Positions 1 to 64,000 of a stretch of 64,000 nt of DNA are shown piece after piece. Location of the stretch: assembly GCA_030390025.1 (NCBI GenBank), contig CM059431.1, positions 151,840,001-151,904,000 of the forward strand. The letters run 5' to 3'. Numbering within the stretch: position 1 is the stretch's first letter; each line of letters begins with the position of its first letter. A program made the translations under genes and the position numbers. The notes below the pieces were generated by a model. That model was not told where the DNA came from and made no database searches. It saw only the letters and a list, made by a program, of their open reading frames with translations. The DNA comes from Squalus acanthias (taxonomy: Eukaryota).

Positions 1-40
1 TACTGTGCTGTACTGTTCTATGTTCTATGTTTGTTCTATG
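1..40 (+). mobile_element. 3' microsatellite tail of a CR1 LINE entering from the left
   Basis: ctgtgctgtactgttctatgttctatgt is the reverse complement of the CR1 tail at about 54330-54352. Confidence 0.6.
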
Positions 41-44
41 TGTA

Positions 45-3010
45 ATAGTGTCTCTTCTGTCGCTTCCCTAGATTCCTTTAAAATGAACGAATGTAATCCG
101 TCTGATGCAGGGCATTTATCCTGTTTGAATTCGATTAGTTTATTTAATAGTTCTCCTTTTTAATTTTAAATGCAGTTATATCATTTCTAATCTCATTTTC
201 CGATGTCACGTCCAACTGACCGTCTCCCTGGTAAATACTGAGGTAAAGTAATTATATAATATTTCTGGAATTTCGCTATCGCTGCCTTTAATTTTATCCA
301 GACCGTTCCTTAATAGCCGTATTCCCATCCCAAATTTCCTTTTTATTTATGTGCGTAGAATATTTTATTAAGTTGTTTTATGTTTCTTGCTAATTTAATC
401 GCAAGTTCCCCTTTGCCTTCCTATTGTTTTTTTTGACTTTTCTATTATCTTCGTAATCTCCCTTGCCATGATCTCCCCTGTTGTCCATTTTCTCAGTGTA
501 TGCCTCTCCTTATCCTCATTTTTTCTCTCATGTCTTTATTCATCCATGGCGTCTCATTAGTGCTCAGTTTGTTCTTGAATTTTAGTGGAATATATTTTCC
601 TGGACCTGCTGAATAAATGTTTCCCATTGTTGTTCTACATCATTGCTTGCCAATATTGTTGTACATTTTATTTTCCAAGTTCTTTTCTCAGTCCCTCAAA
701 ATCGCATTTTCTCCAATCTATTACCCTGTTCGTCGTCATACTTATGTTCTTCTCAATTATTACCTGTTATCGTATTATATTATGGTCAATATTTCCAAGA
801 TGCTGCCCCACTTTTACTTCTCTTATCTGCTCTGTTTTATTCCCCATTACTCGATCCAGTAGCTAATTCTCCCTTTTCGACTTCTTACCTATTGGGTTCG
901 AGAGGAGTACTTTGCACATAGTAGGAACTCCATTCCCTTATCCCCTTTAGCTACGTCTTCTGCCCAATTAATTCGGGGCAATTTAATCTCCACATGTTTT
1001 TTTATTATTTTTAATAATTTCTCTCATTTGTTTCCAAATTTCTTCCTTCATCTCTTCTTCCACCATTAGTGGTCTGTAGACCTCCTCTAGGAGTGTGATT
1101 CATCCTTCATTATCTTTTATCTCTATCCACTTGAATTATATTTCTGTCTTACTGAGAGCTGCGTCATTTTTTCTACTGCCATTATGTTTTCTATAATAAG
1201 CACAGCTACTCCAGCTCCCCTTTCCCCTCTCTATCTTTTCTAAATATACCCTGCAATGTTTAATTCCCAGTCCTGATTTTTCTGTAACCAGGTCTAAGTA
1301 TTCCCTACAATATCTGGTTCCTCGCAACATATTAGTGCCTCCAGTTCCCCTGTTTTTTACGGACATAGTGCACATTGCAGTACAGAGAGTTTAGCTCATG
1401 TTTAATAGCAGTTCTTGTAACTTTATTTTTAATCATATTTTTACTCTCTAGTTCTATAACTCTATTTATTACCTAGCGCCTATGTCCTCCCTTAGTTCTT
1501 TCCTTCCTATGCTCTCAGTTCCTGTTTCGTTTATATTTAGCCTGGTTTCATTTCTTATCGATCCTTGTTACGAATGCTCCGTGCATTCAGAAAAACAGCC
1601 TTTAATTTTAACGTTTTACCCTTATTCCTTGCTTTCTCCTCATTCACTGATGCCCTATTACCGTTAAGCTCTCTGTCCTTTCCTGTCACACTCTGCTTAT
1701 CTTTACCCAAAGCGAAAAACTGCTCCATTGCCTTGACTTTTAGTTGGAAGGCCCATCAACAGTCCGTGTTATTCGATTCACCAGGATACAGGTCCCAGCC
1801 CGGTTTAAGTGGAGCCCCTCCTAATGGAACAGCTTACTCTTTTTCCAGAACTTGCGCCAGTGCCCATGAATCGAAACCTGTTCCTCCCAAACCATTCTTT
1901 CAGCAAATCCTTCAACTCTCAGTTGTGCTTATCCCTATGGTAATTTGCACGTGGATGAGGTTACAATCCAGAAATTATTATTTTGAGGTCCTGCATTTTA
2001 AATTGTATGCTCGCTCCTCAAACTCTCTCAGCAGAAACTCATTCCTAGTTCGACGTATGTCATTGGTTGCTACTTGGACCACGACCACTGAACCCTTCCC
2101 CTCCCCCTCCAAATGTTTCTCCAGCTGCGGGGCGATATCCTTAATCCTGAAAGGCAACAGAGCCTTCGGAACACCCGGTCGTGGCTGCAGAGAACAGTAT
2201 CTATCCCCCTGACTATACTGTCCCCATACCACAACTACATTCATTTTCACTCCCCCCACTGGAATGGCCTCCTATACCACGGTACCATGGTCAGTTTGCA
2301 CATCCATCCTGCAGACTTTGCCCTCATCCACACAGGCAGCAAGAACATCATACCTGCTGAATATGTATTAAGCCGAGGCTCCATCAGCACTGCCCCTTGG
2401 GTCCTCTTACCAGCCTGAGTCACAGTCACACCCTCCTGTCACTGAGCACTAATCTAAGGGGTGTGACTGCCTCCAGGATCAAAGTGTCCAGGTAACTCTC
2501 CCCCGCGCTGATGCCTCGCAATGTTTGCACCTCGGTCTCCTGTTGAACAACGCCGAGCTGAAGTTCTTGAGTTGCAGGCATTAACTGCAGACGTGGTCGT
2601 CAGCGATCGCGATGCTCGCCACAAACATTCCACTTGATGCTGTCAAGGCACACAACCTGCACTGCCATCACTATACAAACTCGTTTTAGTTATTTAATTA
2701 ATTAATGCTAATGCATTCAATTAACTGAGCTCATGCTTTATTTTTTAACGACTTACTACATCTTGTTAAAGTTATAGGTTGAACCCACTTTGGTAGCTTC
2801 GAGAGCAAAATAAGCTGCAATACACACCAACCAATCAACTACCTGCTGTCCGGTGTCGTCACTCCTTGATAATGTGTTGTTGTTTTTGAATTACCAGAAT
2901 AAATATGCCGCTGCTGCTCAGGTCTGCTCCGCCCCAGGACCTTTTCTCCCGCTGCATTTATGCCGCCGCTCCTCATGTTGCTCAGGTCCGCTTTCATGGT
3001 TCTGTCCTTT
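45..3010 (-). mobile_element. Degenerate CR1 LINE (5'UTR, ORF1 esterase, ORF2 endonuclease/linker; 3' part missing)
   Basis: Minus-strand remnants VVVVQVATNDI...LKCRTSK (ORF1 SGNH domain, 1978-2259) and endonuclease remnants near 1136-1400. The 5'UTR motif caccaaccaatca-cctgc is shared with the CR1 at about 59165-59190. Confidence 0.8.
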
Positions 3011-3981
3011 CTGGTACTGAGCAATTAGAGGAATGTACTTGATAGCTTGGCCACAAGAAACATCGGAACCATGCAGGGGGAGTATCTAATCAAATATCGA
3101 CAGAACCCCTAGCCCCCTCTCCCAGCTTTCTGTAGATAGCCAGAAAGGGTAGGAATGGATTGTATCGGATGCCTCCAGCTGCCTGATCTTGGGTTATCGC
3201 TGTGTGTGCTGAAGTGTGGTGTTGCTCGTTAATACGATACCAGCATGCGATGTGCATGATGAAGATGCCCTGAAGAATGGGTCTAAGACATGGTCAGTCA
3301 CTCTGAAGTCAGCACTACAAGAAATGGTTAACGTGGCTCTGGATAAAGTAATGTGTTAAGCAAATGGGTAGAGATCTGCAGAAGAGAATAGATCGAGATA
3401 GATATATGATGCTGATGAGATATAGTTTCAGTGTCGGCCTTAAGTAATCGAACGCCAACAGTGGGGTATTGTAAAGAAAGAGTTAATCATACTGTCCTAA
3501 AGTTTTCTAATATTAAGCTATATTGGTTGATCTTTCTTTGCGTTAATGTATAATATTTAGCTTTTGCCTGTTAAGCAGGGATGTACAAGTCTACTTAAAG
3601 TAACAGTGGACTGATGTGCCAGGTCCGTTCCTTCAGCACTGGTCAGTCTCATGAGGAAGCAATTCGAGATTTATGTAACACATGTCATTGCAAACTGGTT
3701 CATGCATTTCAGAGAACTTTAATCATTTGCTACAATGTGCGAAGACAGTTGTTTCCAGAACGGAAACATCGGGGCATGCATCATCATTTTAATTGGTACG
3801 AATGATCCAGAAATAAAAGTAGATTTATAATTAATGTTTTCACTCGGTACAATTGAAATGCTGTGTATCAAGAGTGAAACTATCGATAAGATAATGACTC
3901 GAATGGAATTACGCTTGTAAACACACCAGAAAAAGTGATTGTTTAGAAAGGAAAACTATCCTTATTGATCAACGATAGGTC

Positions 3982-4827
3982 GAGGGCGCTAATGGGGTGC
4001 AAAACAACTCGATACCGGGCTCGCCGTTTTTTTTTTGCGCCGCTCGCGATATTGACCAGACATTTTGCGGCGCTAAACACTACCACCACGATCTACTGCG
4101 CCCACAGATCGTGACGTCAGTCGATCGTGCAAGGCCCCGGTGGTGCCCGGACCGGAGATTGAGTGGTGGCCCCTTCCTTACCTCCTGCCGCTAGATGCGA
4201 CATGTTGAGGGGTGCTTTCTGCAGCCGGGAAGGGACAGGGGAACGCTATTTAAAGCTGATCGCTTCCTGCCTTTTTTTTATCTGTGACATTTTTGCACCA
4301 CGCATTCTGAGAGAGAGGGAGAGACGTCTACAGAGATTCAACGCGGTGTGAAGGAGTTTTGGGTCCTGAGCAGCACTTTGCAGGTTTATTTTGATTTGAC
4401 CATTCTTGTATCGATTTAGAAGAGACTTTGTGGGCTGCACTCTGAGCTCTTTCCCTGGGTCTCTCCATTGTTTTTTCCAGCATATTTGATGTGCAAGTCT
4501 CTCCAGGGCGAGATTCAAGGCTGCAATGAGCAGGGGTGGATGGAGAGCAAGGTCGACCCTACCCTTTAAGAAGTGGCCGGTGCCAGTGTGTCTGTGTTCC
4601 ATTGCTGACTGACATCACATGAGCTTCGCCAGCGCTCTGAGGTGGTGCCTCACTCCACGGCGGTCGCGCCTTAAGAGATGTGTGTAGCGCCTGATTTCGC
4701 ACTCAAATCACCTCCAGGGACGATAGAAGCCAAGTTTGCTGTCGGAGGCGATAATTAGCACCAGGTGCTAAAGTTTGCCTCTGGCCGATAATTGCGCCTC
4801 AAACGGGGCGTTAACGAATTTCTCCCC
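3982..4827 (-). mobile_element. Non-autonomous PIF/Harbinger derivative, one terminus truncated
   Basis: Ends in AATTTCTCCCC (TIR GGGGAGAAATT, compare GGGGTAGAAATT at 12641). Both halves resemble the reverse complement of the subterminal regions of the 12641-17013 element. No ORFs. Confidence 0.75.
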
Positions 4828-4829
4828 AT

Positions 4830-5895
4830 TGTATATTTATAGCACCATTAATGTAGTAAAACGTCACAAACTGCTTCACAGGATTATTATAAGACAAAAA
4901 TTTGACACTGAGCCACATAAGAAAAAATTAGTGCAGGTGACCAAAAGCTTGCTCAAAGTGATCGGCCTCAAGGAGCATCATAAAGTAAGAAGGAGCGTTA
5001 AAGATGCGGAAAGGTTTAGGGAGCGAGTGCCAGAGCACAGGGCCTAGGCAGCTGAAGGGACAGACACCAATGCTTGAGCGATTATAATCAGGGATTCTCA
5101 AGTGGGTAGAATTGGAGGAGCACAGATACGTTGGGGGTTTGTGGGCTGAAGGAGATTACAGAGATAGGAAGGGCTGGGACCCCGGCGGGATTTGAAAACA
5201 AGGATGAATATTTTGAAATAAGGCAGTGCTTAACCGGGAGACAATACAGATCCGCGAGCAGAGGGGTGATGGGTGAACGGGACTTGGTGCGAGTTAGGAC
5301 ACATGCAGCAGTGTTTCGGATGACCTCAAGTTTACATAAAGTAGAATGTGGGAGGCCAGCCAGGAGTGCTTTGGAATAGTCAAGTCTAGAGGTAACTAAG
5401 GCATGGATGAAGGTTTCAGCTGCGGAGGAGCTGAGTCAGCAGTGGAGATGGGCAATGTTATGGAGGTGTTAGTAGGCGGTTTTATGCCGTTGATATGTGG
5501 TTGCAAGCTCATTCAGGGTCAAATATGGCACTATGTTTGGAAGCTGTCCTCAGCCTCAATCATGTACTTGGGAGAGGGATGGAGTCGGTGAATATGGAAC
5601 GGAGTTTGTGGAGGGGACTAAACAATTGCTTCGGTCTTCCCAATATTTAATTGGAGAAAATGTCTGCTCATCCAGTACTTGATGTCGGACACACAGTTTG
5701 ACAATTTAAAGATGGATGGAGGGCTCGAGAGCAGTGGTGATGAGGTAGAGCTGGGTGTCGTCAGCGTACGTGTGGAAACTGACGCCGTGTTTTTGGATCG
5801 TGTCGCCAAGGGGCAGCATATAGTTGAGAAATAGGAGGGGATCCAGGATAGATCTTGGGGGTCCTTAGAGGTAATGATGCGGCAGTGGGAAGAGG
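4830..5895 (-). mobile_element. L2 LINE 3' fragment
   Basis: Minus-strand LSNCVSDIKYWMSRHFLQLNIGKTEAIV (L2 ORF2 C-terminal motif) and an L2-type 3' end at 4830-4885. Confidence 0.8.
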
Positions 5896-6624
5896 GAATT
5901 TCGCTTCCATGCCCAACAGCCAAAGAGATTGTTATGCAAGGAAAACTACCCTTATTGATAAAGGATATGTCGATGAAAGTCTCCATATATGAAGTTACGT
6001 TTTAACTATCATATATTTAAATGATGTAACATTGTGTGGATGGTCACAGAGGGGGAGTGAGACAATTGTAATGCAACTGACTGTTTGTACTGAGTATTCT
6101 GATTCTAAAAAGCTTAAGATACTGAGCTGAGAACTGTGAGACGTTTCAATCGCCCTTCAACCATCATCAGGTGTGGCTGCAATTTGCACCTTTTAACCAT
6201 ATGTTTAAGTACTATTGCGTGTACCGTGTGCTCAATAAACCTGTGACACCTCACTTCAATTTTCAAGAACGTTATTGAAAACGTTACTCTAACAACAGCC
6301 TGAGTACTTTAATAGTCCGTGGGGTTCATCTATTATTTGTGATTTAGTGCCCTTTAACCGTCACTCGTTCACGTTAACTTTATGCTGACGTTCTCAAAAA
6401 AAACTCCACTAAGTTTCAGGTCCCCGGAGCCCCGGCTCTGCCAATCCGGCTCGCATCCATCTTCTGGGGGAAGTGGTGATGAGTTGCTGGTAGGACTGAG
6501 CAGTAGGCTGATTCTCATTTAAGTAATTTTAGACGACGAACACTATTTATGCCAAGAGTCAGGCAGCAGTTTGGGATTTCCTCACCACCCCCTGTATCTC
6601 TTGCCCAAAACCTAAAATCTGTGT

Positions 6625-6780
6625 AGAACCATAGGAAAATAGGAGCAGGAGTAGGCCATTCGGCCCTTCGAGCCTGCTCCGCCATTCAATATAATCATGG
6701 CTGATCCTCTATCTCAGTACCATATTCCCGCTCTCTCCCCATACCCCTTGATGCCTTTTGCTTTTGGAAATCTATGTATC
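6625..6780 (-). mobile_element. CR1 3'-end fragment
   Basis: aggagcaggagtaggccattcggcccttcgagcctgctccgccattc matches the CR1 3'UTRs at about 23600 and 46520. Confidence 0.85.
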
Positions 6781-6789
6781 AAAAGGTAA

Positions 6790-6903
6790 TGTCAGAAGTG
6801 GGTTTCGCCTCCTAGAAAGGGACCAGAATTCACCAGCTTTTGGTGAATTAAGAATTAACATGTTTTATGAGTCTGGCGCCTTAGACCATTCAGCCATCCT
6901 GAC
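6790..6903 (-). pseudogene. tRNA-Leu(CAA)-derived pseudogene with intron; anticodon now CAT, T-arm partly deleted
   Basis: Minus strand reads GTCAGGATGGCTGAATGGTCTAAGGCGCCAGACTCATA-[intron]-TTCTGGTCCC...CGAAACCCACTTCTGACA. This is the vertebrate intron-containing Leu-CAA body, lacking GTGGGTT. Confidence 0.85.
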
Positions 6904-7109
6904 AACTGTGCAACTGTGTCCCCTACTCGTTGTACCAACAACTAGTGGGAAAAGCCTTTCCCCGGCTAGCCTATCCAAAGTGCGAGAAATATTTCTTGAT
7001 ACCTGTTCATTTTCACAAGAACTATCGGTTTTTGTCCCAAAAGGAAAGCGGCAATTCTCAAACGGAACACCGGCTGTAATTGAGCTCGAATTAGGACAGG
7101 ATGATATAG

Positions 7110-8014
7110 TTTAATTCTTCATTTAATTAACCAATATCAAAGTCAATGTCCATGGAGATTTCACCACCTTCTTCAGCTCTTCCCTGAGTTCGGTTCGGGG
7201 TCGCTGCATAAATGCACGTGTTTGGACAGGAACTCAAATACATGAGCATATATCCGCTTTCAGCCAGGATTTATTCAGGGGCTTCATAATCATCCTTGTC
7301 GTAAAAGATCAGGTTGTCCGTGAAAATACTCACGGTAGCTGTCATCCACAACAGTAAAAAGCTGCCCAATACAGTGAGGAGTAAAATGATGGATTTTCTC
7401 CGGCCCTCCTCTCTGGATCGTTCGGATTTTCACTGCTGTTGCCCCGGAGATCTCTGCGGCCCCTACTGCTACTACAATACGTCTGACTGTTAAAAAAATA
7501 AACATTCATAACAAAGCAAAAGTCAGACATGGAACTAAAATACTTTGCAGTCGGAAGAGCGATACACATCCAGACGATGAAAAAAAGGCTTCATTGGAGC
7601 GGCATCCCCAGGAAACATTGTTAATGATTCGTTGAGATTCATGGGAGAAGCGAAAGGGGATATTTTCTATACAGAACAGCACAGTGGCAGTTATTAAACC
7701 TGCTGCGATAGTTCACACTGTGCAATATTTTATTTTAAACTTCTGACAACATATCGCTAGAAATCGGTCAAAATTGAACGAGTCTGCAAACCACACCGAC
7801 ATATCCATCGTGACAGCATTGATGTAATGAATGAACTTACACACGGCAGTGTAGGACAGGACTGAATGCGGAATGTGGTAACAGAAAATCAGAAGCACCA
7901 GTAAATGGGAGATGATGACCTAAGATCTGCTGCTGCCATGGCCACCATGAAGACCGATATACAGTTGGAAAGGCCGCAATTTTCGCTGGAGAGAATCAGG
8001 ATTGTCAGTAGGTT
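7110..8014 (-). pseudogene. GPR139-like GPCR pseudogene (copy 1), exon 2
   Basis: Fragments NLLTILILSSENCGLSNCISVFMVAMAAADL, FNFDRFLAICCQKFKIKYCTV and FLTVRRIVVA lie in different frames. Colinear with the intact paralogs; multiple frameshifts. Confidence 0.9.
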
Positions 8015-8853
8015 CTGCGAAAGGAAGAGGGAGAAGAGGCCAGTAACGGTGATACTCAGATAAATCTCACAGGATATTGTTGGGGAATGCTCAGATGTGT
8101 CCCTACTTAGCGTTACGTGCACTGATTTGTTTTAGTATATAGGCGAACGTTGAGGAGATTTGATTTAAAATAAAAGAAACATTGAATATTCAATATGGAG
8201 GGTCTCTAATTCCGACTCCCTTCCAGCACACTTCAGACAGCGGTTAAATATAATGTCGCTGCAATTGCGGGAAAGATATGGCTTCAATAAAACATTCAGC
8301 TGAGAAAAAAATATTTCCTACATGTAGAAAACTCTGCGCTTTTTCTATTTACGATCGCCCAGCGGGGAGCTGCTCGGTAACAGAGCGGGAGCTGGTGTAG
8401 CCGCGAAGGTTTTTTGCGGCCGAGCGGAGTGGAGCAACTCCCTGAGCGGCAATTGTTGCTCATAATATCTTTCTAAATCCCCTGTCGGGGGAAGGTTCCT
8501 GCAATCCGAGCAAATACCAACTTATAATAAACAGGGAACAAAGGTACACATGAGATTGTAACCAGGCACACTAGGCAGACATTCTCTAGTGATCCATATA
8601 GTGTTGCATGGGCCGCGGAATTAGGCCTCGCACTCCCTCAGTACAGAGAGGAAACTTGAGCGCCCGGTGCCCACGATCTACCGGACAGAATAGCGCTTCA
8701 CCGGCCGCGCGGACTGGTAGGATTCCCACAGATATTTATCAAATTATCCCGGTGGATAAATGACTCTGCAACGGGGACCTTCATGGAATCTGTTACAAAT
8801 CATTAGCAGTGAGACACTCAATAACTATTAAACAACAGGATACATTGACTTAC

Positions 8854-8923
8854 TGAGAAAACCAAAGGCTGCAAGAACATGATAGTATATGTCCTTTATC
8901 TGAAGAATTATTGGCCGTCCCAT
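8854..8923 (-). pseudogene. GPR139-like GPCR pseudogene (copy 1), exon 1
   Basis: 70 nt encoding MGRPIILQIKDIYYHVLAAFGFL, followed by a GTAAGT donor. Confidence 0.85.
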
Positions 8924-8944
8924 TTTTAGAAGATTTTGTGAATT

Positions 8945-11495
8945 GGCCATCATTTATATTAGAGTAGGGTCGCCATCGTTTATATTAGAGTAGGGTCACC
9001 ACCAGTAATTTTAGAGTAGGTATATTTCCAGTAAATTTAGCCTAGGTTTACCACTTGTAATGTCAGAGACGGGTCCCCACCAGTAATGTTTGAGCCGGTT
9101 AACTACCAGCAATGTTACCGTAGGGTCACCGCCAGTAATGTTAGATTAGGTCACCACCAGTAATGTTTGAGAAGGTTCACCTCCAGTAATGTTAGTGTCG
9201 GGTCACCACCAGTAATGTTATAGTAAGGTTACCGCCAGTAATGATAGATTAGGGTCACCACCAGTAATGTTAGATTAGGTCAGCACCAGTAATGTTAGAG
9301 AAGGTTCACCACCACTAATTTCAGGGTAGATTCACCACCAGTAATGCTCGAGTAGGTTCGTCCCCAGTAATGTTAGCCTTGGGACATCAACACTAATGTT
9401 AGTGTAGCGTCACTACCAGTGCCGTTCGAATAGCGTCACCACGAGTAATGTTATACTCGGTTCACCACCAATAAGGTTAGAGTAGATGTAACACCAGTAA
9501 TGTTATTATAGGATCATCAGCAGTGATGTTGGAGTAGACTCACCATCATTAATGTTAGAGTAGGGTCACCAGCAGTAATGTAAAAGAAGGTTCACTGCGA
9601 GTAATGTTAGTAGGGTTACCACCAGTAATGTTAGATTAGAATCACCACGAGTAATGTTAGAATAGGGTCACCACCAGTAATGTTAGAGTAGGGTCGCCAC
9701 CAGGAATGATAGAGTCGGGCCACAACTATTAATGTGAGACTAGGTCCTCCACCAGTAATGTTAGTGTTGGTTCGCCAGCGTTAATGATAGTCAAGGTTCA
9801 CCACCATTAATGTTAGAATATAGTCTACACCAGTAATGTTAAATTAGCATCCCCGACAGTAATATTATATATGTGTCACCACCAATAATGTCAGCGTTGG
9901 TTCACCACCAGTAATGTTAGAGTTGGAACACCAGCACTAATGTCAGAGTAGGTTCACCACCAATAATGTTAGACAAGGTTTAACACCAGTAATGTAAGAG
10001 TCGGGTCAATACCAGTAATGTTAAAGTAGGGTTATCACCGGTAAGGTTAGAGTAGGGTCATCAGCATTAATGTTAGAGAAGGTTCATCACCAGTAAAATA
10101 TAAGTAGGATCACCACCAGTAATGTTAAAGTATTGCCATTACCAGTAATGGTAATGCAGATTCCCCGTCAGTAATGTTGGAGTAAAGTCATCACCAGTGA
10201 TGTTAAAATAGACTCACCACAAGTAATGCTAAAGTAGGGTTACCGCCGGTAATGGTCGAGTCAGGTCCACAGCAGTAATGTTCGAGAAGAGTCACCACAA
10301 TTAATGTTAGTGTAGGGTCACCACCAGTAATTTTAGAGTAGGGTTACCACCAGTAATGTAGAGTAGGGTCAACACCAATAATGTTAAATTAATGTCACCA
10401 CCAGTAATGTTAAAGTATGATCACCGCCAGTAATATTACTGTAGAGTCAGCAGCAGTAATGTTAGGCTAGCGTTACCACCACTAATGTTAGAGTAGGGTC
10501 ACCACCAGTAATATTAAATTAAGGCATCCTCCAGTAATGTCAGAGTAGAGTCAACAACACTAATGTTGGATTCAGGTCACCGCCACTAATGTTACAGTAA
10601 GCTAACAACCAATATTTTTAGATTAGGTTCACCACCAGTAATATTAAAGTAGGGCATCCTCCAGTAATGTTAGAGTAGGGTCACAACCACTAATGTTAGA
10701 GTCGGGTCGCTACCACTAATGTTACAGTGGGCTCGCAACCAGTAATTTTAGAGTACGGTCACTACCAGTAATGCTAGATTACGATCACCACCAGTAATGT
10801 TAGAACAGCTTCACCAACATTAATGTTAAAGTAGATTCACCACCATTAATGTTAGAGCAGATTCACCACAAGTAATGTTAGAATAGGGTCAGCACCAGAG
10901 ATACCAGTTTAGAGTCACCACGAGTAATGTTAGAGTAGGGTCACCACCAGTAATGTTAGAGTAGAGTTACTAGCAGTAATGTTAGTGTATAGTCCACAGC
11001 AGTAATGTTAGAGTAGGGTCAACACCAGTAATGCTAAAGTAGCGTCACCACCAGTAATGCTAGAGTAGAGTCACCACCAGAAATGTTAGAGTAGGGTCAC
11101 CAGCATTAATGTTAGAGCAGATAAACCAGAAGTAATGATAGCGTAGCGTCAGCAACAGAGATAGTAGTTCAGAGTCACCACCAGTAATTTTAGAGTAGGG
11201 GCACCACCAGTAATGTTAGAGCAGATTCACCTCAAGTAATGTTGAATTAGATTCACGGCTACTAACGGTTGAGGTGGGACACCAGCAGTAATGTTAGAGA
11301 AGAGTCACCACCAGTAATATTATAGTAGGGTGACCACCAGTAATGTCACAGTAGAGTCACCGCCTGTATTGGTAGAGTAGAGTCACCATCAGTAATGTTA
11401 GAGTCGACCCCCCGCAGTAATATTAGAGAAGGGTCGCCACCAGTATTTTTACGACCATTTCACCAACAGCAGTGTTAGCGCCGTTTCATCACCAC
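8945..11495 (+). repeat. 26-bp minisatellite array, roughly 95-100 diverged copies
   Basis: Consensus CCACCAGTAATGTTAGAGTAGGGTCA repeated head-to-tail with no unique spacers. Confidence 0.95.
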
Positions 11496-11871
11496 AATGT
11501 AAAACCAATTTTAGATATGTAATGGATGAGAGAAGATTTCACCCGATTATTATGAGGCCCCAAGAACCTAACGCCTTGACCGGGAGTGGTGTTCCCTTCA
11601 GAAATCACATCTCTGCCGCAAAGCTTACTTTCCGATCATTAATTTTAATGGGCGGATTTTCATGTACTGAGGGACACAATTTCCCCATTGGCATCCCCGG
11701 TGCACTGTAGCGGAAAATTGTTTGTTACGTGATTGTAAGAAACGTCAGTTATTGTGGATCCTGGTTTTCTCATGGGGCACGAGTGCTCTATAAAGTGGTA
11801 GCATTTACGGATCTCAGATACATTCCAGTCAGAAACGTAAGCCGGACAGAATTCACACAATATTCTATAAA
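11496..11871 (+). promoter_or_regulatory. Putative promoter/5'UTR of GPCR copy 2 (TATAAA at 11789-11794)
   Basis: TATA box about 80 bp upstream of the ATG. The region is alignable with the reverse complement of 51943-52355 upstream of copy 3. Confidence 0.6.
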
Positions 11872-11941
11872 ATGGCACGGCCAATAATTCTACAGATAAA
11901 GGAAATTTACTATCCTGTTCTCGCAGCATTTGGTATTCCCG
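11872..11941 (+). CDS. GPR139-like class A GPCR (copy 2), exon 1
   Basis: 70 nt encoding MARPIILQIKEIYYPVLAAFGIP plus G, then GTAAGT. The phase-1 donor matches the acceptor at 17122. Confidence 0.88.
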
Positions 11942-12998
11942 GTAAGTCCGTTTATTCTGTTGCTTAATAGCTGTTGACTATCTCACTGCTAATACTTATG
12001 TAACAGATTCCGAGAATACTCTCATTGCAGAGTCACTTATCCCAGCGAGCTGAATTGGTGAATATCAGCGGGAATCCGACCAGTCCGCGCAGTCTGGACA
12101 TTCGAGCCTGAGCATCGGGCGCTCAGGATTCCTCCCTTGACTGTGGGAGGGCGAGGTTGATTCCCCGGCCCCTCCAACAGTATTTTGTTCACTGCAGAAT
12201 GTGTTGCTTAGTGCCCATGGTAATCATCTCATTTGTGCCGCTGTTCCCTGTCTATTCTAAGTTAATAATTGCTCGGACTGCAGCCACCTCCACCCAACAG
12301 GGGGCTTTCAAACAGATTTTGAGCAATCACTGCCGCTCGGCTGCAAATAACTTCTGCGGTTCCACTAAGTCTCGCTCTGTTCCCGAATAGCTCCGCTCGC
12401 GGTGATCATAAATAGGAAAATCTCAGTTGATCGACGTAGATAGTATGTTTGCATTTCAGCTGAATGTTATATTTGAATTCATATCTTTGCAGTAAATGCT
12501 GTAAAATTATTTTAAATATTTTTCGAGGACTGAAGGAACTATGCTGGAAGGACGCGGGATTTTCAGTCCCTCTTGTGTTCAAAGATTTCTTCTTTTTAAA
12601 CATGCTGCCGCCAACGCTCGCCGATGTATAAAAAGTATTAGGGGTAGAAATTAGGTCACGCCCCATTTGGGGCGCAAATATCGTCTGGACGCAAATATTA
12701 GCGCCTGGCGCTAATTATCGGCACTGACAGGAAACTTCACTTTTACCGCCCCGGGAGGTGAGTGGAGCGCTAAATTAGGCGCTGCACACCTCTCTTAAGG
12801 CGCAAAGGCCAAGGAGTGAGGCGCTAACTCAGCGCACGAGCGCAGCGCAGCTGCTGCCAGTTAGCGAGGGAACACAGACACAATGGCGCCGGACACTTCT
12901 TAAAGCGGGGGGGGGGCACTTGCTCCCCAGCCACACCCTGCTCATTGCAGCCTTGAATCTCAGCCTGGAGAGACCTGTAATCCATATTGCTGCCAAGC

Positions 12999-15045
12999 AT
13001 GGAGAGGGTGAGAGAACGCGCTCATCGCTTCACCGAGCGGGCCTTGGATGCTCTGGTTGACGCAGTGGAGCGCAGACGATGCATGCTGTTCCCGGAGAGT
13101 GGCAGGAGGCCTTTGCCACGCGAGTTCAGAAGAGTGTGGAGGGAGGTGGCTCAGAGCGTCTCCTCCAGGAGCATGGTGCCCAGGACCCATGTTCAATCCC
13201 GCAAAAAGTTCAACGACCTCACTCGGGTCGTCAGGGTGAGTGGCTTTTTCTCAATATCTCTCCATCCCTCCATCTCAACCTCACTCTATGGCCAGAGGGT
13301 CTTAAAACCCCAATGCACAACACTCATCCAACACCTATGGCCCTTTCATCAAACACACACACACATTTCACACTTTGCATAGAGTAAGGGCTATTCACCT
13401 ATGGGAGGCACATCAGGCAAGACCATGGCTGCATACAGTAAGGGCTATTCACCTATGGGAGGCACATCAGGCAAGAACATGGCTGCATACAGTAAGGGCT
13501 ATTCACCTATGGGAGGCACATCAGGCAAGACCATGGCTGCATACAGTAAGGGCTATTCACCTATGGGAGGCTCATCAGGCAAGACCATGGCTGCATACAG
13601 TAAGGGCTATTCACCTATGGGAGGCACATCAGGCAAGACCATGGCTGCATACTGTAAGGGCGATTCACCTATGGGAGGCACATCAGGCAAGACCATGGCT
13701 GTATATTTACTCAGATGCTGTCCTTTTTCTTGCAGGCTAAGCTGGCTCATAATCGGAGACAGCAGCAACGGACGGGTGGAGGGCGGCTTCAGCTGCAACC
13801 CCTCAGCGATCTGGAGGAGCACGTCCACAGGATTGTGGCAAGCCGGGTGATCGGTCCCGTCACCACTGGAGACGCCGACCCCGTTGTGGACAGCAATGGT
13901 AAGGTCATCACCGTTTTGTACTCTGTCCTTCCACTTTTCCCTCACAATACCAGCCTTTGACACTTTCAATCCAACTTGCTAACTCGCTGCACTTATTCCT
14001 CCCTTACTGCCACCCTGTCCTCACGCTAAAGCCACTCTTGTACCTCCCTGCTTTCAGATGGTGATTCACCAGCTGAGGAGACGGGCCCTGAAGCTGCCAC
14101 TGGGAGTGATGCTGCAGCTGAGGAGGAAGAGGAAGCCGGAGCATCAGTGCCACCCTCTCCCGAGGAAGCCCATGCCCACACTAGGAACACGCCTTCCCCG
14201 GAGGGGAGCAGGGGGGAAGGGGCTGATGATGGTGAAGCTCCAGGACCAAGCGGGCTGCAGCAACGCCATGGGGGGGGGGGGGGGGTAGGAAAGAACGGGG
14301 GCCTTCTCCCCAGAGGGAGAGTATGCCAGACACTCCTACTGCAATGGACGCAGAGGAGGAGCGGCTGATTGCAGAAATGAACAGCCAGGCGGTGGGCATG
14401 CACACTGAGCTCATGGGTGCAGTGGGAAGGGTGCCCGAATGCACTGAATCACTGGCAAGGAGTGTGGAGCACTTCGCTGTAGCACAGGCGGATGCCACAC
14501 TAAAGCTTAGTGCTGCAATTCAGTCACTGGCTGCCAGGAACCCATCTGAGACTGCTCTCATGCAGACTCAGATTGAACCACGCGAGCACTGACTGCTGCC
14601 ATCCTCGATGGTTCGTGCACATGTCCCCGGGGCTGTCACCGCGCCGCAGCAGGCCAGCAATCTGTTCTCCGGCAAATTGCTCCGGATGCTGAGGGTGCTG
14701 CCCCGTGGGAGTGCCAGTGTGTCGGGCGAGCAGGGAGTTGCTGTCCTCTCTCACGATGACAGCATTCCTGCTGCCAACACTGTCACTTCTCCACTGCACT
14801 TGCCACCGCCTGTAGGACAGACTGCTGCCGCCCATGCAGAGTTGGTGCAGTCTGCAGCCGGGCCCTCCAGGCCCAGAAGTGGTCGAGGCCTTCCTTCAGG
14901 GTCATCTGCAGTGTCAGGGTCTGACGAGCAGCAGCCTTCCACCAGCCTTGCTGCAGACACTGAGGTCCCATTACGGAGGAGCAGTAGGGTTAGAAGGGGG
15001 GAAGTGCGCAAGGGAAGGAGATCACCCTCGAAGGGCAAAAAGTAG
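12999..15045 (+). pseudogene. Harbinger Myb/SANT-like DNA-binding protein gene; exons 12999-13235, 13736-13898, 14058-15045; frameshifts in the last exon
   Basis: RFTERALDALVDAVE...WREVA...KKFNDL joined to AKLAHNRRQQQRTGGG through GT-AG introns with matching phases. Frame breaks occur at the poly-G (about 14270-14285) and near 14580-14610. Confidence 0.8.
13383..13704 (+). repeat. 54-bp tandem repeat, 6 near-identical copies, in Myb gene intron 1
   Basis: Unit AGTAAGGGCTATTCACCTATGGGAGGCACATCAGGCAAGACCATGGCTGCATAC. Confidence 0.95.
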
Positions 15046-15339
15046 GAGGTGTGCCAAAATGCTGTTCATTTTTTTATTAAAGGCCGAGGTTCATGGTCCA
15101 ACTTTTGTTTAGTGTTTTGGACATTATCTCCAGGTTGTGAGAACCAGTTATGTTATTGACTGTTTTTTTGTGTTTATTTCAATGAGTTTGTCATGAGGAA
15201 TTGACACACACAGAGTTTGTAAAATAAATAAGTTTCTGTATTCAAAATATACATGGCTGCTGGTTGGAATTATTGGTGCCTTGGTCGGCTTAGGGGTTGC
15301 GTGCTGGGTTGATTAGTGTTTGTAGCAATGGCAGGAGCC

Positions 15340-16499
15340 CTAGAAGCGGCTTCCTATTAGTCGTTGACGGACGGCCCTTGCAGTTTGACCATTGTGGGCA
15401 GCCCTCCCGCCTTGGTGCTGCTGATGATCATCGTCCTCGTCCTCTTCCTCCTCTTCCTCCTCCACCTCTGGTGGTGCTACAAGGCCTGGTGGCATTGGCT
15501 GGGTCCTGAGGATTGCCATGTTGTGCAACATGCAGCACACGACTACGAAGTTCGAAACTTGCTCAGGCGAGTACTGCAGGGCTCCTCCGGAATGGTCCAG
15601 ACAGCGGACCGTTGTTTCAGCACGCCGATTGTGCGCTCAATAATGTTCCTGGTTGCTTGATGGCTTTCATTGTACCGCAGCTCAGCAGGGGTGTTTGGCG
15701 TACGGAGCGGTGTCATCAGCCAGGTGCTCAATGCGTACCCCTTGTCCCCCAGAAGCCAACCAACTGGCTGATGCGGTGCCTCGAAAACTTCTGCCACAGT
15801 AGTCTGGCGCAGGATGAAAGCATCGTGGCAGCTGCCCGGATAGTGGGCATTGACAGCGAGTATCACCTGTCTGTGGTCACAGACCAACTGCACATTCAAG
15901 GAATGGAACCCCTTTCTGTTCCTGAATTCCTCTGCATTCTCTCGCGGAGCACGCAAAGCCACATGCGTGCAGTCAATGGCGCCCTGCACCATGGGGAAGC
16001 CCGCTACCCTCGCAAAGCCCAGAGCACGGTCACGCTGCTTGTCTGGGGTCATAGGGAAAGAGATGAAGTCTCGTCTCCTTCTGAAGAGGGCATTGGTGAC
16101 CTGCCGGATGCAGCGATGCACCGCAAACTGGGAGATATTGGCGAGGTCCCCAACAGCAGCTTGGAATGAGCCAGTGGCGTAGAAGTTCAAAGCCACTGTG
16201 ACCTTCACTGCCACCGACACAGACGTCCTGGACCTCAGCTGAGGCTGCAGATCTGGCTGCAGCAGGTGGCAGAGCTCAGTGACCACCTCCTTGCTGAATC
16301 GCAGCCTTCGCAAACACAGCTCCTCGGACATATGGATGTAGGAGAGCTGTTCACGATATACCCTGGGAGGGTAAGCTCTCCTGTACATGCGCCTGATGGC
16401 CCTCCTCCGTCTGGCCATCATTGCCACTCTCTCTCTGCGTCTCAGTATCCTCCGATTCAGCTGGAGCAGGACGACGCCCCCAATCATTGCAGCCCCCAT
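15340..16499 (-). pseudogene. Harbinger (HARBI1-like) DDE transposase with one frameshift
   Basis: GAIDCTH, LLGDKGY and IERTIG catalytic motifs are present. Restoring one missing base at about 15608 gives KQRFRCLD...CCMLHN. The start codon is uncertain. Confidence 0.9.
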
Positions 16500-17122
16500 A
16501 TTCTCTTTGCCAGAAAAGTAATGAGGTACAGCAACTAAAGTAGCAACAAAGTTAGGATGAATAGGCAAAACTACCTCACAAAGCGTTGAGTCAATGTAGA
16601 AGTCTCTCTCTCTCTCTCTCCCCGAATCTCTCTCTCTCTCTCAGAACGAGTGGTGCATAAATGTCGACCACAGAAAAAGACAGGAAGAGGCCCCCTTTAG
16701 ATAGCGCCCCCCCCAGCCCCACACCGATTGATAACGTTCCAGTCTTCCAGGTCGTTGGAAGCGCCAGGCGGTAAGGCAGGGGGCGCCACTCAATTTCCGC
16801 TCCGGGGCGCCCCAAGGGCGTTGCACCAAGGAATGACGTCACAATCTGCGCGCGCAGGTGGTCGCAGCGGTAAGTTTTAGCGCCGCCGCACAATCTCAAG
16901 TTAAGTTCTCGAGCGGCGCAAACAGCGCTGCGCCCGGGCGTTAGCGACTTAACGCCCCATTAGCGCCCTCTTAAGGCGCTAACGGGAGGCGCAACAAAGT
17001 GAATTTTTACCCCTTAATGTGCATAACCCTAAATAGGGACATATCTGAAATTTCCCCCACTTTATGCTTTAAGGTATAGATGGGTGTCACCGTGACATAC
17101 CTCGTTTCCCTCTTCCTTACAG

Positions 17123-18030
17123 CGAACCTACTGACAATCCTGATTCTCTCCGGAGGAAATTGCGGCCTTTCCAAATGTATCTCTGTCTACATGGTGGCCA
17201 TGGCAACAGCAGATCTACTGGTCATGATCAACAATGTGATACTGTATCACACTTTTACATATCACTTTCCAGGTTCTTTCCTGTCCTACACTGCCGTTTG
17301 TAAGCTAATTGTGTACGTGAATTCTCTCGCACTAGATATGTCGGTGTGGCTTACAGCCTTGTTCACATTTGACCGATTTGTAGCTATATGTTGTGAGAAG
17401 TTTAAAACAAATTATTGCACCGTGAAAACGGCTGTCGCTGTTGTAACAACCGCCACTGCCCTCTTCTGTTTAAAGAACATCACCTTTTGGTTTGCATACG
17501 AACCTGAGCGAATAACTAACAATGTTCCCTGGGGATGTCGCTCCAGATTGGAGTTTTTTCTATCAGCTGCAGGTACAGCGTTCTCCTGGTTACAAAGTAT
17601 TTTAATTCCATGGCTACCTTTTGCTTTGATATTACTGTTTAATTGTTTGACAGTCAGACGTATTTTAGTGGCCAGTAGAGCCCGGAGGAGACTCCGCGAT
17701 CACAGCAGTGAGAGTCACAGCGATCCAGAGATGGAGAACCGAAGAAAATCCATTATCTTACTGTTCAGTGTATCAGGTAGTTTTATAGTGTTGTGGCTGA
17801 CAGCTGCCGTGAGTTTTTTAACGACCAGACTGACAAACCCCGAGCATAATCGAGGCGATTATGCAGCCCCTGCATATGTCGCCACAGAAACCGGATATCT
17901 ACTCATGTATTTGAGCTCCTGTACAAACACCTGCATTTATGCAGCGACCCAAACTAAATTCAGGGAAGAGCTGAAGAAGGTGGTGACATCTCCCTGGGTA
18001 TTGATTCTGACTTTGGTTAAATTAAATTAA
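17123..18030 (+). CDS. GPR139-like class A GPCR (copy 2), exon 2; spliced product 325 aa
   Basis: Acceptor ttccctcttccttacag and an open frame with TM segments. Motifs include AMATADL, FTFDRFVAIC, ENRRKSIILL and SSCTNTCIY. Confidence 0.92.
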
Positions 18031-18639
18031 AAATCAAAGTGAAGCTTCCTGTCCTAGCTAGAGCTCAATTGCATGCCTTGCTCCGCTTTAGAATGGCCCT
18101 CGATCTGCTACCAGGACAATGGATTGTTCTGTTTAAATAAACAGGTACCAGGAAACATTTTCTCCACTTTGTGCCGTGTGTTTGACGTCTGCTTCTTTCC
18201 CCGCGTGAACATAATCGATTTCTCCTAAAACAGCGCCCTTCCCGCTCAAGATTCAAAGGGAACAGTCATGATTGAGCTTCAGTAGTGGAGTGGAATATGT
18301 GGACGTCAGCGTTAACTACCTCACACGACAGGTACTGGAATGACACGCTCAGTTGAATTAACAGATAAAGCTTTATCTAGTGTAGAAATATTGAATGGTT
18401 TTACGATCCTGCTTATTTTAATTCTTCTGTAATCTTGCGGGCGCTGATCTCCCCATCAGACTCCGACCCCATTGTCTCCTGGACCAATACAATGAGGCCC
18501 TGTCTCCTGATGAGTGTCTAATGATGGAGACAGTAGGAACCTGACTCGTCAATGAGACAATAGAAATCTTTGTTCACAGATACTAACATACAATCTCAAC
18601 TGGTCATCAATATGTTGGAATGTTATAACTGGGGAATTG

Positions 18640-18945
18640 ACCATTCAACCCAACCAGTCGTTGCCGCCGTTCACCCTCCACCTGAGCAAAAGGTTCGAAT
18701 CACGTTCCCGGCTCTGCCTCGAAATGTCTTGAACCTATTTTTATTTCTGGATCTACCCAATTTAATCTTGAATATCGGTATAATTTCTGCCTATGTGAAT
18801 TCCACAGCCGGACGACTCTCGGTGCATGGAGATATTTCTCTTACCCTCAATTCTAAATCTCTTACATTTATTCTTAAATCTGTGGCCGTTAGTTTTTGAT
18901 CCCTCAATTAATGGGAGTAGTCTGCTTGTGTCGATCCTATCTAGA
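18640..18945 (-). mobile_element. Old CR1 3' fragment
   Basis: Minus-strand LDRID...LLPLIEGSKTNGHRFK, typical of the CR1 ORF2 C-terminus. Confidence 0.65.
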
Positions 18946-19855
18946 AACATAGGGAGCAGGCAGGGAGCGATTCTAATCATAAGACCCCGATCATTTGCTA
19001 GATGTCCAGAAGTGTCAGGGATGGTATTTTATGAGATGTTTCTTGCTGTAAGTTCTTGGGATATCACTTTGTGTGCAGAAGTGCCTTGTTGAATGTGAAG
19101 CATCCAGCATGCGATATGCATCATGGATATGCCCTGAAGAACGAGTGCAGGACAGGGTCGGTCACGCTGACAACATGGCTACAGGAAACGATTAATGTAA
19201 CTCTGGAGAGTGAGGATATCGGTAAAAGCAATGGGTAGAGATCAGGGTAGAAGAATAGACCGAGATAGACGCATGATGCTGATGAGATATAGTTTAATCT
19301 TGGCCGTGAATACTCTTACACCCAAAAACGGTCACTGTAAGCAAAACATTCCTCATACTGTCCTGACGTCTGCTAATGTTGTACTCTATTGGTTATTCTT
19401 CATATAGAACTAATTCTAACGATAAGTCTTTAGCTATTCAACGGGGAAGTAAACGTCAGCTTAAAGTACCAATAGGTTGTTGGGCCAGGATTGGCTCTGG
19501 AAGTATGTTAAGGTTCAGTGTTATGTAATAATGAGACTTGATTAAAGTCTGATTCATAAATTTCAGAGACCTTTAATCATTTGATAACAGAGTGGGAAGG
19601 TATCAGTTCAGCCATGGGAAGTATCTGGGCAAACATCAACATTTTGAATTGACAGCGACGATACAGAAACAAAGATGTATTTATAATTCAAGACCTCACG
19701 GGGGCTGGTATTCAATGCACGTCATGCTTCAGTTATGCAGAGATTTTGTCAGACCCCATCTGGAGTGCTTCATTCGGTATTGGGCACCGCACGGATATAT
19801 TGGTCTTGAATCAGGTGCAGAGTATACAATCTCCATAAATATTAAAATCTAACAG

Positions 19856-20025
19856 AGGCACGGACCCCGCGTGGTTCGGAAGGTGAAGGGACTTGGATAA
19901 ATAAATGGATGAAGATAGTCAGGTGTATAAAGCATCAATGCTTTCACAAGCGGAAACGGATTGAGAATGTTAACCCGCGCTTTTCGGCTTACAAGACCGA
20001 CGCCTTACCGTTTGGCCACCGCGCC
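19856..20025 (-). pseudogene. tRNA-Thr pseudogene (Thr-CGT-type body, anticodon TGT) interrupted by about 90 bp in the T-loop
   Basis: GGCGCGGTGGCCAAACGGTAAGGCGTCGGTCTTGTAAGCCGAAAAGCGCGGGTT (20025-19972), then the insertion, then CCGAACC...GTCCGTGCCT (ending 19856). Confidence 0.8.
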
Positions 20026-20164
20026 ACCTACTTGCAAACCTGGCGAATCCGGTTGTTCCACTGCAGTTGTGAGATATAAAATGTCAAATATGTTTCAAGG
20101 TTAATATCGAAATGGACCTTCCAATGTTCGGAGATGGAGTTCCGGCCAGTATATAAATGGATTC

Positions 20165-20620
20165 GTAGAATCATAGAGTCATAGAATGGTTACAGCACAG
20201 AAGGAGATCATTCGGCCCGTCGAGCCCGTGCCGGCTTTCTGCAAGAGCACTTCAGCAAGTCCTGTTCCCCCGCCCCTTTCCCCGTAGCCTTGCAATTATT
20301 TTTTATCCTTCAGCTACTTATCCAATTCGCTTTTTAAAGCCACGATTAAGTCTGCCTCCACCATCCTTGCAGGCAGTGCATTCAAGAACCTAACCACTAG
20401 CTGCGTAAAAATGTGTTTCCTCATGTCGCCTTTGGTTCTTTTGCCTATCACCTTAAATCTGTGTCCTCTGGTTCTCGTCTCTTCCACCAACGGGAACAGT
20501 TTCTCTCTATCTTCTCTGTCTAGACTCCTCATTATTTTGAACAACTCTATCAAATCTTCTCTCAACTTCTCCTGCTCCAAGGAGAACAACTCCAGCTTCT
20601 CTCGTCTATCCACGTAACTC
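20165..20620 (-). mobile_element. CR1 3' fragment
   Basis: LELFSLEQEKLREDLIELFKIMR...TRGHRFK, with a tagaatca-type tail. Confidence 0.85.
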
Positions 20621-21057
20621 AAGTGAAAGTTCATTAAAATTTGGAAAGTTAATGGACTGGGATAAATAAATGGATGAGGATAGTTAGGTATATAAAGCAT
20701 CAATGCTTTCACAAGCAGGAACGACCTGGGAATGTTAACAGATCGAGATATAATAGTGTGGAATAATGTCAACGATTGGGAATGCCAATGGTTTACGAAT
20801 TATCGATAGATTGGTAAACCAACCGCTGCCTTTATGACTGACTGTACCTTTGCCTATGTCAGTTTGTCTGTCACTGCTTCTGGCGTGTCACTTTGCACCT
20901 TCCGCCCGTCTGAGAGTCGGCTCAGTGTGCCAGAGCCAGAGCATCAGATTCAGGACGTCGTGGGTGCATTTGTCAATGTTTCGCCCGATTTTCGTCCGTT
21001 TCTCATTAGCTCTCTCGTCTCTGGATCAATAAGTCATGGATTCATATTCCTCTTCCG

Positions 21058-21392
21058 TGAGACCTGAGCGCGAAATCTAGGTCGTCACTCCCAGTGCAGT
21101 ACTGAGGGAGTGCTACAATGTCGGAGGTGCAGTCTTCTTTAAAGGTGGCATTTGCTCCCTCAGGTGGACATAAAAGATCCCATTGCACGATTTCGAAGAA
21201 AAGCAGTGAAGTGCTTCGCGGTGTCCTGGGCAATAGCTACCCCTCAACATCAATAAACAAGGAAAACAGGATATACAGTTTGCTATTTGTGGAACTGTGC
21301 TGTGCGCAAATTGGCTGCCGCGTTTCCTTCATTGGGTGTCAAGCGTTTTGGGAGGTCCGGCGGTCATAAAAGCCGCTATATAAATGCAAGTA
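21058..21392 (+). mobile_element. Deu-domain SINE (SacSINE1/AmnSINE-like), head truncated
   Basis: taaaagatcccattgcacgatttcgaagaa...gtgtcctgg and gtgcgcaaattggctgccgcgtttcc, ending in an L2-type tail cgctatataaatgcaagt. Confidence 0.75.
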
Positions 21393-21795
21393 TTCTGTCA
21401 TCCGCTATCAGTCTCAGTCCCTATGTCTGATTTAAGGTCCAAGTTCGTTTGTCCCTTTTATATGTTATACTGATGCATTAGGTGTGACTGTAGACTTGGG
21501 ACTAATTGACAGGGGATACTCCAAACGAGATTGACCATCTCTCTGTCTCTAATACCAGCAGATTTGAGAATAACAAAGAAGATAAGAGATCGGGAAATAT
21601 TTATGCCTCGCTCCTGTTTCAAACCACAAAATGAAGGAAATGCTACCGCCGGGAAACCTAGTCCGGCAGATTTGTTAAATATCCAAAGTTTACACGGGGA
21701 GTTAAAGATTTTAGCTGTGATGTGGAGAGACAAGGACACAGGGCGATTAAGTGGCGCGGGCAAAATTGTGTCACTAAAGATTGGAGTCTTAAAAC

Positions 21796-21868
21796 CGCTA
21801 CAGATACAGGTTCGAACCAGCGATCATCGAGTTTACAAGACGGATGCCGACAACTTGGCGAGCAGGCC
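21796..21868 (-). pseudogene. Degenerate tRNA-Thr pseudogene
   Basis: GGCCTGCTCGCCAAGTTGTCGGCATCCGTCTTGTAAACTCGATGATCGCTGGTTCGAACC followed by TTTT. The B box is intact but the stems are broken. Confidence 0.65.
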
Positions 21869-22719
21869 ACATGTCAGGACTGGTTACGACAACTTGTGGG
21901 TAAAAAGAACAAAATAACAACTAATTTTAAACTTTTTAGCCTTCATAAGGAGGTTTCCAAATCCAAGATTTGCCAGTACAACCAAGATGGTTAAAGAAGC
22001 AGAATCATCTCAAATGTCCTAAAATTCAAATTCAAATCATTAGCGTTTTCAAAATTCAAACTGCCAATTTTAATGGGTGAAAGTCTCACGTCCGGAATTA
22101 GAAACCTTCCCATAATTTAAAATAATAAGCAGAATTTCAATGTGGCCAAAATGAATTTCGGGTTTTCACAATTTAATAGGTTAGTTCAACTCAATGTCTC
22201 CAGTGTAATTCAGAACAATATTTAATTAACTAACAACAATACAGAGCAGATAAAATAATCAAAAAAGCACATGCTTACAAAATCCCAGAAAATAACGTCA
22301 TCTGTTTTCTTTTGTTCTTCAGGCGCCTTTCCAAATAACTGTAACATAACTGAAGAAAAAGGTGGCTTTCACATTTCAAGAAAACCTTGAACATTTTTAC
22401 ACAAAAGGGAGAGAGGGCGGATCCACATCCAGGAGCACCGAAACATTCACACAGGCTTTATAAAGAGACAGTACACTGAAATCTTGCAGCCTTTCGCAGT
22501 AGAAAAGGGACAGATTCTTTCCCTTTCTCCTTCTATATTCCATCATAGACTACTTTATCCTTTATCTCTCACACCAATATTTAAGTTCTAATGTTTGCTA
22601 CTTAACCGCATTTCGAATAACAGTCAATTATATCCAAGGCGAACTGGTTACCTTTCTCAGTCCTGTGAAATGTACACATGTAATCAATCTACAACTTGCT
22701 CTCTATCTACCCCATCAGT

Positions 22720-23200
22720 TCCCCTTAATATCTTGAACGCTTTGATCAAATCTCCCCTTACCGTCTAAATTCCAGGGAATACCACCGTCGTTTGTTTAAT
22801 CTCTGCTCGTAATTTAACCCATAGTTTCTGGCAAATCTACGCTGCACTCCATCCAAGGCCAATATATCCTTCCTAAAGTATGGTCTAACGAGGTATTAGT
22901 ATAACTGCAGAATAAATTCTACCCTCTCGTATTCTAGCCCCCTAGATATTAAGGCCAGCATTCCATTAGCCTGTTTGGTTATTTCTGTATCTATCCATGA
23001 CATTTTAATGATCTGTGTTCATGGACAACCAAGTCTCTTTGGACTGCCACTGTTTCTAGTTTTTCTCCATTTAGAAAGTACTCTTTTCTATTCTTGTATG
23101 TCCCAAGTGGATGAGCTTACGTTTGCCTGTATCGAAGTCCATTTGCCACAGTTTTTTGCCAATTTACTTAAATATTAATACCTCTTTGTAATTGTGTGCT
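22720..23200 (-). mobile_element. Old CR1 ORF2 fragment
   Basis: Degenerate similarity to the ORF2 3' region of the neighbouring CR1 (e.g. aaggccagcattccattagcc). Confidence 0.65.
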
Positions 23201-23574
23201 TCCATTGATTTAAAATAAATGTTAACTGAGGAAATCACTTAAAAAGTAATCTCACTGTGATGAGGACAAAGCACACTCTGGCACTTGTGTGTGCCTATGT
23301 TACTTGCCACTTATCAATCCAGGCCTGAATGTCTGTGATGTCTAGAAGAGATTGAGCTCTACGTGGCGAGCACAATGGATCCCCCACTGTTACGTCAGAG
23401 CACCCCATACTTTTGTATCTGTTCTACTCCCAGTATAAAATACAAAATGTATACAGCACATACTTACAGATGTTCTTCATCCTGTCACCTGCAGCGTAGT
23501 TGTTCTCGTAAGATGCAGTCGGCGGTAGTAGTTTACCTCCTGTCCCACAGCTCGCTCGCAATTGTGTTCATGAT

Positions 23575-26500
23575 AACATAAGAACATAAGAACATAAGAA
23601 ATAGGAGCAGGAGTAGGCCAATCGGCCCCTCGAGCCTGCTCCGCCACTCAATAAGATCATGGCCGATCTGATCCTAACCGCCAATCTACTATCACAGAAC
23701 CATCTCCTGCATCTAACAGAATTGCACACACAAAATAGGAGCAGAATCAGGCTACACGGTCCCTGGGCCCGCTCCACTACCCACAGGGCCATGACCGATC
23801 CGAACCTAGACTCATGTCCAAATTCCTGCCCGCTCCCCGTAACCCTTAATGCCCTTTACTTCTAGGAAACTGTCTATGTCTGTTTTTAATTTATTTAATG
23901 ATGTAGCTTCTACAGCTTTTTGTGGCAGCATATTCCATGAACCTACCACCCTCTGAGTGAAGTAGTTCCTCCTCATCTCAGTTTTGAAAGAGCAGCCCCT
24001 TATTCTAAGACTATGTCCCCTAGTTCTAGTCTCACCCATCATCGGGAACATCCTCCCCGCATCCACCCGATCCAACCCCTTCACAATCTTATATGTTTCA
24101 ATAAGATCGCCACTCATTCTTCTGAACTCCAATGAGTAGAGTCCCAATCTACACAACCTCTCCTCATATGACCACCCCCTCATCCCCGGGATTAACCGAG
24201 TGAACCTTTTTTGCACTGCCTCGAGAGCAAGGATGTCTTTACTTAAGTAAGGACACCAAAACTGTATGCAGTATTCCAGGTGCGGTCTCACCAATACCTT
24301 GTACAACTGAAGCAATACCTCCCTATTTTTATATTCTATCCCCCTAGCAATGAAAACCAACATTCCATTTGCCTTCTTAATCACTTGCTGCACCTGCATA
24401 CTAACCTTTTGAGTTTCGTGCACCAGGACCCCCAGATCCCTTTGCACTTCAGTACTCTCCAGTTTCTTGCCATTAAGATAATAAATTGCTCTAGGATTTT
24501 TCCTGCCAAAGTGCATCACCTCACACTTTCCAGTGTTGTATTCCATCTGCCAAATCTCTGCCCACTTACTTAGCCTGTCTATGTCCCCTTGCAGGTTTTT
24601 TATGTCCTCCTCACTCACTACTTTCCCTCCCATCTTTGTATCATCTGCAAATTTTGATATGTTACACTTGGTCCCTTCCTCCAAATCGTTAATATAGATT
24701 GTAAAGAGTTGGGGACCCAGCACTGACCCCTGTGGAACACCACTAGTTACTGATTGCCTGTCTGAGAATGAACCATTTATCCCAACTATTTGCTTTCTGT
24801 TAGATAGCCAATCCTCTATCCATGCCAGAATATTACCCCAAATCCCGTGATTTTTTACCTTAAGCAACAATCTTTTATGTGGCACCTTGTCAAATGCCTT
24901 TTGGAAGTCTAAATACACTACGTCCACTGGTTCCCCTTTATCCACTCTATATGTTACTTCCTCAAAGAACTCCAGCAAATTTGTCAAACATGACTTCCCC
25001 TTCGTAAAACCATGCTGACTTTGTCCTATTAAATTATGATTATCCAAATGTCCTGTTACTGTTTCCTTAATAATGGACTCCAAAATTTTACCTACCACAG
25101 ATGTTAGGCTAACCGGTCTATAGTTACCAGCCTTCTGTCTACTGCTCTTTTTAAATAAGGGTGTTACATTAGCAGTTTTCCAGTCTGCCGGGACATTAGC
25201 GGAATCCAGGGAGTTTTGAAAAATTATTACCAATGCATCTACAATCCCTACCGCCACTTCCTTCAAGACTCTAGGATGTAAGCCATCAGGTCCAGGTGAT
25301 TTATCCGCCTTGAGTCCCATTATTTTACCGAGTAACTCTTCCTTAGTGATTTTGATCGTGTTTAGCTCCTCTCCCCCTATAGCCCCCTGTTTGTCCAGTG
25401 TTGGGATATTCTTAGTGTCCTCTACTGTAAAGACTGATACAAAATATTCATTCAGTGTTTTTGCCATCTCCATATTTCCCACCATTAATTTCCCGGTCTC
25501 ATCCTCTAAGGGACCAACGTTTACTTTAGCCACCCTTTTTCTTTTTATATAACTATAAAAACTCTTACTATCTGTTTTTATATTTTTTGCTAATTTACTT
25601 TCATAATCTATCTTCCCTTTCTTAATCAATCTATTTGTTATTTTTTGCTGCCTTTTAAAGTTTTCCCAATACTCTGTCCTCCCAGTAGATTCCGCTACCT
25701 TATATGCCCTTACTTAGCCACGGATGACTGTCCTTTCTTTTACACCCTTTTCTTTTCAGTGGAATATATTTTTTTTGGAAGTTGTAAAATAACTCCTTGA
25801 ATGTACACCACTGATCATGTGTCGTCTTACCCTTTAATCTATTTTCCCAATCCACTCTACTCAATTCCACTCGCATACCTTCATAGTCTCCTTTATTCAA
25901 GCTTAGCACGCTTGTTTGAGATCCAACCTTCTCACCCTCTAATTGAATATGGAACTCAACCATGTTATGGTCACTCATTCCAAGGGGATTCTTTAATCGG
26001 ACATTTTTAATTAATCCTGTCTCGTTACACAGGACCAGATCTAAGGTTGCTTGCCCCCTGGTCGGTTCAGTTACATACTGCTCAAGAAACCCATCCCTAA
26101 TACACTCAATGAACTCATCCTTAAGGCAGCCCTGCTCCATTTGATTTGTCCAATTAATATGATAGTTAAAATCCCCCATAATTATAGATGTTCCCTTATT
26201 ACATGCCTCAACTATTTCCTGATTGATACTCCGTCCAACAGAGTTGCAACTGTTCGGAGGCCTATAGACTACGCCCACTAGTGTTTTTTTCCCCTTATTA
26301 TTCCTTATCTCCACCCAAACTGTTTCATGATCATGATTTTTTTGACCCAATATCATTACTCTGTATTACAGTGATTCCTTCCTTTATTAACACAGCCACC
26401 CCACCTCCCCTTCCTTCCTGCCTGTCCTTCCTGATCGTTAAATAACCTGGTATGTTTAATTCCCAGGCATTGTCAACCTGCAGCCATGTTTCTGTAATGG

Positions 26501-26790
26501 CCACAATATCACAACCATATGTAGTTATTTTTGCCATTAACTCGTCTATTTTGTTACGAATGCTACGTGCATTCAGATAGAGAACTTTCAAATATGCTTT
26601 GTGGCACTTAGTTCCTGCTTTTTCACTTTTTACCACTTTACCTTTTACTCCACACACTCTGTCCCTTCCTGCCACGCTCTGATTTGTGATTCCCCAACTG
26701 CTACCTATGTCTATGACCCTCTCTGTTGTCATTTTTATTTTTTGCTCTCTTGAAACCTCCCCCCCACTAATTAGTTTAAAGCCCTGATGC
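23575..26790 (-). mobile_element. CR1 LINE, ORF2 nearly complete (EN + RT), truncated at the ORF1 end
   Basis: ORFs 26331-26792, 25700-26356 and 23812-25629 with [20 protein letters not shown] and KFADD; (CATAAGAA)n tail. Confidence 0.97.
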
Positions 26791-27539
26791 ATGAGGTTCC
26801 TTCTATACGATGTCTATGAACTCCTAGTTTTCAAAATAAAAAGCTGAAAGTTGAGGCCCTGGTGACTCGCGAAAAATGTTCGTTAAAATACACATATTGT
26901 CTTTTTACATGAGTCGTAATGCATTTAGTCGTTGCTTCAGGTTCAATCCCTTTATTTCTTCAGTCAGCGTGCAAAGCACGTTACAAGCAAAGTGGATTGA
27001 ACAGATACGAAAACAGAAATGTAGAAAAGCATTTCCAAGCACCAAATGTTGCTTTTTATATGATTTTTGTTCCCCTAGTAAAATTGAATCTGCTTCTTCT
27101 CAAATGATTGGATTCCTTGTGTCACCTGACTTAACATGACTCTCCCTTTAGTTACTTTCCTTTGTCACTAGACTGATCCAAGGCCTAGGTTATCCTGCAC
27201 GTAGCATTCCCTTATCTCATCTGTCCTCATTCTTTCATCTGTCTGCATTCTGTGTGAAAAGCAGCTGCATTTTAAGAGCTCATTTTCTTTCAAACGCTTA
27301 CAACCGAAAGGCTTTCTTCTGGTAGGCTTCCAGGGTCCAGGTACAATGCTTTATTTCAATTAATTACTACACGCACACTCTCTCGCAATAAATACATATT
27401 CTCTATGCTAAACTAGTTTAAATTCCCACCTATTTTTTCTGCCAAGCTATTTTTTAACGTCTCAGTTACCTGATGCTTTTATTTTGTCTTCTCAGCTAAC
27501 TATTAGTTTCCCATCAAGCTCTCTGCCTCTTCCTTCTCC

Positions 27540-28060
27540 ATGTTTCAGGAGGGAGTGCAGCGAAGGTTTACCAGACAAATTCCTGGGATTGCAGGACTGT
27601 CGTTTGAGGAGAGATTTGGCCGACTAGGCCTGTATTCACGAGAGTTTAGAAGAATGAGAGGTGATCTCATTGAAACGTATACAATTTTTACAGGGCTAGC
27701 GAGACTGGATGCATGGAGGATATTTCCCCTGGCTGGGGGTTTGAGAACGAGCGGTCACAATCTTAGGATACGGGGTAGGACATTTAGGACTGAGATGAGG
27801 TGAAATTTCTTCACTCAGTGGGTGGTGATCCTATGGAATTCTCTGCCACTGCAGGCTGTAGAGGCCAAGTCACTGAATATATTTCAGAAGGAGGTAGATA
27901 GATTTCTAGACACAAAAGGCATCAAGGGGTATGGGTAGTGTGCGGGAATATGGTATTGAGATAGAGGGTCAGCCATGATCATATTGAATGGCTGAGGTGC
28001 TCGAAGGGCAGAATGGCCTGCTGCTGCTCCTATTTTTATGTGTTTATATGTTTCTATGTC
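27540..28060 (+). mobile_element. CR1 3' fragment
   Basis: VQRRFTR...RRMRGDLIETY, with a CR1 3'UTR and tail. Confidence 0.9.
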
Positions 28061-28186
28061 CCGTGTACCAACACAACTCCCCTACTCTTCTTGCAACATT
28101 ACAATTGGGCTCGGTACAACTTTTCTTCGGAATGTCAGTATGGAATGTTTGTTCGGTCTCTGGGGCGGGCCTCAAACCGAGACAGT

Positions 28187-28920
28187 GGCCCAAAAATTTG
28201 TGTTGATACGCGAGAGTACGCACTGCGTACTCTCGCGTATCTGTCTCCAATTGCCGGTTTCCTGCATGCACTGCGCATGCGCTGAAAACCGGCACTTGGT
28301 GAATGGAAAAGGGGGCGGTTCCTAAGTGAACCGCGTGCGCGCTACAGGCTGCGCGCATGCAGTGCACTTAGTGGTTTCAACGCGCAGGTAATTATGGAAG
28401 ATTTTACACATAAAAAAGGAGGAGTAAGACCCACTTTTAACAAGGTAAATAGTGAATTAAGTATTATTTTGAATTTTTTTTAACAGGTATATCTTTTTTA
28501 GAGACTTTAAAGACAGGCAAGTTTATTTTTATAACTTTTTAAAAGATTTTAAATTTTTTCAAAAATTTAATTTTTTATTTAAAATGGTTAATTTATTTAA
28601 CTATACTTATTTTATTAATGTGATGGTTTTTTTAAATTTAATTGAGGTTTAGCTGTTCTTTTGGGGGGCTATAGTATTCATAGCTTTCACTTGTGTGAAA
28701 GTTATGAATGGAAGATGGTGTGCTGCCATTGGCTCTAACTGAGTCAAGTGATCCCACAGCTCGCACGAATTAAATGCGCCTGTGGGATACGCAAGCCCAG
28801 CACAGCAGCTGTCCAGAACATCAAGTTCGTGCGAGCTGGAACTGAAAAAGCCAACGCGCAGTGAGAGTTCGCGGGGAAGCCTTACCCTCGCACGAAGGCT
28901 TCCTCACGAATTTTTGGGCC
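28187..28920. mobile_element. MITE / non-autonomous DNA transposon (probably PIF/Harbinger-related)
   Basis: TIRs GGCCCAAAAATTTGTG / CACGAATTTTTGGGCC (one mismatch in 16), 3-bp flanks AGT/ATT, GC-rich ends and an AT-rich centre. Confidence 0.8.
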
Positions 28921-29189
28921 ATTATGACTCATGATTCTTGACAGATCGGAAGTGCCGGTTTTCAGCACACAGCTCGTACACACCCGTAGGCATCGGAAAT
29001 TACGGGCCAATGTATTCTTCCTTGTTATCTATGTTTATGGGTGCTAATACGGACTGGCGAGCGTATTTTTTTCCTTCTCATGTGCATTAAGTATATCTAC
29101 TCGAATTGGAGCGAAGTGATCTGTGTGAAGTTCCTGTACTTGCATGGTAGAGATGAAATAAATTCGCCGCAGAAATTGAGGGCTTTTCC

Positions 29190-29625
29190 GTTTAAGAACA
29201 TAAGAACATAAGAATTAGCAGCAGGAGTGGTCCATCGGGCCCATTGAACCTGCTCCGCATTCAATAAATTCATAGCTGATCTTCGACCTTCACTTTCCCG
29301 CCCGATCCCCATCCCTTGATTCCTGTAGTGCTCAAAATGCTATCGATCTCAGCCTTGAATATACTCAACGACTCAGCATCCAGAGCCCTTTGGGGTAGAG
29401 AAATCTGAAAATTTAAAACCCTCTGAGTTAAGAAATTCCTCTTCATCTCTGTCTTAAATGGCCGACCCCTGATTCAGAGACTTTGCTCCCTCGTTCTACA
29501 GTCTTCAGCCAGGGGGAGCACCCTCTTAGCATCTACCCTGTCGATCCCCCTCATAATCGTATATGTTTTAATGAGATCACCTCTCATTGTTCTAAACTCC
29601 AGAGAGTTTCGGCCAAATCTACTGA
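29190..29625 (-). mobile_element. CR1 3' fragment
   Basis: (AACATAAG)n tail and ORF2 C-terminal remnants. Confidence 0.85.
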
Positions 29626-30092
29626 ATTTCGTCTAAGTACGCGATTTAACGGCGTGGTAAGTCTTAATTACTGCCAAACAATCTCTCTAGCTCTGAAAAT
29701 TAACATTTTCAATTGTGGAGTCTCATTCCTTCAGATTTTAATTGTTGGAGTTCTACTTTTACTTTTTCTTTCCGTCTATTGTTCTCTTTCTCTTCAGCCT
29801 TTCTTTATTTCTCTCCCTTTTTTCGCTTTCTGTACCTGATTTGACATTGAATTCACTACTCTGACGTATACGTCCTGGTTCGGACTGCGCTGTTCATGAA
29901 CCATACTTCAATCTGATTGGTTAAGGTGATACACAGTTGCTTGCCCTGTTGACACAGGCCCCAGATGCCTTGTAGAGGTCTCCACACCATGTGCAACTCA
30001 CACTTACAGCAACTAGCAGTGCAGAAGCTCATGGAAATTAAATGGGCATGGGCAAATCTCCTTCCTCCGCCGGCTACAGTAAATGCTGGCCC
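29625..30092. mobile_element. Possible partial non-autonomous DNA transposon
   Basis: Ends in gtaaatgctggccc, resembling the GGSC-N-AAATT termini of other elements here. The other end was not seen. Confidence 0.35.
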
Positions 30093-30099
30093 AAGAGGT

Positions 30100-30360
30100 C
30101 GTTCATTTAAGAGGGAAATTAGGAAGAACGCTTTTGACAAACAATGGCAGTAGAAACTTCGAATTCTCTGCTCCAAAATGCTGTGGCTGCTCGGAGAAAT
30201 GGAGCTTTGAAGACTGAGATAGATTTTTGTTACGTAATGTTATAAAGAGCTTTGGAGCTGAAGTGGATAAATGGAGCAAAGGTACAGATCTGCCACGATC
30301 TAATTCAATGGCGGAGCAGGCTCCATAGGCGGAATGGCCGAGAGCTGTTCATATGAATTA
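30100..30360 (+). mobile_element. Old CR1 3' fragment
   Basis: Degenerate match to the CR1 end (gatctaattcaatggcggagcaggctc). Confidence 0.65.
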
Positions 30361-30581
30361 TTTTAGACGGCGATTGCTGTATCATTGGACATACGAAGAA
30401 ACGAAAAACTTTCGCAAAAAAATCCAGAAGTTTGTTCTCTAGTCCCCGAGTGTCAGCGATTTCGTAAACAAAGCGATAATTACTCCAACGCCCATTTCTC
30501 TCAAAACAGGCAATCGTTTATTCAGAGAGCTGTTAGCATTTCGCTTGAAGCAGCGAACGTGGGGAAGTGTGCCGGCTCTTT

Positions 30582-31175
30582 TCATCCTGTTGCTGAATCA
30601 AAACGACGTGTGGAATCATCCAGCCGCGTTTCCTCTTCTTCACAGGGCAGAAAACTGTTTCCGTCAATGACTTTTTCTCTGAGATATTCCTCAATGCATT
30701 TCACTGTTGTGTTGTCCACTGCAGCGTCGAACTTGTTTGCAAACAGGTGGTGCTGATGCTGCAGGATCCAGTGCAAGTCTCCAGCGCCGTAGACACAGAT
30801 ACCGTGGCGGTGAATACCTGCGCAGGGCGAGTAGCTGCCTCCCTCCTTCCCCACACGTTCCAGGACGTGCCATTGTTTCAACCGCGGATCGACAGGGACA
30901 TTTGGGGGACGGGAAGGTCCACTAAAGTGGCTAGAGCTGGGAACGCCGGGCATTCTGTGGATGGTGGCCCAAATGTGTTCATCGGGACTGAAGGTGTCTT
31001 CAGACCACTTTCAGAACTGTTGGATTTCGGGGCTCCTCAACACGTGGTTAACAAATTCCCTAGTAACCGCATAATACGCGTTTCCCGCGAAAACCGTGAT
31101 ATTTGTTAGCTGCTCTTTCAACTGACCAGTCCTCCATACAACGCTGCCAACCCGATATCGGTACTGCCACCGTTT
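30582..31175 (-). pseudogene. GCNT-family beta-1,6-N-acetylglucosaminyltransferase (GT14) pseudogene, exon 2
   Basis: Acceptor tcactttcag, then KRWQY...FAGNAYYAVTREFV...*KWSEDTFSPDEHIWATIHRMPGVP...CVYGAGDL...LFANKFD. In-frame stop at 31011-31013. Confidence 0.9.
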
Positions 31176-31474
31176 CTGAAAGTGACACAATGAGGAAGGA
31201 TTATCAGCACCAATCATTCGCTGTTAAAACTCACAGTAAAAGTACCTGCAACAGAACCGTTTCAATGAATTCGCATCTTTTCTCCACGCAGGGCGAACGG
31301 GAAACCTCTATTTGTGCTGATTTGAATGAATACTTCGGAGTAACAAGTAAGGACAAGCGAACCCAACCAGGAACCATTGCTTTATTATGTGGCAGAATAA
31401 ATCGCTTCATATTGTGAAACTCCACTCGCCATTAACGGATAATTATATTCATTATTATATGTGGGTGATAGACA

Positions 31475-31529
31475 TGTAGATAGATATATAGATAGATAGA
31501 CAGAGAGAAAGAGAGACAGACAGACAGGC

Positions 31530-31564
<35 letters not shown>

Positions 31565-32240
31565 GAGACATACCAACTTTGAGTGGGAGGATGGATGTAA
31601 GGATGAATGAATGAATGAGTGAATGAATGAATGGATGGATGAATGAAAAGATGGCAGAATTAATTAATGAATAAATGTTTGGATGTAAGGACGAATTAAT
31701 AAAATGAAGGAATGAATGAATATATGGATGGATGAATGAATGAGTGAATGAATGAATCAGTCAATAAATGAACTGTTGGATGAATGGATGGATGAATGGA
31801 GGAATGGATGGTTGAATAAATGAATGAATGAATAAATGATTGGATGGATGGATGAAGGAATAAATGAATGGGTGGATGAATGGATGAATGATTGAATGAA
31901 TGAATGTCTGAATGAACGAATGAATGAATGAAAGAAAGAAAGAATTAATGAATGAAAGACTTAATAATGAATAAATAAATGAATGAATGAATGAAAGAAT
32001 GAATGAATGAATGAGTGAATTAAAGAATGAATGAATGAAAGAATGCATGAATGAATTCATGAATGAATAAATGAATGCATGAATGGATTGATGGATAGAT
32101 GAATGATTGTATGAATGAATGAAGGAACGAACGAACGAATGAATGAATGAATGATTGAATGAATGAATGTATGGATGGGTTGATGGATGGATGAATGAAT
32201 GGATGAATGGATGGCTGGATGAATGAATGGATGGATGCAT
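31475..32240 (+). repeat. (GATA)n/(GACA)n followed by (GAAT/GGAT)n microsatellite
   Basis: Directly visible tetranucleotide repeats. Confidence 0.95.
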
Positions 32241-32244
32241 GTCT

Positions 32245-33345
32245 ATACGAGCATGGATTCAGAATTTGTATAACGGAAATAAAACAGAGAGCAGGAAATT
32301 CCGGTCATTTTCGGGTTGGCAGGCTGTAACTAGTGGGGTACAACAAGAATCAGTGCTTGGGGCTCAGCTATTCGTAATCTACATCAACGATTTGGATGAG
32401 GGGACCTGATGTAATATATCCTAGTATGCTGAGGATACAAAGCTGGGTTGGAATGTAAGTTGTGAGAAGGATGCAAGGAGGCTTCAATGGGATATAGACA
32501 GGCTAGGTGAGTGGGCAAGAGCATGGAAAATGAAATATGATGTGGAGAAATGTGAAATTCTGCACTTCGGTAGGAAAAATAGAAAAGCAGAGTATTTTTT
32601 AAATGGTGAGTGGAGGGAAATGTTGGTGTTCAGAGGGATTTGATGTCCTTGTACTCGAATCACTGAAAGTTAACATGCAGGTACAGCAACCAATTAGGAA
32701 AGCAAATGGTATGCTGGCGTTTATTATGAGATTTTGAGTATATGAGTAACGACAACAGACTGCAATTATATAGGGCCCTGTTGAGACCACACCTGGAGTA
32801 TTGTGTACAGTTTTGGTCTCCTTACCTAAGGAAGGCTATACTTGCCATAGAGGGAGTGCAACGAAGGTTCACAAGACTGGTTCCTGGGATGGAGGGACAG
32901 TCCTATGATTAGAGATTGAATAGACTACGACTACATTCTCTAGAGTTTAGAAGAATGAGAGGTGATCTCATTGAAACATATAACATTCTTACAGGGCTTG
33001 ACAGGGTAGATGCAGGGAGGATGTTTCGCCTGACTGGGAATTCTAGAACCGGGGGTCACAGTCTCAGAATACGGGATCAGCCATTTCGGACTGAGATGAG
33101 GAGAAATTTCTTCACTCAGAGTGTGGTGAATCTTTGGCATTCTCTACCCTAGAGGCCGGTGGAGGCTCAGTCGTTGAGTATATTCAAGACAGATAGCGAT
33201 AGCTTTTTGAATATTAAGGAAATCAATGGAAATGGGGATAGTTGAGGAAAGTGGAGATGAGGTAGAAGATCAGGTATAATCTTATTGAATGGTGCAGCAG
33301 GCTCGAAGGGTCAAATGGACTGCTCCTGCTCATATTTCCTATTCG
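32245..33345 (+). mobile_element. CR1 3' fragment inserted into the microsatellite
   Basis: WQAVTSGV...YINDLDEG and RRMRGDLIETY, with a CR1 3'UTR; GAAT repeats on both sides. Confidence 0.92.
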
Positions 33346-33369
33346 TGCATTAATGTATGTAATAATGGA

Positions 33370-33835
33370 ACAATGAATGGATGGATGGTTGGATGGATGA
33401 ATGAATGGATGAATAGATGGATGGATGAATGAATGATTGAATGAATGAATGAATGAATGGAAGGATGGATGGATGGATGAATGAATGGATGGATGGATGT
33501 ATGAATGAATGAATGAATTAAATAATGAATGAATGATTGAATGAAATAATGAATGAATGGATCAATGAATGAATGTCATAATGGATGGATGAATGAATGT
33601 CATAATGGATGGATGAATGGATGAATGAATGGTTGGATGGATGACTGAATTAATGACATAATGGATGGATAAATGAATGTCATAATGGCTGGATGAATGA
33701 TCGATTGGATGCATGAATGAATGAATGAATGAATGAATGAATGAATACATGAATGAATGGAAGAATGAATGAATAGATTGGTAGATTGATGATTAAATGG
33801 AAGAGTGATTGGATGTGTAATTAGAGAGAGAGAGA
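33370..33835 (+). repeat. (GAAT/GGAT)n microsatellite, continuation
   Basis: Directly visible. Confidence 0.95.
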
Positions 33836-33901
33836 TAAACTGATGAATAGCGCAACAGAGGAAGACAGAGAGATAAAATGTCAGCCGATGTAGCAATATA
33901 C

Positions 33902-34683
33902 CTTTTTCATTGCTGTTGGTGGATGAGATGCTATTATGTTTCCACCTTTGACAGAAAGTTGTTCTTTGATAATTTCTGCATTAGTTTTGATCGGTAAATC
34001 CTGTCCGCATAGATTGATGAGATCTCTCCATGGGCTCGTGCTTCTTACCAGATCTCCCATGCAGTTGATATCGGCCTGGAGCCTGGAAAATGATCCGTAT
34101 ACCACGCTTCCAATCTACTGGTGATAAAGACATTATCAAAACAGGAGACGATGGCTGCAACTGCCGAATGAAATTGTTCTGGAGACTTCCTGTCCACGTG
34201 GACGCTGTACGCATTCTGCGGCGCATAAATGGTCCTTAAAAGTCTCTCAAACATTTCAATTTTATGATGGATCAGAATGATATAGGCAATGGAGAAATCG
34301 CGTTCGTCGCTGGTTATGGGGAAACTTATGTATTTGTGGAATTTTATGAATGAAGCTCAATTTGCGCATGAATTTACATGATCGTTTTCCGTTAACTGCG
34401 GGTCTTTGTTTCCGAATCCAGTTACATTGATCAAACTTCGAAAAGTTTCCTCGTTGCTACTGATTATTTCAAAGCAATTTGAATCTTTTTCAGTGATATC
34501 AAGAACATCATGAAGCTTCTCTCTGCACGTCTGTCTCAGTTTCTGTGATGATTTTTGCAAAGTTGTTGGGAATATATCCGCCTGTCCGGCCATGTGCAGT
34601 GATACAACATAACGCACTACAAACACAAAAATGAGAAGCAATATTTTCCTTTTCGGGACACGCAGCTGTATGACGTTCCTCAT
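33902..34683 (-). pseudogene. GCNT-family pseudogene, exon 1
   Basis: Type II signal anchor, then [43 protein letters not shown] and INLCGQDLPIKTN. Stop at 34357-34359, frameshift near 34105, GT donor at 33901. Confidence 0.9.
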
Positions 34684-34984
34684 TTTGTTTTCGTTCAGTC
34701 TTTTATAGTTTCAGTATTCTGTATTCAGCCGGAGCTCGGTTGTGTATTTCTTTGCTTGTGTAACCCACGTTCCGGTTCTCTTCTTTAGCAACTCTGAACT
34801 TTGTCTTCAAATCAATGTCGTCTGGGACTTTGTTGAACAGCTAACAGCGAGGTAGGGGTGAACGATAGCTTGGATGCCTTGTAACCGAAAACAATTCCAA
34901 TCGGTTAGCCTTTTCACTAAACCGAAAATATCTACAATGGAAAAATTATTTAATTACAAAGCACTTATCAAAAGATGCGATACA

Positions 34985-35360
34985 AGTATTTCTCATCCTT
35001 GTGTTCAAATCCCTCCAGGGCCTCGCCCGTTCATATCCATGTAACGTCTAAAGCCGAAAACCCTCCAAGGCCTCGGCACTCCTCCAATTCTGAACTCTTG
35101 CGCATCCCCAAGTTTTATCATTCCACAATTGGCGGCCGTGCCTTCAGCTGCCGAGGCCCTACGCTCTGTAATTGCCTCCCCAACCTCGCAGGCTCTCGGC
35201 CTCTCTCTCTTCCCTTCAGAGGCTCGTTAAAACCTACCTCTTCCTATCCAAATATCTCCTTTTGCAACTCGTTATCAAATTGTGTTTGATAACGCTCCTG
35301 TAAAGCTCATTGGAAAGTTTAAATACAATACAGGCGCTATACCAATGCAAATTGTTGTAG
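34985..35360 (+). mobile_element. L2 LINE 3' end
   Basis: catccttgtgttcaaatccctcca...ggcggccgtgccttcagc...ggcgctataccaatgcaaattgttg; same family as 4830-5895. Confidence 0.75.
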
Positions 35361-35594
35361 CGCTAAACTGAAAGTTCAATTTTAGGATTATTAACGATAT
35401 AAAGAAACTTTAAAAAGAAACAAGTCCGATGAACAGGATCTCCCAATACTGTTACTTTGGAATGAAGAAGTGATAAATAAATAAGCTAATTTACTAATTA
35501 TCCAACGCAAAAAGGATCAAGCCGTATTTGCCGGAATTTATCCACTGTCTAAATTGTCGACACATCGATGTGAGGGAATACTAAGGAAATCTTG

Positions 35595-38500
35595 ACAGCG
35601 GCAGCGGCAGCAGCGAGAGCGACCCTGGGAGGAGCCTGAGCGACAGCGGGAACTATAAGGAGCGGGAGGGAGAGCGAGGCCCAGACTCATCGGCAGCGGC
35701 AGCAGCGAGAGCGGCCATGGGAGGTGCCTGAGCGACAGCCGGGAGCACAGGGAGCGCGGGAGAGAGCGAGGCCCTCAACAGGCGCCATTCGAAAGTGACG
35801 TCAGAGATTAAACGTGACGTCGACACAAGGGAAGCAGCTGATTTGTGAGTGGTGGGTGAGTGTTATTTTTTAAGTTTAAAGCCTATTCTGTTAAGTAAGT
35901 TCTTAGTCTTTAAATAAAGGGCAGTTCGTAGTCTTTTACATAAAGGTTAGTGCTTAGTCTTTTAAATAATCTGTTAGGTAAAGGGATGACAGGATTGGCA
36001 GGGCAGCTCAGTCCAGCGGAGTGCACATCCTGTGGCATATGGAAAGTCATGGACGATTCGCGTTGCATGAATGACTACATGTGCAGTAAGTGTCACCAGC
36101 TGCAACAACTCGAGCGACGGTTTACGGAGGTTGAGCGGCGAATGAAGTAATTGTGGTGCATCCGCGTGGCTGAGAACTACGTGGATAACACGCTTACTGA
36201 GGTGGTCACCCCGCAGCCTCAGAGAAAGCGGACAGAGAGCAAGTGGGTGACCACCAGACAGACGAATATCAGGCAGGAAGTTCAGGAGGCCCCGGAGGGC
36301 ATCTCGCTCTCCAACCGGTATTCTATTCTGAATACTGGTAGGTGCGATGATCTCTCTGAGGAGTGCAGTCAGATCCAAGTCCTCGGCACCACGGGTGGCT
36401 CCGCTGCACAGGGGGTGGGGGGGAGGAAAAATTGTGAAAGTACAATAGTGGTAGGGGATTCAACAGTGAGGGGAGAAGAAAGGCGTTTCTATGGCCGCAG
36501 ACGTGACTCCAGGATGGTATGTTGCCTCCCTGGTGCATAGGTACAAAGAGGGAAGAGATCCTGCAGGCAGCGTTTAGGGAGTTAGGAGTCATATTAAAAA
36601 ACCGGACCTCAAAAGTAGTAATCTCCGTATTACTCCCCGTGCCACATGCTAGTGAATCCAGAAATAGGAGGATAAAGCAGATGAATGTGTCGCTGGGAGG
36701 ATGGTGCAGAAGGGAGGGCTTTAGATTCCTGAGGCATTGGGACCGTTTCTCGGGGAGGTGGGACCTGTACAAGCCGGACGAGTTGCACCTCAAAGAGCTG
36801 GGATCAATATCCTCGCCGGGGTGTTTGCTAGTGCTTTTGGGAAGGATTGAAATTAACTTGGCAGGGGGAAGGGAACATAAGAATAGAGTTAATAGGGAGG
36901 GAAGAAAAACTGGAATTCGAAAACAAAAACGTAGAAAGTAAATTGTTAGCACAGAGGAATCAAGGGCTAGATAGTAATCCACAAGGAGTTTTGCCTGTAC
37001 TAAATGATATATACTTCAATGCAAGCAGTATAGCGAACACGGCATGTGAGCTGAGGGCACAGGTAGATATTAGGGAATATGATATTATAGCTATTACAAA
37101 GACGTGGCTGAAAGACGGGCAGGTATGGCAGCTCAACATTCCTGGTTACAGGATTTTCAGACGGGATGGAGAGGGAGGGAGAAAGGGAGGGGTGTGTCGC
37201 GGTATTGTTGAAATAAACTATTACAGCTGTGAAGCGGGATGATATTTTGAAGGGATCATCAAACGAGGCCATATAGGTCGAATTGAAAAACAAAAAAGGG
37301 GCGATCACACTGATAGGCCTGTACTATGGCCCCCCAACAGTGAGAGGGAGAAAGAAGAACAAATATGCAGACACATTTTTTAGAAGTGCAAAAACTATAG
37401 GGGTGTAATAGTAGGGGATTGCAACTACCCCAATATTAACTGGGATAAAATTAGTTTGAATGGTATAGAGGGAGTGGAATTTCTAAAATGCATCCAGGAT
37501 CATTTTTTAGCCAGTATGCAGCATACCCAACAAGGCAGAGGGTGGTTCTGGACTTAGTTTTAGCTATTGAGGCTGGGCATGTAGAAGGCGTATCAGTGGG
37601 GGAGCATTTTAATGCTAGTGACCATAATTCAGTTAGATTTAAGGTAATTATGGAAAAGGACAAGGATAGACCAGGAGTACAAATTTTTAATTGGGGAAAA
37701 GCTAATTTTGCTAAGCTCAGAAGGGATTTAGCCATAGTGGGCCGGAAATATCTACTTGAAGGTAAGTCTGTGTCAGAGCAGTGGGAGGCATTCAAGGAGG
37801 AGATCCGGAGGGTTCAGACCAAATATGTGCCCTTAAAGAAAAAAAGTGGGATCAACAAATCTAGAGCCCCCTGAATGTCTAGGAACATACAGAGTAGGAT
37901 AATGAAAAAAGGGAGGCATATGGCAGATACCGAGGGCTAGGTACTCCAGAATCTTTAGAGGAGTACAGAATGTGCAGAGGTGCAATTAAAAAGGATATCA
38001 GGTAAGAAAAGAGAGAGCATGAAAAATTCTTCCAAGTAAAATTCAGGATAACCCAAAGTTGTTTTATATATATATTAAGAATAAGAGGATAACTAAAGAA
38101 AGAGTAGGGCCTATTAGAGAATATGAGGGTAATCTGTGTGTGGAGGCGGGAGACGTCGGCAGGGTTCTTAATGGATACTTTGCGTCTGTATTCACAGAGG
38201 AGAGGGGCGAAGCAGACATTGCTATCAGGGACGGCGAGTGTGAAATATTAAATGAAATAAACATAGTGAGGGAGGAAATATTAAGGGGTTCAGCAGCTTT
38301 AAATGTGGATAAATCCCCAGGCCCGGATGAAATGTATCCCAGGCTGTTAAGCGAAGCAAAAAAGGAAATAGCAGAGGCCCTGATCATAATTTTCCAATCC
38401 TCTCTGGCTTCAGGTGTGGTGCCGGATGACTGGAGGACTGCTAATGTGGTACCCTTGTTTAAAAATGGAGAAAAGGATAGACCGAGTAATTACAATCAGT

Positions 38501-38910
38501 CAGCCTATCCTCGGTGGTGGGAAAATTATTGGAAAGAATTCTGAAGGACAGGATAAATCTTCATTTATAAAGACACGGATTAATTAAGAAGAGTCAGCAC
38601 GGATTTGTGAAGGGAAGGTCGTATCTGACAAATTTGATTGAATGTTTTGAGGAGGTAACAAGAAGGGTAGATGAGGTTAATGCGTTTGATGTAGTGTATA
38701 TGGACTTTAGCAAGGCTTTTGATATTGCTCCACATGGCAGACTGGTCACGAAGTTAAAAGCCCATGTGATCCAGGGCAAAGTTTCAAGTTGGATTCAAAA
38801 CTGGATCGGAGGCAGGAAGCAGAGAGTAATGGTTGATGGTTTTTTTGTAACTGGAAGGCTGTTTCCAGTGGGGTTCAGCAGGGCTCAGTACTAGGTCCGT
38901 TGCTTTTGAT
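35595..38910 (+). mobile_element. CR1 LINE with 5'UTR, ORF1 and ORF2 to mid-RT; 3' end missing; disrupted
   Basis: Duplicated GC-rich 5'UTR unit, ORF1 CxxC...CxxC, and EN and RT motifs broken by stops. Confidence 0.92.
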
Positions 38911-38914
38911 GTAC

Positions 38915-41900
38915 AGGGTTTAAATTAAGGGTAGGACATGGCAGGGCAGCTCGGCTGCGTGGAGTGCTCCTCCTGTGCTAGGTGGGAAGTCAGGGACACT
39001 TTCGGTGTCAAGGGCGAACACATGTGCAGGAAGTGTCTCCAGCTGAAGCTACTCGAAATCCGCGTTTTGGAGCTGGAGCTGCGGCTGGAGTCACTGTGGA
39101 GCATCCGCGAAGCTGAGAACTTCGTGGATAGCGCATTTAACGAGGTGGTCACACCGCAGGTAAAAAAGTGCACAGGCAGACAGGAATGGGTGACCGCCAG
39201 ACAGAGTAAAATAACTCGGAAGGTAGTACAGGAGTTCCCGGCTCCATCTCCCTCTCCTACAGATTTTCCGTTTTGGATACTGCTGGGGGAGATGGTTTCT
39301 CAGGGGAATGCAGCAAGAGCCAAGTCCGTGGAACTACGACTGGCTCAGCTGCACAGGAGAGGAGGAAAAAAAATGGGGAGAGCAATAGTGATAGGGGATT
39401 CTATCGTAAGGGGAAGAGTTGACGTTTCTGTGGCCGCAGACGTGACTCCAGGATAGTAGTTTGCCTCCCTGATGCCAGCGTCAAGGACATCAATGAACGG
39501 CTGCAGGGCATTCTGAACGGGGATGGCGAACAGTCAGAGGTCGTGGTTCACATTGGTACCAAGGACATGGGTAGAAAGAGGGATGATGTCCTGCAACAAG
39601 AATTTAGGGAGCTAAGTAACAGATTAAAAAGCAGCACCTCAAAGGCTGTAATCTCTGGATTCCTCCCGGTGCCACGTGCTAGTGAGTATAGGAATAGGAG
39701 GATAGAGCAGATGAATGCGTGGTTAAAGAGTTGGTGCAGGATGGAGGGCTTTAGTTTCCTGGAAATGTGTCTGCTTCGGGGGAAGGTGGGGCCTGTACAA
39801 GACGGATGGGTTGCACATGAACCGGAAAGGGACCAACATCCTTGCGGGGAGGTTTGCTAGTAAAGTTGGCGGGGGGGGGGGGGGGGGGTGCGTGGTGGGG
39901 GAGGGGGGGTTAAACTAACTTGGCAGGGTGATAGGATACGCAGTGGAGCTATAGTAGGGGGTGATTCTCAGCCAAATATAGAGGAAAAAATAAGTCAGCC
40001 TGGAAGGCAGAGCAAATATGTAACGGCACAAAGGAGTATGGCAAGGCTGGATGGCATTTATTTTAATGCAAGGACTCTTGCGAGTAAGGCAGATGAATTG
40101 AAGGTGTTGATGACCACGTTGGAGTATGATATTGTTGCTATCACAGAGACATGGTTGAGGGATGGGCAGGAATGGCAGCTCAATATTCCGGGTAATAGAA
40201 TCTTCAGGCGAGACAGAGGGGCCTGTAAAAGAGGAGGGGGTGTTGCAATATTAATCAAGGAGTTAATTACTGCTGGAAGGAGGGATGATATTTTAGCAGA
40301 TTCCTCTAATGAGGCCATATGGGTAGAACCTAAAATCAAAGAGGGGTCATGCACTTTGCTGCGAGTGTACTCTAGGCGCCCAAACAGTCAGGGGGAGATA
40401 GAGGAACAGATATGCAGGCAAATCTCCGGGAAGTGTAGAAATAACAGGATAATAATAGTAGTGGATTTCAACTTCCCCAATATTAACTGGGATAATCAGA
40501 GTGTGAAAGGCTTAGCGGGTGCAGCATTCTTAACGTGCATCCAGGAGAGATTTTTGAGCCCGCATGTTGAAAGTCCTACAAGAGATGGGGCGGAACTGGA
40601 CCTATTTCTAGGGAATGTAGCCGGACAAGTGGTAGAAGTGTTAGTTGGAGAGCATTTTGGTGACAGTGACCATAATTCGGTGAGATTTAAGGTAGTCATG
40701 GAAAAGGATAAAGATGGACCGTAGATAAAGGTTCTAAATTTGGGGAAGGCCGACTTTAATATGATAAGGCAGTATCTGGCCAAAGTGGACTGGGATCAGC
40801 CACTTGTAGGAAAAACCACATCAGAGCAGTGGGAGTCTTTCAGAAAGTAAATAGAGAGAGTACAAAGGCAACATGTTCCCGTAAAGGTGAAGGGTGGGAC
40901 CAACAAGTCCAGGGAACCCTAAATGTCAAGGGATATACGAGAATGGATTTGGAAAAAAAAGGGAGGCTTTGGCAGATACAAAAGTATAAAAATAGTGGAA
41001 GCACTAGAGGTGTATAGAAAGTGCAGGGGTGGGGGGTAATTAAAAAGAAATTAGGAAAGCGAAGAGGGGGCATGAAATAACACTGGTGGGCAAAATAAAG
41101 TAAAATCCCAAGGTGTTTTATAAGTATATTAAGGGCAAGAGGATAACCAGGGAAAGAGTAGGGCCCATTAGGGACCAAAGTGGCAATCTGTGTGTAGAGC
41201 CAAAATATGTAGGCTGGGGTTTAAATGAATATTTTGCATCTGTGTTCACTATGGAGAAGGACGATGTAGGCATATAAATCGAACAGGTGGATTGTGATAT
41301 ACTTGAATAAATTAGTATTGAGAAGGAGCAGGTACTAGTGGTTTTAGCAGGCTTAAAGTGGATAAATCCCCAGGCCCAGACGAGATGTATCCCAGGCTGC
41401 TGTGTGAGGCAAGGGAGGAGATTGCAGGGGCTCTGCACAAATTTTCAGAACCTCTCTGGCCACAGGGGAGGTGCCAGAGAACTGGAGAACAGCTAACGTA
41501 GTACCATTATTCAAGAAGGGTAGAAGGGATAAACCAGAGAATTACAGGCCAGTGAGCCTAACATCAGTGGTAGGGAAAGTATTGGAAAAAATTCTGAGGG
41601 ACAGAATTAATCTCCACATGGAGAGGCAAGGATTAATCAAGGATAGTCAGCATGGCTTTGTCATGGGGAGATCATGTCTGACCAAATTGCTTGAATTATT
41701 TGAGGGGGTGACTAGGTGTATGGATGAGGGTAGTGCCTTTGATGTGGTATACATGGAATTCAGTAAGGCTTTTGACAAAGTCCCGCATGGGAGACTGGTC
41801 AAGAAGGTAAAAGCCCATGGGATCCAGGGCAACTTGGCACATTGGATCCAAAATTGGCTTGTTGGCAGGAGGCAGAGGGTGATATTCGAAGGTTGCTTTT

Positions 41901-42935
41901 GTGACTGGAAGCCTGTGTCCAGTGGTGTACCGCAGGGATCGGTGTTGGGTCCTTTGCTGTTTGTAGTCTACATTAATGATTTAGATATGAATGTGGGAGG
42001 TATGGTCAGTAAGTTTGCAGATGACACGATAATTGGTGGGTTGGTAAATAGAGAGGAGGGAAGCGTCAGGCTACAGGACGATATAGACGGATTGGTCAGA
42101 TGGGCAGAAAAGTGGCAAATGGAATTTAGCCCTGAAAAGTGTGAGGTGATGGATTTTGCGAGGACCAACAAGGCAAGGGAATACACAATGAATGGTAGGA
42201 CCCTGGAAAGGACAGAGGATCAGAGGGAACTTGACGTGCATGTACATAGATCCCTGAAGGCAGCAGGACAGGTAGATAGGTTGGATAAAAAGGCATATGG
42301 GATACGTGCCTTCATTAGCCGAGGCAGAGAATATAAGAGCAGGGAGGTTATGATGGAGCTGTACAAAACGCTAGTTAGGCCACAGCTGGAATAATGTGTG
42401 CAGTTCTGGTCGCCACACTATAGGACGGATGTGATTGCATTGGAGAGGGTGCAGAGGAGATTCACCAGGATGTTACCTGGGCTGCAGCTCTTCAGCTATG
42501 AAGAGAGACTGGACAGGCTGGGATTGTTTTCCTTAGAGAAGAGAAGGCTGAGGGGGGACCTGACTGAGGTGTACAAAATTATGAGGGGCATAGATAGGGT
42601 AGATAAAAATGAACAATTCCCCTTAGTATAGGGGTCAATAACCAGGGGGCGTAGTTTCATGGTAAGAGGCAGGAGGTTTAGAGGGGACTTGAGGAAAAAC
42701 TTTTTCAGCCAGTTGGAATCTGGAACTCATTGCCTGAATGGGTGGTAGAGATAGGAACACTCACAACATTCAAGAAGCATTTAGATGAACACTTGAACCG
42801 CCATAGCATACAAGGTTACGGACCAAGTGCTGCAAAATGGGATTAAAATAGACAAGGCTTGATGGCCGGCGCGGACACGATTGGCCGAAGGGCCTCTTTC
42901 TGTGCTGTATAACTCTATGACTCTACGACTCTATT
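38915..42935 (+). mobile_element. CR1 LINE, ORF1 + ORF2 + 3' tail; disrupted
   Basis: MAGQLGCVECSSC (38938), EN 39888-40724, RT 41471-42394, (CTATGACT)n tail. Confidence 0.95.
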
Positions 42936-43290
42936 TGGTCCCCTCATCCAAATCATAGGTATAGATTGTGAATAGCTGAGGCCCAATCACAGGTCCTTGC
43001 GGTACCACACTAGTTAAAGCCTGCCAACCCGAAAATTACCCGTTTATTCCTACTCTCTGTTTTCTGTCCGTTAACCAATCCTCAATCCATGCTAGTATAT
43101 TACCCCAATCCCTTGCGCCCTAAATTTGCTTAACATCCTCTTGTATGGCACCTTATCGAATGCCTTCTGAAAATTCAAAGATAGCACATCCACTGGTGCT
43201 CCCTTATCTATTCTGCTAGCTACAATTTCAAAACATTCTAACAGACTCGTCAAACACGGTTTCCCTCTCATAAATCCGTGTTCCCTAATA
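42935..43290 (-). mobile_element. CR1 RT internal fragment
   Basis: HGFMRGKPCLT...FQKAFDKVP. Confidence 0.85.
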
Positions 43291-43340
43291 CTGATGTCGC
43301 ATATTAATCTATCGAACTTCAAGAACTGATCAGAAATGCT

Positions 43341-43412
43341 ATCCCGATAAGCTCAGTCGATAGATCATCAGACCTCTAATCTGAGAATCGAGGGTTCTTT
43401 CCTGCTGTCTCA
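43341..43412 (+). pseudogene. tRNA-Lys(TTT)-derived pseudogene
   Basis: cccgataagctcagtcgatagatcatcagacctctaatctgagaatcgagggttc versus canonical GCCCGGATAGCTCAGTCGGTAGAGCATCAGACTTTTAATCTGAGGGTCCAGGGTTC. Confidence 0.75.
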
Positions 43413-43518
43413 AACAAACTCATTATTAGGAGTTAAACATTTGCCACAACACCTAATTTTTTCCAAATATAATGCGGCTGAATGAAAGATGGAATTGAGC
43501 ATTTTGATTTAAAAGCAT

Positions 43519-43575
43519 CGCCTGTATAGAGACTTGAACGGTGAACCCTCAGATTAAAACTCTTACGCTCCTGTC
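43519..43575 (-). pseudogene. Second tRNA-Lys(TTT) remnant (3' two thirds)
   Basis: Minus strand GAGCGTAAGAGTTTTAATCTGAGGGTTCACCGTTCAAGTCTCTATACAGGCG followed by atgcTTTT. Confidence 0.7.
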
Positions 43576-46021
43576 CCTGTTTAATATTGCGCACCCAGTT
43601 CCCAATGGAACGACTCGCTTTACCTGCTGACATTGAACATGACTTCGGTGGCATCCTGCATTTCCTACTTTTGTATACGTTCATGGGCTTCAGGCGTCTC
43701 TGGCATGCTGACACGAACGATTTGCTAATGGCCCTACTGCTTTCAGGTTGTGCTCATCTTTGCAGTTTCCGCAGCTTGTCCGTATTGCCTGATCAATAAT
43801 CATATTACAAGATCCCTTCCTAATAATAATATCTGTCTATCAATAAATTGGATATCTTACATATATGTGCACTTCCTGTCTACAAATCCTCAATATACCC
43901 TTTCAGGTTTCTTTCACTCTTTTGTGTCGAATATTTCGCCCATTATAAAATGTCTTGCCCACATTTAGGACTGAAACGGTCCCTGTAAACCGGTCACGCT
44001 GTAATTACGCTCGGTCGCCAGTGGTGACGCTGTAGAGTCTCCATTTTGCATCTTCCATCGCAGGGTGAAATGGAACGAAAGACTTGCAGGAAAAAAACTG
44101 TATCAGAATAATAGGTGATCTTTAATGAGGATACATTCCAAGTACAGGCTTGATACATTCCAACAGGAGAAAAGGGTAAGGGAAACAAAGCAACGGCTCC
44201 TTGGATGACGAGGGAGACAGAGAGGATGCTGAAACATAAAAAGGGGGTGCATGATGCATGTCAAGTGAATTCATCAGGGCAGAATCAGACCAAAAACAAT
44301 GAGTTGAGATGCGAAGTGAAGATGAAAATAAGATTGATAAAGAGAGAATATAAGAGTAGAATGGCGGTTAAAATAAAAGGTAACCCAAAAATCTTCTACC
44401 GAGTTATAAACAGTAAGTGGGTAGTAAGAGGCGTGTTTGGGCATATTGGGAAAAATAATGTGAGATATTCTTAGAAGCTCAGGACAAGGGTATAAATACT
44501 CAATGAATATCTGGTATTGGTGTTTACTAAGAAGGTGGATGCTGAAAAAATATTGGAAGAAGTGGAAAAGGCAGAAGCAATGGAAGGGGTGAAAATTGAT
44601 AGACAGGAGCTAGTGAAAAGCTGGGTACGCTGCGAGTGGATAACGCGCCTGGCCCAGATGGTTTGCATTCCAGCTTGCTGAGGGAATTGGGGGAGGAGAT
44701 AGCAGAAGGGCATGCAAAATTGTCCAATCTTTCCTAGATGCGGGGGAGGTGCCTGCGGATTGGAAGGTGACAAATATGGCATCATTGTTCAAGAAAGATT
44801 GTAAGGAAAATCCTAGTAACTACAGGCTTGGCAGTGTAACATTAGTGCTGGGTAAAGTTTTAGAAACAATAATCAAGGGAAAAGTTAACGGGCACTTGCA
44901 GAGGTTTAAGCTAATTAAGGAGAGCGAACACGGATTTGTAAAAGGCAGATCGTGTTTGTCTTATCCAATTGAATTTTTTGATGAAGTAACATGGAGGAAT
45001 GATGAAGGGAATGCAATGGAAGTTGACTACATGGATTTTCGGAAGGCGTTTGACAAAGTACCACATATGAGTTTGGTGAACAAAATTGAGCCTTCTGGAA
45101 TAGCTGGGTCAGTCGCAGCTTGGATAAGGAATTGGCTTAACGATAGAAAACTGCGAGTTGTGGTAGAAGGCTATTTTCAGATTGGAGGATGGTAGTCAGT
45201 CGAGTTGCCCAAGGGTCAGTGCTCAGGCCACTGTTTTTTTTACATATATAATTAACTTGGATATTGAAAGACAGAGTATAATTTCTAAATTTGCCAATGA
45301 CAGCAAACTTGGGGGTGTGACAATCTGTGAGGATGATACCAATCGACTGCAGCACTACATAGTTTTGCTTGCAAAATGGGCAGACAAGTGGCAGATGGAA
45401 TTAAATACAGAGAAGTGTGAGGTGATGCATTTTGGCAGCAGGAACAGTGAGAAGCAATATATACTAAATGACATATTTCTGAAGAGTGTGCAGGGACAGA
45501 GGGACCTGGGAGCTAATGTGCATAGGTCCCTGAAGGTGGCACGCCATATTGAGAAAGTGGTTAGCAAAGCATATGGGATCTTGTGCTTAATAAATAGAGG
45601 TATTGAGTACCAAAGTAGAGAAGTTATGCTGAAATTTATAAAGCGCTGCTTAGGCCACAACTGGAGTATTGCGTCCAGTTCTGCTCACCACAATTTAGGT
45701 AGGATGTGAATTCACTTGTGAGGATGCAGAGGAGTTTTACCGGAATGGTTCCGGGGATGGGGGATCTTAGCTATAAGGACAGGTTGGAGAAGCTGGATTT
45801 CTGTTCATTAGAGCAAAGGACGTTGAGGGGTGATTTGATAGAGGTGTACAAGATTATGACAGGCTTGGATATGCTAGACGTGGAAAGGCTGTTCCCACTA
45901 GTTAATGGTAGATGGAATAGGTGACACAGATTTCAGGTTTTGGGTAAGTGGGGAATGTGAGGAAAAACTTTTTTACACAGCGAGTGGTGATGACCTGGAA
46001 TTCGCTGACGACGTATGTGGT

Positions 46022-46156
46022 CATGCTGCGGAGATGCCGGTGTTGGACTGGGGTGGACAAAAATGAGAAGTCGCACAATACCAGGTTTTGGTCCAACAGT
46101 TTTACGTGAAATCACAAGCTTTCGGAGCTTACGTGGCCCCTTCCTCAGGTGAAGTC
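46022..46156 (-). mobile_element. Short Penelope-like (pLTR-type) insert with 7-bp TSD
   Basis: Interrupts the CR1, is flanked by ATGTGGT at 46015-21 and 46157-63, and contains a hammerhead core. Confidence 0.75.
46112..46152 (-). ncRNA. Minimal type I hammerhead ribozyme motif
   Basis: UCAC-CUGAGGA-A-GGGGC-cacguaa-GCUCC-GAAA-GCUU-GUGA: both core boxes, helix I (UCAC/GUGA), helix II, and a palindromic AAGCUU in place of helix III. Confidence 0.65.
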
Positions 46157-46496
46157 ATGTGGTGGAAGCGGGAACACTCAATATTTTCAAGGGCAGGCTG
46201 GATAGGCACTTGAGGGAAATAAACTTGCAGGGCTACGGGGATAGAGCGGGTGATTTGGGACTGACTGGTTTGCTCTACAGAGAGCCGGCACATACTCGAT
46301 GGGCCGAATGGCCTCCTTCTGTGCCGTTATGAATCTATGATTATGACTCCACTACTCACGCTCAATCATGACTGTTTTCGAAACAATTATCTCGTTTCCG
46401 TCAAAACTGAAAGAAGGCCATTCTAAAACGGAACACGATCTGCAGTTAAGCTCTAGTTAGGATAGAAAGCTCGGCTTTGATCTTCATATTTTATTA

Positions 46497-49334
46497 GAAA
46501 CATAGAAACATAGAAAATAGGTACAGGAGTAGACCATTCGGTCCTTCGAGCCTGCACCGCCATGCAATGCGTTCATGGCTGAACATGCTACCTCAGTACC
46601 CCATTCCTGCTTTCTCGCCATACCCCTTGATCCCCCTAGTTGTGAGTGTTATATCTAACTCCCTTTTGAATATATTTAGCGAACTGGCCTCAACAACCTT
46701 CTGTGGAAGAGAATTCCATAGATTCACCACTCTCTGGGTGAAGAAGTTCCTCCTCAGCTCAGTCTTAAATGGCTTCCCCTTAATCCTTAGACTGTGACCC
46801 CTGGTTCTAGTTTTCCCTAACATTGGGAACATTCTGCCCGCATCTAATTTGTCTAAACCAGTCAGGATTTTAAATGTCTCTATAAGATCCCCCCTCATTC
46901 TTCTGAACTCCAGAGGATACAAGTTCAGTTGACCCAATCTTTCTTGATATGTCAGACCGGCCATCCCAGGAATCAATCTAGTGAACCTTCGCTGCACTCC
47001 CTCAATAGCAAGAATGTCCTTCCATAAGTTAGGAGACCAAAACTGCGCACAAAACTCCAGGTGTGGCCTCACCAAGGCCCTGTACAACTGCAGCATCACC
47101 TCCCTACTCCTGTACTCAAATCTCCTTACTATGAAGGCCATCATTCCGTTTGCTTTCTTGACTGCCTGCTGCACTTGCATTCCCACCTTCAGTGACTGAT
47201 GTTCCATGACGCCGAGGTCTCGTTGCACCTCCCCTTTCCCTAATCTGCCACCATTTAGGTAATACTCCGCCTCTCTATTTTTACCACCAAAGTAGATAAC
47301 CTCACATTTATCCACATTGTACTTCATCTGCCATACATTTGCCCATTCACCCAACCTGTCCAAGTCACTCTGTAGCCTCATAGCATCCTCCTCATTGTTC
47401 ACACTGCCTCCCAATTTAGTGTCATCCGCAAATTTGGAGATATTACATTTAATCCCTTCGTCCAAATCATTAATATATAATGTAAACAGCTGGGGTCCCA
47501 GCACCGAACCCTGCGGTACCCCGCTGGTCACTGCCTGCCATTCTGAAAAGTACCCATTTACTCCTACTCTTTGTTTCCTGTGTGCCAACCAGTTCTCAAT
47601 CCACGTCAACACATTACGCCCAATCCCATGTGCTTTAACTTTGCTCACCAATCTCTTGTGTGGGACCTTGTCGAAGGCCTTCTGAAAGTCCAAATACACC
47701 ACATCTACTGGTTCCCCCCTGTCCACCCTATTGGAAACATCCTCAAAAACTTCCAGAAGATTTGTCAAGCATGATTTCCCTTTCACAAATCCATGCTGAC
47801 TTGGACCTATCTTGTCGCCACTTTCCAAATGGTCTGTTATGACATCTTTAATAATTGCTTCCATCATTTTACCCACGACCGATGTCAGGCTGACCGGTCT
47901 ATAATTCCCTGCTTTCTCCCTGCCTCCTATTCTAAAAAGAAGGGTTACATTGGCCACCCTCCACTCCATCGGAACTGATCCAGAGTCTAAGGAATGTTGA
48001 AAAATGATCGTCAATGCATCCACTATTTCCAAGGCCACCTCCTTAAGTACTCTGGGATGCAGACCATCAGGCCCCGGGGATTTTTCAGCCTTCAGTCCCA
48101 TCAATTTTCCCAATACCTTTTCCCGAATAATAAGGATTTCCCTCAGCTCCTCCCTCTTACCAGATCCTCTGACCCCTTTTATTTCCGGCAGGTTGTGTGT
48201 GTCCTGCACAATAAACACCGAACCAAAGTACTTGTTCAATTGATCTGCCATTTCCTTATTCCCCATTACGACTTCGCCTGTTTCCGACTGCAGGGGACCT
48301 ACGTTTGTTTTTACTAACCTCTTTCTTTTTACATATTTATAGAAGCTTTTGCAGTCCATTTTAATGTTCTCTGCAATCTTTCTTTCATATTTTATTTCCC
48401 CTGCCCTAATCAAACCCTTCGTCCTCCTCTGCTGAGTTTTGAAGTTCTCCCAGTCCCCGGGTCTGCTGCTACTTCTGGCCAATGTGTATGCAACTTCCTT
48501 GGTTTTTATACTATCCCTGATTTCCCTTGTTAGCCATGGTTGAGCCACCTTCCCTTTTTTATTTTTACGCCAGACCGGGATGTACAATTGTTGTAGTTCA
48601 TCCATGCGATCTCTAAATGTCTGCCATTGCCCTTCCACTGATAGCCCCTTAAATATCGCTTGCCAATTTAACCTCACCAATTCACGCCTCATACCCTCAA
48701 AGTTGCCCTTATTTAAGTTCTGGACCATGGTCTCTGACTTAACTGTTTCCTTCTCCATCCTAATGTAGAACTCCACCATACTATGGTCACTCTTCCCCAG
48801 GGGGCCTCGTACCACAAGATTGCTGATTAGTCCTTCCTCATTACACAACACCCAGTCCAGGATGGCCTCCCCTCGAGTTGGTTCCTCAACATATTGGTTT
48901 AGGAAACCAACCCTTAAACACTCCAGGAAATCCTCCTCCACCGTATTGCTTCCAGTTTGTGTAGCCCAATCTATATGCATATTAAAGTCACCCATGATAA
49001 CTGCCGTGCCTTTTTTGCACGCACCTCTGATCTCCTGTTTCATACCCTCCCCCACCTCACTACTGCTGTTTGGAGGTCTGTACACAACTCCCACTAACGT
49101 TTTCTGCCCTTTGGTGTTCTGCAGCTCAACCCATATTGATTCCACATCCTCCAAGCTGATGTCCTTCCTAGCTATTGCATTAATCTCCTCTTTAACCAGC
49201 AATGCTAACCCACCCCCTTTTCCTTTTATTCTATCCTTTCTAAATGTTGAATATCCCTGGATGTTCAGTTCCCAGCCTTGATTGTTCTGGAGCCACGTCT
49301 CTGTAATCCCAATCACATCGTATCCGTTAACATC
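46497..49334 (-). mobile_element. Young 5'-truncated CR1 with an uninterrupted 907-codon ORF2 segment (46593-49316)
   Basis: Continuous EN-RT frame, (CATAGAAA)n tail, TATTA duplicated at 46492-96 and 49335-39. Confidence 0.97.
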
Positions 49335-50228
49335 TATTACCCAAGTTCCGAATCAATGTCCAGGGTGATTGCACCATCTTCAACAGCTCTTTCCTGAATT
49401 TTGTTTGGGTCGCTGCATAAATGCACGTGTTTGTACAGGAGCTCAAATACATGAGCATAAATCCGGTTGCAGAGGCGATGTATGCAGGAGATGTATAGTC
49501 GGGTCGAACTAAAGTGACAAGGGAGTTAATTAAATAACTAACGCAAGTTGTCAGCCACAACAATATAAAACTGCCCGATACACTGAACAGTAAAATGATG
49601 GACTTTCTCCGGCTCTCCATCTCTGGATCGCTCTGATTCTCACTGCAGTGACCCCGGAGTCTCCTGCGGGCTCTACTGGCAGCTAGAATACGCCTGACTG
49701 TCAAACCATTAAACAGAAATATCAAAGCGAAGGGAAGCCCTGGACATACAACAGTTTCGAACCAGGCGAATGCTATACCTATAGGCGAGGTAAAAAAGTC
49801 AATTTTCAAGCGGCAACCCCAGTGAATATTGTTAATGATTCGTTCAGTTTCAGATGCAAAAGCAAAGGGGATATTGTCCAACCAAAGCAGAACAGAGACT
49901 GTTGTTATGACAGCGGCCGCAGTTCTCACTGTGCAATATTTCGTTTTAAACTTCTCACAACTTATCGCGACAAAGCGGTCAAATGTGAAGGTGACGGTAA
50001 ACCACACGGACATATCGAGGGCAACAGTATTCAAGTATATAAGCAACCTACAGGCGGCAGTGTAGCCGAGGAATGAATGTGGAAAGTGATATGTAAAAAC
50101 GCTGTGCAGCAGCACATTGTTGACCATGACCAGTAGATCTGCTGTTGCCATGGCCACCATGTAGACCGAGATACCTTTGGAAAGATCACATTTTCCTCCG
50201 GAGAGAATCACAATTGTCAGTAGGTTCG
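49327..50228 (-). CDS. GPR139-like class A GPCR (copy 3), exon 2; spliced product 323 aa
   Basis: Acceptor tccctcttccttgcag and an open frame with AMATADL, FTFDRFVAIS, ESRRKSIILL and SSCTNTCIY. The last two codons and the stop come from the CR1. Confidence 0.92.
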
Positions 50229-50559
50229 CTGCAAGGAAGAGGGACAAGCGGTCAGTAACGGGCACACTTGGGTAAATCTCACACCATATTGTGGGGAAAT
50301 GTTCAGATGTGTCCATGTGCAGGCGGATTTTTAATTATATATGCGAGCGTTAACGAAGTGGTATTTCAAAAAAAATAATCGAACATTCAATATAGAGTAA
50401 CTGAAAATCCGCCATTCTTCCACTCATACTTCAGACAGACATCGCCAAATTTAAATCTCATAGTAACTACTGCAAAGATATGAATTTAAACGAAACATTC
50501 AGTTGAGAGAACATCATTCAATTTAGATCGAAAGTTTGCGATTTTTTTCTGCACAGTGC

Positions 50560-51325
50560 TAATAAATGGCAGGTAACATTAGCGCCACAGAAATGCCAGG
50601 CAATGATTATCCTCAACAAGTGAGAGTCCAACCACCTCCCTTTGACATTCAATGGCATTGCCATGGCAAAATCCCCCACCATCAGCATCCTGGGGGTTAA
50701 AATTGACCAGAAACTTAACTGGACCAGCCACATATGTACTGTGGGAAAAAGAGCAGGTCAAAGGCTAGGTATTCTGTGGCGAGTGTCTCACCTGATGTCT
50801 CCCCAAAGACATTCTACCATCTACAAGGCACAAGTAAGGAGGGTGATGGAATACTCTCCACTTGCCTGGATGACTGCAACTTCAACAACACTCAAGAAGC
50901 TCGACACTATCCAAGACAAAGCAGCCCACTTGATTGCAACCACATCCACCACCTTTAAGATTCACTCCCTCCACCACCGGCGTACCGTGGCTGCAGTGTG
51001 TACCATCTGCAAGATGCACTGCAGCAACTCGGCAAAGCTTATTCGGCAGCACCTCACAAAACCGCGAAATCTTCCACCTAGAAGGACAAGGGCAGCTGGC
51101 GCATGGGGACAGCACCAAGTTCCCCTCCAAGTCACACATCAGCCTGACATAGAAGAATATCGCCTATCTGTTATCCTCGCTGGATCAAAATGCTGGAACT
51201 CCCTACCTAACAGCACAGTGGGAGTAACTTCACCACACGGACTGCAGCGGTTCAAGAAGGCAGCTCACCACCAGAGTATCAAGGGCAATTAGGGATGAAC
51301 TTGCCTGCGACGCCCACATCCAAAA
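50560..51325 (+). mobile_element. 3' fragment of a different non-LTR retrotransposon lineage in the GPCR copy 3 intron
   Basis: ORF 50642-51292 (ILGVKIDQKLNW...IYKAQVRRVMEYSPLAW...LDTIQDKA) is a LINE ORF2 C-terminus unlike the dominant CR1s. It is absent from the paralog introns. Confidence 0.8.
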
Positions 51326-51872
51326 AACGAATAAAAAAAAACGCCCTGGGAAGGGGATTCGCGGGGAGGGGCGGGGGCTGGGGGTTGCTGCAGCTGCTCG
51401 GTAACAGAGCGGAAGCTGGAGGAGATGCGAAGGTTCTTTGCAGCCATGGGGAGGAGAGCAGCAACCTGAGAGGCAATTATGACTCCAAATCTCTTTCAAC
51501 GTCCCCTGTTGGGTGGAGCTGGCTGCTGTCTGAACAATGATCAATGTAAAATAAACAGGCTACAAGTGTGCAATTGTCGCGATTAACATCCACACGAAGG
51601 AACACATCCTGTAGGATTTCTATACTATTGGTGGAGCCGGGGGAATGTCAGCTTCAACCTCCCTGAGTACAGGGAGGAAAGGCGAGCGCCTGGCACCTAC
51701 GATCTACCGACCAGCCTCACCACCCACGCGGACTGGTTGGATTCCCACTGACATCCACCAACTTATCCCGATGGTTAGGTGACTCTGCAATGAGAACCTT
51801 CTCCGAATCATTACATAATCATTAACACTGAGATAGTCAACAGCCATTAGACAACAGGATACACTGACTTAC

Positions 51873-51942
51873 CGGGAATGCCAAAGGCTGCGAGAGCAGG
51901 GTAGAAAAACAAGCGGACCATTTGAATTGTTGGCAGTGCCAT
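51873..51942 (-). CDS. GPR139-like GPCR (copy 3), exon 1
   Basis: 70 nt encoding MALPTIQMVRLFFYPALAAFGIP plus G, then GTAAGT; phase matches exon 2. Confidence 0.88.
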
Positions 51943-52355
51943 TTTAATTTTAGCAGAATATGTGACTTCTGTCTGGCTTTATGGTTCGCATCACAGTGTA
52001 CACACGATCCATAAACACTCTCCTTTTATAGAATACTCGGAGCCCCGGTGAGAAATTAAGTCACAGGACAATTGGCGTTAGTTACAGTCACTTAACAAAC
52101 AAGGCATGATTTTCCGCTTCAGTGTGCCTGGGACAACAAAGGGGACCTTTTACAACTTAGTTCATGAAAATCCATCAATTCAAATGAATAAGCGGGAACT
52201 CATAGCAGATGGAATGTACTGTGCACATTCACCGTGATCCCCGAAGGGAAGTTCCCACACGGGCATTGCGTTAGATTACTGGTGCCTCGTTATAATTCGT
52301 GAAATCTTAACTCATCCATTAGATCGTTAAATTTAACTTTGCACCATGATGAAAA
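51943..52355 (-). promoter_or_regulatory. Putative promoter/5'UTR of GPCR copy 3 (TATAAAA at 52030-52024)
   Basis: TATA box at the same spacing as in copy 2; homologous to 11496-11871. Confidence 0.6.
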
Positions 52356-52757
52356 ATGGTGGTGACCCTTCTCTAACCTTACTTCCGGTGACCCTACTCT
52401 AACATTACTGGTGGTGACCCTGCTCTAACATTACTTGTGGTGACCCTACTCTAACCTTACAGGTGGTTACCGTTATCTAATATTAATGGTGAGATCCCTG
52501 CTCTAAAATTACTGGTGGTGACCCTACTCTAACATTACTGGTGGCGACCCTTCTCTAACCTTACTGGTGGTGACTCTACTCTAGCATTACTGGTGGTGAA
52601 CCTACTCTAACATTACTGGTGGCGACCCTACTCTAACATTACTGGTGGTGACTTTATTCTAACATTATTGATGTTGACAGTACACTGACGTTACTGGTGG
52701 TGATCATATTCTAACATTGCTGGTGGTAACTCTACTCTGACATTGCTGGTGGTGATC
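52356..52757 (-). repeat. 26-bp minisatellite, about 15 copies, same unit as 8945-11495
   Basis: Plus strand GGTGGTGACCCTACTCTAACATTACT is the reverse complement of the first array's unit. Confidence 0.95.
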
Positions 52758-52759
52758 AT

Positions 52760-53643
52760 AACCTTCAGTGCACTATGGCAAGTATATCCTTTCTTTGGTA
52801 AGGAGAACAAAACTGCACCCAGTACCAAAGTCCTGTTTCACTGTAGTAGTAAGATATCCTTGCTCCTGTATTAAAATCCTCTTGCAATGAAGGCCGACAT
52901 ACCATGTGCCTTCCTCACCGCTTGCTGCACCTGTATGTTTGCTTTCAGTGACTGGTGTACAAGGACACCCAGGTCCCTTTTAACATCACAATTTTCTAAT
53001 CTATCACCATTCAAATAATACTCTGCCTTTCTCTTTTTCCTATCTAAGCGGTTAACTTCACAAGTATCCACGTTATACTGCATCTGCCATGTATTTGCCC
53101 ACTCACTCAACTTGTCTAAATCTCCTTGAAGCCTCTTTGCATCCTCCTCATAACTCACAATCCCACCGAGTTCCTTGTCGTCAGCGAGATTGAAAATATT
53201 GCATTTGGTTCCCTCATCCAAATCATTGATATATATTGTGAATAGCTGGGGCACACACGCTGATATCTGCGGTACCCCACTAGTCACCGCCTGCCACCCC
53301 GAAAAAGACTCATTTATTCCTACTCTATGGTTCCTGTCTTGTAACTCATTGTCAATCCATGCCAGTATATTACCCCCAATCCATGTGCTTTAATTTTGCA
53401 CACTAACCTCTTATGTAGGACTTTATCAAAGGCCTTCTGAAAATCCAAATACATCACATCCACTGGTTCTCCCATGTCTATTCTACCATTCACATCCTCA
53501 AAAATGTCCAATAGGTTTGTCAAACACGAAATCCCTTTCATAAATCCATGCTGACTCTGTCTAATCCCGTTGATATTTTCTAAATGTCCTGTTGTCACAC
53601 CCTTTATAATAGCCTCTGTGTTATCCCTGCTACTGATGTTAGG
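52760..53643 (-). mobile_element. CR1 RT internal fragment
   Basis: SQHGFMKG...DFQKAFDKV and YINDLDEG. Confidence 0.9.
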
Positions 53644-54230
53644 ACACGCTTGATAATTGATAGGAGACGACTGATAATTGATCATACACGCTTGATCATT
53701 GATAGAAGAAGTTTGATAATTGATAACACACGCATGATAATTGATAGGACCTGCTTGATAAGTGAAAATACACGCTTGATAATTGAAAGGACACGCTTTA
53801 AAATTGATAGGAGACGACTGATAATTGATAATACACGCTTGATATTTGATAGTACATGTTTGATAATTGATAATACACGCTTGATAATTGATAGGACACC
53901 GTTCGTAATTGACAAGCTACGCTTGATAATTGATCAGATAAGCTTAATTATTGATAGGACATGTTTGGTAATTGACAGGAGACGACTGATAATCTTTAAT
54001 ACACGCTTGATAATTGATAATTCACAATTGATAATTGAAAGGACGCACGTGATAATTGATAGTACACGCTTGATAATTAGTTGGAAATGCTTGATAATCA
54101 ATAATACAAGCTTGATAATTGATAATACACGCTTAATAATTGATAGGACATGCAGGATAATAGATAATAGATGCTTAATAATTAATAGAACATGCATGAT
54201 AAATGTTAAAACGCGCTTGATAATTGATAC
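53641..54230 (+). repeat. 21-bp tandem repeat, about 28 copies
   Basis: Consensus ACACGCTTGATAATTGATAGG; translates as TRLIIDR repeats. Confidence 0.92.
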
Positions 54231-54330
54231 AGAAGTATAAACAGAGGGGCCTGTGAGTGCAGCCTGCACTGAGTGCAGTGAGCACATAGATAACAACTGG
54301 GAGTTTGGTAAGTGTGGGAATTTTAAGGGT

Positions 54331-57300
54331 TACATAGAACAGTACAGCACAGTACAGGCCCTTCAGCCCTCGATGTTGTGCCGAGCATTGTCCGAACCCA
54401 AGATCATTCTGGTGTGCTCCATGTGCTTATCCAATAACCGCTTGAAAGTTCCTAAAGTGTCCGACTCCACTGTCACAGCAGGCAGTCCATTCCACACCCC
54501 AACCACTCTCTGAGTAAAGAATCTACCTCGGACATCCCTTCTATATCTCCCCCCATGCACCTTATAGTTATGCCCCCTTGTAACATATACATCCACCCGA
54601 GGAAATAGTCTCTGAACATCCACTCTATCTATCCCCCTCATCATCTTATAAACCTCTATTAATTCGCCTCTCATCCTCCTCCGCTCTAAAGAGAAAAGCC
54701 CTAGCTCCCTCAATCTTTCCTCATAAGACCTCCCCCCGCAAAACCAGGCCGCATCCTGGTAAATCTCCTTTGCACTCTTTCCAATGCTTCCACGTCCTTC
54801 CTATAGTGAGGTGGCCAGAACTGCACACAATATTCCAAATGTGGTCTCACCAAGGTCCTGTACAGTTGCAGCATAACCTCACGGTTCTTAAACTCAAACT
54901 CCTTGTTAATAAACGCTAACACACTATAGGCCTTCTTTACTGCTCTATCCACTTGAGTGGCAAGCTTCAGAGATCTGTGGATATGAACCCCCAGATCCCT
55001 CTGTTCCACCACGTTCCTCAGAACCCTGCCGTTGACCCTGTAATCCTTATTCAAATTTGCCCTACCAAAATGAATCACCTCGCACTTATCAGGGTTAAAT
55101 TCCATCTGCCATTTTTCGGCCCAGTTCTGCATCCTATCAATGTCTCTTTGCAGCCTACAACAGCCCTCCACCTCATCCACTACTCCACCAATCTTGGTGT
55201 CATCAGCAAATTTACTGATCCACCCTTCAGTCCCCTCCTCCAAGTCATTGAAAAAAATCACAAACAGCAGAGGACCCAGCACCGACCCCTGTGGCACACC
55301 GCTGGTAACTGGTCTCCAGTCCGAAAATTTTCCATCCACCACCACCCTCTGCCTTCTATGAGATAGCCAGTTACTTATCCAATCGGCCAAATTTCCCTCT
55401 ATCCCACAACTCCTTACTTTCTTCAGGAGCCGACCATGGGGAACCTTATCAAATGCCTTACTAAAATCCATTTATACGACATCAACTGCTCTACCTTCAT
55501 CTACACACTTAGTTACCTCCTCCAATAATTCAATCAAATTTGTTAGGCAAGACTTACCCTTCACGAATCCGTGTTGACTATCCCGGATTAAGTTGCATCT
55601 TTCCAAATGGTCATAAATCCTATCCCTCAGGACTTTTCCATTATCTTACCAACCACCGAAGTAAGACTAACCGGCCTATAATTACCAGGGTCATTCCTAT
55701 TTCCTTTCTTGAAGAGAGGAACAACATTCGCCACTCTCCAGTCCTCTGGCACCATCCCCGTGGACAGTGAGGACCCAAAGATCAAAGCCAAAGGCTCTGC
55801 AATCTCCTCCCTTGCCTCCCAAAGAATCCTAGGATATATTCCATCTGGCCCAGGGGACTTATCGACCCTCAGGTTCTTCAAAATTGCTGAAACATCTTCC
55901 TTCAGAACATCTACCTCCTCCAGCCTATCCACCTTTATCACACTCTCATCCTCAAAAACATGGCCCCTCTCCTCGGTGAACACTGACGAGAAGTATTCAT
56001 TCATCACCTCTCCTATCCCTTCTGACTCCATGCACAAGTTCCCACTACTGTCCTTGACCAGCCCTACCCTCACCCTGGTCATTCTTTTATTTCTCACATA
56101 AGAGTAAAAAGCCTTGGGGTTTTCCTTGATCCGACCCGCCAAGGACTTCTCATGCCCCCTCCTAGCTCTCCTAAGCTCTTTTTTTTTAGCTCTTTACTTG
56201 CTACCTTGTACCCCTCAATCGACCCAACTGAACCTTGTTTTCCCATCCTTACATACGCTTCCTTTTTCCTCTTGACTGGACTTTCAACCTCTTTTGTGAA
56301 ACATGGTTCTCTCACTCGGCCATTTCTTCCCTGCCTGACAGGGACATACCTATCAAGGACACGCAGTAATTGCTCCATGAAAAAGCTCCACTTTTCGTTT
56401 GTGCCTTTCCCTGATAGTTTCTGTTCCCATCTTATGCTCCCTAATTCTTGCCTAATCGCATCATAATTACCCCTCCCCCAATTATAAACCCTGCCCTGCC
56501 GTATGGCCCTATCCCTCTCCATTGCAATAGTGAAAGTCACCGAATTGTGGTCACTATCTCCAAAGTGCTCTCCCACATACAAATCAAACACTTGGCCCCG
56601 TTCATTACCCAGTACCAAATCCAATGTGGCCCCACCTCTTGTCGGCCTATCCACATATTGTGTCAGGAAACCCTCCTGCACACACTGTGCAAAAACTATC
56701 CCATCCGAACTGTTTGACCTATAAAGGTTCCAATCAATATTTGGAAAGTTGAAGTCACCCATGACAACTACTCTGTGACCTCCACACCTATTCATAATCT
56801 GCTTTGCAATTTCTTCCTCCACATCTCTATTACTATTTGGGGGCCTGTAGAAAACTCCTAACAACGTGACCGCTCCTTTCCTATTTCTAACTTCAGCCCA
56901 TATTACCTCAGACGGCAGATCCCCCTCGAACTGCCTTTCTTCCGCTGTTAAACTATCCTTGATTAACAATGCTACTCCTCCACCTTTCTTACCACCTTCC
57001 CTACTCTTACTGAAACATCTATACCCCGGAACTTCCAACAACAATTCCTGTCCCTGTTCTAACCATGTCTCCGTAATGGCCACCACATCGTAGTCCCAAG
57101 GAGCAATCCACGCTCCAAGTTCTCCTACCTTATTCCGGATGCTCCTTGCATTGAAGTAGACACACTTCAAGCCACCTTCCTGTCTGCCGGTACATTCCTG
57201 CGACCTTGATACCCTCCTCAGTACCTCCCTACACTCATCACTGGCTCCTGGACTACAGCCCTTTTTCCCATCCCCCTGACAAATTAGTTTAAACCCCCCC

Positions 57301-58165
57301 GAAGAGCCGTAGCAAATTTCCCTCCCAGGATATTGGTGCCCCTCCGGTTCAGGTGTAAACCGTCCTGTTTGTACAGGTCCCACCTTCCCCAGAATGTGCT
57401 CCAATTATCCACATAACTGAAACCCTCCCCCCTACACCATCCCTGCAGCCACGTGTTTATCTGCACTCTCTCCCTGTTCCTCAACTCGCTAGCACGTGGC
57501 ACCGGCAACAAACCAGAGATTACAACATGGTTTGTACTGGCTCTCCCAACCTAGCTTCCTAAATTCCTGTTTTAAATTCCCGTCTCTTCTCCTACCTATG
57601 TCGTTGGGATCGATGCGTACCACGACTTGTGATTGTTCCCCCTCCCCCTTGAGGATTCTGAAAACACGGTCCGAGACGTCACGGACCCTGGCACCCGGGA
57701 GGCAACATACCATCCGTGAGTCTCTTTTGCTGCCAAAGGACCTCCAATCTGTCCCTCTGACTATTGAGTCCCCAATAACTATTGCTCTCCTGCTCTCCCC
57801 CCTTCCCTTCTGAGTCACAGGGACGGACTCAGCGCCGGAGATCGGGTCACCGTGGCTTACCACTGGTAGGTCGTCCCGCTCAACAGTATCAAAGCGGTAT
57901 ACTTATTACTGAGGGGAACGACCACAGAGGATCCCTGCACTGACTGCTTCCTCCTAGCCCCTCTCACTGTCACCCATCTATCTTCATTCTTTGGAGTAAA
58001 TACAGCCCTGAAGCTTCTGTCTGTGACCAGCTCTGCCTCCCGAATGATCCGAAGTTCATTCAGCTCCAGCTCCAGTTCCCTAACGCGGTTTTCGAGGAGC
58101 TGGAGATGGGTGCACTTCCCACAGGTCTAATCAGCAGGGACACCGACGGCGTCCCTCACCTCAAT
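54331..58165 (-). mobile_element. CR1 LINE, nearly full length, frameshifted
   Basis: ORF1 esterase (IVIGDSIVRG), EN (YFNARSIRNK), RT (KFADD) and 3' tail. Confidence 0.96.
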
Positions 58166-59074
58166 CTCTTTTAAAATTTCATTTTAAAATCTAGTGTAAA
58201 TAGCTAGCAGCTCTTAAGTAAGATTAACTGTTTAAGATAAAATTTGAACTTTAAATCTTTAAGTTTCATCCGGCTTAAGCAGAGACAAACAAGCAAGCTC
58301 TCCAGCTGGAAAGCTGCTGTAGTTAATTAGCTAACTAGATTAAACTGTTTCCTGAAACAGTAGTAGAGAAGTGCTGTCTCATCTGCGCTACAAAAAGTAT
58401 AAACACAGGGGCCTGTGAGTGCAGCCAGCACTGAGTGCAATGAGCAGTGAGTGAACAAATGGGAGTTTGGTAAGTGTGGGAGTTTAGTGAAGTGGGTGTA
58501 GGAGGTGCTTACTTTTCCTAACTTCTCCCGCAGAGCAGCTGCGGACCTGAGCAGGAGCAGACCGAGGCCCGGGAGCAGGCATAAAAGCAGCAGCAGAACT
58601 GCAACAACAAGTGAAAATGGCAGTGTGATGTCACAGATAAGGCAGGTAATTAATTGTTAGTGACTGTGGGATAAGTTTTAAGTTGACAAATAGCATATAA
58701 ATAAATGTTAAATACTAAACTTAATTTAATTAATTTAATAAACTAAACGAGGTAAATAATTTTATTAACAATAAACTGATTAATTAAATAAATAAAATAA
58801 TGGCAGAACAGGAGATGAGTTGCTGCTGCAATATGTGGGAGCTTCTGGACATTTTTGTCCAGGGCGACTACATCTGTGGTCAGTGTCTGTAGCACGAGGG
58901 ACTTCGGTGGGGAGGTATGCTAGTACTGTTGGGGGGGGGGTGGGGGGATGTTAAACTAACTTGGCAGGGGGATGGTATACGGAGTGGAGCTAGAGTAGTG
59001 GGTGAGGCACAGACAAATATCGAGGAAAAAACAAGTCAGCCTGGAAGGCAGAGAAAATATGTAACGGCACAAGG
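58165..59074 (+). mobile_element. Host CR1, 5' part (5'UTR, ORF1 with large internal deletion); related 5'UTR piece at 54232-54330
   Basis: ORF1 start near 58800 is fused to the ORF1 end and linker that match 39860-40035. Confidence 0.75.
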
Positions 59075-62000
59075 CACAGGCGGCGACCAGGTAGGTTTAC
59101 CAATCTGAGCCCCGAGAGCGGGAGATAGAGAAGTAGAAAATAACCAAAGTTTGACGTCACCAGAAAGCAGGTAAGTGATTGGTTGGTGAGTATTTCTCTT
59201 TTTCTCCTTTTGTCCATACTTAAATTCTGTGGTCTATAGTTTCAGGACTCTCTGTGGTTTAGCGGGACTGCTGTTAAGCAAGCGCCCTTGAGTATATCAT
59301 TTAATTGAAGTGAAATTGGTGGGATTCAATTAGTTTAATTTTAATTAATTAATTAAAGGGTAAGTCATGTCAGGAGAGCTCGGCTCCATGGTGTGCTCCT
59401 CCTGCAATATGTGGGAAATCAGGGACACTTCCTGTGTCCCTGACGACCATGTGTGTGGGAAATGTATCCATCTGCAGCTACTGACGGACCGCATTGCGGC
59501 GCTGGAGCTGCGGATGGATGCATATTGGAGCATTCGCGACACTGAAAACGTCGTGAATAACACGTTTAGCGAGTTGGTCACACCGCAGGTAAAGGGTGTA
59601 CAGGCAGGAATTGAATGGGTGACCACCAGGCAGAGTAAGAGGTGCAGGCAGGTAGTGCAGGGGTCCCCTGTGGCCATCCCCCTCTCAAACAGATATACCA
59701 CTTTGGATGCTGTTGGGGGGGATGGCTTATCAGGGGAAGGCGGCAGCAGCCAACTTCTTGGCACCAAGGGTGGCTCTGCTGCACAGGCTTGGAGGAAAAA
59801 CTATGGAAGAGCTATAGTGATAGGGGATTCAATTGTAAGGGGAATAGATAGGCGTTTCTGCTTCCGCAATCGAGACTCCAGGATGGTGTGTTGCCTCCCT
59901 GGTGCAAGGGTTAAGGACGTCTCGGAGCGGCTACAGAACACTTTGGAGGGGGAGGGCGAACAGCCAGTTGTCGTGGTGCACATAGGCATCAACGATATAG
60001 GTAAAAAACGGGATGAGGTCCTAAAAGCAGAATATAGGGAGTTAGGAGGTAAATTAAAAAAGAGGACCTCAAAGCTAGTAATCTCAGGATTGCCACCAGT
60101 GCCATGTGCGAGTCAGAGTAGAAATCGGAGGATATTTCAAATAAATACGTGGCTAGAGGAATGGTGCAAGGGGGAGGGATTCAAATTCCTTGGACATTGG
60201 AACCGGTTCTGGGGGAGGTGGGACCAGTACAAACGGGACGGTCTGCACCTGGGCAGGGCCGGGTCGGATGTCCTAGCGGGAGTGTTTGCTAGTGCTGTTG
60301 GGGAGGGTTTAAACTAAAGTGGCAGGGGGTTGGGAACCTGAGCAAGGACACAGAGGAAAGGGAAACAAGGATAAAAGCAAAAGAAAGGAAGGAGAAAAAC
60401 AAAAGTAGAAGGCAAAGAACTCAACGGTTTAAATCAAACATGGTCAAAGTAAATAATAATTCATATAGGTCTGAAATCGTTAATAAAACAATCCTGAAGG
60501 CTTTGTGTCTTACTGCAAGGAGCATTCGGAACAAGGTGGATGAATTAGCTGCGCAAATAGAGGTAAATGAATACGATTTGATTGGGATTACAGAAACATG
60601 GCTCCAGGGTGGCCAAGGCTGGGAACTCAACATCCAGGGTTATTCAATATTTAGGAAAGATAAGCAAAAAAGAAAGGAAGGTGGGTTAGCATTGCTGGTT
60701 AAAGAGGGGATTAACACAATTGAAAGGAAGGATATTAGCTCTGATGATGCGGAATCTGTATGGGTAGAACTGAGAAATAACAAGGTGCAGAAAACGTTAG
60801 TGGGAATGGTATATAGACCTCCAAACAGTAATACGTAGGTTGGGGACGGCATTAAAAGGAAAATTAGAGAAGCATGCAGTAAGGGAACAGCAGTCATCAT
60901 GGGTGACTTTCATTTACATATAGATTGGGCTAACCAAATTAGTAAAAATACTGTGGAGGAGGAATTCCTAGAATGTTTGCGAGATGGTTTTCTGGAACAA
61001 CATGTCGAGGAACCAACCAGAGATCAGGCCATCTTAGACTGGGTATTATGTAACGAGAAAGGATTAATTAGCAATCTTGTTGTACGAGGCCCCTTGGGTC
61101 AGAGTGATCATAATATGATAGAATTACTTCATTAGGATGGAGAGTGAAGCAGTTGAATCAGAGACATGGGTCCTGAATTTAAATAAAGGAAACTACGATG
61201 GTATGAGGCGTGAATTGGGTAGGATTGATTGGGGAATGTCACTCAAGGGGTTGACGGTGGATAGGCAATTGCAAACATTCAAAGACTGCATGGATGAACT
61301 ACAGAATTTGTACATCCCAGTGTGGCATAAGAATAAATCAAAAAGGGTGACTCAACCGTGGCTAAAAAGGGAAATTCGGGATAGCATAAGATCCAAGGAG
61401 AGGGCATATAAATTGGCCAGAAAAAGCGGTAGCCCTGAGGATTGGGAGCAGTTTAGGATTCAACAAAGGAGGATAAAGGGATTAATTAAGAAGGGGAAAA
61501 TAGAATATGAAAGTAAGCTTGCTGGGAATATAAAAACTGACTGTAAGAGCTTTTATAGATATGTGAAGAGAAAAAGATTAGTGAAATAAAGTGTAGGTCC
61601 CTTGCAGTCAGAAGCGGGGGAAGTTATAATGGGGAACAAAGAAATGGCAGCGCAATTAATTGCATATTTTGGTTCTGTCTTCACAAAGGAAAACACAAAT
61701 AAGCTCCCAGAGATGTTGGAGAACTTACGGTCTGATGAAAGGGAGGAACTGAAAGAAATCAGCATTTGCAGGGAACTGGTGTTAAGGAAATTGACGGTAT
61801 TGAAGGCCGATAAATACCCAGGGCCTGATAATCTACATCCTAGGGTACTTAAGGAAGTGGCCCTAGAAATAGTAGATGCATTGCTGATCATCTTCCAACA
61901 TTCGATGGAATCTGGAACTGTACCCATGGATTGGAGAGTAGCTAATGTTACCCCACTATTCAAAAAGGGTGGTACAGAGAAAGCGGGGAATTACAGACCG

Positions 62001-63387
62001 GTAAGCCTGACATCGGTAGTGGGAAAATGCTAGAGTCCATTATAAAGGATGTAATAGCTGAGCATTTGAAAAACAGTGACAGGATCGGACAAAGTCAACA
62101 TGGATTTACAAAAGGTAAATCGTGCTTGACTAATCTACTGGAATTTTTTGAGGATGTAACTGGGTAAATAGATAAGGGAGAACCAGTAGATGTGGTGTAT
62201 TTGGACTTTCAAAAGGCATTCGATAAGGTCCCGCATAAGAGATTAGCGGGTAAAGTTAAGGCACATTGGATTGGGGGCAAGTTATTGACTTGGATAGAGA
62301 ACTGGTTGGCGGACAGAAAGCAGAGAGTAGGAATGATTGGTTTTTTTTCTGAGTGGCAGGCAGTGACTAGTGGGGTACCGCAAGGATCGGTCCTTGGACC
62401 CCAGCTATTCACAATATACATTAATGATCTAGATAATGGAATTAAATGTAATATCTCCAAGTTTGCAGATGACACAAAGCTGGGTGGGAGTGTGTGCTGC
62501 GAGGAGGATACCGAGAAACTCCAGGGTGATCTGGACAGGTTGGGTGAGTGGGCAGAAGCGTGGCAAAGGCAATATTACGTGGATTAGTGCGAGGTTATCC
62601 ACTTTGGTATCAAAAACAGAAAGGCAGACTATTATCTGAATGACAATAGATTGGGAGAAGGGGAAGTGCAAAGAGACCTGGGTGTCCTGGTGCACCAGTC
62701 GCTGAAAGTAAGCAAGCAGGTGCAGCAGGCGGTGAAGAAGGCAAATGGTATGTTGGCCTTCATAGCGAAAGGATTTGAGTTAAGAAACGGGATGTCCTGC
62801 TACAGTTTTACAGGGCCATGGTGAGACCATACCTTGAGTACTGTGTGCAGTTTTCGTCACCTTATCTGAGGAAGGATGTTCTTGCCATGGAAGGAGTTCA
62901 GCGAAGATTCACAATGCTGATACCTGGGATGGCAGGAATGACAGATGAGGAGAGATTGGGTCGATTGGGCTTCTACTCACTGGAGTATAGAAGAATGAGA
63001 GGGGATCTCATATAAAACATATAAAATTCTGACAGGTCTGGACAAACTAGATGCAGGAAGAATGTTCCCGATGGTCGGAGAGTCCAGAATCAGGGTTCAT
63101 AATCTACGGATAACGGGTAAACCATTTTAGACAGAAATGAGGTAGAATTTCTTCACCCAGAGAGTGGTGAACCTGTGGAATTCTCTACCACAGATGGCAG
63201 TTGAGGCGAAGTCATTAAATATATTCAAGGATGAGTTAGATATATTTCTTAAAGCTAAAGGTATCAAGGGATATGGGGAGAAGGCAGGTACAGGGTACTG
63301 AGTTTAGATGATCAGCCATGATCTCATCGAATGGCGGAGCAGTCTCGAGGGGCCGAATGGCCTAATCCTGTTCCTATCTTCTATGTA
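59075..63387 (+). mobile_element. Full-length CR1 nested in another CR1
   Basis: 5'UTR, intact ORF1, ORF2 with stops and frameshifts, 3'UTR. The flanks rejoin as cacaagg|agtatggcaagg (compare 40028-40045). Confidence 0.95.
59367..60317 (+). CDS. CR1 ORF1p (Cys-rich zinc finger, coiled coil, SGNH esterase-like domain)
   Basis: Intact 316-aa ORF with CSSC...CGKC, IGDS, HIGIND and DGLHL. Confidence 0.9.
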   Translation: MSGELGSMVCSSCNMWEIRDTSCVPDDHVCGKCIHLQLLTDRIAALELRMDAYWSIRDTENVVNNTFSELVTPQVKGVQAGIEWVTTRQSKRCRQVVQGSPVAIPLSNRYTTLDAVGGDGLSGEGGSSQLLGTKGGSAAQAWRKNYGRAIVIGDSIVRGIDRRFCFRNRDSRMVCCLPGARVKDVSERLQNTLEGEGEQPVVVVHIGINDIGKKRDEVLKAEYRELGGKLKKRTSKLVISGLPPVPCASQSRNRRIFQINTWLEEWCKGEGFKFLGHWNRFWGRWDQYKRDGLHLGRAGSDVLAGVFASAVGEGLN

Positions 63388-64000
63388 AGTATGGCAAGGT
63401 TGGATGGCATTTAGCTATTCGAGCCAGCATGCAGAAAATCCGACAAGAGAGGGGGCGTTACTGGAATTAATTCTTGGAATGTAGCCGGGCAAATGGTCGA
63501 AGTGTAATTCGGAGAACATTTTGGTGACAGCGACCATAATTCGGTGAGTTTAAGTTAGTCATGGAAAAGGACAAAGATGGACCGGAAATAAAGTTTCTAA
63601 ATTGGGGGAAGGCCGATTTTAATATGATAAGGCAGGATCTGGCCAAAGTGGACTGGGATCATCTACTTGTAGGAAAATCCACATCAGAGCAGTGGCAGTC
63701 TTTCAGAAACAAATAGAGAGAGTACAACGCCACATGGTCCCTTGCAGGTCAAGGATGGGACCAACAATCCCAGGGAACCCTGGATGTCAAGGGATATGCA
63801 AGAATCGTTTTGGGAAAAAATGGAGGCTTTTGGAAGATACAAAGGACTAAAAACAGTGAAAGCCCTAGTGGAGTATAGAAAGTGCAGTGGGGCACTTAAA
63901 AAAGAAATTAGGAGAGCGAAGAGGGGGGCATGAGAAAAGACTGACAAGCAAAATAAAGGAAAATCCCAATGTGTTTTATAAGTATATTAAGGGCAAGAGG
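63388..64000 (+). mobile_element. Host CR1, ORF2 continuation with internal deletion; runs off the window
   Basis: Closely similar to 40035-40060 and 40555-41140. Confidence 0.9.

Follow-up and report, generated by a model that had tools for sequence, protein, structure and literature searches.

A 26-bp minisatellite attached to the promoters of GPR139-like receptor genes in an elasmobranch

The receptor genes and their neighborhood

The window, by which we mean the whole 64-kb stretch of DNA analyzed here, is CR1-rich elasmobranch DNA. A class A GPCR gene (7tm_1) with two exons occurs in it three times, in one case with a large transposon in the intron:

7110..8944, minus strand: gene 1, a pseudogene, with exon 1 at 8923-8854 and ATG 8923
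11872..11941, plus strand: gene 2 exon 1, 70 nt, ATG 11872, GTAAGT donor
~12637..16994, no strand assigned: PIF/Harbinger-type transposon in the gene 2 intron, with 12-bp inverted ends, TTA flanks, a Myb ORF and a DDE transposase
17123..18030, plus strand: gene 2 exon 2, class A GPCR (7tm_1)
49327..50228, minus strand: gene 3 exon 2, class A GPCR
51873..51942, minus strand: gene 3 exon 1, 70 nt, ATG 51942

Once spliced, both gene 2 and gene 3 have an intact open reading frame, of 325 and 323 aa, respectively, and the two proteins are identical at 220 of 323 residues, with a dN/dS of 0.48. Gene 1, a third, pseudogenised receptor copy that was absent from the earlier note on this DNA, carries two frameshifts and one in-frame stop in exon 2 and adjoins, head-to-head, the first of the two repeat arrays described below (array A). 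The Harbinger element in the gene 2 intron lies ~130 bp before the acceptor, has an internally deleted relative at 4034-4841 and includes a young 54-bp tandem repeat (13376-13705, 6 copies, 97%).

Of 5619 candidates in a protein search with exon 2 of gene 2, 1916 passed E ≤ 1e-10. All of the 120 matches listed come from sharks or rays and most of them bear the automatic NCBI/UniRef name ‘probable G-protein coupled receptor 139’; with best matches that are 76% identical, genes 2 and 3 are members of the elasmobranch expansion that goes by this name. The receptor family is large across sharks and rays. To judge from sequence comparison, the name itself is loosely earned, and the relation to true GPR139 is only a distant one: a profile made from 40 family sequences and run against solved structures retrieved human GPR139 first (E = 1.3e-16, the next structure following at 1.4e-12), and a search of solved structures with a single sequence did not match GPR139 at E ≤ 0.001. 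Positions 3133-3832 of the window are a 68% copy of the 3' flank of gene 2 (18999-19688) in the same orientation, and a fourth family member probably lies to the left of the window. Neither the receptor expansion nor the 26-bp repeat was found described in the literature searched, outside which most subscription journals lie, and the main text of PMC10620051 and of PMC11979771 has no word beginning with ‘GPR’. The promoter-attached minisatellite reported below is real and apparently undescribed.

Promoters and their 26-bp arrays

The following features of the regions upstream of genes 2 and 3 are relevant here:

8945..11445, plus strand: 26-bp minisatellite array A, 96 units, mean 82% to consensus
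11446..11871, plus strand: promoter and 5' UTR of gene 2, with 70.7% identity to the promoter of gene 3
11520..11530, plus strand: TAATGGATGAG, common to both promoters, with its gene 3 counterpart at 52321-52311
11680..11752, plus strand: conserved block of the gene 2 promoter, its edges placed by eye in the alignment with 52070-52143
11789..11794, plus strand: gene 2 TATA box, TATAAA at -83 from the ATG
51943..52356, minus strand: gene 3 promoter, with TATA at 52030-52025, the conserved block at 52070-52143 and TAATGGATGAG at 52321-52311
52357..52757, minus strand: 26-bp minisatellite array B, 15 units, mean 88% to the array A consensus
52773..53643, minus strand: CR1 reverse-transcriptase fragment, ~500 bp of its 3' end missing at the array junction
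53640..54229, minus strand: 21-bp minisatellite unrelated to the 26-mer, 28 units, no indels, with a well-kept CAATTATCA core

Arrays A and B have one common 26-bp consensus, and each is in the sense orientation relative to its own gene (plus for gene 2, minus for gene 3), so that the statement that both intact receptors carry the same array in the same gene-relative orientation is borne out. Repeat calls place array A at 8959-11445 (period 26, 95.9 copies), with three further decayed units that extend downstream of 11445 to ~11513, and array B at 52357-52755 on the opposite strand (period 26, 15.3 copies). These head-to-tail units of period 26 are of minisatellite size, and their numbers agree with the earlier counts of roughly 95-100 for copy 2 and about 15 for copy 3. 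The distance from the array end to the ATG, previously given as 380-410 bp, is roughly as claimed but slightly larger by our measurement, namely 426 bp for gene 2 (358 bp with the three decayed units included) and 414 bp for gene 3. At up to 3 mismatches, the 26-mer has 38 matches in the window vs. none in 100 shuffles; outside the two arrays, it is absent from the 64-kb window at up to 8 mismatches. A telomeric identity of the array is ruled out, TTAGGG occurring once in 2490 bp. An Rfam search gave 0 matches, the exact 26-mer and 22-mer had 0 matches in metagenome and viral contigs (collections that are uninformative for shark DNA), and translations without stops, taken across the junction of array and promoter and along the antisense array, had no matches in a protein search, which is a weak test.

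The two promoters, in agreement with the earlier description of an alignable region with a TATA box and a shared motif, are 70.7% identical, have TATAAA at -83 (gene 2) and -88 (gene 3) and share TAATGGATGAG. The array is attached to this promoter cassette and was duplicated together with it, and contigs from sequencing runs (see below) support the earlier view of the array as part of the duplicated upstream cassette of the receptor family outside the window as well. In gene 2, TAATGGATGAG is no more than 2 nt off the 26-bp register of array A and 102 nt from its last strong core, and this near-register position of the promoter TAATGG hints at an origin of the array in a promoter site; in gene 3, TAATGGATGAG is out of register with the repeat. 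The block at 52070-52143 (~11680-11752 in gene 2) is the best candidate for a core regulatory element, putatively family-wide. Its depth exceeds that of exon 1 in each of the four sequencing runs examined (9125, 3014, 509 and 1133); it is joined to exon 1 in contigs of run X6 (organism B), and contains words, labelled by eye, that may be ETS/E2F-like and forkhead-like. The predicted N-terminal extension of a Heterodontus protein (P0020) matches the translated TATA-to-ATG region of both promoters, and the extension of a Pristis protein (P0072), as judged by eye, is like that of P0020. The extension predicted for a Heptranchias protein (P0062) is a 16-residue tandem repeat, and a different minisatellite seems to lie near this family member. 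Paralogue alignments of promoter, introns and flank have a transition/transversion ratio of only ~0.9, which is low for a vertebrate.

The far ends of both arrays point to rearrangement. Homology of gene 1 to gene 2 stops at 8944, 21 bp upstream of ATG 8923 and exactly at the start of array A, which runs in the orientation opposite to that of gene 1, and the promoter of gene 1 is missing. Thus, the far end of array A is a breakpoint at which this promoter was removed. Gene 1 lies head-to-head with gene 2, its promoter cut 21 bp upstream of the ATG, and the arrangement of the two genes suggests the collapse of an inverted duplication. Array B, as noticed before, ends at a CR1 fragment, with a gap of 16 bp. 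Given that CR1 insertions normally retain the 3' end, which is missing from this one, the far end of array B is likely to be a deletion junction and, with a breakpoint at either far end, the difference between 96 and 15 units would be one of truncation. Past array B, at a distance of 0.9 kb, lies the 21-bp minisatellite. The part of it that is kept best, CAATTATCA, contains the homeodomain word TAATTG and the GATA word TGATAA, with 17 and 24 intact copies, respectively.

The units themselves are highly diverged. Pairwise identity is 70% within array A, 78% within array B and 74% between the two; none of the 4560 unit pairs in array A is identical, array B has two perfect units, and in the tree of units those of array B do not form a clade of their own. 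Mismatches per unit of array A are Poisson-like (mean 4.6, variance 4.3), with a weak 5- and 10-unit periodicity (z ~3.2). Sequencing error as the source of this variation is rejected, given 434 substitutions vs. 5 indels. Divergence outside TAAT, summed over both arrays, is 32%, close to that between genes 2 and 3 (pS 32%, promoter 29%, intron 26%), suggesting that the array was homogeneous when the gene was duplicated and then decayed by point mutation, neutrally at most of its positions. Such star-like decay of an initially homogeneous array would be the simplest history, and the arrays appear to be old, with no sign of current turnover, as opposed to an actively changing VNTR. Indels are rare in the arrays (5 for 481 substitutions, as compared with 47 for 665 where paralogues are aligned outside coding DNA) but, because the unrelated 21-mer is without indels too, we do not count their rarity as selection, and selection on the 26-bp phasing was dropped as a stand-alone argument.

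Conservation within the repeat unit

The earlier note had ascribed to each unit a TAAT homeodomain core and a GGGTCA nuclear-receptor half-site. Both are present in the consensus but not unit by unit: TAAT is intact in 79 of the 96 units of array A and 9 of the 15 units of array B, and GGGTCA in 16 and 5, respectively. At 23% changed per site, GGGTCA is the fourth-worst of the 26 six-mers of the unit, and its second and third G are the most changed positions of all. The half-site is therefore not kept, and we rejected an array of nuclear-receptor response elements because half-sites are not preserved across units.

TAAT behaves differently in array A, where 21 of its 384 positions are changed (5.5%) vs. 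147 of 960 other A/T positions (15.3%; Fisher p = 2e-7). It is the least changed of all 26 four-mers, the excess conservation is present in each third of the array, and on the unit tree TAAT has 5.0 changes per site vs. 11.8 elsewhere in A/T. In simulations of tandem growth, the observed ratio was reached in 0 to 36 of 1000 runs across 12 settings, the worst of which (36 of 1000) combined the TAAT/ATTA context bias measured in non-coding DNA with site heterogeneity. An internal control is provided by AGTA, which occurs twice in the unit and thus makes positions of the same context comparable. In the 96 units of array A, G is changed 25 vs. 28 times in the two copies, whereas the leading A is changed 6 vs. 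18 times (p = 0.015), T 5 vs. 19 times (p = 0.004) and the second A 7 vs. 17 times (p = 0.048). In two TGAA microsatellites, A and T in the same contexts change nearly as often as G.

The claim that TAAT is better conserved than the rest of the unit thus survives controls for context and ancestry in array A but fails in array B, which has no TAAT excess (6 of 60 positions changed vs. 15 of 150 other A/T); three of these six changes are one T>G variant. Furthermore, in introns and flanks, A/T in TAAT/ATTA context diverged at 38 of 221 positions vs. 529 of 2102 (ratio 0.68), and the unrelated 21-mer leans toward conservation of the same core (p = 0.08), so that part of the TAAT signal may be mutational. 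AT-rich motifs are reported to be easily over-called (PMC3247239). In the long array, A-n-TAAT is retained, and the pattern of substitutions is moderate evidence that the homeodomain-type core is under selection.

The repeat in other organisms and the interpretation of the arrays

When sequencing runs were searched for gene 3 plus array B, 23 of them were listed, 20 with part of the query; they come from seven coded organisms plus one unlabelled run, and none is recorded as RNA. Four of the 23 (X1, X6, X14 and X17, from organisms A, B, F and G, respectively) were examined by alignment, at a threshold of at least 80%, to a target that comprises exon 1, the promoter and two repeat units (51330-52414). 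Organisms C, D and E and the unlabelled run have small shares, the source of which could be the repeat or the intron LINE, and these were left unused. In all four runs, summed depth at the two repeat units (28,000-590,000), which is not a copy number, far exceeds that at the exon-1 donor (437-4593), and the lowest listed contigs have a depth of about 9-20. Among the loose ends listed, 23 of 24 are the same 26-mer, in all four organisms; 292 more lie beyond the listing. The ratio of repeat depth to exon-1 depth, again rough and not a copy number, is 88-129 in organism A and 20-600 across organisms B, F and G. The former is roughly that of one 96-unit array per gene, so that gene-linked arrays alone could explain the depth in organism A; the latter, given that depth is not copy number, leave room for a satellite pool independent of the genes. 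Records at least 99% alike to the stretch number 160 of 1448 in X1 and 76 of 733 in X17, and those of X17 suggest near-perfect copies of the repeat. Organism A may be the species of the window or a close relative, and X1 is therefore not independent support for conservation across species.

Physical linkage was judged by a rule of at least 31 letters on the array side. The only listed contig to satisfy it is record 30 of X6 (organism B, 84%), which bridges the promoter into the array with 55 letters on the array side. Records 5 and 8 of X1 extend 27 letters into the array, below the rule, and at 86% identity represent neither gene 3 nor gene 2. One joint in X6 links the conserved block to the repeat, weakly, with a side of 25. 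For organisms F and G, no promoter-array bridge was found among the matches listed (32 pieces, with 3532 further), and the zero depth at 52255-52328 in X14 and X17 is not evidence of absence. Of the 30 contigs listed, 8 are long enough to extend to the start of the array and, assuming no indels, every one of them stops 5-128 letters beyond that point, the pattern to be expected where a high-copy repeat interrupts assembly. The three long ones of these 8 have no array piece among the matches listed. An A>T variant at 52353 was dropped as evidence of linkage because plain continuation of the array gives the same letter.

The explanation that we favor, tentatively and at somewhat below even chances, is an old, promoter-attached array of homeodomain sites that was co-duplicated with the receptor family and is weakly selected. 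The 26-mer would be a minisatellite of old standing in elasmobranchs. In an ancestral GPR139-like gene it would have come to form the upstream edge of the promoter, perhaps via tandem amplification of a promoter TAATG site, and it would then have been copied with promoter and gene during the expansion of the family (two genes here, and contigs for further paralogues). Most likely, it would act as a cluster of homeodomain sites that is redundant and saturating, with one site in every 26 bp and ~0.4 kb from the start codon, the cores of which would be bound by a homeodomain protein; together with the conserved block (~-130 to -200), the array would raise the chance or the level of promoter firing. 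Weak selection would act on the A-n-TAAT core only, with the other 22 positions evolving at the neutral rate in array A, and differences in array length would come from far-end deletions and rearrangements as opposed to a tuned number of repeats.

Several lines of evidence are also compatible with a neutral passenger, that is, a minisatellite that chanced to lie beside the promoter of the ancestral gene and was spread with it by segmental duplication, doing nothing, its TAAT signal resulting from local mutation bias and chance. Indeed, 22 of the 26 positions decayed at the neutral rate, array B is devoid of a TAAT excess, TAAT/ATTA contexts in non-coding DNA show the ratio of 0.68, and gene 3 remains intact although array B lost most of its presumed length; slow shark evolution, as in sturgeon satellites, could keep a consensus without selection. 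We consider this possible but rather unlikely, given the same-context AGTA control inside the unit, the simulations with context bias, in which no more than 36 of 1000 runs attain the observed ratio, and the TGAA microsatellites, where the same A/T contexts change nearly as often as G; the rarity of indels points the same way, with the reservation that the 21-mer also has none. The high depths raise the question of a genome-wide, high-copy satellite in which the receptor clusters are embedded. Bound by homeodomain proteins, it would package or silence these clusters, and it would provide homology for unequal exchange and inversions, through which genes multiply or are disrupted. The summed depth of 28,000-590,000 at two units and the records at least 99% alike in X1 and X17 are in line with such a satellite, a repeat depth of 20-600 times that of exon 1 would also fit arrays far from genes, and both arrays end at rearrangement breakpoints, with the gene 1 promoter lost at an array edge. 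Within the window, however, the repeat is found only at promoters, the ratio of 88-129 in organism A is roughly accounted for by one 96-unit array per gene, and units only 70-78% identical pairwise would be poor substrates for present-day exchange; a satellite of this kind thus seems unlikely as the main explanation.

The idea that the repeat is a copy-number-tunable element, put forward previously, finds no support in the arrays: lengths are set by breakpoints at the far ends, and the absence of identical pairs among 4560 in array A, along with Poisson-like mismatch counts, is not what an active VNTR would produce. A rheostat of this type, with homeodomain and nuclear-receptor sites and with array length tuning the expression of each receptor, would agree with the different lengths of the arrays (96 vs. 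15 units) and with past block duplications as the source of the weak 5-/10-unit periodicity. Given, in addition, that GGGTCA is intact in only 16 of 96 units and that its second and third G are the most changed, we regard it as highly improbable.

The favored promoter-attached array of homeodomain sites can be compared with several known systems. Tandem units of tens of bp that lie a few hundred bp upstream of the start site are known from the insulin 5' VNTR, which the shark arrays resemble in these respects; unlike it, they consist of highly diverged units with no sign of current length turnover, and the array is common to paralogues and several organisms as opposed to a single polymorphic locus. 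Satellites that bind transcription factors include the mouse major satellite, with Pax3/Pax9, and the sturgeon HindIII satellite is a slowly evolving one from fish. The 26-mer is like these in its high copy number, one consensus across organisms and a homeodomain-type core, and differs from them in that its arrays are short (0.4-2.5 kb) and attached to promoters.

In mouse, multimers of the 21-bp homeodomain core of the H element (4x21, 5x21) are reported to raise the probability of odorant receptor choice (bioRxiv 10.1101/2022.05.05.489571; PMC12547500), and the cores of odorant receptor enhancers are reported to be of the Lhx2 type, TAATGA or TAATTG (bioRxiv 10.1101/2022.05.05.489571). If the favored mechanism applies, the shark arrays would have their precedent in these multimers and act in a similar way. 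The analogy drawn previously between these multimers and the shark arrays is a loose one. It holds to the extent that head-to-tail TAAT cores lie near a GPCR promoter and that the receptor belongs to a very large family with clustered genes, but the shark arrays are natural, with 15-96 units of 26 bp, and their core is TAATG-T (array A has 70 TAATG, 4 TAATGA and 1 TAATTG). Furthermore, the genes are not odorant receptors, and neither promoter has an O/E-like site, no match to an O/E (Ebf) consensus being found on the sense strand within 1 mismatch. By these features, we would not class the array as a member of the H-element class. By analogy with the mouse multimers, one can imagine that each GPR139-like gene of sharks and rays has its own array, with some tens to one hundred homeodomain sites, that sets its probability of choice in a sensory system with one receptor per cell. 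On that quite improbable reading, sharks and rays, with very few odorant receptors and many GPR139-like ones, would possess a natural counterpart of the x21 multimer.

A repeat of the kind that is usually masked as junk is fixed at these promoters across organisms with its TAAT core kept, and it may instead be a naturally occurring control element with many sites. Should the array prove to be a passenger, it would still serve well to mark the family in genomes, and rearrangements of the family would be likely to occur at it. If it acts at these promoters, it would be a natural case of an array of transcription-factor sites that travels with an expanding gene family, and a promoter array that keeps its TAAT cores would offer a direct way to learn in which cells the family is expressed and by what means a single member is chosen.
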